The translations under genes and the position numbers were made by a program. A stretch of DNA of 60,685 nucleotides, the filler included, from Sphacelaria rigidula (taxonomy: Eukaryota), in the NCBI GenBank assembly GCA_964200075.2. It is 6 parts of 6 records of this genome, joined end to end, with 100 filler letters (N's around TTAATTAATTAA, not from the genome) between each part and the next. Parts side by side here need not be neighbours in the genome. Positions count along the whole stretch, not along the records: positions 50,657 to 60,685 come from CAXNAA020007294.1; 5 more parts are not named here. One strand, given 5' to 3'. The notes below the pieces were generated by a model that worked only from the letters and a program-made list of their open reading frames with translations, was not told where the DNA came from and ran no database searches. Positions 1 to 60,685 of this stretch are shown one piece after another (positions within the stretch are counted from its first letter, which is position 1; each line of letters starts with the position of its first letter).

Positions 1-456
1 GCCCATCTCCGCCGTGGCGTGCTCGGCGCAAAACTCGGCCTTTCTGCTGCCCGCTGCACCGTACGACGCCTGCGTGGAGCATCCTTCGTTGCCGCACCTT
101 TTGCTCCTAACGTTGACCATCTCCGCCCTGGCGTGCTCAGCGCAAAACTCGGCCTTTCTGTTGCCCGCTGCACCGTAAGAAGCATGCATGGAGCATCCTT
201 CGTTGCCGCACCTTTTGCTCCTAATGTTGATCATCTCTGCCCTGGCGTGCTCGGCGCAAAACTCGGCTTTTTTGCTGCCCGCCGCACCGTGCGACGGTTG
301 CTTGATGCATCCCTCAGTACCACATGGTATGCTACAAATGTTGACCATCCCCTCTCTGGCATGCTTAGCGCAGAATTCTGCCCTTTTCCCGCCTGCTATA
401 CCGTAAGATGCCCCCTGTTTGCACCTCTTGCCGACACATAATTGTCCAGCTATTCC
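1..456 (-). CDS. EsV-1-7 (Cys/His zinc-finger-like) repeat protein, partial exon running off the contig end
   Basis: Minus strand reads open from a CAG acceptor (459-457): GIAGQLCVGKRCKQGASYGIAGGKRAEFCAKHAREG, MVNICSIPCGTEGCIKQPSHGAAGSKKAEFCAEHARAE, MINIRSKRCGNEGCSMHASYGAAGNRKAEFCAEHARAE, MVNVRSKRCGNEGCSTQASYGAAGSRKAEFCAEHATAE. Period 114 bp (38 aa); motif C-x4-C-x16-C-x2-H. Confidence 0.85.
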
Positions 457-2039
457 CTGCGCAAATGGCATAGCGAGTGAAAAACCCACACACGAGTCTG
501 ACTACCTGGACAAGCACTGCGAAGCAACATCCCCTTGGGTGGTTAAACGATGTGTCCAACGTCTACTCATTGAATCAGTCATGTCAGGGTGCACTCAAAT
601 ATCGGGTCCTCAGGATGAAAAAGCAGGTATGAAGGGGTGCTTCCGCGCGGAATGTGACAGCCGTGAGCATTTCGTTGCATTCAATATCGCGGCAAACCAG
701 ACTACCTGGTGCAGACGTTAAGCATATCCTTTTTGCCGGACACGCCCTCATCCTTTCAACAACGGAAACAAGACGGTAAAAATACCAAACTAAACGCATC
801 GGGTAAGCATCGAATCTACATTATTCCCGGCCTCACGGTGTCAATTGTACTAATCAACCATCGGCACGCGGCGGCACCATGTACAGTGACTGTGCACACC
901 ACGTGACGTCGTGACAAGTTGCTTCTTTACTCCGAGGTCGGCGTCAGCGGGTGTTTTCAGGCTTTGGTATACGACGGGTAAATTTTCAACGGTGAAAACG
1001 TCATGCATCTTGGTCATCAGTCGTCTATTGTGCCGCAGAGAACAAAACATTACACTACCGTACTTGCCGCCGGGACCACGCAGTACTGCACATATTAACA
1101 CTTTTTGATCATTTTTCTCGAAGTTTTGAATTTTTTAAGCATCGATGAAACTAAGCCGAGCACGAATGTGTTTCCAGATTGTTCTCGTGGTTGTCCATGA
1201 CAACGTATGGCTCGACATTAATTTTAGGGATTACAGGTAACTCAATTATAACCTCAACGCCAACGCACCAACCGCACCGTGGTCAAACCCATCAGGGGCA
1301 CAATGAAGCTCCTACTGGAGAAACTCTGTTCGAAATGGATTCTTAGCCTTTACTGAGAGCTGTGTGGTTGGTTACAGCGACATTTTCAAGTATGAATACG
1401 ATTGCTCCCGGCTATGTGCACGTTGCGCGTACCTTCCGGCAGCATCTTTGATGCTAACGGGGGCGATATTATCGAAAATCGATGAGTGGAAAAACGTGAC
1501 GTGTAGTCGTGACAAAAGTGTTGTAACGGTCAAAAATGGGTACAATTCAAATAACGGTCCCGAAAACTGAACCTACATTCGACTGCAGCAACTCGCGCAT
1601 GGGTCGTTCATAGACGTGACTGCAATGAGTACCTGATATTATCGCTACTTTCACCTCACGGTTTTCTACAGCAGGACGTCCTACTATGCCCGGCGCAACG
1701 TGCTGACACGCTCGAAGTGACTCAAGAACTGGGGGGCTTCAACTGCCGTGACCTAGAGCTCTGCCTGCACAACGTTGCTGGCTGTCGTCGGCGCCTGCAT
1801 CCGTTGTAGAATGCTAGGGGAAATTCCTCAACTGCACCCATCACAGATAAAGGTGGAAGACGCGACGGGCTTCAAATCGAACATGGATACCCTCTCGATA
1901 CCCTCTCAATGACGAAAACTAAATTCGGTGTTTGTCGTTCACATTGGTGCTTCAAAGTAAATTTTCATACGTCGGATGAGCACGAGTGTGACTCGTGGCA
2001 CTCGCACTCGCTGGGCTGCTCGTTGGCCGTAAAAATTAG

Positions 2040-2253
2040 TAGAGCGAGCACTCGAATCATTGCTCGTTGTGGAAACAAACTAATAGGGCGAGCACTCGAG
2101 TCATTGCTCGTAGTGGAAACAAACTGATGGGGCGAGCACTCGAGTCATTGCTCGTTGTGGAAAAAAGTAATAGGGCGAGTACTCGAGTCATTGCTTATTG
2201 TGGAAAAAAAGTAACAGGGCGACAACTCGAGTAATTGCTCGTTGTGGAAAAAA
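2040..2253. repeat. ~44-bp minisatellite, left part (about 5 units)
   Basis: Unit approx. GGGCGAGCACTCGAGTCATTGCTCGTTGTGGAAAAAAAGTAATA. The motif GAGYACTCG recurs at 2046, 2090, 2134 and 2177. Confidence 0.9.
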
Positions 2254-2257
2254 TTAA

Positions 2258-3295
2258 CTCCTTTGGGACCGGGCCCCCAGAACGACCAATGAGGCTGGTT
2301 AGGAATGACGTGTCTGACGTCTGGACGAAACAGTGGTATATTGCTGAAAATCCGCGTATGTAACCGCAGAGTTATGAGGAAGACCGAAATTTTTATCCAA
2401 TCTATTTTCAGGTGCAGGGTGCGCATTAGGTAGTGTACATCTGATGTAGCAAGCAGAATGGGTCGCGGTAGAGAGCTTTCAACAGGATGCGGCGACCGGC
2501 GGACCGCCCACCACTTGTGGCCTTGGATTATAATGATGTTCCCATCACCTTGCCACACAGCCCTTCGTGGTCGGGTTGGGCCGCCACTTCCCTCTTCGTT
2601 GCAATAGACAAATTCCTTTCATAGGGTATGGGCGTTGCGGCGCACATACATACAGTACAGTACAGTTTAGTACAGAAAGTGCAGTACGCCTCTCCGACTA
2701 CAGCAACAGCTGCCGCTGCATACTCCCTTGCACGTTCTGGGCAGTTCTCAGCGACGGAGATCAGCTGTCTATACACAGCTTGTTCAACCCCGCCCACTAC
2801 ATACATGTTCACAGTGTTCTGCAAGTTATCGGCAGATGGATAAGCAGAATAATTATTGACAGTAGCTCCTTTTGTCTTCCCACGGCCCACCTGGGTTTAG
2901 TGCCTCGTGAAAATGACCACTTTGTGGCATGTACGCCCCTTCCCGCTTTTCGCCCTGCACCCTGTGTTAGTGTCATTACTACCTTCTGGTATAGGCTGGC
3001 GACCCCCAAAAACTCATGGGAAACCCCGGTACCGCTATTCTGAGTGCAAGTAATACGATGAGCCATGCTCCGATCACCTTGGCTTTAGAAACCTGGGAAG
3101 GCGTATCTGGGACAGGGACAGGGCCCCCTCACTATCTTTGCAGTAACATCACACTCGGCAACAGTCTCCGCGTGGGTCGTTCGGGTCTGTCGCCTCGCCG
3201 TGATTGGGCAGGTCGCTCCCTGGCTTATTTTTATATTATTTCATGAAGACACGGTCAATCTCGTGTTAGTGGGGGATAGGTCTCATGCAAAAGGG
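2258..3295. mobile_element. piggyBac-like non-autonomous element nested in the minisatellite
   Basis: Left end TTAA|CTCCTTTGGGACCGGGCCCCC. Right-end reverse complement CCCTTTTGCATGAGACCTATCCCCCACTAACACGAGATTGACC matches the cleaner end at 9976 (TTAA|CCCTTTTGGGACCGGACCCCCACTAACACAGGGTTGACC). Right flank TCAG is degenerate. Confidence 0.55.
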
Positions 3296-3298
3296 TCA

Positions 3299-3600
3299 GT
3301 AGGGCGAGCACTCGAGTCATTGCTCGTTGTGGAAAAAAAGTAGGGTGAGTACTCGAGTCATTGCTTGTTGTGGAAAAAAAATAATGGGGCGAGCACTCGT
3401 AGTCATTGCTCGTTGTGGAAACATACTAATAGGGCGAGCACTCGTAGTCATTGCTCGTTGGGGAAACAAACTAATAGGGCGAGCACTCGAGTCATCGCTC
3501 GTTGTGGAAAAAAGTAATAGAGCGAGCACTCGAGTCATTGATCGTTGTAAAAAGAAGTAATGCCTCGAGCACACGAGTCATGCTCGTTGTGTTTTAAAAA
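3299..3600. repeat. ~44-bp minisatellite, right part (about 6-7 units)
   Basis: Same unit as 2040-2253, resuming directly after the insertion. Confidence 0.9.
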
Positions 3601-3785
3601 AAAATCCATGAGTGCACTCGTTTCGACGAATAATGACTCGTCCGACGTGTGTATATTTTGCTCTGCTTTGCATCGCGCTTCCGGTTTTCTTTTTTTCTTT
3701 TCCTTTGTTATAATGGAAAAGGAGCACAATGAGAAATCATGCGCCGTTCTAATCTGGCAAGCTAGGGTGAGAAACAAGTGATATC

Positions 3786-4585
3786 AATACACTCACGCAT
3801 TCCGTAGCCACCGTTCAAGCCATCGTGGGGTGTAAACGGCCTGGTAGCGCAGGAGAAACACGCCTGCGACACACCGGGCCAAAAACACATCTATCCGCAC
3901 TGGACTGGACTCGGACATAGCCTTTGTCAAAAACGCGACTTACGCAACTTGGACATGAGCTATGTTGTCTGGAGGCGTGGGAGAACGTAATCATGCGCTG
4001 CTGCACAGTACCAAAAGATACAGCCAACCGACTGGAGGTGGACATCAGCTATGTTCAAGTCGCGAGCGCCTCCAGGGATTGGAATACCTGTCCGCGCTCA
4101 TCCCATGTGCCTTGCATCGACACCACAGCAACTGCAATACACTCACATATTCCGTATCCATCGTTCAAGCCATCGCACGGTGCAAACGGCCTCGTAGCGG
4201 TCGAGAAACGTGCCTGCTGCACAGTACCAAAAAATATCGCCGAACGACTGGAGGTGGACATGAGCAACGTCCAACTCACGAGTTGGACATAGCTCATGTC
4301 CACCTCCAGGGATTGGAATACCTGCCCGCGCTCGTCCCATGTGACTTGCATCGACACCACAGCAGCTGCAATACACTCACACATTCCGTAGCCACTGTTC
4401 AAGCCATCGTGGGGTGCAAACGGCCAGGTGGAGCAGGAGAAACGCGCCTGTTACACACGGGGCCAAAACATACATCCATCTGCACCGGACTGGACTTGGA
4501 CATAGCTCTTGAAAAAACGCGACTTGGGCAACTTGGACATAAGCTATGTTGGCTGGAGGCATGGGAGCACGTAGTCATGTGCTTG
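3786..4585. repeat. Composite tandem repeat (A-B-a-B-A modules of about 80-215 bp)
   Basis: 3786-3999 matches 4369-4585 (ATACACTCAC..TTCCGTAGCCAC..GTTCAAGCCATCG..GGAGGC). 4000-4135 matches 4215-4368 (CTGCACAGTACCAAAA..GACTGGAGGTGGACAT..CTCCAGGGATTGGAATACCTG). Confidence 0.8.
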
Positions 4586-4779
4586 CGATTGTCAGCGGTC
4601 GCGTTGCAGACAAGAACGCCAAAGGTGATTGCCGCTAGTACGCTTCACCGGCATTGTTCCGCGATGCACCGAGGGTTTACCCAGAGTGATTAGCATGTAT
4701 CCATTGTGCAGACAGTGTTTAATAAACTAGAAATGTGCTGCGATTAGCATGTCTCACGTGCCTTGCATCGACACCCATC

Positions 4780-5304
4780 AAGGAGAAGAAGCAATAGCAG
4801 CAGTATCAGCAGCATCGTTCCTGCCAGTAGATGTACGCGGCTGGGGGTGGGTCTGAATCAGCCGGTGCCGATACTGCTGCTACTGCTGCTGCTGCCGTTT
4901 TTCCTCATGGGAGAGACGGTCCGCGTTTCGATCGTGCTAAAACGCCCACGCACCTTGCGTGTGATAGTCACCGTGCTGGAAGGCGCTAGTCTGTACTACC
5001 CGCTGATGAGTCTATGCTTCCCCACTAGGTTAAGTGCTGGGAAATATAGCTGTGGACATCTCTCTGTGCGAGCTGTGCGCGTCGGGTGTGTCTCGGACGC
5101 GTGGCTACTGCTGGTGATGGGAATAAAGTCAGCATCCAGTACGGGGGGAAACAAGTGATATTTACTCGTACTAAAAATGCTATGGGGGTAACAACACGGA
5201 AACAAATCAGAGTCAGTTTCGAATAGGGGGAAGCAATAACGCGACAGGTGCGTGGGTATTGTTGCACGTCGAAACGCGGACCGTCTCCCGCACGAGAAGG
5301 AGGA

Positions 5305-5345
<41 letters not shown>

Positions 5346-5610
5346 TTTATTGCCAGTAAATGTACGCGGCTGGGGGTGGGTCTGAATCAGGCTGTGCCGA
5401 TGCTGCTGCTGCTGCTGCTGCTCTTCATCGTAGACGGTCCACCGGGCGTGGCCCTTGACCTGCACCAGGTCCGCGTTTCGACCGTGCGACAACACCCACG
5501 CACCTTGCGAGTGATGGCCACCGTGCTGGACAGTGCTGGTACATACTCCCCGCCGATGGGTGCATGCTTGCTTACTCGGCGAAGTTCTGAGAGAAATAGC
5601 TGTGCGCATC
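4780..5610. repeat. Two diverged direct copies (~4780-5070, ~5295-5610) of a ~300-bp unit carrying (CAG)n and (CTG)n tracts
   Basis: Shared core TGCCAGTA.ATGTACGCGGCTGGGGGTGGGTCTGAATCAG..GTGCCGAT, and GGTCCGCGTTTCGA..ACCTTGCG..CACCGTGCTGGA. Confidence 0.8.
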
Positions 5611-7249
5611 TACTCTATACTCTATATATACTGTAGGACTCCTGTTTTTCAAAAATAGGGATTGAAGTATGTAGGGGGGGTCACGTTATGGGCTTTGAAC
5701 AGTTCTGGTTGTGAAGATTTTTTATTGATTTTGAAAAAGTTCCAATTGGTTCTTGAAAAGTTCCAATTGGTTCTGGAAATATATCCTGAAAGAAACGGAA
5801 CACTTTTCCGCCACAGAAATCCAACGCCGAATCTGAAATGGCTTGAGACAACAACCAATTAAAAAAATTGGAATGGGTAACGCGACTTACTAACTTGCTT
5901 CACAGTAGACACGGCTAACATAGAAAAACTAGAAGCCGAACCGGGCGAAACCCCTGGACAATTACCTTGATACGGGACTTGCGAAGGTCGTGACACATTG
6001 GATTTTTTACCCATGATGCTGTGATGACGAACGGCCTCAAATAACCCCAACAGCTCATATTAATTTGGTTCCCGACGTCAACAACAAATGTTTGCGGTCA
6101 TGTAATATCTGATATGCCCCTGCCTCTTGTAGCACTAAAAACACACGACGCAAAAACTGCGCGTGATTTCTCCTCCAACACTTCGTGAAAACGGGTGCTG
6201 GGCACCTTGGGTGAGCATGGTCATCCAAATCTCCAGGATTGTCATGTAGGGGGCCGGAAGTTCACCGCAATTTCGTGTGCAACACAAAGCGTAAGACATG
6301 ATACCCATAGCGCACGGACGGACAGCTCAAATGCTCCCATGACGCATGGACGCATTTAAGCACGTATATGTTCCATCCGCGGCTTCTAGATCACGACATG
6401 AACGTACGACAGCAGAGGTGGGCAATATGATATCGCTGACGAGACTATACCAGATGCCTAGGCCTGACAGAGCTGTCAAACTTCCATGCAGAAGCATGCA
6501 AAACAAGCGAGTGATACCCACGTTGGTATCGTCGAAGGTACGTGTGTGTCACTTTACGCTTCGAACCTCACACTCCCAAGTACTTCTAACTCACGTCAAA
6601 ACTGCTCATGAGGTGGGAACCAATATCCGCTTGCACACTACCCTTGCCTTCCGAGATAACAATAGGTGCTTGCATGCAATAACTCCTATCGTCGCCCGCC
6701 AGATGTGCGCCAACGCAGCAGCACAAATTGTCGCCAACCCCTCGGCCGTCGGTACCGATGATGACGGCACGCCCGTGATACGCGTGTCAAAGTTCATGCC
6801 GCGTCCAGAAGATATGCGTCTCAAAGTTCATATCCTCCGTCACTCGAATTAATGTATACTACAACCCTGTCTACGACACTGTCTACGACATGTCAAACGG
6901 TGCTTTTTTCACATAAAACAACGTTTGCGTAAGATTGAGAGCAGAGCGCTGATTGAAAGTGGCTTCGGTAATTTGCTTCCACCTGGCCATCTTTTCATTC
7001 CGTGTATGCTTTTCTTCGCCTCTATCGCTAGCTTGTGCTCACAGATACACGTCGATATCCTACTCAGGGACATCAAGGGCCACGGTAGCAAGCTACTACA
7101 GAAAGCATATCGGGCCTCGTGGAGGGGCATTTCGGAACTGAAACGACTCATTCACTAATTGAACGATTTTCACTCTGAACCGTATCCTCTACTCTCAATC
7201 TCACGAAAACGTTGTTATATTCGATTGGCTATGTCACACGCAAACCATA

Positions 7250-7786
7250 CTTCCTCTGTCCCATAAGTAAAGGTACCTGAATTTGTACAGGACCTTAACG
7301 ATATCCGACCGTTTTTTTTTTTAATGAACTCTACGGTGTTTTTTGGACCAAGAAAGTGCGTTCAAATTTGCAGCTCGTGCTTAAACCATGCCGCCGAACG
7401 GCTGTAAAAAAAGTAGTCGACCCAAAAATGTGCGTTTTTTGCCCCTTTCCGAGGGGGAAACAAAAGTGTCGGAAGAAAAAAATGTTTTTTTTTTTATCGT
7501 GTGGGACTTCCTGGCAGCAAGCACCAGTGAAGGCGGGGGCGATTAAAGAAGTTCCAAAAAAAACGACACTTCTTTCTTCTCGGAAAGGGGCAAAAAACGC
7601 CCGTTTTTGGCCCGACTACTTTTTTTGCAGCCGTTCGGCGGCATGGTTCAAGCACGAGCTGGAAATTTCAAACACATTTTCTTGACCAAAAAAACACCGT
7701 AGAGTTCATTAAAAGAAAAAAAAACGACCGGACATCGTTGAGGGCCGGTACAAATTTAGGCACCTTTACTTATGGGACAGAGGAAG
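7250..7786. mobile_element. Stowaway/Tc1-mariner-type MITE with ~200-bp TIRs
   Basis: TA|CTTCCTCTGTCCCATAAGTAAAGGT ... ACCTTTACTTATGGGACAGAGGAAG|TA. TA target duplication; arms remain alignable for about 200 bp. Confidence 0.9.
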
Positions 7787-9031
7787 TATGACGTCACTGT
7801 CGCACACATGCATTGCACAGGTCTGACCAGGGCCTCGACCATGCCCGCCTTGCGTCGTATCGCGCAAACCGCCGAAGAGTCGTGGTAGTAGGTTGCTCGG
7901 GGGTAGTGGCTGGTTGATACAAACACAACCGCAACTATATGCGTTCATGGTCGTCGGACTGCCATTGGCGGACAGGTTCACCCTTCCCTGTTGCCTCACT
8001 TATACTTCGGTTCGGACCGGAGAATAGCACAGAGCAAGCCTGGGGCAGTATCGCTGTTTGATTTGGGGCCCATTTCGCCTTCCAGAAGCAGGAACTCGTA
8101 CTGAAGCAACATGCACCATCACAGCCTCAAAGGTTATTTCGACCAAGGGAAAACGAACGAAACGGCTGGCCTACGGCACGGAAGTCAAAGACTCGCAAGG
8201 TTGGTGTTACTACCGTCAAGACCATAGGCAGGTGGCCCCTGGCGGTCGAAAAAGAGGCGGAAGAGTTCCGGGAAGCGTGCCTATATAAGAATCCACGTCA
8301 ACTCGACCTACGGGACTAGAAAGATGCTGCTGCGCTGGGAGCCGCCGACCGAAGAGCCGCCGTCGCTGCATTACAAGCTTAGCAGCCCTTCGGTAGTTCA
8401 AAATGGAATTGGTTGGGAGAGTGGCCCGTCTTGCCCCTGACGAAGGATGACCTGGGGAGGTGGGAGTAGCACGGGAACTCGTATACCCTTTTCTCATTTG
8501 ATTACGTTTGAAATCCTGTCCTCGGCTTGACTCTTCATCGATGTTCTCGCTTTGGTTTTGTCTCTGGTTCCCCCTCTCTTCCCTCTTTTTCCCATTGGCC
8601 ATTTCGCTCATGTTCTTCCTCTCATGCCGCATGAGAGGTTGCGTCTCGCTTCTGCAGAGCTCGTGGACGATCGCTCCTGCCCAAAATAGTGTCCTTTTTC
8701 TGGTCTTTCCGTACCTTCCTCCTTTTTTCTTTGTTTCCTTCTCTCCGTCCACGCTTATCAGTTGCCGGTCTACTTTGCTCTCCCTCATTATTTACTGCCC
8801 CCCTTTCTCGACATCCATTGACCAGTGTTTTGTTGCATTTACCATAGGTTCGTCTGCCTTGTGGCCACGGTTGAATCCTTAGCGGATCACTTCATGTGCG
8901 ACCGTCAATGCTTCAGTCGGGTAGATCAGTTACAGTGCGGTGTCTCCACAGGGAAACATCCTGGGAGCAAATTTAACGAAACGTGACACCCCCGTCTTCG
9001 GTCGGGTGTTTGGATTGCTGCACCATGCGTG

Positions 9032-9033
<2 letters not shown>

Positions 9034-9105
<72 letters not shown>
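9034..9105. repeat. (CA)n microsatellite
   Basis: About 36 perfect units. Confidence 0.98.
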
Positions 9106-9107
<2 letters not shown>

Positions 9108-9975
9108 TATGCACAAGAGTCAGGTCATGAAGTGCACACGATGACAATGAAGGCGTGCTCATGAATACCGTCTGTCAGAACTCGGACCCGCCATCTTTCA
9201 CCCTGACTGGCTATAGGTGAACCAGTCAGACCGGCGTTGCGTCTTCATAGCACATGTATAGGTATGTTCAGATGTCTTGAACAAGGTCTTCCTGGCCAAA
9301 TACGAACTGTCCGGAGATATGACATACACTTCACGGTTGCGTCCCAACGCTCTAGCCATGATTCAAGAGACGGTGAGACTGAAGAATTACTTTCCCGAAA
9401 GAGAAAAAACTAATTCTCAGTGAGGTGAGGTGTGACGTGGAGCAGAAAGGTATATAACCACATCAGCTACTGTAAATACAACGGCATGCCACGCTGAACG
9501 GAAGTGGCCCTGATTGCTCTGGCTCACACACAGATATCTCGTGTGGCAGTTCATACCGTCGATTGCGTCCGCGTGTGGCGTCGATCACAGCAGGGAGGCG
9601 GATTCCCGGGCTGGTTCGGCCTGCGACGGGTATCCGCCTTAATCCGGACAAAGTTAGGGGCAACGAGTAAGGCGGGTGTTTCTGGGTTCTCAATGTGCCG
9701 CGCTGTGCGGAGCCAACACTGTACAGTAGTGGGCGGTCTAAATGTTCATTTGGTGGCATTTTGTGATTTTTCATAATTGGCGATTTTCTTGGACTCTTTC
9801 TGCTTGCCACCGCTCATCACATTGGGGATCTGAAGATATCTGTATCCGCTCCACATTCCAAAGGTTTTTATTCCAATCTGTACTCAATATTGAGTGACTT
9901 TAGGGCTGACCGGTCGTCGGGGGTCCTGCCACGTTCAGCCCAGATTCTTATTCCTCGATATTTTTGGTCGATTAA

Positions 9976-10032
9976 CCCTTTTGGGACCGGACCCCCACTA
10001 ACACAGGGTTGACCCTGTGTTAGTGGAATAAT
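9976..10032. mobile_element. Terminus of a piggyBac-like element, truncated by the contig end
   Basis: TTAA|CCCTTTTGGGACCGGACCCCCACTAACAC; same terminus family as 2258-3295. Contains a perfect hairpin with 15-bp arms at 9995-10026. Confidence 0.6.
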
Positions 10033-10132
10033 NNNNNNNNNNNNNNNNNNNNNNNNNNNNNNNNNNNNNNNNNNNNTTAATTAATTAANNNNNNNNNNNN
10101 NNNNNNNNNNNNNNNNNNNNNNNNNNNNNNNN
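10033..10132. other. Artificial contig linker
   Basis: 100 nt of N around TTAATTAATTAA (stop codons in all six frames). Confidence 0.97.
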
Positions 10133-10187
10133 AAAGCAAGCAACAAAAGAGTCCGCCCCCCCCCCCCCCCCACTTGTAGGGACACAC

Positions 10188-10255
10188 ACTTGTAGGGATG
10201 CGAGGTCGATGGTCTGATGACAATGGCATGCATTACCATGAGTACACCGCCCACC
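10188..10255 (+). mobile_element. LINE-3'-end-derived fragment
   Basis: TTGTAGGGATGCGAGGTCGATGGTCT..CATGAGTACACC; related to 13680-13740 and to the 3' end of the LINE at 47060. Confidence 0.6.
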
Positions 10256-10393
10256 CACTACAAACGTTCTGTTCGCCTTGGTGGAAGTTACCGGCAGGCA
10301 TCGGTACAAAATCAAGCGCTGGTCGGAGACATACCGGGTGTAGGAAAGCAGCGGTAGCGTGCTCAGCAATCAAGAGTTACGGAATGACTGTTG

Positions 10394-10597
10394 CAAGGGC
10401 ACGTCGAGTAGAGTATACTCTATTGCAGGGTATTTTGAAAGACGTACTTGAGGTACTCAAATTAGGGTAGAGTGTTACGAGCCGTACCCAAATATAAGTG
10501 GAAAGCGATCCCTGAAACCCTAACCCAAATTCGTGTACTTTAAACACGATTTTCAAAATACTCCGCACTTGAGTATTCTCTACTCGATCTGCCCGTG
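10394..10597. mobile_element. hAT-type MITE (204 bp)
   Basis: TIR CAAGGGCACGTCGAGTAGAGTATACTC vs reverse complement CACGGGCAGATCGAGTAGAGAATACTC. 8-bp TSD GACTGTTG / GACCGTTG. Confidence 0.8.
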
Positions 10598-13499
10598 GAC
10601 CGTTGGCTTACTCGACGTGGTCGAGAAGAGCAGGTAGCCCGTGTGTCGCTGAGCATGACCCTGATTGCATTCGGAGCTCAAATTTTGTCTGGAAAGCTAT
10701 AGTTTGTACTCCGCTGCAATCGTCTGGTTTACCCAAGCAGAAACACGATGAGCAGGCTTTCGATGTTGACCTTCAAGAGCACCACAGTGATCGTCCGGCG
10801 CGGCGGAACGCAAGAACAGATGGGCCATGACAAAGAAAAGGCAACCAAGAGGATCCTAGGGTCATGGTTGACACTTTTCGTGCGTCATGTCAGGGTGGGC
10901 ACGTCCTCGAGAAGCGTCGTACTAGCTTGTGCTGGCGGTGCTGTACGGTGCTGTTCTACACGCCTGCATTGCCTGAACGGCTTGTATTCCGTTCTGCGGA
11001 CGACTGAGATGAGCCTCGCAGGCGTTGCGCGTTCTTTGGCCTCAAGAGCAAGCTCGGGTGAATTTGACCAACCACGTTAAGGTTGATGTATTCCGACATG
11101 GACTCGAGAAAAAATGTTTTTCCTTCTCGAGCACCCGTCCTCGTGTTGTGTCTCCTCTTGGTTGATATAATATTCCTATATAAACGATAATCGCGGGAGT
11201 TCGTGGCTACTATACAAGCTGGGCCAGCCGAGAAGCGAATTTGTAGTTTGCAGGCCCATTAACCGGCCAATTTCTCATGAGTTGAGGGAATTGTACTAAT
11301 ACCTGAAAACTGGTTATTGCCCTCAACTCATGAACAAAAAAACTATTGTGCACTGGTATTTGTTTTCATTATGCCCTATTCATTGTCCATATCAAATTTC
11401 AGGGTCCAACTCAAAATATTGGCCGGTTAATGGACCGTTTAGTGACGGGGTCAGATTAAATTCGAAACAGTATTTTGCAGGCCACTTAACGGCCCACGGT
11501 TGGTATTTGTGTATTGAAAGTTTGTGTGGGCCCTCGCTAGAGCATGATTCACAAAACAAAGTGGGTCACGTTGAGTTTTGTTTTTCACTGGTTTAGGACG
11601 TTGTAGCATTGGAACGACCATTATTTTACGAGAACGCCCGAACCTCTCCGCCCCCCCTGAAAAAATGAGGGCCCATTTTTTTTATTCAGCATACCTCGGC
11701 GGTTCTTCATGCTAAGTTTCAAATGACAATTCTAAAAATTGAGCTAAAAAAATGAGATTAAGGCCCAAGAGCAGTGTTCATTTCTCCTCAAAACGGGAAT
11801 AAAACGTGGAAAGAACGAAAAAAACGAAAAAACAAACAAACTATTTCTTAGGTTTATTATGCACCATCCGTTCTCCATAGAAAATTTCATAGCATAACTC
11901 TCAAAAACTGAGACGCGATATCCATGTTTAGTTAATCTAGTGCCTCTGCTCGTAATATATTGATTTTAGGAGAGAAACTTATGTGCGCCATATCTTGAGA
12001 TAGATGACGAATTAGGTGAAGATGAGGGTATTTATAGTCTCACCGTGCTCCAGGAAATGTCCACACCAAAAATCATCGTCACCCGCTGAATGTATCGATC
12101 GGGGGTTTCATATAGATTTTAGTATGGGCGCTATCTCCGTTAGGTATAGCAATTACTAGACATGGGGTTATATCAACGAGAAAATATTGGCCCAGACTTT
12201 CAAGCAGATGAGCACCCTCTCCTTGATTAGACGATTAATACGACATGCGGATCATGGCCCAACTCGTCTGTGTCGACGAGATATTGCTTTGAGAGCTTAA
12301 ATCCGTTTCTAGGCTTCCCCAGCTCGTAGATGGGATTACTTTTGCGCGACCGCCGGTATGGTCGTCGAACGGAGGTTTGAGTCTGCTGCTTGATGTGGTT
12401 GAAATATGTCATATCTCGATTCGCAACATATTTTCGACAACGCCATATTGCGATTGTTCATAGACCCTGATTTGTTGCGCTCTTATGTTGATTGTATTAT
12501 ATTGGTTATGCTCCATTAGTCTTTAATGCCACCTGTAAATTGGGGGGGGGGGAATGCCATCATGCCCGTCAGGAAGCCGAAATATGGTGAAGAGTACTTT
12601 CTCGCAGACTAACATGTTACACATGTGTAAACAGGTGCAATGAGAAAGGTCGCGATTGTTGCTCATTTTCCCACTCTCAACTCTCAAAGTGAAGAATTTT
12701 ATATTTGGAGGGAACCACACCGTTGCGATGGAGCGATTTTTCACATACCTTCAGTTTTAGAGACAGAAAAAATGAGCGATATCATGTCCGTATTTCGAAT
12801 GCGTACGTGACTGCAAGTGTCCGCGTCACAACGCTTGACAAACCACGGAGACGCAGTGAAATAAAGCATATATTGGGACATATACATTTTTCCTCACTTT
12901 TTTTTAGTTTTTCCATCCATACTTTTTACCAGTAACTATATGCCTTCTATATACACACACGCATACCATAAGAACGTTACAATTGCTCACATTTTTCATT
13001 TTCGAGGCATCTCGAGACACCTGGCGTCCGAGAAAATGAGGTCTGGTGCGGAAAGGCTGACACTGTAAGTACCTTCGTTTTGTAGAAGGAGTTTTCGTTT
13101 CCAACAAGGTGGAGTTTCATTTTGCGGATTCTCGTGAGGATAATTGTGCTCAGTTTTGGGTTATAACTCTCTACACCCGTCGAGAGAGATGCAGATGACA
13201 TTTTTCCATTCTAATTCGGCAGACCAGCTTGTAGACGGGTAAGATTCCGGCACTGCCTTTCCCGAGTTGGGAAGGTACAGATTGTTTCCGGCTCCGTAAC
13301 GTTTTTGAAAAAGCTTCCGACGACTTGCTGCAGGAGAATTACCCCCAAAGGTTCGCCCAGAAGTCTGAAATTTTCGAAAAAACTGATGATGTGTGCATGT
13401 AGAAACGACCAGAGCATCCGGCAGGGTGAGTGTTGGATGACTTACTTCACTGCTTGAGTAGAACCATCGATAATATAATAATAGAAGCACCTCGTACTG

Positions 13500-13770
13500 T
13501 ACCGAACGTGAAATCGAAATCCTTATGTAAGAGTGCGACGCAACCTCCTCAGTACGGTTCGGGCCGAACATTTCTCGCAAGAGGCAGTCCATCCTTCTCG
13601 CGACTCGCCACGGCGCTTCGCGCTTGGTGATTGATTGCGACCCTGGTCCGGCGAAAACCCGGCGTGGTCCGTCCCGTCTTTGTAGAGATGCGAGGTCAAT
13701 GGTCTCATGGCTACGGCACGTAAGATCATGAGTATACCCCCCGTCCCCCGTCCCCCGTCCCCCGTCCCCT
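13500..13770 (+). mobile_element. Truncated LINE or LINE-tailed SINE with C-rich tail
   Basis: Matches the reverse complement of ~33400-33660. Ends ...GATCATGAGTATACCCCCCGTCCCCCGTCCCCCG. Confidence 0.65.
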
Positions 13771-13849
13771 CATCCTGCCTGCGCCAGCCTTTCAACCTCC
13801 CGGGAAGACGGAAGGACTCGGGCTCCTCCCATACACCGCACAACAACAG

Positions 13850-14111
13850 GTCAGATCGCACTAGCCACGACAGCGCCCATTCGCTGGCATCAACGAACCC
13901 TAGGCTTTCTGTCGGTGAAAGCGGGCGGCGAGAATCAGGTGGGGATGCTACAGTGGCCGCTGGCGCTAGCGCAAGGGTATCGACTACCGGTGTTGGCAGT
14001 GGCCCCGGCGGGAGGATTGGAGCCGTTGTCGGAGGAGGGGTCGGGGCGGGTGACGCGATGCCGGTGATGCACAAGTTGTTTTCGATCGAGATACGCCGGA
14101 CGCAGATTCAG
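13850..14111 (+). CDS. BLTP2: BLTP2/Hobbit/SABRE/FMP27-family lipid-transfer protein, internal exon A
   Basis: CAG|...|GT. G/S-rich sequence ending MPVMHKLFSIEIRRTQIQ. Splices in phase 0 to LLGSET..., giving TQIQLLGSE, similar to the PQIQL-x-SE segment of FMP27/SABRE as I recall it. Confidence 0.7.
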
Positions 14112-14140
14112 GTGTGTCCGTGTGTCTGTGTGTCTGTCTG

Positions 14141-14143
<3 letters not shown>

Positions 14144-14206
<63 letters not shown>
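14144..14206. repeat. (GT)n microsatellite in BLTP2 intron
   Basis: About 31 units. Confidence 0.97.
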
Positions 14207-14209
<3 letters not shown>

Positions 14210-14877
14210 GGGTTCCGGAACACGTTTGTGATGACCGAAATGGAACGATTCTTCTCGCCTAAGAGGTGCCTATGTTGACCCTCCGGCAAGGCTGGCAAGG
14301 CGTTTGGCGTAAAAGAACCGCCAGGCGAACAACTGTGGCATCCCTTCATGGTGAGCTTTGCCGACTAAGATGAGTCTGGCACAGTTGGGGGTGAGTTTTG
14401 GTGTATGCAGGTTGACTTCGGTAGGCCGCAGAGAAAATGTGTAGACTCGTTCAAGTAAGTCTTCCGGAATCTAGGAAAACTCGACAGCTCGGGGGACTAC
14501 ATGCTTTGGATGCAGTTGTGTTATTTTCGACCTTCGACATTTTCGAGCTGGGTGCACCCGGAATTGTCCGAGTGTACTGGAATCTTCGAAGACAGCAGAG
14601 TCCTTCATTCTCACATAATACACTCAGCTTGGCCGTCTTCAACACGCAAAAGCCGTTTCCGAAGGGCCGCACACAGCACCTCCAAGATCACTGTCATATT
14701 CATTTCCGTAAGAAGTGGCCTGGTCGTAGCGCCACATTATTTTTCTCCTCTTTATTTTATTTTATTTTTCTCGTCTTGGCGTGCGTTATTTTGTGTTGTT
14801 CCGTGTTGCTGCTGTTCGTTCAGCATTGCAACCCACGATTCGTTAACGCCTGTTATTGTTTCCCCCACTGATATTGG

Positions 14878-14958
14878 CGGTGCTCCGTCTCGAAAGGGAT
14901 GCGTGGTCAACGGTCGAACGACTAAGGCAAGCAACAAATGAGTACGCCCCCCCCCCCA
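14878..14958 (+). mobile_element. 3'-terminal fragment of the LINE family seen at 47060-49505, with poly(C) tail
   Basis: GGTGCTCCGTCTCGAAAGGGATGCGTGGTCAACGGTCGAACGACTAAGGCAAGCAACAAATGAGTA followed by a C-run. Confidence 0.85.
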
Positions 14959-15071
14959 ACTAATATTGGCTCCAAGTTGTATCGGGGAAGGGACGGGTTG
15001 ATCCTTGGGGGCCACGGACTCGTCCCGAGGAAGAGGGGGGATTGCAAGAACGACGAATCTATGTAAACATA

Positions 15072-15686
15072 CTTCCTCTGTGCAATAAGTAAAGGTCGTT
15101 GTGGCTACACGGACCCTTAACCGTCGCCGATGCAAAAGGCGATGATTTTTTCGAAATCATCGCTGTTTTTTTAATTAAAAGTCCACGTCTTCTTTTCTTT
15201 TCTGCGCGCACCTTTATGCGTGCATGAACGGCCGAAAAAGATTCGTCGGCCCCGAAAAGGCCATATTATGCTCATTTCTGGAAAAAAAGGCGAAGAACGT
15301 TGGAAACCACCCAAAACTCCAAAAATCGCGAAAAAAACGTCAAAATAACCCCATGCCTCCGACTCTCATCAGCTTTGCACGATACCTACTCCTCGTCCAA
15401 AACCACTTGGTCACATAGTTGCCTACATTTGGTTACAAAACAGGCAAAAAAACTCGAATTGTGTTCTTGCCGAAAATGGTAAAATGTGGTCGAAATTGGT
15501 CCCATTCGGCCATGTTTCGACCCACAAGTTGTCAGCAAGTACGACCCAGATTTTGCTCTGCTTTTTTTTTTAAGGATCACCGTATCTATAGCTTTTCAAC
15601 AAGCCAAATTGCAGCATCGTGGGTAGCTCCATCGTCGAGATGTGATCTGCCCCCCATAAGGACCTTTACCTATTTCAGAGAGGAAG
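15072..15686. mobile_element. Stowaway/Tc1-mariner-type MITE (615 bp)
   Basis: TA|CTTCCTCTGTGCAATAAGTAAAGGTC ... GACCTTTACCTATTTCAGAGAGGAAG|TA. Same terminal motif as 7250-7786 but a different interior. Confidence 0.85.
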
Positions 15687-15733
15687 TACATATCTTGATT
15701 ATTGTCTGTTTCATTTCTGTTGCGCATGTGAAG

Positions 15734-15862
15734 CTTCTAGGATCAGAGACAGCGAGGGCCAGTCTGCTGTACTCTATGGAGCAGGCCACCGTGCAAGGTT
15801 GGGTCGGCCTGGACCAAGCGGAAGACGCGTCCATGGTCATGAAGCAGAAGCCGCAGCAGGAG
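15734..15862 (+). CDS. BLTP2: BLTP2-family protein, internal exon B
   Basis: AAG|...|GT, phase 0/0, 43 codons: LLGSETARASLLYSMEQATVQGWVGLDQAEDASMVMKQKPQQE. Confidence 0.7.
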
Positions 15863-16455
15863 GTACTAGCCAACTCAGGGAGGATTCATTTGGGCCGTAT
15901 TGATTAAGCCGTAACTCTACTATAATGCAGTATGTGCAACTTCGCTTCGTGCCCTTTGTTCTAGCTGACAGTCGTGATCGTTTAGGAGTCATCTTACGAT
16001 AGGGGAGGGGGGGGGGGGTTGGGCCACTTCTTGCACGAAATTTGAAGTCAAATCGTCGTTGAAAGCAGATATGGTTGTTCGAACAAGCTTGTTATTGATG
16101 AATAACGCTCATTTCATGCTGCTTCGCACCGTTTTAAACCAAATACAAGTGCACCGCGAGTGTGGCAGGTCGTCTGGTACACCTATGAGCCTGTTTTCTC
16201 GTGCAATCAAATACCCCCCTACCCTATCGTAGGATGACTCTGACGCCCCACCTCCGCTCCACCCACCTTCCCGCATGGTACGTTATGTGGATGTCCATGT
16301 TCCAGCAAGAAATACGCGACATGTCTCCCTGCGTTTTGCGTCGTTTCCGATGTGCCGACTGTCTCCCCTGGGTTTAAACCATGTGTGTGTGCGCGCGTGT
16401 GCGTGCTATTTGTGATCGTTATTGTTTTGGGACACAATGAAACATTACACTGCAG

Positions 16456-16570
16456 GAGGATGAGATCGAGAACTGCAGGTTGCAATGCCTGGCCCAGCGG
16501 CTGTTGCCCACTTTCCGGGAGGCCGTAACTATGGGCTTGGAGGGTACAATGCTGTCCGCGGCCCCATCCG
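16456..16570 (+). CDS. BLTP2: BLTP2-family protein, internal exon C
   Basis: CAG|...|GTTAG, phase 0/1: EDEIENCRLQCLAQRLLPTFREAVTMGLEGTMLSAAPS. Confidence 0.75.
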
Positions 16571-18097
16571 GTTAGTTCAAATGGATCTGCCCAGGAGGCA
16601 ACCTGAGGCGTTTTTTTGCTAAACGAAGCTTGAAGCAGGGGCCCCCGAAATGACGCGGCTCTCCCGAAGCCAACCTCGGAGTATGGTCCCTGGGAAAAAA
16701 AAGGAGACATCGGTTATTCGGAAACGAAATTGTTTTGATCATTCCGCCCAAAGGCTCGAGCGGTTTGCCCCGAAGTAGGAGTCGAGGGGACACCTTGCTG
16801 TACGCGGCTATTTTAATGAGCTAGCCCTGTGTTGCGTTTGCGTGCAGTTGGAGCTGCGAAAAAAAATGAATTGTTTTTGTTATACCGTGATAACACTTGG
16901 AAGTACGTGCGCTATCCTGGAGGGTTATTCTGGGGCGAAGGAAATGCCCTATATTTCCGCGGGTGATGAAGTGGCCACCAGGGTACACCCGACTCGCGGC
17001 TTGTCACCACATCTAGGACGGGGAGGTAACAGGGGGGCGTGATGAGTCTACTAAGCCACATCCCTGGTTTATAGTAGACGGACAAAGATGCAGTGTCAAG
17101 TTCACTTCCACCATCAATCATCTGAATCAGGAAGGCTCGCAACTCTAGTCTCAGGAGCACATCCCCTGGATAGATGGGCGGGTTGGAGGGGGGAGGACTG
17201 AGGTTTGGCAGCATACGTTCACAGCCCTGTGCTGGCGGCTGAGCTTTAATTGAATATTTACAGAGGGGCAACAAGCGGTCAAGGAAGGTGTCTACATGTT
17301 TTCGCTGTTTCCCTCGGTGTAAGAGGACGTAATTGTGCGTCAAAAGTAGCTGAAATGCAGTACATTGGGATCGACCTACAGCCCAGGTCGTGCTCAGGCT
17401 GCCATTTCGTTTCAATTTCTTCGAAAATAGTGAAGATGCGGGCTAGGCCCTCCCACCCCACCCCCCGGGCGTTTTGGGGCGGAGCGGCAATCTTTGACAT
17501 GCGACCTTGAAGATTGTGGGTACCAGCTCTCGTGTCTGATTCGTCATCATTGCGGTCTTGATGATGACGTCTGCTACGCAAGCCAGATGTTTCATCGGCG
17601 TTTGTTTATTAATCATTGGCGAGTGAAATGAGTACTGTTGAACGATGGTTTCTGGCTCACCCAAGGGTGGGAGCCGACCTCGAGTGTAGCACAACCAATC
17701 AGACCCCTTGAAACATCGGGTATTGTTTCATGGTCACATTTGACAAAGAGGTGTGGTCACCTCCCGTTGATCGTACTGGGTGTGATTTGTTCCATCGCCT
17801 AGAGAAGGAAACATACAAGGTATCCCCAGCGGCCATTGCGAATGCGCCGGAAATAGACAAGATCTCATCGACTGGGGGTATAATTCAGGGAGGTGTGGTA
17901 TACGCCATAGGGGTGATTTACTCCGCACCGCACGGTACCTCGACTATTCCTAGGAAACGTTGAGGTAAACGTTGGTTTGTTTTCTGTCACTTGAACATCT
18001 ACCAAACTGCCCTGCATGTCCCGTTACCCTGCCACATATTGTACCACCTCCCCGCTCCCGCCATCTATTGTCCATACTCACTCTCACGCCATCTCAG

Positions 18098-19116
18098 ACG
18101 TGGATGTGGACGCGGGGGTGCAGTGGCTGCCAGATTCGGCACTCACTCCCCCTCTGCCCCCTCAGGCCCCGACCCCTCCTCGACTTCTTAACACCACTGC
18201 CGAGGCCACCGTGGGCGCAAAGGCCACCACGGGCTCAACTTCCATGTCGGACGGGAGCAAACAGGAGTTAACAAGGCGCTCTCATCGATCGAGATCCCCG
18301 CCGCTTAGCGGCGGCGGCCGTAGCAGCAAGGCTGAAGTATGGCCCACTGAAGCAGACGGAATAGCACCAGAGATGAAGGTGACGACGACGGATGCAGCGG
18401 CAGAGGCCCCGGTGACGATATCTTCTGGTGAGTACGGCCACCAGTACTTCGACGCCAGGTCGGAAGAAGAACACAGCGGTGGTAGCGGTGATGATGGGTC
18501 GGGTTTTGGCCGACACCCACGACGGCCACTTGCCGGCGAGGAGGAGTATTCTGGAAGTGTTGGTGTTGGTACTGGTGCCGGTGCGGGATCCTTCACTCCA
18601 GCGCTGATGGGGACTACCTCCACAGCTACTACGAAGCGCAGGTCGCCGTCGCCTGTTTTCGGGAGCGGCGAGTGGGCGGCAGCCGGCGGAGGTGGCGAGC
18701 AATTCCCCTCCAGCTTTTTCAAGGGCGTTGGCAGTGCCTGCCACCACCCAACCGCATACGGCGGCCCCATTCCCATGACACCCGACGCGGCGCAAGACGA
18801 CTCCAACCCTCAGCGGGATTATTCGACCCCGTCGCAGGGGGAGTTTGCCTCGATGCGGAACAACAGTGCGTTCCTTTTGGAGATGGATAGCGATGTAGTG
18901 GACGCGGGCACGGCCGCCGACGGTGCCCCTGCCCTAAGCATGCAGGATTTGTTCTTGGGGAAAAGTAGCTCTGCTGCATATCTTAGGGGTGGCGGAGACG
19001 GCGACGGTGGAGCGGGCAGCGGGCATTGGGGCGCGGAGGGTGCCGGTGGCGGGCTAGAGGAGGAGTCGCCTTCGAGGATGAGGGAGCGTGCAGCGAGGAC
19101 GAAGTTGATGCGGAAG
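18098..19116 (+). CDS. BLTP2: BLTP2-family protein, internal exon D (large low-complexity insert)
   Basis: Phase-1 join with exon C gives LSAAPSDVDVDAGVQWLP, matching the SABRE/KIP motif VAPTDVDPGAGLQWLP. Lies within ORF 18016..19221. Probable donor AAG|GTCCGC after TKLMRK; the 3' boundary is inferred. Confidence 0.75.
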
Positions 19117-20106
19117 GTCCGCACCCACGGACATCTTCTTGGTAAGAGGCGAATGATGAATTGGGATGACGAGCACGGGTACCAAACGTACATCATGTCA
19201 AGCAACCGTGAGGATGAATGATGGGGGAAAGGTACTCTCTGTCTCGTACACTTTCTTCTCTTGAGCTAAATTCTGAGGGTTGTTAGAAACTTTGTTCGCC
19301 TGGGGGGTTTCGTGTATCTTGTGACCACGCGCATGTTCGTAGCGGGCCAGCTTTTGTGGGACAACCGACCAATTCACCTCTCAGGTAGACCATTTGAATA
19401 TGTGATGAAAAGGCCACAGTCGCGTGTGTTGTCCTGTCGGAGGGCTGCAGTATGATGCCATGTTGTGCCATATTTATGGTATATAGGCGTGAGAGATGTC
19501 GCACTGACCTGGTCCATATAGTATCTCTAGGTTCGTGACAATGATCCAGGATTATCATTCTTCTGTCACTGGCCGTAAGTTGCGCATCCAAGAACTTTCA
19601 GCAGTTGACGAGGATTATTCTGAATATTACGTCGTCGAAACGTGTACTGCGTACAGTATGGCATCTATTGTCTATTGCAATAGGCGCAATATAGTCTATA
19701 CTGCACGCAGCACACTTTTTGACAATGTAATCTTGTGTCATTGTCCAGGGTTTGAAGAATTCGCACAGAGAAGTGCCCGGCAAGGGTGTCTTCGGAGGAT
19801 TTTCAAGAACGAAAAATGAATGGCGGCCCATGGCCTCGAGAGGTTCCTTCAACTGTAGTGCTCATCAAGATTTTGTTCCCTGTGTGCATGCCCGACGCCG
19901 ATGTACGCGGTGGCATGCGGGCTGAGTGAAGTTACTGCCGCTTTTTTTTCATGTTTGTGCAAACGGTTTGCGATACAGTATCTACCTGCCTCCCTTCCAC
20001 AGCTGTTCAAAATAAACTTGTTAGCCTAGCCTTCCTCGGCAGCAACTACCGCATAGGACGGCATCGGCCATAAGCTGGCAATCATTCGTATTTCTTGAAC
20101 CCCCCG

Positions 20107-20141
<35 letters not shown>

Positions 20142-20164
20142 ACCCCGCGCCGCACGCGCCGGGG

Positions 20165-20264
20165 NNNNNNNNNNNNNNNNNNNNNNNNNNNNNNNNNNNN
20201 NNNNNNNNTTAATTAATTAANNNNNNNNNNNNNNNNNNNNNNNNNNNNNNNNNNNNNNNNNNNN
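20165..20264. other. Artificial contig linker
   Basis: 100 nt N/TTAATTAATTAA/N. Confidence 0.97.
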
Positions 20265-21092
20265 GCCGCACCTCTTGTTCCTCACGTCCACCATTCCCGT
20301 TGTTGCGTGCTTGGAGCAGAAGTCCGCTTTCTTGCTCCCCGCCACACCATACGATGGATACGTGGAGCAGCCCTCGTGGCCGCACCTCTTGCTCACCACA
20401 CCCATCATTCCCGTCGTGGCATGCTTCAAACAGAACTCCGCTTTTTTGCTCCCCGCCACACCATACGACGGTTGAGTAAGACAGCCCTCGTAGCCGCACC
20501 CCTTGTTCCTCACATTCACCATTGCCCCCGTGGCATGCCCGGAGCAAAACTCCGCTTTCTTGCTCCCCGCCACACCATACGATGGATACGTGTAGCAGCC
20601 CTCGTAGCCGCACCTCTTGCTCCTCACATCTACCAATCCCGCCGTGGCATGCTTGGAGCAGAAGTCCGCTTTTTTGCTCCCCGCCACACCATACGATGGA
20701 TACGTGGAGCAGCCCTTGTAGCCACACCTCTTGCTCATCACATCCACCAATCCCGCGGTGGCATGTTTGGAGCAGAACTCCGCCTTTTTGCTCCCCGCCA
20801 CACCAAACAACGGCCGCGTGTAGCAGCCCTCGTAGCTGCACCTCTTGTTCCTCACGTCCACCATTCCCGTTGTCGCGTGCTTGGAGCAGAAGTCCGCTTT
20901 CTTGCTCCCCGCCACACCATACGACCGACGCGTGTAGCAGCCCTCGTAGCCGCACCTGTTGCTCCTCACATTCATCATTCCCGCCGTGGAATGCTTGGAG
21001 CAGAACTGCACATTTTCGCTCGTCGCTACACCATACGACGGATGCGTCGAGCAGCCCTTGTAGCCGCACGTCTTGTTCTTCACACCCACCAT
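20265..21092 (-). CDS. EsV-1-7 repeat protein: 7 complete 38-aa repeats plus a partial eighth, truncated by the contig end
   Basis: Consensus MVDVRxKRCGYEGCxTxPSYGVAGSKKA(D/E)FCSKHATxG; 114-bp period; open frame from the ATG at 21092. Confidence 0.9.
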
Positions 21093-21206
21093 TCCCGCTG
21101 TGGTATGTTGAGAGCAGAACTACGCATTTGTGTCCCCCGCTACACCGTACAACGGCCGCTTAGAGCAGCCCTCGTTGCCGCACTTCTGTTTCACCACATG
21201 TACGAT
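21093..21206 (-). pseudogene. Degenerate upstream EsV-1-7 repeat with an in-frame stop
   Basis: IVHVVKQKCGNEGCSKRPLYGVAGDTNA*FCSQHTTAG. TAG at 21122-21120, where most repeats have GAG or GAC. Confidence 0.8.
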
Positions 21207-22229
21207 CCTCGTCCTGGCGTGCTTGGAGTAGTTCCTTCCGTTGTTCGAACACTCACTGCTTACGATACCGCAAATACCGAAACGGCGGGAAATACTTCGT
21301 GAGGCATGGAGGGAAACTCATTTAACATATTTGCAGAGCGAATGACGTTGGTATCGCTGAATATACTCCACGGAGGAAAAGTAGCCGCCTGCATTCCACT
21401 CCGACCACACTTCATGGAAGCCGACGCCAAATATTATAGCACTAGTCGCAAGATAGCTCCGGCGAATGGTACGTGCTCTGAACTGTTGCAGTAGGACACT
21501 GAAAGCAAATGAAGCACTAGTATAACACAACGGAGGAGATAATCGTTACAGAAAATATGAGAAGCGCAGTACCAACGTTCAAGCACGCCCAGCTCTAACA
21601 GACATACATGCCACAATACGAAAGCCAGGGTTCAGAGGTCAGACAGCACAAGCCAGCTAGAAAGTGATATGCGGAGTCGAGAGCCAGACAACAATCTCGA
21701 CAGAGGAAGCGCTCACCACGCAGCACCGCGCACACAACATGCTTGGGTGTACATTGTACATTGGGGGGCGGTCAGTTGGTATGCTCAAGATCGTCCGCAA
21801 AAGCAGGTATTGTATCATGGCTTGGGAGTTGGGACACGGCGATGACGCGATAACTGGACAGCGGACGTGTATTTAGAATCGGCTCCTCATCTGGGTTGTA
21901 AGCTCCGTGAGGACAATGACGATATGAAACAAAGTTTGTCGAGGAAAGGACATTCGCATCACAACAGAAAATGATGTGTAGAGAGGTTTTGATCAAATCG
22001 GCTGTGACAAGACCGGAAATCGCCGAGCAGAAAGCTACAGAGGTGATATGTGCTATGAGGATCCTTTTGCGTCCTCTGCGAAAGTTTGCGCAATCTTAGA
22101 CTTGTACAGCGACGGTATCGTTGGTATGGATCCCTCCAGACCATTGAAGGAAATACTGTTGTGAAGGCCGGGACTGAAATAGAAACTAGGCAGTGGGTTC
22201 AAATCACGAGCACTACCACTACCACATGT

Positions 22230-25050
22230 GCCGTCATCCTTTCGATGCCCACTCGGTCTACATGGCACCATATGCCACGACAACGCCGAGACGCGACACA
22301 GCTCAAGCATCCTGGCGGGAGAAAAGATCAAGCACAAGCACGCCGGCGTGCGAAAGCATCTACGGATGCATGGTCATCAGCTGCTTGTTTTGCTTTTCCT
22401 GCTGGGCGTTTTTTGTTGCGAAAAATAGCAGCAGGGTTCAAAACATCGTCGGCAAACGTGTTGCAGCCAGGACAGCACACTAGGTGACGGCTGCACTTCC
22501 GAGATGCATTATCGGAACACAATCGGTGCATCGGCGGTTTTTTGTGTAAACAATGGTAGCAGCTGAGCGCCGGCGAGAAAAGGAACTATTTACTTCTCGC
22601 AACTTTATATTTTTCGAGCGTTTGTACGGAATCGACATGGATTCAGATCGTACGTGAGATAAGTGTTACTAGAGTGTGTATAGACAAGGCACCTGATGTA
22701 AATCGTCGGAAATAGTACGAAAGAGCTGCGCTTGATGTGCTGTGTGGCTGCATCTTGGCTGCGGCTGGTCTTCAAGAGTCGCTGTGGTGTACCTACACAT
22801 ACGTCGCCACATACATCGTGCTTGGCAGGGTATTACGTGAGGTCTGCGCTTGTATACTATTCTGGTCATGAATTCAAAGACAACGGTGAGCGTTCAGTGC
22901 AAGGTGGCGGATCCTGTGCCTACACGACTCACATATTTGTACATAGCGCCCTGTACACGACCCTGAAAAGGCTTCTCGACACTGTGTAAGTTGCGCGGGG
23001 TGGTTGAGCTCCACATGGTTTGAGAGCGACCCTTCACAGCTTTTCGTGTGGCCATATGCCTGTGAGAGTACATCGTAGAAACCCATCTCAAGAGAATAGT
23101 GGAGGCTGCTCTGGCTCGTGAGTCAAGCTTACGAACAATGATGGTGCAGATGTCCCTATATTATTATTAGTATAAATATGTTGTTATTACCATCATTTTA
23201 TTTATTAAAATGTGTGAATTGCGTAAATGTCTCCCCGTCCTATACTCTGATCAGTACAAGCGTGTCCTTAAATTTCATACGCATTTCAAGTCAACAATGA
23301 TCCTTCTCGGAGCACTTTTCACATACTCTGACTATGGAAGGAGAAAGTCGGCACACTTCTTCATCACCCCGCACAAGCAGGACGAACGATGATCAGTACC
23401 CAACAGTCAAGTGGTTTGTGTATCCAACGAATCTTGAATCCCGTATTGTGGAGTGTTATCGTCCCATCCATTCTGGACGCCGGTCTACACCTTTCAGTAT
23501 TATGGGCGAACCAGCCGGGGTCACACAGGAAGGAGGCCGACACAGGAGTTTTTGTTTGTTTGTTTTAGTACTTCATCTTCCCTGTGCGATACTTGCCGTT
23601 TTTATTATTTTTTCTTCGTCGACGATCAAGTCGAATTTTGTGCATCCACTACGTAGTCGCTCTCCACTGTTCGGCATTGTTCAAGAAAAAATCCCAGATC
23701 GCTCCAAGATTCGAACCCACAACCCAACCATCAGAAGGTTCCGAGGTTACTAGCTGAGCCACCGGGGCGACCAGCACTGGAGCCTACCGATACTACTCAC
23801 TGCATCCATGCACAGCAATCCAGAGTGTCTACCGAAAGAGGATAGTTCAAGCATTGCCCCACGTGAAGGACAGAGGGTTTTGAGTGCACTGTGCAGTAGC
23901 ACTACAGTATCTACAGAGTAACGGCTCCCTTGCGGGATTGCATGATCTGTGTACGGCGAGAGCACTGAAGGAGGAGAGACTACACAGTAGTAGCACTACA
24001 GTACAGTATTGCGGTGGTGAATACTTATAGAAGTAGATGTATAGGGCAAAAACAACTGCACACAAGAGTGACCCGCCCGAAAAACACCTGTTTCGTAGCG
24101 CCATAAAAACTTCAAGCCAGCTGTAGACTCCATTATATTAATACCACCGCACCATATAGGTAACTTGGATATATCAAATAAGACCTGAGTATAGCTTTCG
24201 TCAGATGCTGGTAAGATATGCAGCAAGCAAACACCAGTTGCGGCAGCGCACGTCGAAAACGAGCACTACGTTTTTAAGGGAGGATGGTTTTTCGAACCCA
24301 TTTTTGAGCAAACCGTAGAACCGGTTCCGATGGACAGCCCTGGACCGGACGGTTCAGAAGGTCCTTTAAAATTTGAATCAGCTTGCGCAATCTTGATATA
24401 TGGGTATTTCAAGAGGGTACCTCGGGTGAACGAGTACCTGATTGGGGCCAAGGGTTACATGAATATCGAGGGATGAGTAATTACCTAAAATATATGTTTG
24501 AGTTTTCTTATGCCTCTGCGTGACACCGTTATTGATACGTTTCGTTTCCAGCCGTTGTAATATTCCAACCAAAATTGATAGAGCTGTGAACTGGCAGCTT
24601 TGGCCGGTTGAGGTTACACTGGCCGCGCCAGCTGCCAGTACATACTTGCTGTTCCAGCTGTTCTTCCAGTTAACCGGCTGCGCCGATCAACTAGAGCCGA
24701 GTAACTGGGAAAAGATCGGCGGCGAGCGGCGAAGCCGTGAGTCCTAACGGACCCCGTGGCTGGTGAGGGAGCCTCGCGGGAGCGCCGCCGGAAGCGAGAA
24801 AAAGTACGGTATATGGCTGGTTTCCTCTTCAAAAATGTGGATAATGGTGAAAAATGTGACTCCTCACATTGAGGGGCCAAGAGACTTAGATGATGTTGAA
24901 ATCCCGTCTTCAAAGCGGTGAGCGATTCGAAGATCCTTCATCTGCAGTATGCAGCAGCAGAGACTCCGTGAGGAGCGGAGGGTGGGAACAAGGGAACCAA
25001 GGCTGGCAGCACTTGGGGATAAGCGCGCAAAAACAATTTCACAACCGGGT
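22230..25050 (+). mobile_element. Highly decayed hAT transposase relic, interrupted by a SINE
   Basis: Collinear motif remnants: BED-finger-like (G)TICHD...RKHLRMHGH (~22260-22380); TLTMEGE..QYPTVKWFVYP (~23320-23430); dimerisation-domain-like QYILAVPA...KVRYMAGFLFKN (~24630-24840). Many stops and frameshifts. Confidence 0.45.
23449..23772 (-). mobile_element. tRNA-derived SINE, family A
   Basis: Minus-strand head GGTCGCCCCGGTGGCTCAGCTAG (A box) ... GGGTTCGAATC (B box). Body shared with 31917-32277 and 58955-59299. Confidence 0.85.
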
Positions 25051-25877
25051 CAACAAACGCGTATTGTATGTATGTAGTTGAACAGCAGGCCACGGTGTAT
25101 TTTGTATTTTGTGGTCGCGGGTTACCGTTTGATATTATTTCTGTTTTCGCATGTGCGATGAAACGACGATAAACCTTGGCATATATCCGCCATATCACTT
25201 CGAGCTATAGTGAGCGTGTGCTGCATCATGTTCGGGACGCTCCTTGTGCATGTGGCAATTGGCGATCGGCAATTGGAGTTTGGCCGTTCTGCATCAAGCG
25301 TGCCGCCGTATATAAGTCACCACTCCGTTTTATTTCTTGTTGTTCCTCATTCGACGTACCGGCCGTTGACCTACACGCTGCGGCCGAAAGAACGGAAAAC
25401 TGCAGAACCACGAGGTACTAGCGAAGCAGAAGAAAAGGAAAAAAGCAGAAAACACCTGAAGTAGTCAGCTAGTGACTGGCCCAGGACAAACATGTTCTTC
25501 ATGTGCTATGGTACTACCACAGAGCGCCAGACCCATGCTGTGCAAGTCGGCCGAAACACGGAAGACGAAGCATGATGCTTGGCGTTGCTGCATCACGCGT
25601 CATCGACACAACCAATTTCCATCGACACCTTCAAAGCGCCCTCCGTCTCAATTGATACCCCATATTCCTCTGCAACTATCAAGTGCAGGCCTGGATTGTA
25701 CAGTATAAATGAATATAATAGTCTGAGCATCTTCGTTGCAAAACCACCATACTAAAAATTGGTATAAAAATAGCCGGTAACGGCAAACCTCAAATGAACT
25801 GGATGAATTGGCGCCCTTGTCGCCAGTTCTAGTTTAATCGACAGTATAAACTGGTCCAGTTCACGGCCGTAAAAATT

Positions 25878-26410
25878 GACGATTCTTATGTGGAGTATTC
25901 GTTCAATTCTTCACCTTGAGTCAACCCAAGGGTAACGTCCAAAATCATGGATACTAACACATAAGTCATTACGAAAGTATGTTCATCTTGTTCCCCTTCT
26001 GTTCGACGTTCTCAACGACGCGGTTTTTTAAGCCACCATCGGTTGTAATATTTCAATCACAACTGACGACTCTACAGTGCATTACTCGCTGAGACTTGAA
26101 CTGCGAGCCACCGCAAGCAAGGTTAAGCCCGAAATCATGGATATCAAGGCATAACTCATCACGACTTTCTTTTCCCCCCGATTTTTCTCCTGCGCGACAC
26201 CCTTATCCATACGGCTTTTTCAAGCCAACGGTTGGTACATCCCAATCAATATCTACGATTCTACAGTGGAATATTCGTCAAAAGACTAACCCCGAGCAAG
26301 CCCAAGGGCAACGTCTATAATCATGAATATTAAGGGATAACTCACGAAAACAAATGAAGCGTTTTTCTTTTCTGCTGCGTGACATCTTTGTTGATGCGGG
26401 TTTTTGAAGC
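25878..26410. repeat. Three diverged tandem copies of a ~188-bp unit
   Basis: Units start at ~25878, 26065 and 26254. Shared blocks ACGA.TCT..GTG, AATCATG.ATA...CATAA.TCA, CGG.TTTT.AAGC. Confidence 0.7.
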
Positions 26411-26906
26411 TATAGAAGGTTCCCGTCGCCCAGAAAATAGATATTTCGTGTCGAGCCTTCACTTATTATATGTCATCGTGTTAGCAGCGGGCACACCGAC
26501 GCTATTGTGACTTTTGTTCGCCTCTCACGACATTTTCACACACTTGTTGCAATCGAGCACCCCCTTCTCGCCTGCTGTTGCTCCATCGACGACGAGGCAA
26601 AACTATAGCACAACAAGCGTGATTGCTGCATTTGAATCGAAGTTAACGAGATTGCTGGCGTGCCCTGCGGGATCACCCAAATCAGCGGTACGGTGTTATC
26701 GTACATTGACAATACGCTGGAGGAGGACAGTCCAAGCAATCCCCCGAGTGAGCGGAAAGAGAGTCACTATAGTACTTCTAGAAAGCAAAGCAAAGCTAAC
26801 CAGCTTGCTGATGTTCTTTACGGCATCGCCCAGATGAGCGGTACGGTTGGACGTCAAGAACACTAAAGAGGAATTGTTCAAGCGTTCCTTCGAGAGAGCG
26901 GACAGC

Positions 26907-27041
26907 GAGTCAGTGCAGTAGTTACATTTATACAGTAGTAGCACTACAGTAGAGTCAGTGCAGTAGTTACATTTATACAGTAATAGCACTACAGTACAGT
27001 CAGCGCAGTAGTTATATACATGCAGTAGTAGCACCACAGTA
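26907..27041. repeat. 45-bp tandem repeat x3
   Basis: GAGTCAGTGCAGTAGTTACATTTATACAGTAGTAGCACTACAGTA. Confidence 0.9.
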
Positions 27042-29120
27042 TGTACGATATAATACGGACTGTACAAGTAGCTGGTCTGAATTCCAAACTTGGCATGCAG
27101 AACACGATTTTACGATCAATTGTCTACCAAACTATAGCTGTAAATAGTCCCACAGCCACCTCATTCCTCCACTCAGCAGCACACGGTCGCGGTAGTGGCC
27201 TATGCTCGCTTCTCAGCACCTCTTCACATGTTTGCGTCAATCGACCAGCCCCTACCTGTTGCTCCATCGACCTCCACTCCTCTATTTTCGTACCAAATTT
27301 GATTCGTCGCTCATACCCGCAGTCGCCTACAGCATTACCCGAACAACACAGACAACAACAGTTATGGGGGCGGAATGGAGGCCGATTTTAGGTACAATAT
27401 TTCGGGCATGTGCGCACCGACTACTGTATGCAGAAGAAACGAAGCCAACATGAGCCAATCAGTATCAATCACAGGTACACGCGCCACCTCGAAATGACGA
27501 CCACGCTCATACAAAATGTACCATTGAAATGGTACATTCTACAACACACCTGTGATTAACGTTGTTGTACATGTGTACACAGGGTCACAACAACACGGGA
27601 ATAGAAACTGCTGCTCATGTTGTTGTTGTCCCCCTCTTGTTGAAGCGTGTTGTGCCGATCTCGCGAAGCCTAGATCTCGGCAACGAACCGGAGGATTAGA
27701 CTGCGGTTTCTTGCCTGCGCTTCCCACACACCCAATCTAGTGCAAGACGTAGGCTGGCGCCTTCACGCGTGATACCATGTTGCCAACAATCCAAATATAC
27801 CAAAAAATACGGTGTTTCGGCTTTTGGGGGCTTTTCCGGTCCGGTGTCGCGATTTGAGCAAAGTGTGTAACGACTTCGCGTAGCTGTTGTGGGAACGCGG
27901 AGGGCGGCTGTGAAATGCCGTGGACCCACTTGCTTCCTGTGTCGAGAACCGCGCGATCTCAACTGCTACAGCTGTCGCATACTAAGCCAAGTTAATAAGC
28001 GATGAAGCGTGCGTTCTGCCGTGAAGGCTCGGCAGAGGTGCGACCACCTACTGGCGTGTTTATTTTATCTCCTTTTTTCTTGTTCCTTTTGTAGTGGGTA
28101 TTTTCGGTCGTTAGGCCCCCCCCGCCGACCAAAATAGTAGTGCACGGGAGAGAAAAAACGAGAACTACTCATCTCGCTACCCTGTGAGTTTCAAACGTAC
28201 AGCACAGTAGTTGATATTGAATAAAGACGACGGAGGTGTGATCAACGTAGCTGAACGGAAACCGCACAAGCATTTCCACGCGGGAAGCTCTCACTTTTGT
28301 TCTCTCGCTCCTAGTGCATTATCCGACCCCGTCACCCCGCGTTGTTGCGCGCACCCGCGCCCGCCTCCTGTAGGTGATCAATACCATGTTCATAATGATC
28401 TTCATTTTCACTGTTTTAGGTAGGATCTTCGTCACATACTCATCATCATTCCTCGCAAAAAAAATAAAAACCCCTGCATTTGCCGTCCTCCTGTTTGACC
28501 CCGGTTAATGCGCCCACATATATCAAAAGATGTACCTCGGCGTCCAGAATAGATGGGATGACGACACAGCACCAAACAAATATCGCGTAGCATATTGGAA
28601 AATAGTAGCGGACGGTGTGGTACAGACAGCACTGTACGGGAGGTACTGAAATATACTGTAGTCACTCTAGCAAATGTTGTACTGCAAGCCATGAACACAA
28701 GGCGAACCCCCTCGGGGCAACCCGCAAAATGAATAAAGGAGAAATACAACGGCAAACACACTCTGGCCTTGTGGTGGGTATGACTATACACAGCAAGAGT
28801 CATGCGGGTTTGCGTTCATATGCCTCCAAGCAAGGTAAATATTTGGGTAACATTTTCTTCCGTTCGCATTTGTCGAGTCTTTCTCCCCTGCATGATCTCT
28901 TGGTTTTCGCTGCTAGCTGATTGTAGTTCGTCTGTGTATGTGCGTGTGTGAGCTGTGTTGTGCGTGTACGTGCCGTGAAGTGCTCGATCTGTCGGCTCTC
29001 TTGTACGCGGGTGGGTTCGAAAATGGTATGCCGGCTCTGTTGTGCGCGGGTGGATCCGACGTACGTGCACTGCTACAAGGCAGTGTGATGTGCGGTCTCT
29101 GCCCTCATCTATCTTCCTGC

Positions 29121-29550
29121 ACCGCGTACCAGTACGGTGGGATGTCGAGCTCTATACTCTCTTGTGGATCTGTTACGCTGTGCATTTTATGTAATTCCCA
29201 ACAAGTCTGAAACAAAAATATGCGCCCATGTGAATAAGAAGGTCCACGACTCCACCTTGAGCAAATTTTGTTGCACAAATACGGCTGACCCTCATTCAAC
29301 ACCACATATATTGCCGTGAAACAAAGAGCAAGAGCCAGCGTCAGGCGTCAACCGCACAGTGCACCAGTACCGTCGAGTGTTGAGCTTTATACTCTCTTGT
29401 GGATCTTTTACGCTGTCGATACTATGTATATACTGCATACATTGTATACCCACCACCTCTCGAACAAATACGCCCATGTAAAAAGGTCCACGACTCCATC
29501 CATCTTGAGTCAATTTTGTTGCACAAACACAGTTGGCCCTCATCCAACAC
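29121..29550. repeat. Tandem duplication (~29121-29303 and ~29351-29550)
   Basis: Shared TATACTCTCTTGTGGATCT.TTACGCTGT, AAGGTCCACGACTCCA and TTTTGTTGCACAAA. Confidence 0.8.
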
Positions 29551-30210
29551 TGTATGGAGACCCGTGTAGAGACTAGCAAGAGCTAGCGCCAGGCGTGCTG
29601 CACTTATGCTTGGGATGTCTGTACGTATTTGCTCGGGTTGGGTTCTCAAGGTGTAACGTGGTTTAGTCATGTGTTTCAGTCACGCCTGTTCAAATTTCAG
29701 ACCTGTCTCCAAACAAAATCCCCTAAAACGAACGCTGTTGCGTATACATAATAGTAAGGGCTGCCGCTAATTCGCACAGATTATCAAGGAAATGCAACCT
29801 AATGCACGCATCTGTGCGTGTTTTTTCGGGGCTCGGTGTGGACGTGCTGTGCTGCCGCCGTGCGTCTCCCGTGCCGTACACACATTTCAGTGACAACTGA
29901 ATCTCATTCTGTGCAGTATAACATCAAGATACTAGCGGAGCAACTGTCCACCGCTAGAGACCCCGCCATGTACAGGTCATGACTTGTATGAGTCACTACC
30001 AAAACGTGAAAGTAATCGTTCTGCTTCACTGGACCTCGAAATCCGCGAAGGACCGGGCTGTTGGGCAATGCCTGCCCTCCAACCGCTGGAGTGTCACTGC
30101 TTGCCGCCGGGCTCCGAATGGTGTCCATGCCATCACTGCCACCGCTTGCCGTTGGACAGCTTGTTATGTTAATGTCACTTTTGAAATGATTCCGACTAAG
30201 ACCCCCCCCC

Positions 30211-30295
30211 TGCTCCGTCTCGAAAGGGATGCGTGGTCAATGGTTGCACGACTAAGGAAAGCAACAAATGAGTAGCCCCGCTCCCCCCCCCCCCC
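30211..30295 (+). mobile_element. LINE 3'-terminal fragment with C-rich tail
   Basis: TGCTCCGTCTCGAAAGGGATGCGTGGTCAATGG..ACGACTAAGGAAAGCAACAAATGAGTA followed by a C-run. Confidence 0.85.
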
Positions 30296-30395
30296 NNNNN
30301 NNNNNNNNNNNNNNNNNNNNNNNNNNNNNNNNNNNNNNNTTAATTAATTAANNNNNNNNNNNNNNNNNNNNNNNNNNNNNNNNNNNNNNNNNNNN
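30296..30395. other. Artificial contig linker
   Basis: 100 nt N/TTAATTAATTAA/N. Confidence 0.97.
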
Positions 30396-31916
30396 GAGAA
30401 GCTGGGAATTCCCACGCTTGGGTTTGTTTTAGCCAGTGTCGCCAAGATGAGGCGCTTCATGCAGCCTGAACCCGAACCTCAGGCGCTATATTGCCATTTT
30501 TTTCGTGACACTTTCAGCTGGTTTTGGGTGGGGCTATCGTAGAAAGTGTCGTCCGTTCCTACGAGTAGTGCCACTACATCGAATTGTGTGCTCGGGCGCG
30601 CGTGGTTCGTCTCATCTCTATGAGATATGACACCGTTCAACAGTCAGTGATGCGCTCAAGAAATCATACCGCTATGTAGACGAGGAACGTTTTCCTTTCT
30701 TCCGATGGATGTTCGTTTGTGTTCGTTGGACTCAAGTGTGGCGATTGCACACTCCCTGATAGTTTGCTGCTGTCGTAGTTTGAACTCCTAGACATGTACA
30801 GGCAGGTTAACCGTTCGGGAACTCAGGGAAGATTTTTGTTTTAGTGGATGGGCACGATTTTCAGTCTTTTTCAAGTCAAAATGATGCCGACTCATAAATA
30901 CAAGAATCGTCACTGGATTCCCAAAGAGTCAAGTCTGTTTGTTTTCAGTAGGTACTGGTGGGCCAGACTACTCCGCTCTCCCCTTTACTTTTCACTTGAA
31001 TGTGTTCACTCGCTACGGAGCTTGATTGGTCGAGGGGTAGCAAAACTAGTGTAAGCTATCGGGGTGTATCGTTACATGGACAGAGCATGTCATCTGGTGC
31101 TTGGAAGTGGAGTTCCTCGCGACTGTTTTTTTTTGTGCGGAATGAAGCAAGGGTCTGTCGAAAAAAGATATCCGAAAAAAGATATCTGAACATGTAGGGC
31201 CCAAGATCGAAAAATTGAGTTTTTGAGGGGGCGGGACACCCAGCCCTCTGTCCCCTGGTTTGTTGCCGAGGCGTCGGTGGATGTGGTCAGCTGCCGTGTA
31301 CAGAGATCCTTGGAATGGAGATCGGGGAGAAGGCGGACGCGCCGCCCCCCCCAAGCTCGTCACTTACCATGATTGCATTTATGGGATCATGTTCCGTATC
31401 GTGTGCCTCGAGTATCTGTCAGTCCGGGCAAGTTTGGCGAGGCGTGAAATAGTGTTGCTACCTTGGCTGCAGGCTGTCGCGCTACCATGCGCTCGTGTGC
31501 GTACATGTGTGTGAGCATGGCCGGCATCCGAGGTCATCGGGACAGAGCGGGTAAGGAGCAGAAGCAAATAGACAAACCTCGCAAAGCCTACCAGACTTTT
31601 CGGTTCTTGTCAGTGTTTCTTGATCGTTTTATTCTGCAATACTAACAAAAATATATAAATATATACGACAGTTTTCGAACAACTTTCCCCCAGGAGGGAT
31701 GGGGGGGGGGGGGGCTCCATGTCCGAAAATCTTCTCTCGACGGACCCTTGGGAGGACGTGCAATTTCTCCATGTGATGGGCGAACGGCTGGCTGTCGATG
31801 GTGTTTCAGCATCTGACTTTCTTCGGGGCAGCCACCTTTATCAACATCATCAATATCTCTGGCGAAGCTGGATTCGTTTCCACGTTTCTTGTCGGTAAAT
31901 ATCGTGGATCCCCAGA

Positions 31917-32277
31917 GTGTGTGTCTTGTGTTGTTGTCTCATCAATCCTGGGCGCCGGTCCACACCTTTCGGTATATGTGGGCGCACTAGCCGGGGTCAC
32001 ACAGGAGGAAGGTCAACACAGGAGCTTCTTTTTTTTCATTTGTTTTTAGTACCCTCACCTTCCTTCTGCGGTGCTTGCCTTTCTTTTTTATCGCGAAAGG
32101 GGTTCAGCAGACCCCTTCCCTCGTCGACCGTTAAGTCAAATATTGTGTACACACGACATAGTCGCTCTCTACTGTTGGGCACGGTGTGAGAATAAATCCC
32201 AGATCGCTCCGAGAGTCGAACCCACGACACAACCGTCATAAGGTTTCGAGATCACCAACTGAGCCACTGGGCCGACC
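31917..32277 (-). mobile_element. tRNA-derived SINE, family A
   Basis: Head GGTCGGCCCAGTGGCTCAGTTGG ... GGGTTCGACTC; body matches 23449-23772. Confidence 0.85.
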
Positions 32278-32765
32278 GGCAGAGTAGAGGGCAAAAGTAA
32301 GCTGTCGTACCCGTCACAAGTGTTTCAACGCCAACTTTCTATTCCCTCGTATATGCATACGCACAATTCGATACAAGCATGCCAAAATAGGTTGATACCA
32401 CACTGCATGTACAAAAAGCAACAGCCATGAGACAAGTTGCCCCAACCCTAGTCCCAGTCGCGTCCCCGAATAGGTGGATGGTCCAACCCGTACATCCCCG
32501 TCATCACAATACACGCCGCATATCAAAACACTCGTAGGTATAATTATACAGAGAAAATATCCAGGGCGGTAGGAAACTCAACCTCAGTTTTCTATACGAG
32601 CAAGGTCCGACACTGCCACAACATTCCATTCACCGGAACCGGGCTGTGTGGTCTCTCATCGTCCTGGGTGCTTCACTCCGCACAACGCCCACGCGATGTA
32701 CGAAAAAGGTGACACCTATCGCTGTCGCCCCCCCCCCCCCCCCCGCCCAAATGTCGAAAACATTG

Positions 32766-32907
32766 TCATGTGGCGGAAGGCGCAGTGTCCTTGCCCGCTT
32801 GTGCCCCCCCCCCCGCCGCCGCAGCACCTCCTCCCGACATGCCCCAGTTCACGTAGTTGGCACTCTCGCAAGCTTTGTACTCTTCGATGAGACTTGCAAC
32901 CACCTCC
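32766..32907 (-). CDS. TUBG: Gamma-tubulin, terminal exon
   Basis: CAG acceptor, phase 2: (R)EVVASLIEEYKACESANYVNWGMSGGGAAAAGGGAQAGKDTAPSAT*. The tail frame depends on the length of a G-run. Confidence 0.9.
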
Positions 32908-33073
32908 CTGCCCAAGGACAAAACAAGACAAGATCAATTATGTTCTGTCAGCGCGGTTCCTGAGTATCTGGCAAACTTCCCTTTTCGCTTCTGTTTTTTT
33001 CTTCTGTTGTCGAACGCTCAGTTACATTCGCTTTCGAGAACTATGGCGCTGGCCAGCGAACCAATTCCTTGTT

Positions 33074-33173
33074 TCATGCAGTGCCGGTTAGTCTACTTCC
33101 ACTGATGGCCTCGTCCGCGCTCGTGGAAGCTTTGTAATGTTCGATTAGACTTCGTAGTACCTCCTTGTACCGG
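33074..33173 (-). pseudogene. Diverged duplicate of the gamma-tubulin terminal exon (pseudo-exon or alternative last exon)
   Basis: GGAGGTactacgAAGTCTaATCGAAcatTACAAAGCTT vs true exon GGAGGTggttgcAAGTCTcATCGAAgagTACAAAGCTT. Translates RYKEVLRSLIEHYKASTSADEAISGSRLTGTA*. Confidence 0.6.
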
Positions 33174-33384
33174 CTACAGCGACCACGAGTACTCTGCACA
33201 TGTGGGCTATTGGTGTTGGGCAGAGGTTGCTTCGAGCAGCATGCAAATATCAGCCGCTTGCTTTCTCGACAGCTTCATAAACATGGCCACGCTGCTACTC
33301 TGGCTCTCGCAAATGAGTGGGACCTGACGACATCCCGCCTCATATTCAGACGCACCCAACGAACTCAAGCGCAACTTAACGAGG

Positions 33385-33660
33385 GGTGGGCCCGGGGGAG
33401 AGGGGTGTACTCATGATCTTGCATGCCGCAGTCATACGACCGTTGATTTCGCATCCCTACAAAGCCGGGACGCAGCACGCCGAGTTTTCGCCGGACCAGG
33501 CTCTCAATCGATCACCGAGCCCGAAGCGCCGTGATGTATTCGGCGAGTCGCATGAACGGTGGACTGCATTCTGCCAAGGTTGGTTGGCCCGAAGCGAGAT
33601 GGCGGATGTTGCTCCGCCGTGAAGTTGCGTCTACTTGCTGACCCTTTTACCGGCTGTACC
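33385..33660 (-). mobile_element. Truncated LINE or LINE-tailed SINE (same family as 13500-13770)
   Basis: GGGGTGTACTCATGATCTTGCATGCCGCAGTCATACGACCGTTGATTTCGCATCCCTACAAAGCCGGGAC... Confidence 0.65.
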
Positions 33661-33810
33661 ACGTTTGAGGCACTCACGGAAAACTTGAATATTTCGAGAG
33701 GGCGCGCGGGGGGGAGGGGGAGGGGGAGGGGGGGGGGGCTGTCGTATTTCTTACCCCCTCTTGCTCGGGAAAGTCCGTAGCCTCGAGGGAGTTCAACCCG
33801 CCTCTTCCTC

Positions 33811-33853
33811 GATACTAGATACTAGATACTAGATACTAGATACTAGATACTAG
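33811..33853. repeat. (GATACTA)6 heptamer repeat
   Basis: Perfect tandem units. Confidence 0.95.
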
Positions 33854-35399
33854 TCTTGCATTGTGTCCCCGTGCATGGGATCAGCATTCCGCAACCCATT
33901 GACTGTCATGAAATCATGATACAGTGAGACATGCTAATCGAGGCCAAAACATATAGGATTTTTTTTCAAAAGTGTGTAGGATCTTCCTGTTGGAAAATCG
34001 CACAAGCCAATGAGAGGGGAATGATCCGCTCAGTCGGACGGCAAAAAAGCGAATGGGCCGCTCGGTCGGTTGGGAAAGAAGCGCAGAAAGACATCTGCAC
34101 CCATGACACGCACAGCTCCCTGCTGCATTGCATCGCCCGTTGAGATTGGTTGCAGTGAAGGTACACTCCTCATGGCCAAAATCAACGTACAAGTGGTCAA
34201 CATAAGGGGAAAAAATAGCCAAAAGGGCAAAATTGCCGCAAAAGGAGGTAATGCCCCAGGAAACTAACCACAAGAATGTATACCTTGTCCTCTTCACACC
34301 AGTTTAGGGTACCGGACAACTGTGGTGGATAACCAACAACTGAAGCTGTGCTCAACAACGTTCCGCTTGGTCTTTCCTGAGGTGCTGTCGGTAGGGTAGA
34401 ACGCGAGTGCGAGTGGTTTTGAGGTGTTGATACTCCAACTACTTTGGCGGGCCATTCAAGGTACTCTGGACACCCAACGTTTTCGGCGGTTGGTACTGTA
34501 GGTACTCTGAACTACTCCGCATTTGCGGCAGTGGAAACGATAGTCCATATACTTCGGGATACTCGGAATTTTCGACAGTCGATACTCCAGGTACTCGGGA
34601 GTACTCGGTACTGATGATACGCTGGAAATACCGACTACCAGGAGTATCGTACTCTCATCCCAACTACTTTTGGCTTCTTCTCTCGCGGTGCCTGTCACGT
34701 GTTGACGTGTAAAAATCAGCACAGTGTCTTCCTCGGCAAACATGGAGCACTGGGTTAAGTCGACGTATTTTTGGCGCCACGCAAAATACTGGCTCACAGC
34801 TGTATAATTCCACCATACCGCTGTGTCATCAAGTACCGTGACGTACCGTGACGGACCCAACAATGACAACATACAGCATTTTCTGGTCACTGCCACAAGT
34901 ATCGGGGAGTCACACTTACAAGATACAGCTACATGCTTGTCTCGCGCTTTTTATCTCTCGTTATTATTCGCTTTACTTCGTTTGTTTTATCCCCCTTCCT
35001 CTCTTTGCCATCTCCCTTCCTCTCTCTTCCACTTTTCTCTTCGAGTATGATGGCAAGTATGATAGCGAATATTTGCGTTCTGATTCCAACGTGTTCCAAG
35101 GTGGGGTACGCCTATCTCGTGACCACGGCTAGATTATGATTTATTCCTGGGGGATCAGTAAATGTGGGACAATCGATAATCGAACACGCACACGGCAAAC
35201 AGATGTTGGCAGCAAAAGAGGCACCGAGCATTACTCCTAAGCGTCTATCGTAGTACAACTTGATCATGTTGACTGTCTGCCTATCGGTCCACGGTCACCG
35301 CTTCGCCAACATGACACTGCGCTTCATGTAATATCATGATGCTACTGCAACTCGTGCACTGGTACTTGTATTGTGGGACTGCAGGGCTCCGACACGTAC

Positions 35400-35515
35400 C
35401 GTGAATTCTCGAATTCGTCCAGGTTGTCCGCGAACATGGGCTCCTTACGGTAGTTATCGACGAAGGCGTTTCGCTTGCGGATCCGGTCGAACTGCTGCAT
35501 ACTCCGTGAGAACAA
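35400..35515 (-). CDS. TUBG: Gamma-tubulin exon
   Basis: TAG|...|GT, phase 0/2: LFSRSMQQFDRIRKRNAFVDNYRKEPMFADNLDEFENS(R). Confidence 0.95.
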
Positions 35516-36229
35516 CTACAACAATCACCAACATCAAAAAAAGGGAACGGGAAAATATGCGACATGCAGGGATTTCGGAGGTCAGTGCCGGAGCTTCAAA
35601 GTCATCTCATGTGACCGCGATTGGCTTCGTATCGGACCAGCTTATGTACTGTAATGTGGGACAATCCTTGAACCAATGGACCGATCATTCTGCAGCGGTT
35701 CATCACTGGGGTAGGAAACACATTGGGGTGCACGATGATTTGATGAAAATTCGTATGGCGAAACAAGGACGATACTAGACCAAACACGCTGCATCGTCCA
35801 AACAACGTGCCCTCGGAGGGTTGAAGCGACCCGTTAACCCACTAGCGTATGTACAACAATAGTAGTAATGTAGTCTCGTAGTCCCTTGAGATGCCCCCCG
35901 CCGTGAAACATTATTGCCTCACGCATGCAACTACTCTTGTACCAATGTCTCCAACATTTCTAGAGTAGTGTACCGACGTATCGAAATAGCTGGATCGGGT
36001 GGCCGTCTGTCTGACGTCACTTGGTTGATCCATTTATTATTCGATATCATCTGATCCACCGTCAATTCCGCAAGATTGACTAACAACTAGAATAGACAAT
36101 CAAGTCACGTACACATCACGTACAAATGTTGTACGCAAGTTGGATACTGAAACACTTGTAAAACAAGACTTGTCGTTGTCAAGGCAGGCAGGAACCACGA
36201 AAAAAGGGGTGAGAAAAGTTAGAGGCAGG

Positions 36230-36264
36230 AATATCGAATATCGAATATCGAATATCGAATATCG
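36230..36264. repeat. (AATATCG)n heptamer repeat
   Basis: Five tandem units. Confidence 0.9.
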
Positions 36265-37372
36265 GATACCCACCCCCTCGCATACCGTAGCCACTCCAAA
36301 TCTGAGACTGCAGCACTGCAGCTTTTCCAGAGCCTCCGCAGTGACGGACCGGCCCTCACTCTCTCACTCTCTCAGTCCCTCCGTCCACATGCACATGCAC
36401 ATGTGATCAGTAGCCGCCACCCGAAGCGACAAGCACTCCGAGAACCACCTCCGGACACATGGCAACCATACCATATCATGCACGCTAGCCAACACGTACA
36501 CACTTTCCAGTATGAACAACCCCTAGGAAGGGTACTGGATGTGACTTATCGCCGCGCTGACCACTCCGATCGCCAAACTGCTATACTTGGCATCAGCATT
36601 ATATCCACACCGGGAGGAATGAATGTGGCAGAAATTGACGGGTTGGACTCTGACTCTCAACAACACAGTCCGGTATTCTCGTTTTCGTTCTCTGTAAAAC
36701 GTGAGGACGGAATTTGGAAAATGATCTCAATAAAAGTTATTGGGCTACGGAAGTGCTGACGTAGTAATGGATAACAACCAGCAAGCCCGGTACCGGGGGA
36801 GATATGGCTTAGTCTCTTGACAAAACGGACTCGTCACGGTGAAGGTGAAGGTGAAGGTGACGTGGGACACGACACATTTCATGTTCCGGCATAAACACCT
36901 TGGTGACGTCATTAACTCCCTCCCTGAAAAACTGCGATATGGATTATGACCCCGCTCCGATCCACTACGATATGGATAATGACTCTCGTACCCAACCTTA
37001 TTCTTGTGTGGGGAGGTGGGAGTCGAAAGAACAACACAAAAAAAGGACAGACGAAGGAGCAAGCCGCACACCTTGCACGGTTTGAGCTGGCCCCGCATTT
37101 TGCTAGGATTTATTTCAATAGCACAGTATGGCCGATTTATTCCGCCGGCACCTTTTCTTCGCCGTTTGCTGTATGCACACTCTCTCTCGGACCACAGTCG
37201 GTATGAGATACCTTGACTAACTACATTTGCAGGCGTGAAACCTTGGCAAGCTACGTACCCCAGAGTGCCATTGAAACCAACACCGTATACTTTCTCCTGG
37301 CCACTGCACAAAGCAAAAACCACAGAAGGATTCCGAGTTAATTCGTGTGCTGTCGATCCATTTCTTTCTCAC

Positions 37373-37459
37373 CTGGCTCATGCAAGTGTGGTTGGCCAGC
37401 ATGAGGCCGCTGACCTTGTGTGCCGTCTCCACGTACGGTGACTTCCGCGATAATGCCAC
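37373..37459 (-). CDS. TUBG: Gamma-tubulin exon
   Basis: CAG|...|[34 protein letters not shown], a gamma-tubulin signature segment. Confidence 0.97.
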
Positions 37460-37691
37460 CTGTCGCCAACGCACCAACACACAAAACAACACACCAGAAC
37501 AACCCGGAGGACGACAAACACCCAGTTCAAACAAGGCCGCCGTCGGGGAATCGCGACCAGACGATATCAGCGAGGTAGGACAAAGCCTAGATGCTGTTGG
37601 GTCCCAAAATTACAACAAGAGCACATCCACTTGGCAGGTCACAGGTGTGTATGGTCAGCACAACCATAATACACCTTAGCAACCTCAAACA

Positions 37692-37723
<32 letters not shown>

Positions 37724-38387
37724 GTTGTTTTCAGTGGTCCAGGTGACAAAAAGCACCAAGCTAGAAATACGTACGATGGGTTCATGGGAAATAACAATGA
37801 GGTCACTGTCCCCACGTTTGATGCTACCCTATTATAGTACACGAAGAGCAGTCGAGGACCGGCTGCATGTGTGCAGCAAGATCTGAGGTGAGACGAACAA
37901 TGCTTAGCAGGATTGAAATTTTCCATTTCTCTCTAGAGCAACGCGCGTGCACAAGGAGAGTCCTTGGTGAACCTTGCACGTTACGGGTAGGACAGCTAGC
38001 TGTATTGAAATTATGTACCCTCAAGGCGCACAAGTTTTGCAGTCAATAGGCTTCAGTGCAGGGCAGCCTCTGCACACACCACGTTTTGTTATCACTTCCG
38101 TCACACATTGACACATACATTCAGCCCTTGGTATTTCCCTCATCAACCTATCTCTCGCTCGGTCCATGCATTGGCACTAACAAGTGGTTTCCCCTCTTTA
38201 AGGCGGTAGATCAAAGGTACTGCAAGTGTTGTCAAGTGGGTAGCGTTCAATCCTATCGTAGCCCGAGCCCAACTTACAGCCGGTCAATTGTTGCCTGCAC
38301 GATACCGCACCAAGAGGGAGCTTAGACCCCCACGGTACCGTTACCATAGTTCGAGTAGTTTGAGTAGGGCGATCCATTATACTACAC

Positions 38388-38462
38388 CTGAATACTCGCT
38401 GGTCCCCACGGAATGAAGCTGACGAGTTTTCGTTCTCGAATCCGTTGGAGAGCCTTGTGCAC
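38388..38462 (-). CDS. TUBG: Gamma-tubulin exon
   Basis: CAG|...|[27 protein letters not shown]. Confidence 0.97.
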
Positions 38463-38819
38463 CTGTTGCATATCGAGGCCCACGATTCGGCACACACATG
38501 GAACAAGCCACGCAGAGGCCACGAAGAGGCAAATGACATGCAGTATCACATCTTGCGGGTGGACTGTTGCCTCTGCTCTACTTCGGAGGTTCGTTCTTCC
38601 CTTACTACCTCAGTTATCCCCTTGGTACTCCCCAAAGCACAAACACACATGAACCGTGAGACAGAGAAAAAATGCGGTCTTCGCACAGTTTTTATGTTTT
38701 CTTCGTTATCTAGCTTTCCCGTTTACTCTGTGCTCTCTCTCCCCATCTTCGTTTTCTCCCTTTTTTCAGCCTTTTCAGCCGCTGTTTCCGTTTTTATTTA
38801 CCGCGGGTACGTCTGTCCA

Positions 38820-39000
38820 AATCCTCTTTGTGACCTTCCTCCTCTGTCACCCCGACCGGTGTTCCCACACATGCCGAAAGGGGTAGACTGGTGTCCGGAA
38901 TAAATGAGAGGAGAATACACGCACACGAACACACCAAAATGAACACACACGTCCACTTGTGACGGCGACCGGATCCTGGGGGACGGACGATCAACCAATC
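38820..39000 (+). mobile_element. 3' part of a SINE family A relative, opposite orientation
   Basis: TGACCTTCCTCCTCTGTCACCCCGACCGGTG..CCGAAAGGGGTAGACTGGTGTCC is the reverse complement of the SINE A body. A similar fragment lies at ~28470-28570. Confidence 0.65.
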
Positions 39001-40136
39001 AAGATTGACCAATCAACGACAACGCTCCATGATAGAGTGAGGACCGGTGAAAGGAGCACAAAATACACTAGTCCGCGGGTGCACGGCGGCAGCGCAGTAA
39101 GCACAACTCGTGACATAGGTGTCGGGCCATTTGTGAAGGAAAGGGGATTTTTCTTTGTTGGACTCTTGCCTGGCTCTACATATGACATCGTTTTTGACCC
39201 GCACACAAGAATCATCGTCTCCACACTTGCGCAGTATCTCGAAGTCATATGCACCATTTTTGGTTGATATTTTGCACTACTGTAGCATTTACCTCGCACC
39301 CACATTTACTCGCAATATCCACCGTCAGCTCTCACCACCACACTGTTGAAAGGAATCAGCCTACATCATATTATGATCACCCACAATTCATGCTCGGAGA
39401 CCCACGGGACACCCTGTCACAACGCCTGCCCAGCAGGACCCTCACACATATCCCACGCTCTATGCCCAAGTGGTCTCACATGTTCATGCTTCAAGGATGG
39501 GGTGCGGGCACGGCGGAGTATTCAAGGTACTCTACATTGAACCGTTATCATTCTTCTCACACGACACCGTAGGAACCCTGCAATACTCAGTATTGAGGAG
39601 GTCGATACTCCAGGTACACTAGGGGTACCCTACGGCAGTCACCACTGCAAATAGCCAGGAGACCATGCGGTACGGCATGGCCACAGTTGAAGCTCCGCGC
39701 AACGAAATCTGAGTGGCAGGTGCCTACGGCGCCCTTCATGGCAGCACCGTGTCCTGTCAGCACTACTATAGTACCGCGCGAGCCGACGCTGCGTGAACGT
39801 CGCACGACCTGATCCGCATCACCATCGCGTACATGCTTGCCATACCTTCACGTCGTGTGAAGATATTCGAGCATAGAACGCGCCGTTCCGTTGGTATTTC
39901 TTTACACATGCTGCCACTGACAGAATTGCTCGAACCTGGTCAACTTCATAGCAAAACCAAATAGCCCCAAATCCTCGTAGAACTGGTACTTAAATGCGCC
40001 GCTCCACTGACGCACCGTGAGGTACATTGCCTTCAAACCTCGCCTTCATGACATGTGTGGAGCAAAAGACGTGGAGCAAAAACAAAAATCAGCATGGCCA
40101 CGCATCACGTAGTGTATGTATGCACTGCCTACTTGC

Positions 40137-40280
40137 CTGAGTGGGATCCACCTCTCCCTGAATGATGTTGAGGATGGAGATGTAGCACCCCTTTTTCGTA
40201 CTGGCAGAGACCATGATGTTCTTCGTCTGGGTCAGTCGCCGCATAACATCTAGTACTGTCGTGCGTCGAACTGCACTTGT
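40137..40280 (-). CDS. TUBG: Gamma-tubulin exon followed by a GC donor; upstream exons lie outside this contig
   Basis: [57 protein letters not shown]. Confidence 0.97.
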
Positions 40281-40344
40281 CTGTCCGTCAAAACGTACCC
40301 CCGAAAGGCGTTCACCAACGACAAGGAAAACGGAGGGCGCGCGC

Positions 40345-40426
40345 GCGCGGGGGGGGGGGGGGTGTACTCATGATCATGCATGCAGTAGTCATGAGGCCGT
40401 TGACTTCGCATCCCTACAAAGCCGGG
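40345..40426 (-). mobile_element. LINE-tail fragment at the contig end
   Basis: G-run + TGTACTCATGATCATGCATGCAGTAGTCATGAGGCCGTTGACTTCGCATCCCTACAAAGCCGGG. Confidence 0.7.
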
Positions 40427-40526
40427 NNNNNNNNNNNNNNNNNNNNNNNNNNNNNNNNNNNNNNNNNNNNTTAATTAATTAANNNNNNNNNNNNNNNNNN
40501 NNNNNNNNNNNNNNNNNNNNNNNNNN
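40427..40526. other. Artificial contig linker
   Basis: 100 nt N/TTAATTAATTAA/N. Confidence 0.97.
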
Positions 40527-40699
40527 AAGTTGGGTTGCCCACTTGAGCCTCAATTCAGAGTTAAACCTCAATTCTCACAATTTGCTGTTCAGTGCTCAAA
40601 GAACGGAACATAAATCGACAAGTAGTTACCGTTCGTATTAGAAAAACAATGCGCATGGAACGCTTTGCAGATTGGAAAGTACGGATTTTGATGAAAATA

Positions 40700-43550
40700 A
40701 ACTTCTCCGGGCCCCATTTCTGTGGTACCAGCCTGTCAAAAGTCTTTCCTCGTTCATCAATGCCTGGCTGGGGGACAGGAAAGCCGTTCCCCTTCAGCCG
40801 ATGCCACATACTCGGCCTCGATGATGGACAAGGTAACGGAGTGTTGCGTGCGACTGGTAGGGGATACTGACACTCCTCCGCACATAGCCGCTACCCTGGA
40901 AGCCGATCGCCTGTCCGTCTCTTTCGTTGCGTAGTCGGCATCGCAGTTCACCGAGAGCACATTCTCTCCAGAAATGAACGACAAACCGTAGGGCTCACTC
41001 ATATTCAGGCAAAACGTCTAAGACTCCTTCCAAGTGCCTCTCACATGAATCATGTTACTATTGAGGCAGAGCTCGGGCTGCATCGGCTACGTCGGGCCTA
41101 GTCACAACAGCCAACGAGAGCAATCCTACAGTAGGGGTTGCACTTTTTGTCTCTGGGTCTTTTTGTAGGAGCCCAAATATATGGGGCTTACTGTAGCAAA
41201 TAAAATCTCCGGGAAACGGACTCCCAGAAACACGGTGTTCGCACGCAGGGGCTTTTCGTGATTCGGCATCATTTTCAGTCAAGTAAAAGTGATGACGATT
41301 CTTGAAAGGATCCGTCCAACACCCCGAGCAGCCCCGAAAACGTTTCGCTAAAAAACTGCAACCCCCATCGTAGCATTACTCACCACATCAACCCTCCTAC
41401 TGCACTGGGTTATGGTTTATTCACCACCGGGTCTTCCTGCTTCACTGATGCCAAGTCTGCAGAAGTTGAGGCGAAGATATGAGATAAATTCGTGACCTCG
41501 AACCGCTTCGAAAGGGTGTCAATAAAACCTGTTTGATTCACGTACATCGTACCCCTTTTCCAGTCCCTTCCTATGGCACACCCCATGTACTACTGAACTT
41601 CTCCGAGCTTGTTCCTTGGGAATATCTTGTTGAGGGTATCACAATCGTTCCTCCACTCTTCATGTTTCTCCTCCAATCAAGATGTCTATATGCACAACTA
41701 GTATAACGCACACACACTCCCCCTTTCCTCCTTCTTGAACACGCAAGGGTCAGCTTTGCTTTGCGACATCCCTGCGCCGTCCGTCAGAGTTTTGCTGAAG
41801 AGTTGCCTCCCTGCCTGCTTGATGCCATAATATACAGATCTCGCGAGTTTCACCGTACAGTATTACCCGTCAGGGGGCCACACCCCTCTGTGAGCTTCAT
41901 AAACACATCCGTGTCAATTCTACCTCGTGCAAAAGTATGGATAACAAAGTGATACAGTGGCCATCCTTCCTGCACTGCGTTGGACATGACCACTTTTATC
42001 GACGTCAGGGCTGGAGTGGCTGCTAAAGTCTCGAAGTAGTCTACAGAAAATCTCTGCCCAAATCCATGCGCGACAAGTCTCGTCTACGCTTTGGTGATTA
42101 ATCCGTTAACATCGGTTTTGCAGCTGAACGCCCGATTTACTTTATTACGTTCACCCCTCCTGGGATTTCGTCACTCGAGAACGCACCGGCACTTTTATGC
42201 CCATTCAGCTCTACACGCATAGCACACTACCATACTTCTTTGTACTCCGACTTTCCACATCATCTACCGTCACGGGGGGACGGACTCTCGATATCTCTTA
42301 CATGCAGGCCGATGAGGGAACCCAAACCAAAGCTGAGCTCTCCCTCTATTTTTTCTGCCACAAGACAAGAACATTTTTGCTCTGCGAAAGTCTCCTCGAT
42401 CACCAGGGCTAGGCTGCCTCCAGCCTCCGGTCCGGCTGCTGCAGTGATCAAGCCTGTCGTCTCGAATCTTTCACGGTTCAGACGAATCATCGCCGGTTCG
42501 AATCATCAAATCCACGACTTTTCGGGTCTGGGTGTTCAAGAGAAAAAAATTGACCGCTGGTCAAAAATGTCTTGACGCATTTTTTGCGCCACTCCACGCG
42601 CCTGGGCTGCGCGTACCTGGGTTGCAACGCTGAAAACAAAGTCTAAGGATTGATTCGTACGGTACGAACTAATCACACTAAAATCAAGTATTTTCCAGAC
42701 GAATCATTCATTCGTCCGACCCTTGGAATCTTTCCCCCGCCATTCCGTACAGTACTGTTTCCGCTTCCGCTCTTGTCATCAGGGGGGGGGGGGGAGTATT
42801 CCTCTGTTTGCGCCTCCAGGAGTATCTCCATGTCCTATATCGCGGTTCCTAACCCTTCCGGACCAGCTGCTGCTCTTATCACGCTTCGCGTGCGACCTGC
42901 CATTTGGGGAGGCAGAGACAACTCATCGTTGAGTGTAAGACGGCGTAGCTCCGTCCTTGGGAGTTCAAGAGCTCAACCGCCTCCCCCGTCGTTGCGCTCG
43001 TGGGGGTGTCGACGTTTGTCGGCGGCAATAATAACGGGATTGTTGATGATCGGGTCGCAAGTGAGTGCGGTGTCGGTGATGCGGGTGGCTGCTCTCTGTC
43101 GGCGCTGTTGGTGTTGGCGGTGCTGCTAATGATGGTGTTGCCGGCGCTGCTGCTGTCGGCGTGGACGGGGGTGTTGTCGGCGCTACCGACGACGGCTGTG
43201 GAGGCGGCGCCGAGTCCCGATCATCGAAGGGACCTGGAACGGGATTTTGTGAAATCGCCCCGCCTTCCCCGCCTTCTCAATGAGACGGTGAAGTAATTTC
43301 ACCCCATCCCCGCCATCAACGGGTGCTCGCGGTATGGCATCGCCTGTCCTCCCTTCGGACTTAGGTGACGAGAATGACACATGGTGGGAACTGCGTGGTG
43401 AAGCGCCCACGGCTGGGGTTTGCTGTACGGATTCGCCTCCGGCCGGCCCTCCTTTGATGTGATCATCCCTCGCTCCGCCGGGCGTTAGGCTCGCTTGTTT
43501 GAAGGGGGGTTTACTCGGAAGGCCGAGTTTTCTCCTTATAACCTTCTTGT
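40700..43550 (-). mobile_element. Decayed Ty1/copia LTR-retrotransposon pol (RT + RNase H); boundaries approximate
   Basis: RT remnants CKTDVNGLITKA*TRLVAHGFGQRFSVDYFET..TPALTSIKVV (~41990-42125). RNase H CDADYATKETDRRSAS..SRTQHSVTLSIIEAEYVA (40757-41002). Many stops and frameshifts. Confidence 0.85.
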
Positions 43551-43979
43551 GTATTCCGTCTCAGGCACAGGATGAGATGGGCTATAAAGTTAATTAGAGA
43601 GCACTGAGGTAATGCTATAACTCGATAGATTGTAGAAGACAGGGAGAAGCCGACGAGTGGTTTGGGTAGAGCCGTGTCCACGGCTCGGCTCGGCTACTGC
43701 ACTGTACTGCATTTGCACACACTTGACTGTCAGTACTCGTGCGTCACCTCGATCCCCTGTTCTAGTAAGATCCGGTACGACTGAGGGTTTATCTGAGTCA
43801 TTCGAACAGGACAAGCAGCGGTATGGTGGTAGTAGTATTTGAAAAATGAGGAGCGAGAGGAATACAACCACGGAGACTATTATGCAGCTATCCATTACTA
43901 CTGTACCAGCACCCCGCAGAGCTCATGCGGATCATATACCGTATTTTAATACTTTGAACGCACTGGACAACATACATAT

Positions 43980-44124
43980 ATATATGGCTAATGGTTGAGA
44001 TAGACAAAACAATTACTGCGTAAAGTATAGTCCTATTGCAACAACTGCCGGCGGTTGCGATAGACCTGTACTTTACGCGGTAACGTTTTTTTTGCCTTGC
44101 TACTATAGACTATCGGCCATATAT
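43980..44124. repeat. Imperfect fold-back, probably a small MITE
   Basis: TTACTGCGTAAAGTATAGTCCTATTGCAAC pairs with GTTGCGATAGACCTGTACTTTACGCGGTAA. Outer ends TATATGGC / GCCATATA. Confidence 0.7.
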
Positions 44125-46131
44125 TTGTGGTTCGGTGTGATATTCCTAGCGGGGCGGTATGGGCCGTGGCAGGTATGAGAAGCCCCTTCCTGGTCAAATG
44201 TGAACTGTCACATGCTACCTCAAGCTCTCAAGCTCTGGCATCGGGCAGAGAGGCCTTGAGAACCCGGAGCAAGAAGGGATCGTTCTCGGGCAATTAATCG
44301 GTGAGGATAAGCCATATTGATTTTTGAGCACGCCGAAACTCAGGGTTCTTCCGACACTATGTCACACAGACTGCGTATTTGCACAACTGCCTTCATTGTC
44401 TGTCGCGGTACTGACCATACTGCACTCGATGGATTCAGCAATCATGTTCTCAAAAGCTGCGGGGACCGCGTGGCCGTCGTTTCATCGTCGGGAAGAATGT
44501 TCAAACTCAGTATCTCGTATGATTGTAGATCCTTGCTTTTCAAGGGCATCGAGATAGAGAATCTTTACTACCGGGTGGAACAGGGGTGTTATATCCCGTC
44601 ATCTTCTGCTATGCTTCAAGTCGCCAGAAAAGACGCCGCGGCTGTTAAAGGGGAGGAGGAGATGTGATGGGATCTGCGAAGAGGCGGCCTATTTAAGATA
44701 GCACCAGTCACAGTGCGGTGCCTCTTATCACCGTGCACCCCGCGCTCTCTATCTTGCGGGCTTCGTCTGTGCAGAACGCGCGTAGCCCATATGTAACCGT
44801 TCCAACACAGATGGCCGGTTATGGATGTACGCCCCTCCAACCCATACAGTACTAGTACACACCGAAAGACCTTCGAACGCACAAAACGATGCCATGGGTA
44901 GGGGCTTAACGTCGGGGTCCGCTGTAAAGCTTGGGATAGACTGATAACCGTGATGCGAACCATACGTGCACATAGAGTACATGCATAACGCACCCGCAGC
45001 ACCACAAATACGGGGTGAAAATCTTGGTGTGTACAGGTGTGTATCAATCAACAACCACAGGTGCAGATGGTGTTGAATCGGCCAAGGAATTGTGTGTACG
45101 AGCTGGACCAGACAACAATTGGGGGTTTTCTCGCTCAGGCGACGCACGGCGCATCATTCAGAGTTGGACGCCGAAATGTTGACATCAGCTTTTTATGACC
45201 GACATAAAGAACATCACTTGAGCAGCAAAGAAAAAATGAAAAAACAGGAAGTTATGTGGATTTGAAATTTCAGCAAAAACAAGATAATGTCACGAGTCCA
45301 GCAAAAAAATGGGAATCTGCAGCTGCTCACGGCACGTATCATTCCCTTAGGTGCAGAAGGTCTTGGTGAAATTTCAGTTCAAGAGTCGTCGAATTGGGCC
45401 GTGCGTGCAACGTTTTGCGTGACGCTGCTGCACCCCAGTAATACCTAGTGCGGGGTGATTGCTGAAGTGAACCCACCGCATTAAAAAAAGAAAAAAAAAT
45501 CGACACGCTATCGCCCAACGATAAGAGGCGCACCCCGTACTCTATGCAGTACAGTGACGTCATCGGCAATACGACGCCAATCGAATAGCGACGCAGTCCT
45601 TTGTCATCAGGTGGGTCTGCAGTTCACAGTTATATGACAACATCTGGTTTATTCGGGAAACGGGGAAAGCTGTGGTGTGAGCGCAATTTTCCCGCTTTTA
45701 AGCTGGCCCAGCTCGTACCAACAGGCCGCGAGTCACCGACCCACCCCCTTCGGAGGCTGCTGAGAGAATGATGAAAAATCTACGGCAAGAGCCGTATTAT
45801 TCCCGATTCTCCCCTGGTTCCCGTCGTTGAACAACGCCATCGCCCAGGGACCGCCTGTGCGTAAGCGGCTCAAAATCTACGAGATTTGATGTCTGTCCTG
45901 TGTTGGTGCAAGGTTTTTTTTGTTACACTTCGGACACCTCCCCATCCTCGGGACGAGTCCGTGGTCTCAGGGGATCACCCCATCTATCCCCGGTACACGC
46001 CTTGCATTCGGGTCTCGCAAATAGAGTCTGCGCCGACAACATTCTGCGTTCAGGGTCGAAATGGTCAGAATAAAGCACCGATGTCCACTTTTGGATCATG
46101 ACGTTTTATTAATATAGCTCCATGTCCATCG

Positions 46132-46452
46132 AAGGCTAGTTTATCGGCGTCGGGCTACAAATGTCCATGGTTGACACAATTTTACAAGTAACGCTGCCCC
46201 TAATCCTAACCCCAACCCAACGCATACTGAGAACCCTCGCGTAAGGGTGGCACATATATTCCATGGGCAAAGTGCGGCCTTGGTAGACTCCAAATCGGCG
46301 CTTCTGGCGCCGATTTCAACAAAAACGCGTTCTGCGCCCGCGAGGAGCACACGGGACTGTCAGCCCTACCAAAATTCCGATTCTCGTTGTACACACTACA
46401 ATAAAGTGATCAACCATGAACATTTGTAGCCCAACGTCGGTGAACTCTACTG
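46132..46452. mobile_element. Non-autonomous TIR element, CAG..CTG family
   Basis: Left AAGGCTAGTTTATCGGCGTCGGGCTACAAATGTCCATGGTTGA vs right reverse complement CAGTAGAGTTCACCGACGTTGGGCTACAAATGTTCATGGTTGA. Right subterminal block shared with 56290-56430, ~59905-60000 and 60445-60600. Confidence 0.8.
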
Positions 46453-47059
46453 GCCCACGATATCGCTTGACCTTTGTCTTCGGGTGAAATAACTTGGATT
46501 CAGTGCGGTCTAGAAATTATTTGATTCCAGTGCGGTCAATAGTGCGCTCAACAGCTACTTGGCTTCATTGTGATCGCTATGCGCTTGCCTCGGCCCCTGC
46601 TGCGGTTGAGGTATCGCACTGCACTTTTCCCCCTTGGAATGTCCTCGCACTGTTCGTGACTAACTGTCGCCAATATTCATGGTGTTCACGGGGGTACCCA
46701 CCGGTGAAAGCTGGGGTATTATACCCTTCCTCTCCCGTGCTGAGCTCTTCGTACATTTGGAGAGCAGCAGCTCCTGACCTGCAATTGGTGGGGGCCCTTG
46801 TATCCGCCAGTCTCGCGCCGGCCATTCATGTTCTATTTTTACACCGGTTCAAACTCCTTCGTATCTTCGTGGATGGTGACGAATGTCAGCGGTTTCATAT
46901 GCTGTACCCTGCATACTTGACTCCGACGTCTTCAGAGCAAATACAGCTCCCAACGAGTGTGACTGATCGTGAGAACGAAGTGGCTTAACCCGCACGTGCG
47001 AGGGAAACACAGTATGTAGATTTCGCCTCCTCAAAGCAGCTAAGTTTCTTCGGCGGAGA

Positions 47060-49505
47060 GGGGGGGGATACTTATTTGTTGCTTGCCTTAGTCGTCTGAC
47101 CATTGACCACGCATCCCTTTCGAGACGGAGCACCGTTCCTACTCCTAATAGAGACACCTTCAGCATTCCGGCGCCCATTACGTTTTTTCCATACATTACG
47201 CAAAAACCTTTCACATATCTTATCCCCGTCCTGTTTCACCGTCTGTGGCCACCATGTATCTCCTAGTATAGCCATTGTTTTTTCGCTGCTGTCGAATGCA
47301 TCCAACGATTCCATCCCACCTTCGTTCACGTCCCGCATTTCCCCCTCTAGCACGTCTCGTTCCTCCTTGTGTAGTTCACATTCTGCCACAATATGACTTC
47401 TGCTCTATGTTTCTTTGCCACAGAGGCAGTTCTGTGCATCTACTTCCCTGTCCTTTCGACTACTGGTATATCTCTTTCTTCTTTCTGGCAGGTCCAGGTC
47501 CCCCACCCGGAATCGCAGTTTCAATTTTTTCGCCGCGTCCATGGAGCCATGCAGATATATGTTTTCATTCCGATCCCCTCCCTCAACCCCTCGTATATCT
47601 CCAGGTGTTCTTCCTCGTCTACCTTGCGTCTGAGCGCTCCTTTTTCCCTTATTTCTACCAAGCCTCTTATTTTTGTCTTGTACCCCGTGCCTTCACCCAT
47701 GGACGGTATCCCGTCTTGGTTTCCTCCTATCCTTCCATACTTTCTCGACTTCGTTATCCCACCTTATAGCATATCCTTTCGTACTTTCCTTCCATACAGC
47801 CTCATCAACTATTGTTGGCAATCTCTTTCCCCGCGTGTCCCTTACGCTATATTTCCATCTCAATTTCCTCATGTCTCTGTTTCAAGTGAGTACATTCCCA
47901 ACTCTGCTCTCAATGCTGTATTACTCGTCGTTTTCAAGCATCCAAGTATCTTTTTAGCTGCTGCCGTCTGTACTGCTTCTGACTTCTTCATCAACTTCAC
48001 GTTCCCCTCTCATACTTCTTCTGCATATTCCAGCTTTGGTACGATCACCTTCATCAGGACACATCTCTTAATCCTAGTGTCTAGGTGCGAATCTCTGAGG
48101 CTCACGTCCATCCTTCCTATATATGTCTTACCCTTTTCTATTACTTTATTCATGTGTTCATCCCAAGAACAGTGTTTTGAGATCTCTACGCCAAGGCATG
48201 TATACTGGTCTATGACCGGCAGTTCCTCTTTTCCCCACTTCCATTTGAGATATACCGGATTTTGCTTATCTTCGTTACAGACGAGTACCGCGCATTTGTT
48301 GACGTTCGCTGTCACTGTCCATTTCCTTGTGTATTCTTGCGCCCTTTCTGTTCTGTTTTTGCAATCCTTCTGGTGTTTCTGAAATCCCCCCAAAATCATC
48401 TGCGAACATCAATCCTGATATTACATCTTTACCCACCTTGACTCCTTGATTTGCTGCTTCGATTGCCATCAAGTCGTTGATGAATGCCTTGAACAAAGTG
48501 GGTGTTAGCGTACATCCTTGTGCAACTCCTTGTAAACTATCAAAATATTTCTATATTTCCCCGTCTAGCATCATGGCGCTTTTGGCACATTCTTTACCTT
48601 TCTCCACATCTTTCCTCTGATCCAGCTTCCCTCAACTTTTTCCGTAGCCCATTTCTCCATACTGTGTCATAAGCCCGTTGTCAACCCGGCGTCTTTCCTA
48701 CCCTAAATAATCTTACTTAGTGTGTACACATGGTCTACGCAACTACGGTTTGGTCTGAAACCTGCTTGTTCCTCGCTGTTTTTGTCGTCCTTTTCTAGCA
48801 TTTTTTCCTACTCCATCATTCAGAATTTTACAGAACGTTTCCCTACCGTGCTGAGCAGCGTGATCCCTCTAAAGTTACCTGGGTCATCCTTGTCTCCTTT
48901 TTTGAGAAGGTTGACGACCGCTCCTTCTCTCCACCTATTGGTGCGTACACGTTTTCTCAGATCCAGTTGAACAGCATAGCCATCATGGTAACATTTCTTC
49001 CCCCCCCCCCCCCCCCCCCCCCCCCCCACCCACCCCCATCCTCCTTCTCCCCCCCCCCCCCCCCTTTCTTTTTTTTTTTNNNNNNNNNNCACTCCTCCCT
49101 CCCGTTTTCTCACACCCCCTCCAACCCCAATACCCCACTTTTACTCTTTTCTCCCCCCCCCCCCCCCCCCCCATGCTTCAGAAATCCATTCACTATTTCG
49201 TCTGCCCCTGCTGCCTTCTTGTTCTTGGATTTAGCTACGCACTCCTTTACTTCATCTATGGTAAATTCTCTCTGCAATTATTTCGAGCCACTATCCTCCC
49301 GTACTTTGACGTCTCTACATTTGCTTCTGCCCACTCGTTGATTTTTTTTTATTCCTTGTCGAACTTCGTGTTAGTTTTTGGTGTTCCTAGTTTACCGTAG
49401 TGCTCGACTAGCACTTCTCTGTTCCCCTTCGAACTGCTGAACCATTTTACCGTTCTGTGCCCGTAGTGTGGCTATCCCGTTGTCTATCTTTCTCGCCCGG
49501 TTTCC
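47060..49505 (-). mobile_element. 5'-truncated, decayed non-LTR retrotransposon (LINE) reverse transcriptase region
   Basis: EFTIDEVKECVAKSKNKKAAGADEIVN; WREGAVVNLLKKGDKDDPGNFRGITLLSTVGK; QGCTLTPTLFKAFINDL; LMFADD; YTCLGVEI. The ORF end KASNK* is followed by a C-run. Confidence 0.92.
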
Positions 49506-50556
49506 CATAATACCTTTTCGTAGGCGGGGAGGGGGGCTGTCGCGGCATCTTGCTTACACGGGTTATGAAAACAATTTTGGCCTTGACAAAACGGCTGGTA
49601 GCAAGTGCTGCTTGCACGTGAAAGGACTTTCGGCCGGGTGTCGTCTAGCATGAGCTATTTGCGATCGCGTCTCGCGGCGGGGGCGAACCAGAGAATGACT
49701 ATCGGGCTTCTTTTTGTTTTGTCCTTGCAGGAAGGAGGAAAGCTGACCCTACACTTACCCCGAGAGCGGCTTCGTGTGCCGATCACTCAAAGGCTCCGCT
49801 AGACTGCCTCGCGGTAATCATGTGGGGTAGGGGCCATTCGCAAAAGGCAGTGTGGGGGTCCGACCCACTGAACCCCCCTGTCAAGTTGGCGCAGTGCACG
49901 GGCCGACGCAGTCTCGAGAGCTTCGACCCTAGAATTACTTTCGGGCTTCGTGCAAATGTCGATGTTCGGCGTTGGTGTTTCCCACAGAAACGTTCATCGC
50001 CAATGAATTTGTGCGCTGTAGCGGGTGGAATCGAATCGGGGTTCAGTGAGGACTTACAGTGCTATTGTATTACTGTAGTGATAATCTAGTCGTACTATTA
50101 CACGTATATTTTCGTACGTTGGTGATACAGTAATATGCTTGATCGGGTGTGTTGCCTTCGTCGTGTTTGTCTTGCTTCTCTGGGGAGTGGTGAATGGGTT
50201 AAACCCTAACCTTTATCGCCTCTGTTGTGATAGCTGTTTGATTTATGGATATGGATAGTATGCTCATTGCACCCTGTGACCGAAGGTTTGAGAGATCGAG
50301 CTGATGTGGCGGATATGTAATAATGACGGTGATGGTGATGGTGATGGTGATGATGACAACTGCCGGCGCAACACTACAGCAGTCAGGTATATATGTCCAA
50401 GATTACGTGTGAACGCTCCCGTGCAAGCGGGTCAATTAGACCTACTCTTAAAACAGTACACTTCACGAAACCCTTCAGCTCTACTTCACCCTGCGACATT
50501 CTTCATTTTCGAAAGCTTGATGAGATAGTGCAATGTTTTCACGTCGTCGTTCACGT

Positions 50557-50656
50557 NNNNNNNNNNNNNNNNNNNNNNNNNNNNNNNNNNNNNNNNNNNN
50601 TTAATTAATTAANNNNNNNNNNNNNNNNNNNNNNNNNNNNNNNNNNNNNNNNNNNN
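50557..50656. other. Artificial contig linker
   Basis: 100 nt N/TTAATTAATTAA/N. Confidence 0.97.
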
Positions 50657-53600
50657 CACCACATCCTGACGTACGTGCATCGAGGCGGAAGAGAACCGCG
50701 ACGAATAAGCCGGAGGTTGACAGCGTATGGGGAGCGTGGCATGAACAACAGCAGGCGGCGTTGCAGCATAGAAACGGCGTAAGGAAGGATCAGCTGATGA
50801 CAATACAATCACCCGAGGAAGTGCCGATGTCCGTATCCCCATGCAACTCAAGACGGGGTTCTACTTGGGGCTCACCGAGGGAGGTTTCCACGCCGTCGGG
50901 ACACCGTAGCAAGCGGCCAGGCTCACCATACGCCTCGCGACCAAATCGTGCAGGTGCGCCGGCGTCAAAATCGAAGCGGAAAAAGAAGAAGGCTACACGT
51001 GCTGCCACCACTGGTGTCGGCCACTGCAGAGTTGAAGGTGTCGGCAGCTCATCTTGCGCGGGTTCGCTCAGGCCGCGACTGAGGGCGGTTATCCAGCAGT
51101 GGAAAGCTACCATGTCGACAAGGTGCATACCGAATGGACCGACGCCGGGACCGAGCTATTAGTAGTTGCCCACGACGACCCTGATGCCGTGGGAATCATC
51201 AAGGCCCATGAACAGCGAGGGCGGACAGAAAAAATGCGAAAGGATCAGATGAAATTCCGTCCCACATCGACCAAGCCCCTGCCCCGCGGGTCAGGCTCCC
51301 AGAGCTGGCTGCGGGAAAACAGACGAGGAACTATCTGGCTAGCGGTGTATTCGAGCGAGTATTGGTCGAAAATCACTATGGACCCTTGATAGTGACGTAC
51401 GGTAGTGAAATACCGCCCGCCCGAAGCGGCTCCACGCCAACGCTCCCGGTGGAAGAAATGGCAGTGGTGTTGGCGGCGGTGGCGGCGGTGGCGGCGGCGG
51501 TGGAAGAAGCGGTGGTGGCGGTGGCGGCGGAAGAAGTGGCGGTGGCGGCGGCGGCGGAAGAAGAGACGCTGGCGACGGCGGCGGCGGTGTTATCGGGCGA
51601 AGCAGGGGCCGCGACACCGGCGGCGATTATGGCATACGCGGTGGGACGCGCCGATGCTCTTGGACGCACAGAGGGGGGTGGGGCCCGGCAGTGGGATGCG
51701 ACAGTGGTGATGGGCGAGCTGCCGGGGGGGGCGGTGGACACGGAAACGGCGGTAGAGGCGTCGAGTGCGGCTGGTTACGGCGATAGTGTTTCGATGGGGG
51801 CCAGCGGGTGCAATTCAGCGGCGGCATCGGTCGGGGGGGGGGGGGGGACGGCGGTGCCGCGGGTGGCGGCAGCCGCGGCCGGCGGAGGTGTCGATTGCAG
51901 CGATCTGGCAAGGGCGCCCCCGCGGACATATCTTGAGGTGGTGACAGGTAGGGGAACAGGTGAGGCGGCGGCGGCGCCGAGGAGGGCGCCACGCGCTGGT
52001 GTCGGCGCCGACGGGGGGGTCTGGACGACTCCACCTTCGTCTCTCGCGGCGTCATCAGAGAGCGGGAGCGTGAACACAGCGGCGGCAGTAGAATCATATT
52101 CACCACGTGCGGGGGGGGGGCACCGTTCAATTGGTGACTTACAACCCCATCTGTTGTGGTGGCGTGATGGCAAGGGGCCTGACCGGAGCATCCGTAGCGC
52201 AGTCGGACCCGGCATAGGTGAGGGGGAGATGTCCGCAGTGCACTTCATCATTCACTCCGGGACGTTATTTCAGAAGCGTTTGAAGAAATGGCTCGTGACT
52301 TCCACTGATACTGATCAGTGGGTACTTGTCCTGTTGGCCATGTCCTGCGGGCATATCGAGCCACAAGGCTCCAACGCGGTGCAGGTAACTGTCAAGCGCA
52401 TTGTGAACGGAGGCCCCCGGTACATACTGGTGAACAGGGTGTACCGCGCCATCGTGACTCTGATGGACGGGAGCGAAAGTGCGTGGCCTCCCGACGGACT
52501 GTATGATTGGCTGACGCATCCTGTAAAGGTGGCGCTGTTCGTTTTCACCTATCTATTGGCTGGCTGCGACTTCCTGCCGCGTGTATCCGGGATTCCCTTC
52601 CCCAAGATGTGGGAATTCGTTCTAAAGGCACTGAGGACGCCGAATCTGTTCACGAAAGCGATAGTGGTGATCGACGAGGGTAAGGCAAGGGTGGAGGTTC
52701 ACGAGGGGGTCAAGCTACTGGCCACGATCTTTTTCTTCAGGTACGAAAACGCATTTGCGCAAGTCGCGGCGGATCCTGGACATCTCTTCACCACGACCGG
52801 GCAGAATCTGGAGTCTTTCGTGGACAAGATTCGTCTGTGTATCACCATCGTACATGGGCACATGCCTTCCCGGTGCTGCCCGGACTTGGACGCCTGCCAG
52901 AATCATGTGGACAAGGCCGACGCAGTATTGGAATACTAGGGGGGGGCTTTGGAATGAGCATGCCCGCAGTGAACTTCAACGGGCGCGAACGGGGCGTTGA
53001 ACCAGAACAAAAGACTCACCACAAGGGTGGGGTAAAGGCCGCGAGCAGAGGAGCGGTGGAGCTTACATGGGACAACATAGTTGTATACTTGTTAAGCCAC
53101 ACGTATGTCGATACACGCGGGATTGTGCGAACCCTGAGATGCGCGTGTAAGCCGGGAAGGGCGGCGCAAAGACGTCACCGGTGCCGAGATTGCAGATGTT
53201 TGGGGAATTGTACGTTGAGGTGCGGTTGCCAGGGCCGCTGCTTTTTGCCGCCACCCCTGACCCAGCGGCCGACGCTACTGCTACAGGCGATTCCGCCGGA
53301 GGAAATGTCGATACGTCCCGCCGACATCATAAGAGGAGGGGCGGGCCCATGGCGAACCGTGGAAGGGGCGGGTCAGCGGCGTTGCGTGGCGGGGGGCAGG
53401 GGAGTGGAGCGAGGAAGGCCCCGGGGGCAGGTGTTGATAGTAGTCGTGGTGAGGAGTGCTGCCCACGAGATGGAGAAAGGATGGCGAGGGTAGCGGGAGG
53501 GAAATCGGATCCGGGACCAGATCCTAGTAGTCACAGTTGTTGCGACGGCGGTCTAGATGGTCCGCCAGAGGTCGAATCGAAGCATTCAGCCGGGATCTGG

Positions 53601-53693
53601 CTTGGAGATTCAGATTCCGAATGTAGCGACTCAGAGGAAGAGGATTCGGCATCGGAATCGGGCAAAGACGACGGCGACGAATTCGCGTTTTGA
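50657..53693 (+). pseudogene. Disrupted intronless ORF: XPG/FEN1/XRN-like 5'-nuclease + Cys-rich finger + acidic tail; C-terminal part of an Academ(X)-like transposon protein
   Basis: Collinear motifs LLVVAHDDPDAVGIIKAHEQRGR (51054-51389); GEGE, STDTD, LLAGCDFLP and CPDLDACQNHVDKADAVLEY* (51362-52939); CAC..CRDCRC..CTLRCGCQGRC (~53140-53242); D/E/S tail ending at 53693. Frameshifts near 51350, 52940 and ~53250; TAG at 52937. Confidence 0.7.
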
Positions 53694-56289
53694 TTGCACC
53701 CGTATCGAAAGTCGTAGACATGCTTCTTGCAGATGAGTTGCGTAGGTATATAAGTACCGTGGAACTTGTCTTCAGCGAACGGAAATTATAACCCGTGCGT
53801 AGGGTTGATGGGGACGTTTTAGAGTGCCTGGTGCAGTGCGCCCTTGTGTGCAGACGTCTACGGCGGATCGTCCGGCGACACCCTTGGGCGAATCGCCGGT
53901 TGTATGTCAAGATAACGCGTGATACTATAATAGTGGAACGAACAACTAATAAAGCGACAATGATGATGGAGACGTGGTGTTGCAGAGAACCTTATGGAAT
54001 ACTGGGCCACACGACCACCACACGGGCACGGACTCCAGTCGCGAGGCGGCGTTCATAGCGCTTTGCACAGCGGGCGAACCGCCACGAATATTTGGTGTGA
54101 TAACAACCGATCGTGAAAATTGAGGACAACGGTTTTCATTGACGATGATGAGTCGGTTTATTACAATCTTCATATATGTGGACCATGTTTTCTTTTAACA
54201 TGCCTGCATTCCTTCACGTACCGATAGCTATCACCAATTTCTGCATGCCATTCAAGATTGAAATCCCATAAACGAAGTTCTGGGGTCCGATGTGCATATG
54301 TTCTGTGGTCGTGGTGGGGGGGGGGCGGGTAGCGGGTACGGGGTAAAGATGGAACACGTAATCCATTCTCGATGTCGCAGAGCAGTGGTTCCAGGTGCTG
54401 CACGCTGGAGGAACATCAGATTATGTTTTCCGTCCCTAACCGTTAGGTATCGCCCACCAAACTTCGATGTGACTATGTGTCCTTCGAAGCAAACCCTCAA
54501 GCAGTTTCCGTGGTATCTCTCTTTTGTTTCCGACAGCTTACAGTATCACTGGACGACACAAGGAATCGGCAGACCGTGAGTGTTCTTTTTCTTCCATCTT
54601 TTTCATTTTTCTCCTTTTTTTTCTCTGACCACGAGCTGGAGTGTTGCAATCAGCTACGTAATGCGCGATCATCATATTTTTGTGTTGCTCGTGCTTGAGT
54701 TGGTGTATGTATTTGTTCGTCGTTATTTTGTTGTTGTTCTTGTTGATTGGTGGTGGTGGTGGTGGTGGTGGTGTTTTTTTGTTGGTTATCACTGCCCCCT
54801 TTCTTTCCTTGCTGAGGCTGTTCCTCCTGTCTTTTTCTGGTCCTTTCTTTCTTCTTTGTTCTTATTATTCTGTTCTTTTTCTGCTGCTCCTGACCACGGG
54901 CCGGATTGTAGCAAGCAGCTAATGTGAGATGATCGATCAATCAAGTGTGCATTTACACCTTGCGCGGCGATCCCGTAAGCACGCTTCATGCGCCGCCCCA
55001 GCGACAATGACAACCACATCTCTGGAACATCTTCCCCACTGGTGGGCAATGTTAATTGTTGTATGTATGCTTGCGGGAGAAGATATTCCCCACGCTGTAA
55101 ACCAAATGGACGCGGCGCAATTACTACCTGCTCAATGTGGATATCACATGTGACCCGATGGGTTTTCACGCCGCACCTCACATGTTATAACACCCGCCAC
55201 CGAGATGGCAATATCTCGACGCACACGGCAATTATCGACACAAATCGAAATGCTCTGTGTAGAAAACACGCGTACCTATCAGTCCTCCACTTCTTGGCAG
55301 CCAACGCCCTTGTCAAGAAATTGGAAGTTGGGGTGAAGTGAAGATCATCAACTTTAGATATTGCACTGTTTCGACACTCAATTGACGTCTGCCAGGGCTT
55401 GAGCGACAGCTGGTATCCAGTAGTACTTGCCTGTAGAGTTTCGGCTTCGTGACGTCCGTCAGCTGTGAGTAATCTTCTGATGCGTAAAGGACAGATATGT
55501 TAGAAAATGACTTTCTCGCTTGTACAAAAAAGCAGTACTTTTTAAAGGGATACCCACCGCTGGTTTGTGAGCTGTACTGGGTGAGATCGGGCCGGACTGG
55601 GATGAGAAGGTAGCTTCAGATACATACTACAGCCGTGTATTGCTTTAGTTGCTATATTACCTTCGTTACACTTCTCAGACTCCGTCGCGTCTTCATTTTG
55701 GGGATGGTGGTGGGAAACGTGACACTAACCCCCGGCGAAACACTGTACTACGCCTTGGTGTATTTTGGCTACAGGGTACAATAACTTACGGTAATAGAAA
55801 AGCTGGATCAGGGAAGAGTGGTGTGGTCACGTTAGATGAAGGAGACAAGAACAAAAGTGTAATAGTCAGTTACACGTGCACAGAAGGGACATGCCCCTAC
55901 GGACGGCTTGCATTGCGGGGCTTGGAAAACGTAGGGGGTGGGGTGGGGGGTATCCGCACGTCGGCTTGGTTTGTGTGGAGGCTGGTGCGATTGCGCTCAG
56001 TGCAATCTCCAGGTGGGAGCCAACGGTGGGATACGTGAGGAGTCACACTGTTTTTGAATGGGTCATTCATGAGGTTTCCCCCCCCCCCCCCCCCCCGGGC
56101 GGGGGGGGGGGGGGGGGGGAGAACAAAGTGTGACAAAATTCAAAAACAGATTGAAAACGATTTNNNNNNNGTGGGAAACGTGAGGAGTCACACTGTTTTT
56201 GAATGGGGCATTCATGAGGTTTCCCCCCCCCCCCCCTCCGGCCGTGGGTGGGGCGGGGTGGGAGTACAAAGTGTGACAAAATTCGAAAG

Positions 56290-56430
56290 CAGCTGCAAAA
56301 CGCGTTCTGCGCACGCGAGGAGCACACGAGACTGTCAGCTATACTAAAGATCCGATTCTCATTGTTCATACTCAAATCACGTAATATCAACCATGAATAT
56401 GTTTTAGCCAAATACTGGTAAACACTACCG
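56290..56430 (+). mobile_element. Right terminus of a CAG..CTG family element with no left end found nearby
   Basis: AAACGCGTTCTGCGCACGCGAGGAGCACACGAGACTGTCAGC..GATCCGATTCTC..TCAACCATGAATATG..GGTAAACACTACCG aligns with 46322-46452. Confidence 0.7.
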
Positions 56431-56869
56431 GGCAAATCACAACGCGTGTTACCCCTCGTATTTGCTATCTAAACTCACCCAAATAGCACATCAACCACAC
56501 CCTCCCTGTCCGAAAATAACCCCCAGATCTACCCGCACCCGCACCGACCGCCCACACCACCAAACGACACACAACCTGCCCCAACATGGATGAACACATC
56601 ACTCCCCCACCTTACCTCTTACCATTCAAGTTAGTTGACGTTGCCGGCCGTCTCTCCCGCGCTGACTTTGTCGAAACAAAACACGGTACCTTTACCAACC
56701 TGTCACCGTACCTTCCCGCGCCTCTTCTGTCGAATTCCAGTTGATTGGTGTGCACCTTACAAAATACTTTCGCACCTTACAAGATACTTTCGTTTCTTTT
56801 GTTATAACACAGTCGTTGGTTGTGCAATCAGAATAGTAGCGCCTAGGGAACTAAAACGCATGAGGATAG

Positions 56870-56929
56870 GAGGTTAGTACACCACTTGGGAGGGTGATCA
56901 TACTCCCAAGTGGTGAACTATCCTGACTG
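56870..56929. mobile_element. 60-bp TIR-only mini element
   Basis: AGGTTAGTACACCACTTGGGAG-(10 nt)-CTCCCAAGTGGTGAACTATCCT, flanked by the direct repeat GAGGATAG (56862-56869 and 56930-56937). Confidence 0.75.
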
Positions 56930-57101
56930 GAGGATAGCATCATGACTTTTCATTTTGTATCACACGTCTGTGTGAATTTTCCTGGGCCTCATCTTGCTTT
57001 TGTATCGATCTCGTACCTTACTTTTTGGGTAGTCAGTCCGTGACCACGGACAGCCTCTGCATCATATTTTTTTTACATGGGAGGAGGGGGGGAGGGAAGT
57101 C

Positions 57102-57790
57102 GGACAACGCATTTTATGAGCCCCGATTTCGACTAAATCGAGGAAGAAAAATCGAGGTGTCACGATCGTCATCGGGGGAAATCGTTTAGAAAAAAAACGA
57201 GGGGAAACCGTTTTCGAAAGAAATCGGGGAAATCGTTTCCGAAATAACCGGGGGAAATCGTTCCGAAATCGTGATTCCCCCCGATTTTTTAGGAGGTGGC
57301 ATACGTGCATTGACGTGCAGTGGTAGGGTACGAGGCGTTTGATATTTTTGCAACCGCAGCAGGAGACAGTCTTGTGACAGCGCAGGGCATGCCTGCCCGC
57401 GCCAGCTGCTGAGGCAGCTTCGGACGGAGTTGGACAAGCGGGTAATAAGTGTTGACGCTGTACCCTGCGGCGATGATGGTGATATTTCATGCTGCACTGC
57501 GCTGCCATATATGCATCACCATGACGAACGGACACTGTACTACAAGGATTATTCACCGCGTACCTGCTCTTTCTTCGGCTTCATGCACGAGTACGCGATA
57601 CCAAACCCATGCAGAAGATTACTGCCTGTGTACAGAACTATTTCACATATCTGTGGTACTGTACTGCAGTACGTCTGTACAATGAAGCGGTTTTACGATT
57701 TCGAGATCGCGACTTTGATTCCTCCCGATTTTGAAGAAATCGGGATCTCAAAAAAGTCGAGATAAGTTGCCATAAAAGATGATGATCCAT
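57102..57790. mobile_element. Possible non-autonomous DNA transposon with GAAATCG subterminal repeats
   Basis: Clusters of GGGAAATCG / CGATTT at 57120-57290 and 57690-57760; the TIR match is weak. Confidence 0.35.
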
Positions 57791-58954
57791 GAGCCCAAAA
57801 GTTAATACAATAGATGATGAGGACCGCGTCGTAGTTCAAAACATCTCAGGATCGACGTTTTTCAAAACCAACCGGGCCAGCACCTAAAGGGACCACGCTC
57901 CTGATCATAACCCCAACATTAACCCTGATAATCCTTACCCTAACCCTAACCATAGAAATGTGTAAACTCCGATGCGGTCCCCCAAGTACGCAGTCTCCCC
58001 ACGTATTACAGTAGGATCACAATCAGCACAAAAAATATCACCGCAGCAGAAGAACGACCACCGGAAGAATCGCAGAAAATGATTTCAGATCTACTGGAGT
58101 CGAGTCCCGCACATCCACCCAAACCCCCTGGAGCCGAATAACCGGGAAAACTCCCTGTTTCTTTTTTGTCCAGTTTTGGGCAAGGGGCAAAGATTAAAGA
58201 TTAAAGATTATGACACAAAGCCTTCATGCCATAACCTTCGGTTAGGCTGTAGGGGTCAGCGAACTCGTTGCATCATCGTTTTGATTTCTTCCACCGTAGT
58301 CCCACTTTTTGTTGACCAACAGCGACCTCGAGGACTCCGGTGAGCGTGTGGGACTAGCATAGCGCAATATTGAGTATAGATGCTGAGACAAGATAATCAC
58401 ATCATTCAGCATAACTCGGGAATGCTAGCTCAGATGCATGCAACACCCCTCCCGATTCGCGAACCCTCTCGAGACAACACAGCATTGTGAAGTGCTCCAG
58501 TACTGCTGATGAACCCATTGTCTCGTCTCCCCCTTCTTTACCAATAGTATACGTCCTCGGCCTCTTGATCAGTACTAAGCAGACCCGCGCGTGGCCTAAA
58601 AGGCAACCGCCAGCTGCGTGCGGTAGAACCAGAGTCTAGTAGAGTTGAGCTCAAGTCTTCAGTGAGTGACGCACTCGATGCGCTTTTACGGAGGCATGTC
58701 TGGTGTGTAGAACGAAAAATGCCATGCAATGAACTCCTCTGTCTCGGCGCAAGATGCAGAAATAGTCATGAGCCTGGAGAACCTTTGCAGTTCGAGATGA
58801 TGCCGACTGAGAGTCTCGCGCTTTCAGTACAAAACAGACAGTGCCTGACCTCACCGAGTGTCTTCAGCATAAAGGCATTGATGAACGACTGACCGATTGT
58901 TTGCTGATGCTGATGCTGATGCTGATCGCCGATGGATCACTGTACTGTACTGTT

Positions 58955-59299
58955 GTGTGTGTTGTCGTCCAGTCTATTCTGGACGCCGGTCGACACCTTT
59001 CGGTGTGGGGACACCCGACGGGGTCACACGTACAGGAGGAAGGTCAGCACAGGAGTTGTTTTTGTTCGTTCAAGTCTCCACCTCCCTTCTGTGGTGCTCG
59101 CGTTTGTGTTTTTATCGCGAGATATTCAGCACTCCCTTTCCCTCGTCGACCGTTGAGTCGAAATTTTGGCACCCACAATACGATCGCTCTCCATTGTTGG
59201 CCATTGTGTGAGAAAAAATCCCAGATCGCACCGAGATTCGAACCCGCGACCCAATCGCCAGAAGGTGTCGAAGTCACCAACTTAGCCACCGGTGCGACG
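58955..59299 (-). mobile_element. tRNA-derived SINE, family A
   Basis: Head GTCGCACCGGTGGCTAAGTTGG ... GGGTTCGAATC; body matches the other copies. Confidence 0.85.
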
Positions 59300-59742
59300 G
59301 GCATCTACTGTATGTGTGAATTGAGTATTGTCTGACAGGGTAGGGGCTAGGATGTTGTGCAGCTCTTGCCAGCAGTGCTCTCTGTCACCAGGGCAGGAGG
59401 AGAAAACAGAGAGAAGCTGTTAGGCTATTGGGACTATCGAAGAGAGTGAGGGACGGTGTAGGAGACAGGGACGGTGTAAGAGAGAGGGAGAGAGAGAGAG
59501 ATGAGCTTTTCCTGCATTTTCTTCACCATTCTGGTGGTGAATCTCAGTCAAGGAATCGTCCTGGGGTGTGTTATTGCACGTCATGATGGGAGAAATCGTT
59601 CAAGGGGGTGTCACCTCACATCACTGACGATACCTTCAATGTACCTGGTACAGTACAGTGCGTCCGATGTGACAATATTACTTGTTCCAAAACAAATTTC
59701 GATCTGTGCGGAAATCGGGAGAGGTCAGGTTGGGATTTTTTT

Positions 59743-60065
59743 CAGGTTAGTTCACCACTTGGGACGGGTGAGCAGCTCCGAAATTAATGATTTCCAGCAA
59801 CACTAATACTAATACTTACCGTAACCCCAACGAAAGCATGCCGAGAACCCTCGTGCAAGGGGGCTGCAGAGTGTCTCTTGGGCAAAGTGTGCGTTGTCAG
59901 ACCTCAAATCGGCGCTGTAGGCCCCGTTTAGACATGAACGCTTTCTGCGCACGGTAGTGGCACGCTAGGAACACAACCTCATCAAAGATCCGGATTTCGG
60001 GGTATAAACTAAAACCAAGGCGGACGAACTCGGAGCTACTTCGTCCCAAGTGGTGACCTACTCTG
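59743..60065. mobile_element. Non-autonomous TIR element, CAG..CTG family (323 bp)
   Basis: CAGGTTAGTTCACCACTTGGGACG ... CGTCCCAAGTGGTGACCTACTCTG. Flanks GATTTTTTT / GACTTTTCT suggest an 8-9-bp TSD. Confidence 0.8.
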
Positions 60066-60087
60066 GACTTTTCTTTTACGCACTTTG

Positions 60088-60361
60088 AACCCCCCCCGTT
60101 GCTCGGGACGAGTCCATCGTCTCAAGGGATCAACTAATCTCTCCCCGGTACACGCCTTGCATTTTGGTCTCGCGGATTGGGTCAGCACTCCCGCACTGCG
60201 CTTACTCACGTCGAACAAACTCAGTCGACTACTTTGTTTACTCACGTACTCACGCTTTCCACCGTGGAAATCACGTACTACGAAGAAAATACCCCACAAA
60301 TGGGGAATCGAACCCTCGTTCTCTTCACCCTAATGGCGGCCGCCGGACCACTACACCAACC
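60088..60361 (-). mobile_element. tRNA-derived SINE, family B
   Basis: Minus-strand head GGTTGGTGTAGTGG (A box) ... GGGTTCGATTCCC (B box). Its 3' body CTCGGGACGAGTCC..GGGATCA..TCCCCGGTACACGCCTTGCATT also occurs at ~45945-46050 and inverted at ~14960-15040. Confidence 0.7.
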
Positions 60362-60444
60362 ATTACACCAAGTAGTACTGGTTATTTTTTTTCCGCACAC
60401 GAATTTCCCCAATGTTGGCTACAGATCGAAGTTGAAGCTCCCCC

Positions 60445-60600
60445 CAGGAGAGCTAACCAGCGTTGTGCTACCCGATGTTCATGGTTGACATTACTTCGTT
60501 CGAATCTAAATATTGAGAATCGGATCTTTAGTGGGGCTGACAGTCCCGTGTAATCCTCGCGTATGCAGAACGCGTTTTCGTTCAATTAGGCGCTGATTTG
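60445..60600 (-). mobile_element. Partial CAG..CTG family element (right end, inverted)
   Basis: CAGGAGAGCTAACCAGCGTTGTGCTAC..ATGTTCATGGTTGA..GAGAATCGGATCTTT..GCTGACAGTCCCGTG..GCAGAACGCGTTTT. Confidence 0.75.
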
Positions 60601-60685
60601 CCGATCCGCCGGTTAACCCTTAGACCGCGAGGTTAGTCTTCTGTTGAATCGGCATCAATTTCAAGTGAGGAGAAGTATGCATGAT

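Follow-up and report, generated by a model that had tools for sequence, protein, structure and literature searches.

In this study, we analysed a 60,685-nucleotide stretch of DNA from the brown alga Sphacelaria rigidula (the window), and found that the region 50657-53693 is probably the decayed 3' part of a single large DNA-transposon gene with an AcademX-like architecture. Its membership of the Academ superfamily is unproven. The region is predicted to encode a 5'-nuclease related to FEN1, XPG and XRN, followed by a Cys-rich cluster and an acidic tail, and longer relatives carry a plausible transposase-like part upstream of the nuclease.

A disrupted coding stretch in Sphacelaria rigidula

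The window consists of six pieces of about 10 kb, separated by spacers (N44-TTAATTAATTAA-N44), and piece 6 starts at 50657. Translation and tblastn showed a GC-rich coding stretch on the plus strand, from 50994 or 51051 to 53690, without introns. The Sphacelaria protein P0001 is colinear with 51920-53690 and aligns without introns (tblastn). The GC content is 0.56-0.71 over 50657-53693, then 0.50 and 0.48 in the following 2.3 kb, and about 0.49 across most of the window. The features of the region are as follows.

50657-50993, plus strand: GC-rich stretch from the cut to the first recognisable homology; GC 0.586, element-like and unlike the 3' flank
50659-51159, plus strand: open frame of 167 aa (translation)
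50994-51035, plus strand: possible degenerate relic of the nuclease's first acidic motif (A.xVDLPVSIHQG in relatives); blastx with P0107, E 0.19, weak
51051-51314, plus strand: N-terminal part of the predicted nuclease domain, frame A; hmmsearch E 1.6e-19, tblastn with P0003 E 4e-11
51162-51179, plus strand: VVAHDD, frame A (translation, alignment)
51195-51224, plus strand: IIKAHEQRGR, frame A (translation, alignment)
51315-51400, plus strand: frame change from A to B, break near 51315 (alignment; exact point placed by eye)
51323-51346 and 51386-51403, plus strand: TRNYLASG and LIVTYG, frame B, continuing the ARDGIA..AFYGVE segment of relatives
51401-52130, plus strand: low-complexity, non-conserved insert rich in Ala, Gly, Val and Glu, frame B; GC 0.71
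52131-52936, plus strand: core of the predicted nuclease domain, frame B; hmmsearch E 1.1e-101
52211-52228, plus strand: GIGEGE, frame B (translation)
52301-52315, plus strand: STDTD, frame B (translation)
52553-52579, plus strand: LLAGCDFLP, frame B (translation)
52877-52936, plus strand: CPDLDAC..AVLEY, frame B (translation); AVLEY (52922-52936) closes the helical region
52937-52947, plus strand: break from frame B to C, TAG and a run of eight G; the P0001 tblastn alignment switches at 52939-52948
52942-53244, plus strand: NFNGRERG segment (GxGWG in relatives), then the Cys cluster, frame C; hmmsearch E 6e-13
53140-53241, plus strand: Cys cluster, frame C, 9 Cys in 34 residues, CxC..C..CxC...C...CxC...C
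53245-53693, plus strand: frame change from C to D near 53245-53265, then a segment rich in Gly, Arg and Ser (tblastn)
53595-53690, plus strand: acidic tail, IWLGDSDSE.. to DDGDEFAF, frame D (translation)
53691-53693, plus strand: stop codon, frame D (translation)

The reading frame is disrupted by one in-frame stop (51033-51035) and three frame changes (near 51315, at 52937-52947 and near 53245-53265). The breaks at G runs could partly be assembly errors. In hmmsearch, a profile built from the relatives gave E values of 1.1e-101 (frame B), 1.6e-19 (frame A) and 6e-13 (frame C); judged by these alignments, the homology is beyond chance. The nuclease core is 76% and 74% identical to the Sphacelaria proteins P0001 and P0002, and residues 504-628 of P0001 match the segment 53245-53693 (tblastn, E 3.9e-19, frame 3). 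The profile aligns to frame B from residue 274 onward only, and the insert before this point contains 3.8 tandem copies of a 27-nt unit (51482-51584, TRF).

At the 5' end, the sequence suggests that 50994-51035 is a remnant of the first acidic motif, whose Asp column reads Arg in the weak alignment with P0107 (E 0.19). Neither the family profile (E at least 2) nor blastx gave a significant match for 50657-50993, so we can only infer that this stretch may be a poorly conserved linker of the polyprotein; likenesses to the linker of relatives that were noted by eye were discarded. An earlier note on this DNA had taken 50657 for a contig start; it is the cut at which piece 6 of the window begins, and any transposase, terminal inverted repeats (TIRs) or target site duplications (TSDs) of the locus would therefore lie outside the view. 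Self-comparison revealed no second copy of 50657-53900 within the window, and when piece 6 was scanned for inverted repeats, none emerged as a TIR candidate for the open reading frame.

On the motifs, composition, Cys cluster and frameshifts, the descriptions of the locus in the earlier note agreed with our results. The motifs VVAHDD..IIKAHEQRGR, GEGE, STDTD and LLAGCDFLP are found on the plus strand at the places and in the order that it had given. The coding sequence that it called intronless and GC-rich aligns to P0001 without introns, and the GC content drops to 0.50 after 53693. The nine-Cys cluster (53140-53241) and the acidic tail (ending at 53690) that it described were recovered, and the frameshifts that it suspected are present as the three frame changes, together with the in-frame stop. 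Its assignment of the DNA to a probable brown alga is matched by the closest relatives, which are Sphacelaria rigidula proteins, and by EsV-1-7 repeats at window positions 1-501.

Predicted nuclease fold and Cys cluster

To assign the fold, we used the full-length relative P0003 in place of the window's own translation. The AlphaFold model of P0003 had a pLDDT of 77.1 and a pTM of 0.78, with an alignment of 65 sequences. Comparison with the PDB (Foldseek) yielded 42 hits with E <= 0.001, led by human XRN1 (4.9e-9) and XRN2 and Rat1 (about 1e-6), followed by the weaker EXO1 (5.1e-5), a mycobacterial flap endonuclease (6e-4) and FEN1 (9e-4 to 4e-3). Among the matches listed, all were XRN1, XRN2/Rat1, EXO1 or flap endonucleases/FEN1. 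The model thus supports the assignment of the region to the FEN1/XPG/XRN superfamily (PIN-like 5'-nuclease), as the earlier note had proposed from motifs. The predicted fold is nearer to XRN than to FEN1/EXO1 (4.9e-9 compared with 5e-5 to 1e-3), and the XRN-like leaning suspected before is seen again in the structural ranking, with XRN1 and XRN2 ahead of EXO1 and FEN1.

The Pfam models XPG_N, XPG_I, XRN_N and TCR matched none of the 65 family members at E <= 1, and a Pfam search of five window frames gave nothing relevant at this threshold. Since PDB sequence-profile searches returned no nuclease, and no XRN chain at E <= 10, the nuclease call draws on the predicted structure of one relative together with the motif order. 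The profile matches to dihydrodipicolinate synthase and pacifastin (E at least 0.08) were rejected as chance.

The metal-binding acidic residues of XRN and FEN nucleases are seven in number, in the order D, D, E, E, D, D, D. In the family, we found seven conserved acidic columns, each acidic in 79-89% of the covering sequences: D85 (8/9), D130 (12/15), E271 (29/33), E273 (26/32), D300 (35/40), D302 (34/41) and D388 (39/45). The window retains six of the seven positions, and the first is unrecognisable.

Compared with XRN1 and XRN2 (Rat1), the best structural matches of the P0003 model (E 4.9e-9 to 1e-4, aligned over roughly 460-540 columns), the family shows seven acidic positions in the same order, which does not imply residue-level equivalence to the XRN sites. 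The GEGE and (G/N)(C/D)DFLP-type motifs of the family resemble what we take to be XRN hallmarks. However, the identity is 11-15%, the TM-scores are 0.3-0.44 and the XRN_N model gives no match. Unlike XRN1 and XRN2, the family has a C-terminal Cys cluster, its long forms add an N-terminal transposase-like region, and it is multi-copy and decayed. In the structure-specific 5' nucleases FEN1, EXO1 and XPG, clusters of acidic residues bind metal and a helix-3-turn-helix Asp comes after them; the family is predicted to share the superfamily fold of these nucleases. The matches to these nucleases are weaker than those to XRN, neither XPG_N nor XPG_I is found, and the family adds a helical region of about 200 residues and the Cys cluster after the core.

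The spacing of the Cys cluster, CxC..C..CxC...C...CxC...C, is like that of Tesmin/TSO1-like CXC (PF03638, TCR), and the AlphaFold confidence over this stretch of the P0003 model is 51-79. One of the nearest Atlas clusters, with 1,399 members, bears the name Tesmin/TSO1-like CXC domain-containing protein, and another carries PF03638 on 36% of its members; both are leads only. PF03638 itself matched neither the window nor the 65 relatives at E <= 1.

Relatives, upstream region and proposed mechanism

We identified 12 proteins at E <= 0.001 among 996 candidates. The best-matching relatives are Sphacelaria rigidula proteins (76% and 74% identity). Counted from predicted proteins, as opposed to DNA copies aligned out to their ends, the family is present in several copies both in Ectocarpus and in S. 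rigidula, where the copies share 66-76% identity with the window. Different contigs encode three proteins of Sphacelaria and four of Ectocarpus sp. CCAP 1310/34, which are 39-84% identical among themselves, and some of the gene models show internal deletions or duplications. Judged from these protein sequences, the pattern in both algae is that of old repeat copies. The claim that the relatives are multi-copy and diverged in brown algal genomes thus holds at the protein level for the Sphacelaria and Ectocarpus paralogues.

With E <= 0.001, the family profile matched 611 clusters (50% identity); 291 of them reached 1e-10 or better, and 80 reached 1e-30 or better. The majority of the 611 clusters are fragments, and the named family members all carry the title 'unnamed protein product'. 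Among bacterial and archaeal genomes, 90 pattern matches were found, none of which was confirmed as a relative.

The longer relatives carry about 1,000 residues upstream of the nuclease part; upstream extensions are seen in P0160, which is 1,802 aa long, and in three Ectocarpus proteins with lengths near 1,050 aa. P0160 holds the upstream region and the nuclease within one protein, and its residues 685-935 match Pfam DUF6589 with E 6.3e-5 and 22.3 bits, below the cut-off of 27. P0159 gave a sub-threshold match (E 0.043), and P0161, P0158 and P0162 gave none to this model. These DUF6589 matches were all that Pfam searches of seven and then five relatives brought up. For the upstream region, all but one of the 30 nearest Atlas clusters fall within the DUF6589 set (score 0.93). 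D..D..E-like motifs are also found upstream in the longer relatives. Because of this length, the sub-threshold DUF6589 match and these motifs, a transposase-like part in the family is plausible. The AlphaFold model of the upstream 600 residues of P0160 is all helices and of low confidence (pLDDT 36.2, 6 sequences), and a search for distant long relatives of this region returned the same four brown-algal/EukProt proteins only. As to the upstream transposase that the earlier note had expected, longer relatives do carry a DUF6589-like region, but the match lies below the Pfam cut-off.

DUF6589-bearing Atlas clusters come from Basidiomycota, Mollusca, Rotifera and Mucoromycota. Literature excerpts describe Academ as most abundant in Pucciniomycotina and present also in Mucoromycota and animals. 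It is this similar taxon range by itself that suggests that DUF6589 may be the Academ transposase. In the literature searched, DUF6589 appeared only in a preprint, an excerpt of which lists it alongside Tet-like oxygenases in rust fungi and gives no function.

AcademX was reportedly described by Kojima in 2020 as a transposase, a nuclease and a Cys cluster, in this order, in one protein, and the Academ superfamily is said to go back to Kapitonov and Jurka (2010) and Kojima (2020). The relatives P0160 and P0158-P0161 resemble this layout in their upstream transposase-like part, FEN/XPG-superfamily nuclease and Cys cluster. The nine Cys in 34 residues of the window align with the clusters of the relatives and may form a putative zinc finger, like the Cys8 of AcademX. 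Unlike AcademX, the relatives have no Pfam XPG match and their nearest fold is XRN, and the host here is a brown alga, which differs from AcademX as recorded in the literature searched. Of the AcademX-type layout suggested before, the Cys cluster is present; the nuclease has a predicted superfamily fold nearest to XRN and no Pfam XPG match, and the upstream part of relatives is plausibly transposase-like. An excerpt of a published article (PMC10045372) states that the enzyme encoded is a nuclease in AcademX and a helicase in AcademH, and that AcademX TSDs are 3-4 bp. The literature searched contained only incidental mentions of Academ in brown algae or stramenopiles, and the whole words 'Academ' and 'XPG' were not found together in it.

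Based on these comparisons, we propose that intact relatives would be one polyprotein with a DUF6589-like region, a 5'-nuclease, a Cys-rich CXC-like cluster and an acidic tail. The DUF6589-like region is probably a DDE transposase, which would make the 3'-OH cuts and carry out strand transfer. The fused 5'-nuclease would process the opposite (5') strand, or else flaps, either where the transposon ends or at the gapped target site, and the putative zinc-binding or DNA-binding Cys cluster would aid DNA binding. The transposase identity, the Academ affinity and the mechanism are deductions of ours. Because this architecture is the one reported for AcademX, the family most likely works like an AcademX element, by analogy. 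The window copy, judged by its sequence, cannot be active as sequenced, because of its stop, three frame changes, unrecognisable first acidic motif and cut-off upstream part.

A two-nuclease system is known from Tn7, whose cut-and-paste transposition uses the DDE transposase TnsB and a second, unrelated nuclease, TnsA, for the 5' strand. The likeness to the family would be one of mechanism only, and no homology is claimed; unlike the nuclease of the family, TnsA is a separate protein with a restriction-endonuclease fold. Accessory proteins of Tn7 are mentioned in an excerpt of the Fanzor paper (PMC3627910), as are further enzymes that transposons encode besides a transposase.

Alternative origins and significance of the family

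The same architecture could also come from a transposon outside Academ, in which the DUF6589-like transposase belongs to a separate or unassigned superfamily, or lies near KDZ/Zisupton, and the XRN-fold nuclease was acquired independently. KDZ transposons are those associated with TET/JBP genes, and KDZ/Zisupton-type elements also carry CxC clusters. This fits the placement of DUF6589 beside Tet-like oxygenases of rust fungi in the preprint excerpt, and no search in this analysis tied DUF6589 to Academ. The Pfam XPG models that match 0/65 members, a fold nearer to XRN than to XPG/FEN1, and a literature that ties Academ to brown algae and stramenopiles by incidental mentions only point the same way. 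However, P0160 matched neither Pfam KDZ nor another transposase model at E <= 1, the Atlas taxon range of DUF6589 parallels the range of Academ in published excerpts, and the order of transposase, nuclease and Cys cluster is that reported for AcademX. We therefore consider an origin outside Academ rather unlikely.

An origin from a host gene or pseudogene, as a divergent cellular nuclease of the XRN/FEN family or a domesticated transposon-derived gene, would account for the structural matches to cellular XRN1, XRN2 and EXO1 and for the catalytic acidic residues conserved across the family, which suggest selection on the protein, at least formerly; TIRs or TSDs were not seen in a window cut at 50657. 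Against this, the identity to XRN and EXO1 is merely 10-15%, with no Pfam XRN_N or XPG match, and each genome has several diverged copies with broken gene models. The 611 clusters that are mostly fragments, the stop and three frame changes of the window copy, its intron-free sequence with a composition unlike the flank, and the DUF6589-like region fused in relatives make a host gene quite improbable. An integrated giant virus (a phaeovirus or other nucleocytovirus) with an XRN-like nuclease is less credible still. Brown algal genomes do hold integrated phaeoviruses, and Foldseek against viral models found giant-virus XRN-like exonucleases (best E 1.3e-8, 34 at E <= 0.001), but these do not surpass the matches to cellular nucleases, have 7-18% identity and include no phaeovirus among the 50 viral matches listed. 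An EsV-1-7 motif occurs elsewhere in the window, but this repeat (1-501) lies in a different piece, and EsV-1-7 is presumably a family expanded in brown algal host genomes. The proviral context that the earlier note named as evidence against a transposon was sought and did not appear: of 90 open reading frames of at least 110 aa, the 80 outside 50657-53693 include no viral hallmark window-wide, and those of piece 6 have no Pfam match. The transposase-like region fused in relatives also speaks against a virus.

Taken together, we prefer the reading as the decayed 3' part of an AcademX-like transposon gene. The locus itself, as a dead and truncated repeat copy, is of little weight. The family is large and unannotated, its nuclease and Cys module is missed by every Pfam model, and it joins an XRN/FEN-type nuclease fold, predicted with confidence, to a probable transposase. 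We tentatively suggest that an undescribed cut-and-paste lineage might exist in brown algae and in the numerous environmental eukaryotes from which the 611 clusters derive. Its single polyprotein would combine a DUF6589-type transposase, a 5'-3' nuclease of XRN rather than XPG type, and a zinc cluster resembling CXC. If so, an XRN-fold domain acting on DNA ends in transposition would be a new role for this fold, DUF6589 could gain a function, and Academ-like elements could reach the stramenopiles. Giving the family a name would point to a function for DUF6589, and repeats and genes would be better annotated in brown algae, where the copies are currently predicted as host proteins. The family also offers a test case for a second nuclease that would aid a DDE transposase at the 5' strands.

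The interrupted coding region and its setting

The coding sequence at 50657-53693 (+) is spread over four overlapping + strand frames:

Frames carrying the coding sequence
51036-51386 (+), frame A: VVAHDD and IIKAHEQRGR
51212-52936 (+), frame B: 575 codons with GIGEGE, STDTD, LLAGCDFLP and CPDLDAC..AVLEY
from 52939 (+), frame C: NFNGRERG, then a 34-residue stretch with nine Cys
to 53690 (+), frame D: Gly/Arg/Ser-rich, turning acidic before the stop at 53691-53693

The GC content is 0.56-0.71 inside this region and drops to 0.50 and 0.48 downstream. A family profile matched frames B (E 1.1e-101), A (E 1.6e-19) and C (E 6e-13), and the closest protein, P0001 from Sphacelaria rigidula, is colinear over 51920-53690 in three consecutive frames without introns. 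The frame translations, profile E-values and P0001 alignment bear out the motifs, their order, the Cys cluster and the acidic tail described in the earlier note; judged by sequence comparison, the observation is well above chance. The segment 50657-50993 is GC-rich and open in one frame, and profile and similarity searches found no significant similarity between it and the family. A non-conserved low-complexity insert, which contains a 27-nt tandem repeat, occupies 51401-52130.

Breaks in the coding sequence
51033-51035 (+), in-frame stop
near 51315 (+), change from frame A to B
52937-52947 (+), change from frame B to C, at TAG followed by eight G
near 53245-53265 (+), change from frame C to D

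Some of these breaks, at homopolymer runs, could be assembly errors. The counterpart (50994-51032) of the first acidic motif, VDLPVSIHQG in relatives, is weak and non-significant (E 0.19), with Arg replacing Asp. The in-frame stop and the loss of this motif argue for genuine decay, and the locus is a dead fragment.

The window consists of six pieces of ~10.03 kb each, from more than one contig, joined through N44-TTAATTAATTAA-N44 spacers at regular spacing:

10033-10132, spacer
20165-20264, spacer
30296-30395, spacer
40427-40526, spacer
50557-50656, spacer

Features at piece edges, including the one studied here, are artificially cut. Position 50657 is the start of piece 6 (50657-60685); thus the "contig start" previously placed at the 5' side is actually a cut made in building the window, and this edge is uninformative on the source genome. 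The six pieces probably come from one genome, since they have dispersed repeats in common. The ORF at 1-501 (-) matches Pfam PF19114 (E 1.7e-55) with four cysteine-rich motifs of the EsV-1-7 type, and window positions 3-404 are 70-72% similar to a tandem array in piece 3 (20265-21231; period 114 nt). Brown algae have an expanded EsV-1-7 repeat family, so these motifs support the brown-alga host assignment. In piece 4, an ORF segment at 37220-37609 (-) resembles the C-terminal domain of tubulin over residues 50-81 only (PF03953, E 4.3e-7) and probably represents a single exon from a tubulin gene of the host.

Other repeats were observed in the window. A reverse-transcriptase-like fragment with a FADD motif at 48275-48547 (-), with neighbouring ORFs at 48013-48408 (-), matched RVT_1 below the cut-off (E 0.0036); it lies just short of the end of piece 5 and is probably a non-LTR retrotransposon in decay. 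An inverted pair of 136 nt in piece 6 (56297-56432 and 60443-60578; 76% complementary, 4,010 nt apart), with a related copy in piece 5 (46322-46453), may be the termini of a further TIR element or two dispersed-repeat copies. A dispersed repeat of ~350 nt (72-77% identity) occurs in pieces 3, 4 and 6 (23453-23776, 31927-32281, 58958-59303). Long C/G homopolymer runs at 56074-56124 and 56219-56263 form perfect short palindromes (e.g. 21 nt, 100% complementary) and adjoin an N7 assembly gap (56164-56170); 56171-56302 is a second copy of 56026-56159 (88%). Either an assembly artefact or a hotspot of simple sequence may explain this zone.

Nuclease fold, Cys cluster and copies of the family

Pfam returned no family match in the window frames, the Cys segment or 12 individually scanned relatives. 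Over 65 aligned family members there was no consistent match (18 families, one member each, with XPG, XRN and TCR absent), and PDB sequence-profile searches gave no nuclease match. We therefore folded P0003, a full-length relative of 710 aa that shares 45% identity with the window core, using a 65-sequence alignment. The model reached a mean pLDDT of 77.1 (90 or higher for 376 residues) and a pTM of 0.78. At E <= 0.001, Foldseek returned 42 PDB matches, led by human XRN1 (E 4.9e-9); C. elegans and fungal XRN2/Rat1 (E about 1e-6 to 1e-4), human EXO1 (E 5.1e-5), and mycobacterial flap endonuclease and human FEN1 (E 6e-4 to 4e-3) were also found. With identities of 10-15% and TM-scores of 0.2-0.48, the predicted XRN/EXO1/FEN1 likeness is at superfamily level, short of family membership.

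Seven acidic columns are kept in the family (8/9, 12/15, 29/33, 26/32, 35/40, 34/41 and 39/45 of covering sequences), and the window retains six of them (VVAHD, GEGE, TDTD, GCDF). The earlier note judged the motifs nearer to XRN than to XPG; the fold ranking, with XRN1 first, agrees.

The Cys cluster aligns with those of relatives. The Atlas protein clusters that lie closest to the nuclease-Cys module consist of hypothetical proteins from animals; among them are a cluster of 1,399 members with the automatic name Tesmin/TSO1-like CXC domain-containing protein and a mollusc cluster in which 36% of members have PF03638. We regard this CXC link as a lead only.

Of 996 candidates from a word-indexed protein search, 12 proved to be relatives; those from Sphacelaria rigidula are 76%, 74% and 66% identical to the window and the remainder 37-48%. 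When the family profile was searched exhaustively, 611 clusters, most of them short fragments, passed E <= 0.001; of these, 291 passed 1e-10 and 80 passed 1e-30. Copies within one genome are 84%, about 50% and 71% identical in Sphacelaria and 39-59% in Ectocarpus, and several relatives' gene models have internal deletions or duplications. Such diverged copies and damaged models are, at the level of sequence, what marks an old repeat family and not a host gene. In P0008, from Sphacelaria rigidula, ~200 family-unrelated residues (about 390-594) follow the acidic tail. This model is probably the element fused with flanking sequence, indicating that element copies get annotated as host proteins.

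Upstream region and possible relation to Academ

Some family representatives reach upstream of the nuclease. A search for longer relatives found the EukProt protein P0160, of 1,802 aa, and four proteins of 769-1,080 aa encoded on four contigs of Ectocarpus sp. CCAP 1310/34. The long forms have in common a conserved upstream region with motifs including IIAGDEETY, RYPGDWH and GLDERQEVAN, which may represent the DDE triad of a transposase. Residues 685-935 of P0160 matched Pfam DUF6589 (E 6.3e-5, 22.3 bits) below the cut-off of 27, and the long-form relative P0159 matched at E 0.043; the Pfam scan gave no DUF6589 match in P0161, P0158 and P0162. For P0160 residues 440-1010, 29 of the 30 nearest Atlas neighbours are DUF6589-set clusters from Basidiomycota, Mollusca and Rotifera (score 0.93), and the other is from Mucoromycota, with no family. 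The predicted model of this region, from 6 sequences, has a pLDDT of 36.2. Searching for distant long relatives with DUF6589 joined to XPG or helicase returned the same four proteins only.

According to the cited papers, Academ is a DDE superfamily (PMC9587614) with a helicase lineage, AcademH (9-10 bp TSDs), and a nuclease lineage, AcademX (3-4 bp TSDs; PMC10045372). They also place the highest fungal abundance in Pucciniomycotina (PMC5751038) and AcademH in Basidiomycota, Ascomycota and Mucoromycota (PMC10799480), and state that in 2017 the Academ RNase-H-like domain lacked a Pfam counterpart (PMC5751038). A preprint reports DUF6589 in a rust fungus. This report and the taxa of the DUF6589 clusters fit Academ circumstantially. 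The Academ-like reading in the earlier note holds for the AcademX-like architecture (fold, Cys cluster, upstream region of relatives); membership is putative, not proven.

A transposon of the same layout in a separate superfamily outside Academ is the less probable reading, and one we take seriously. We consider a host XRN/FEN gene or a domesticated gene quite unlikely because of the copy number, the decay of this copy, the fusion in relatives and the lack of family-level sequence similarity to XRN/FEN. As for an integrated giant virus, the viral structure matches are XRN-like nucleases of giant viruses whose E-values are no better than those of cellular XRNs (identity 7-18%), and phaeovirus is absent from the 50 viral structure matches listed. 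We also scanned with Pfam the 80 ORFs that reach 110 aa or more and lie outside the coding region (10 of 90 overlapped it and were left out, 4 of which were scanned separately). The matches were EsV-1-7 repeats in piece 1, a sub-threshold SBP in the same ORF and the tubulin C-terminal segment, with none in piece 6, leaving a viral origin highly improbable.

The family has an AcademX-like architecture and probably works like AcademX. The DDE part of an intact copy would be responsible for 3'-end cleavage and for strand joining at the target. Cutting or resection of the opposite 5' strands or flaps would fall to the fused 5'-nuclease, and the Cys cluster would add DNA binding. The difference in TSD length between helicase and nuclease Academ lineages (PMC10045372) fits an accessory enzyme at the ends or target.

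In the literature searched, Academ was tied to Ectocarpus, brown algae or stramenopiles only incidentally, no paper contained both Academ and XPG as whole words, and one paper only mentioned DUF6589; the main text of the Phaeoexplorer preprint mentions neither Academ nor DNA transposons. Repbase may well hold such families. What appears new is a stramenopile, Pfam-invisible and XRN-leaning version of a known transposase-nuclease-Cys architecture.
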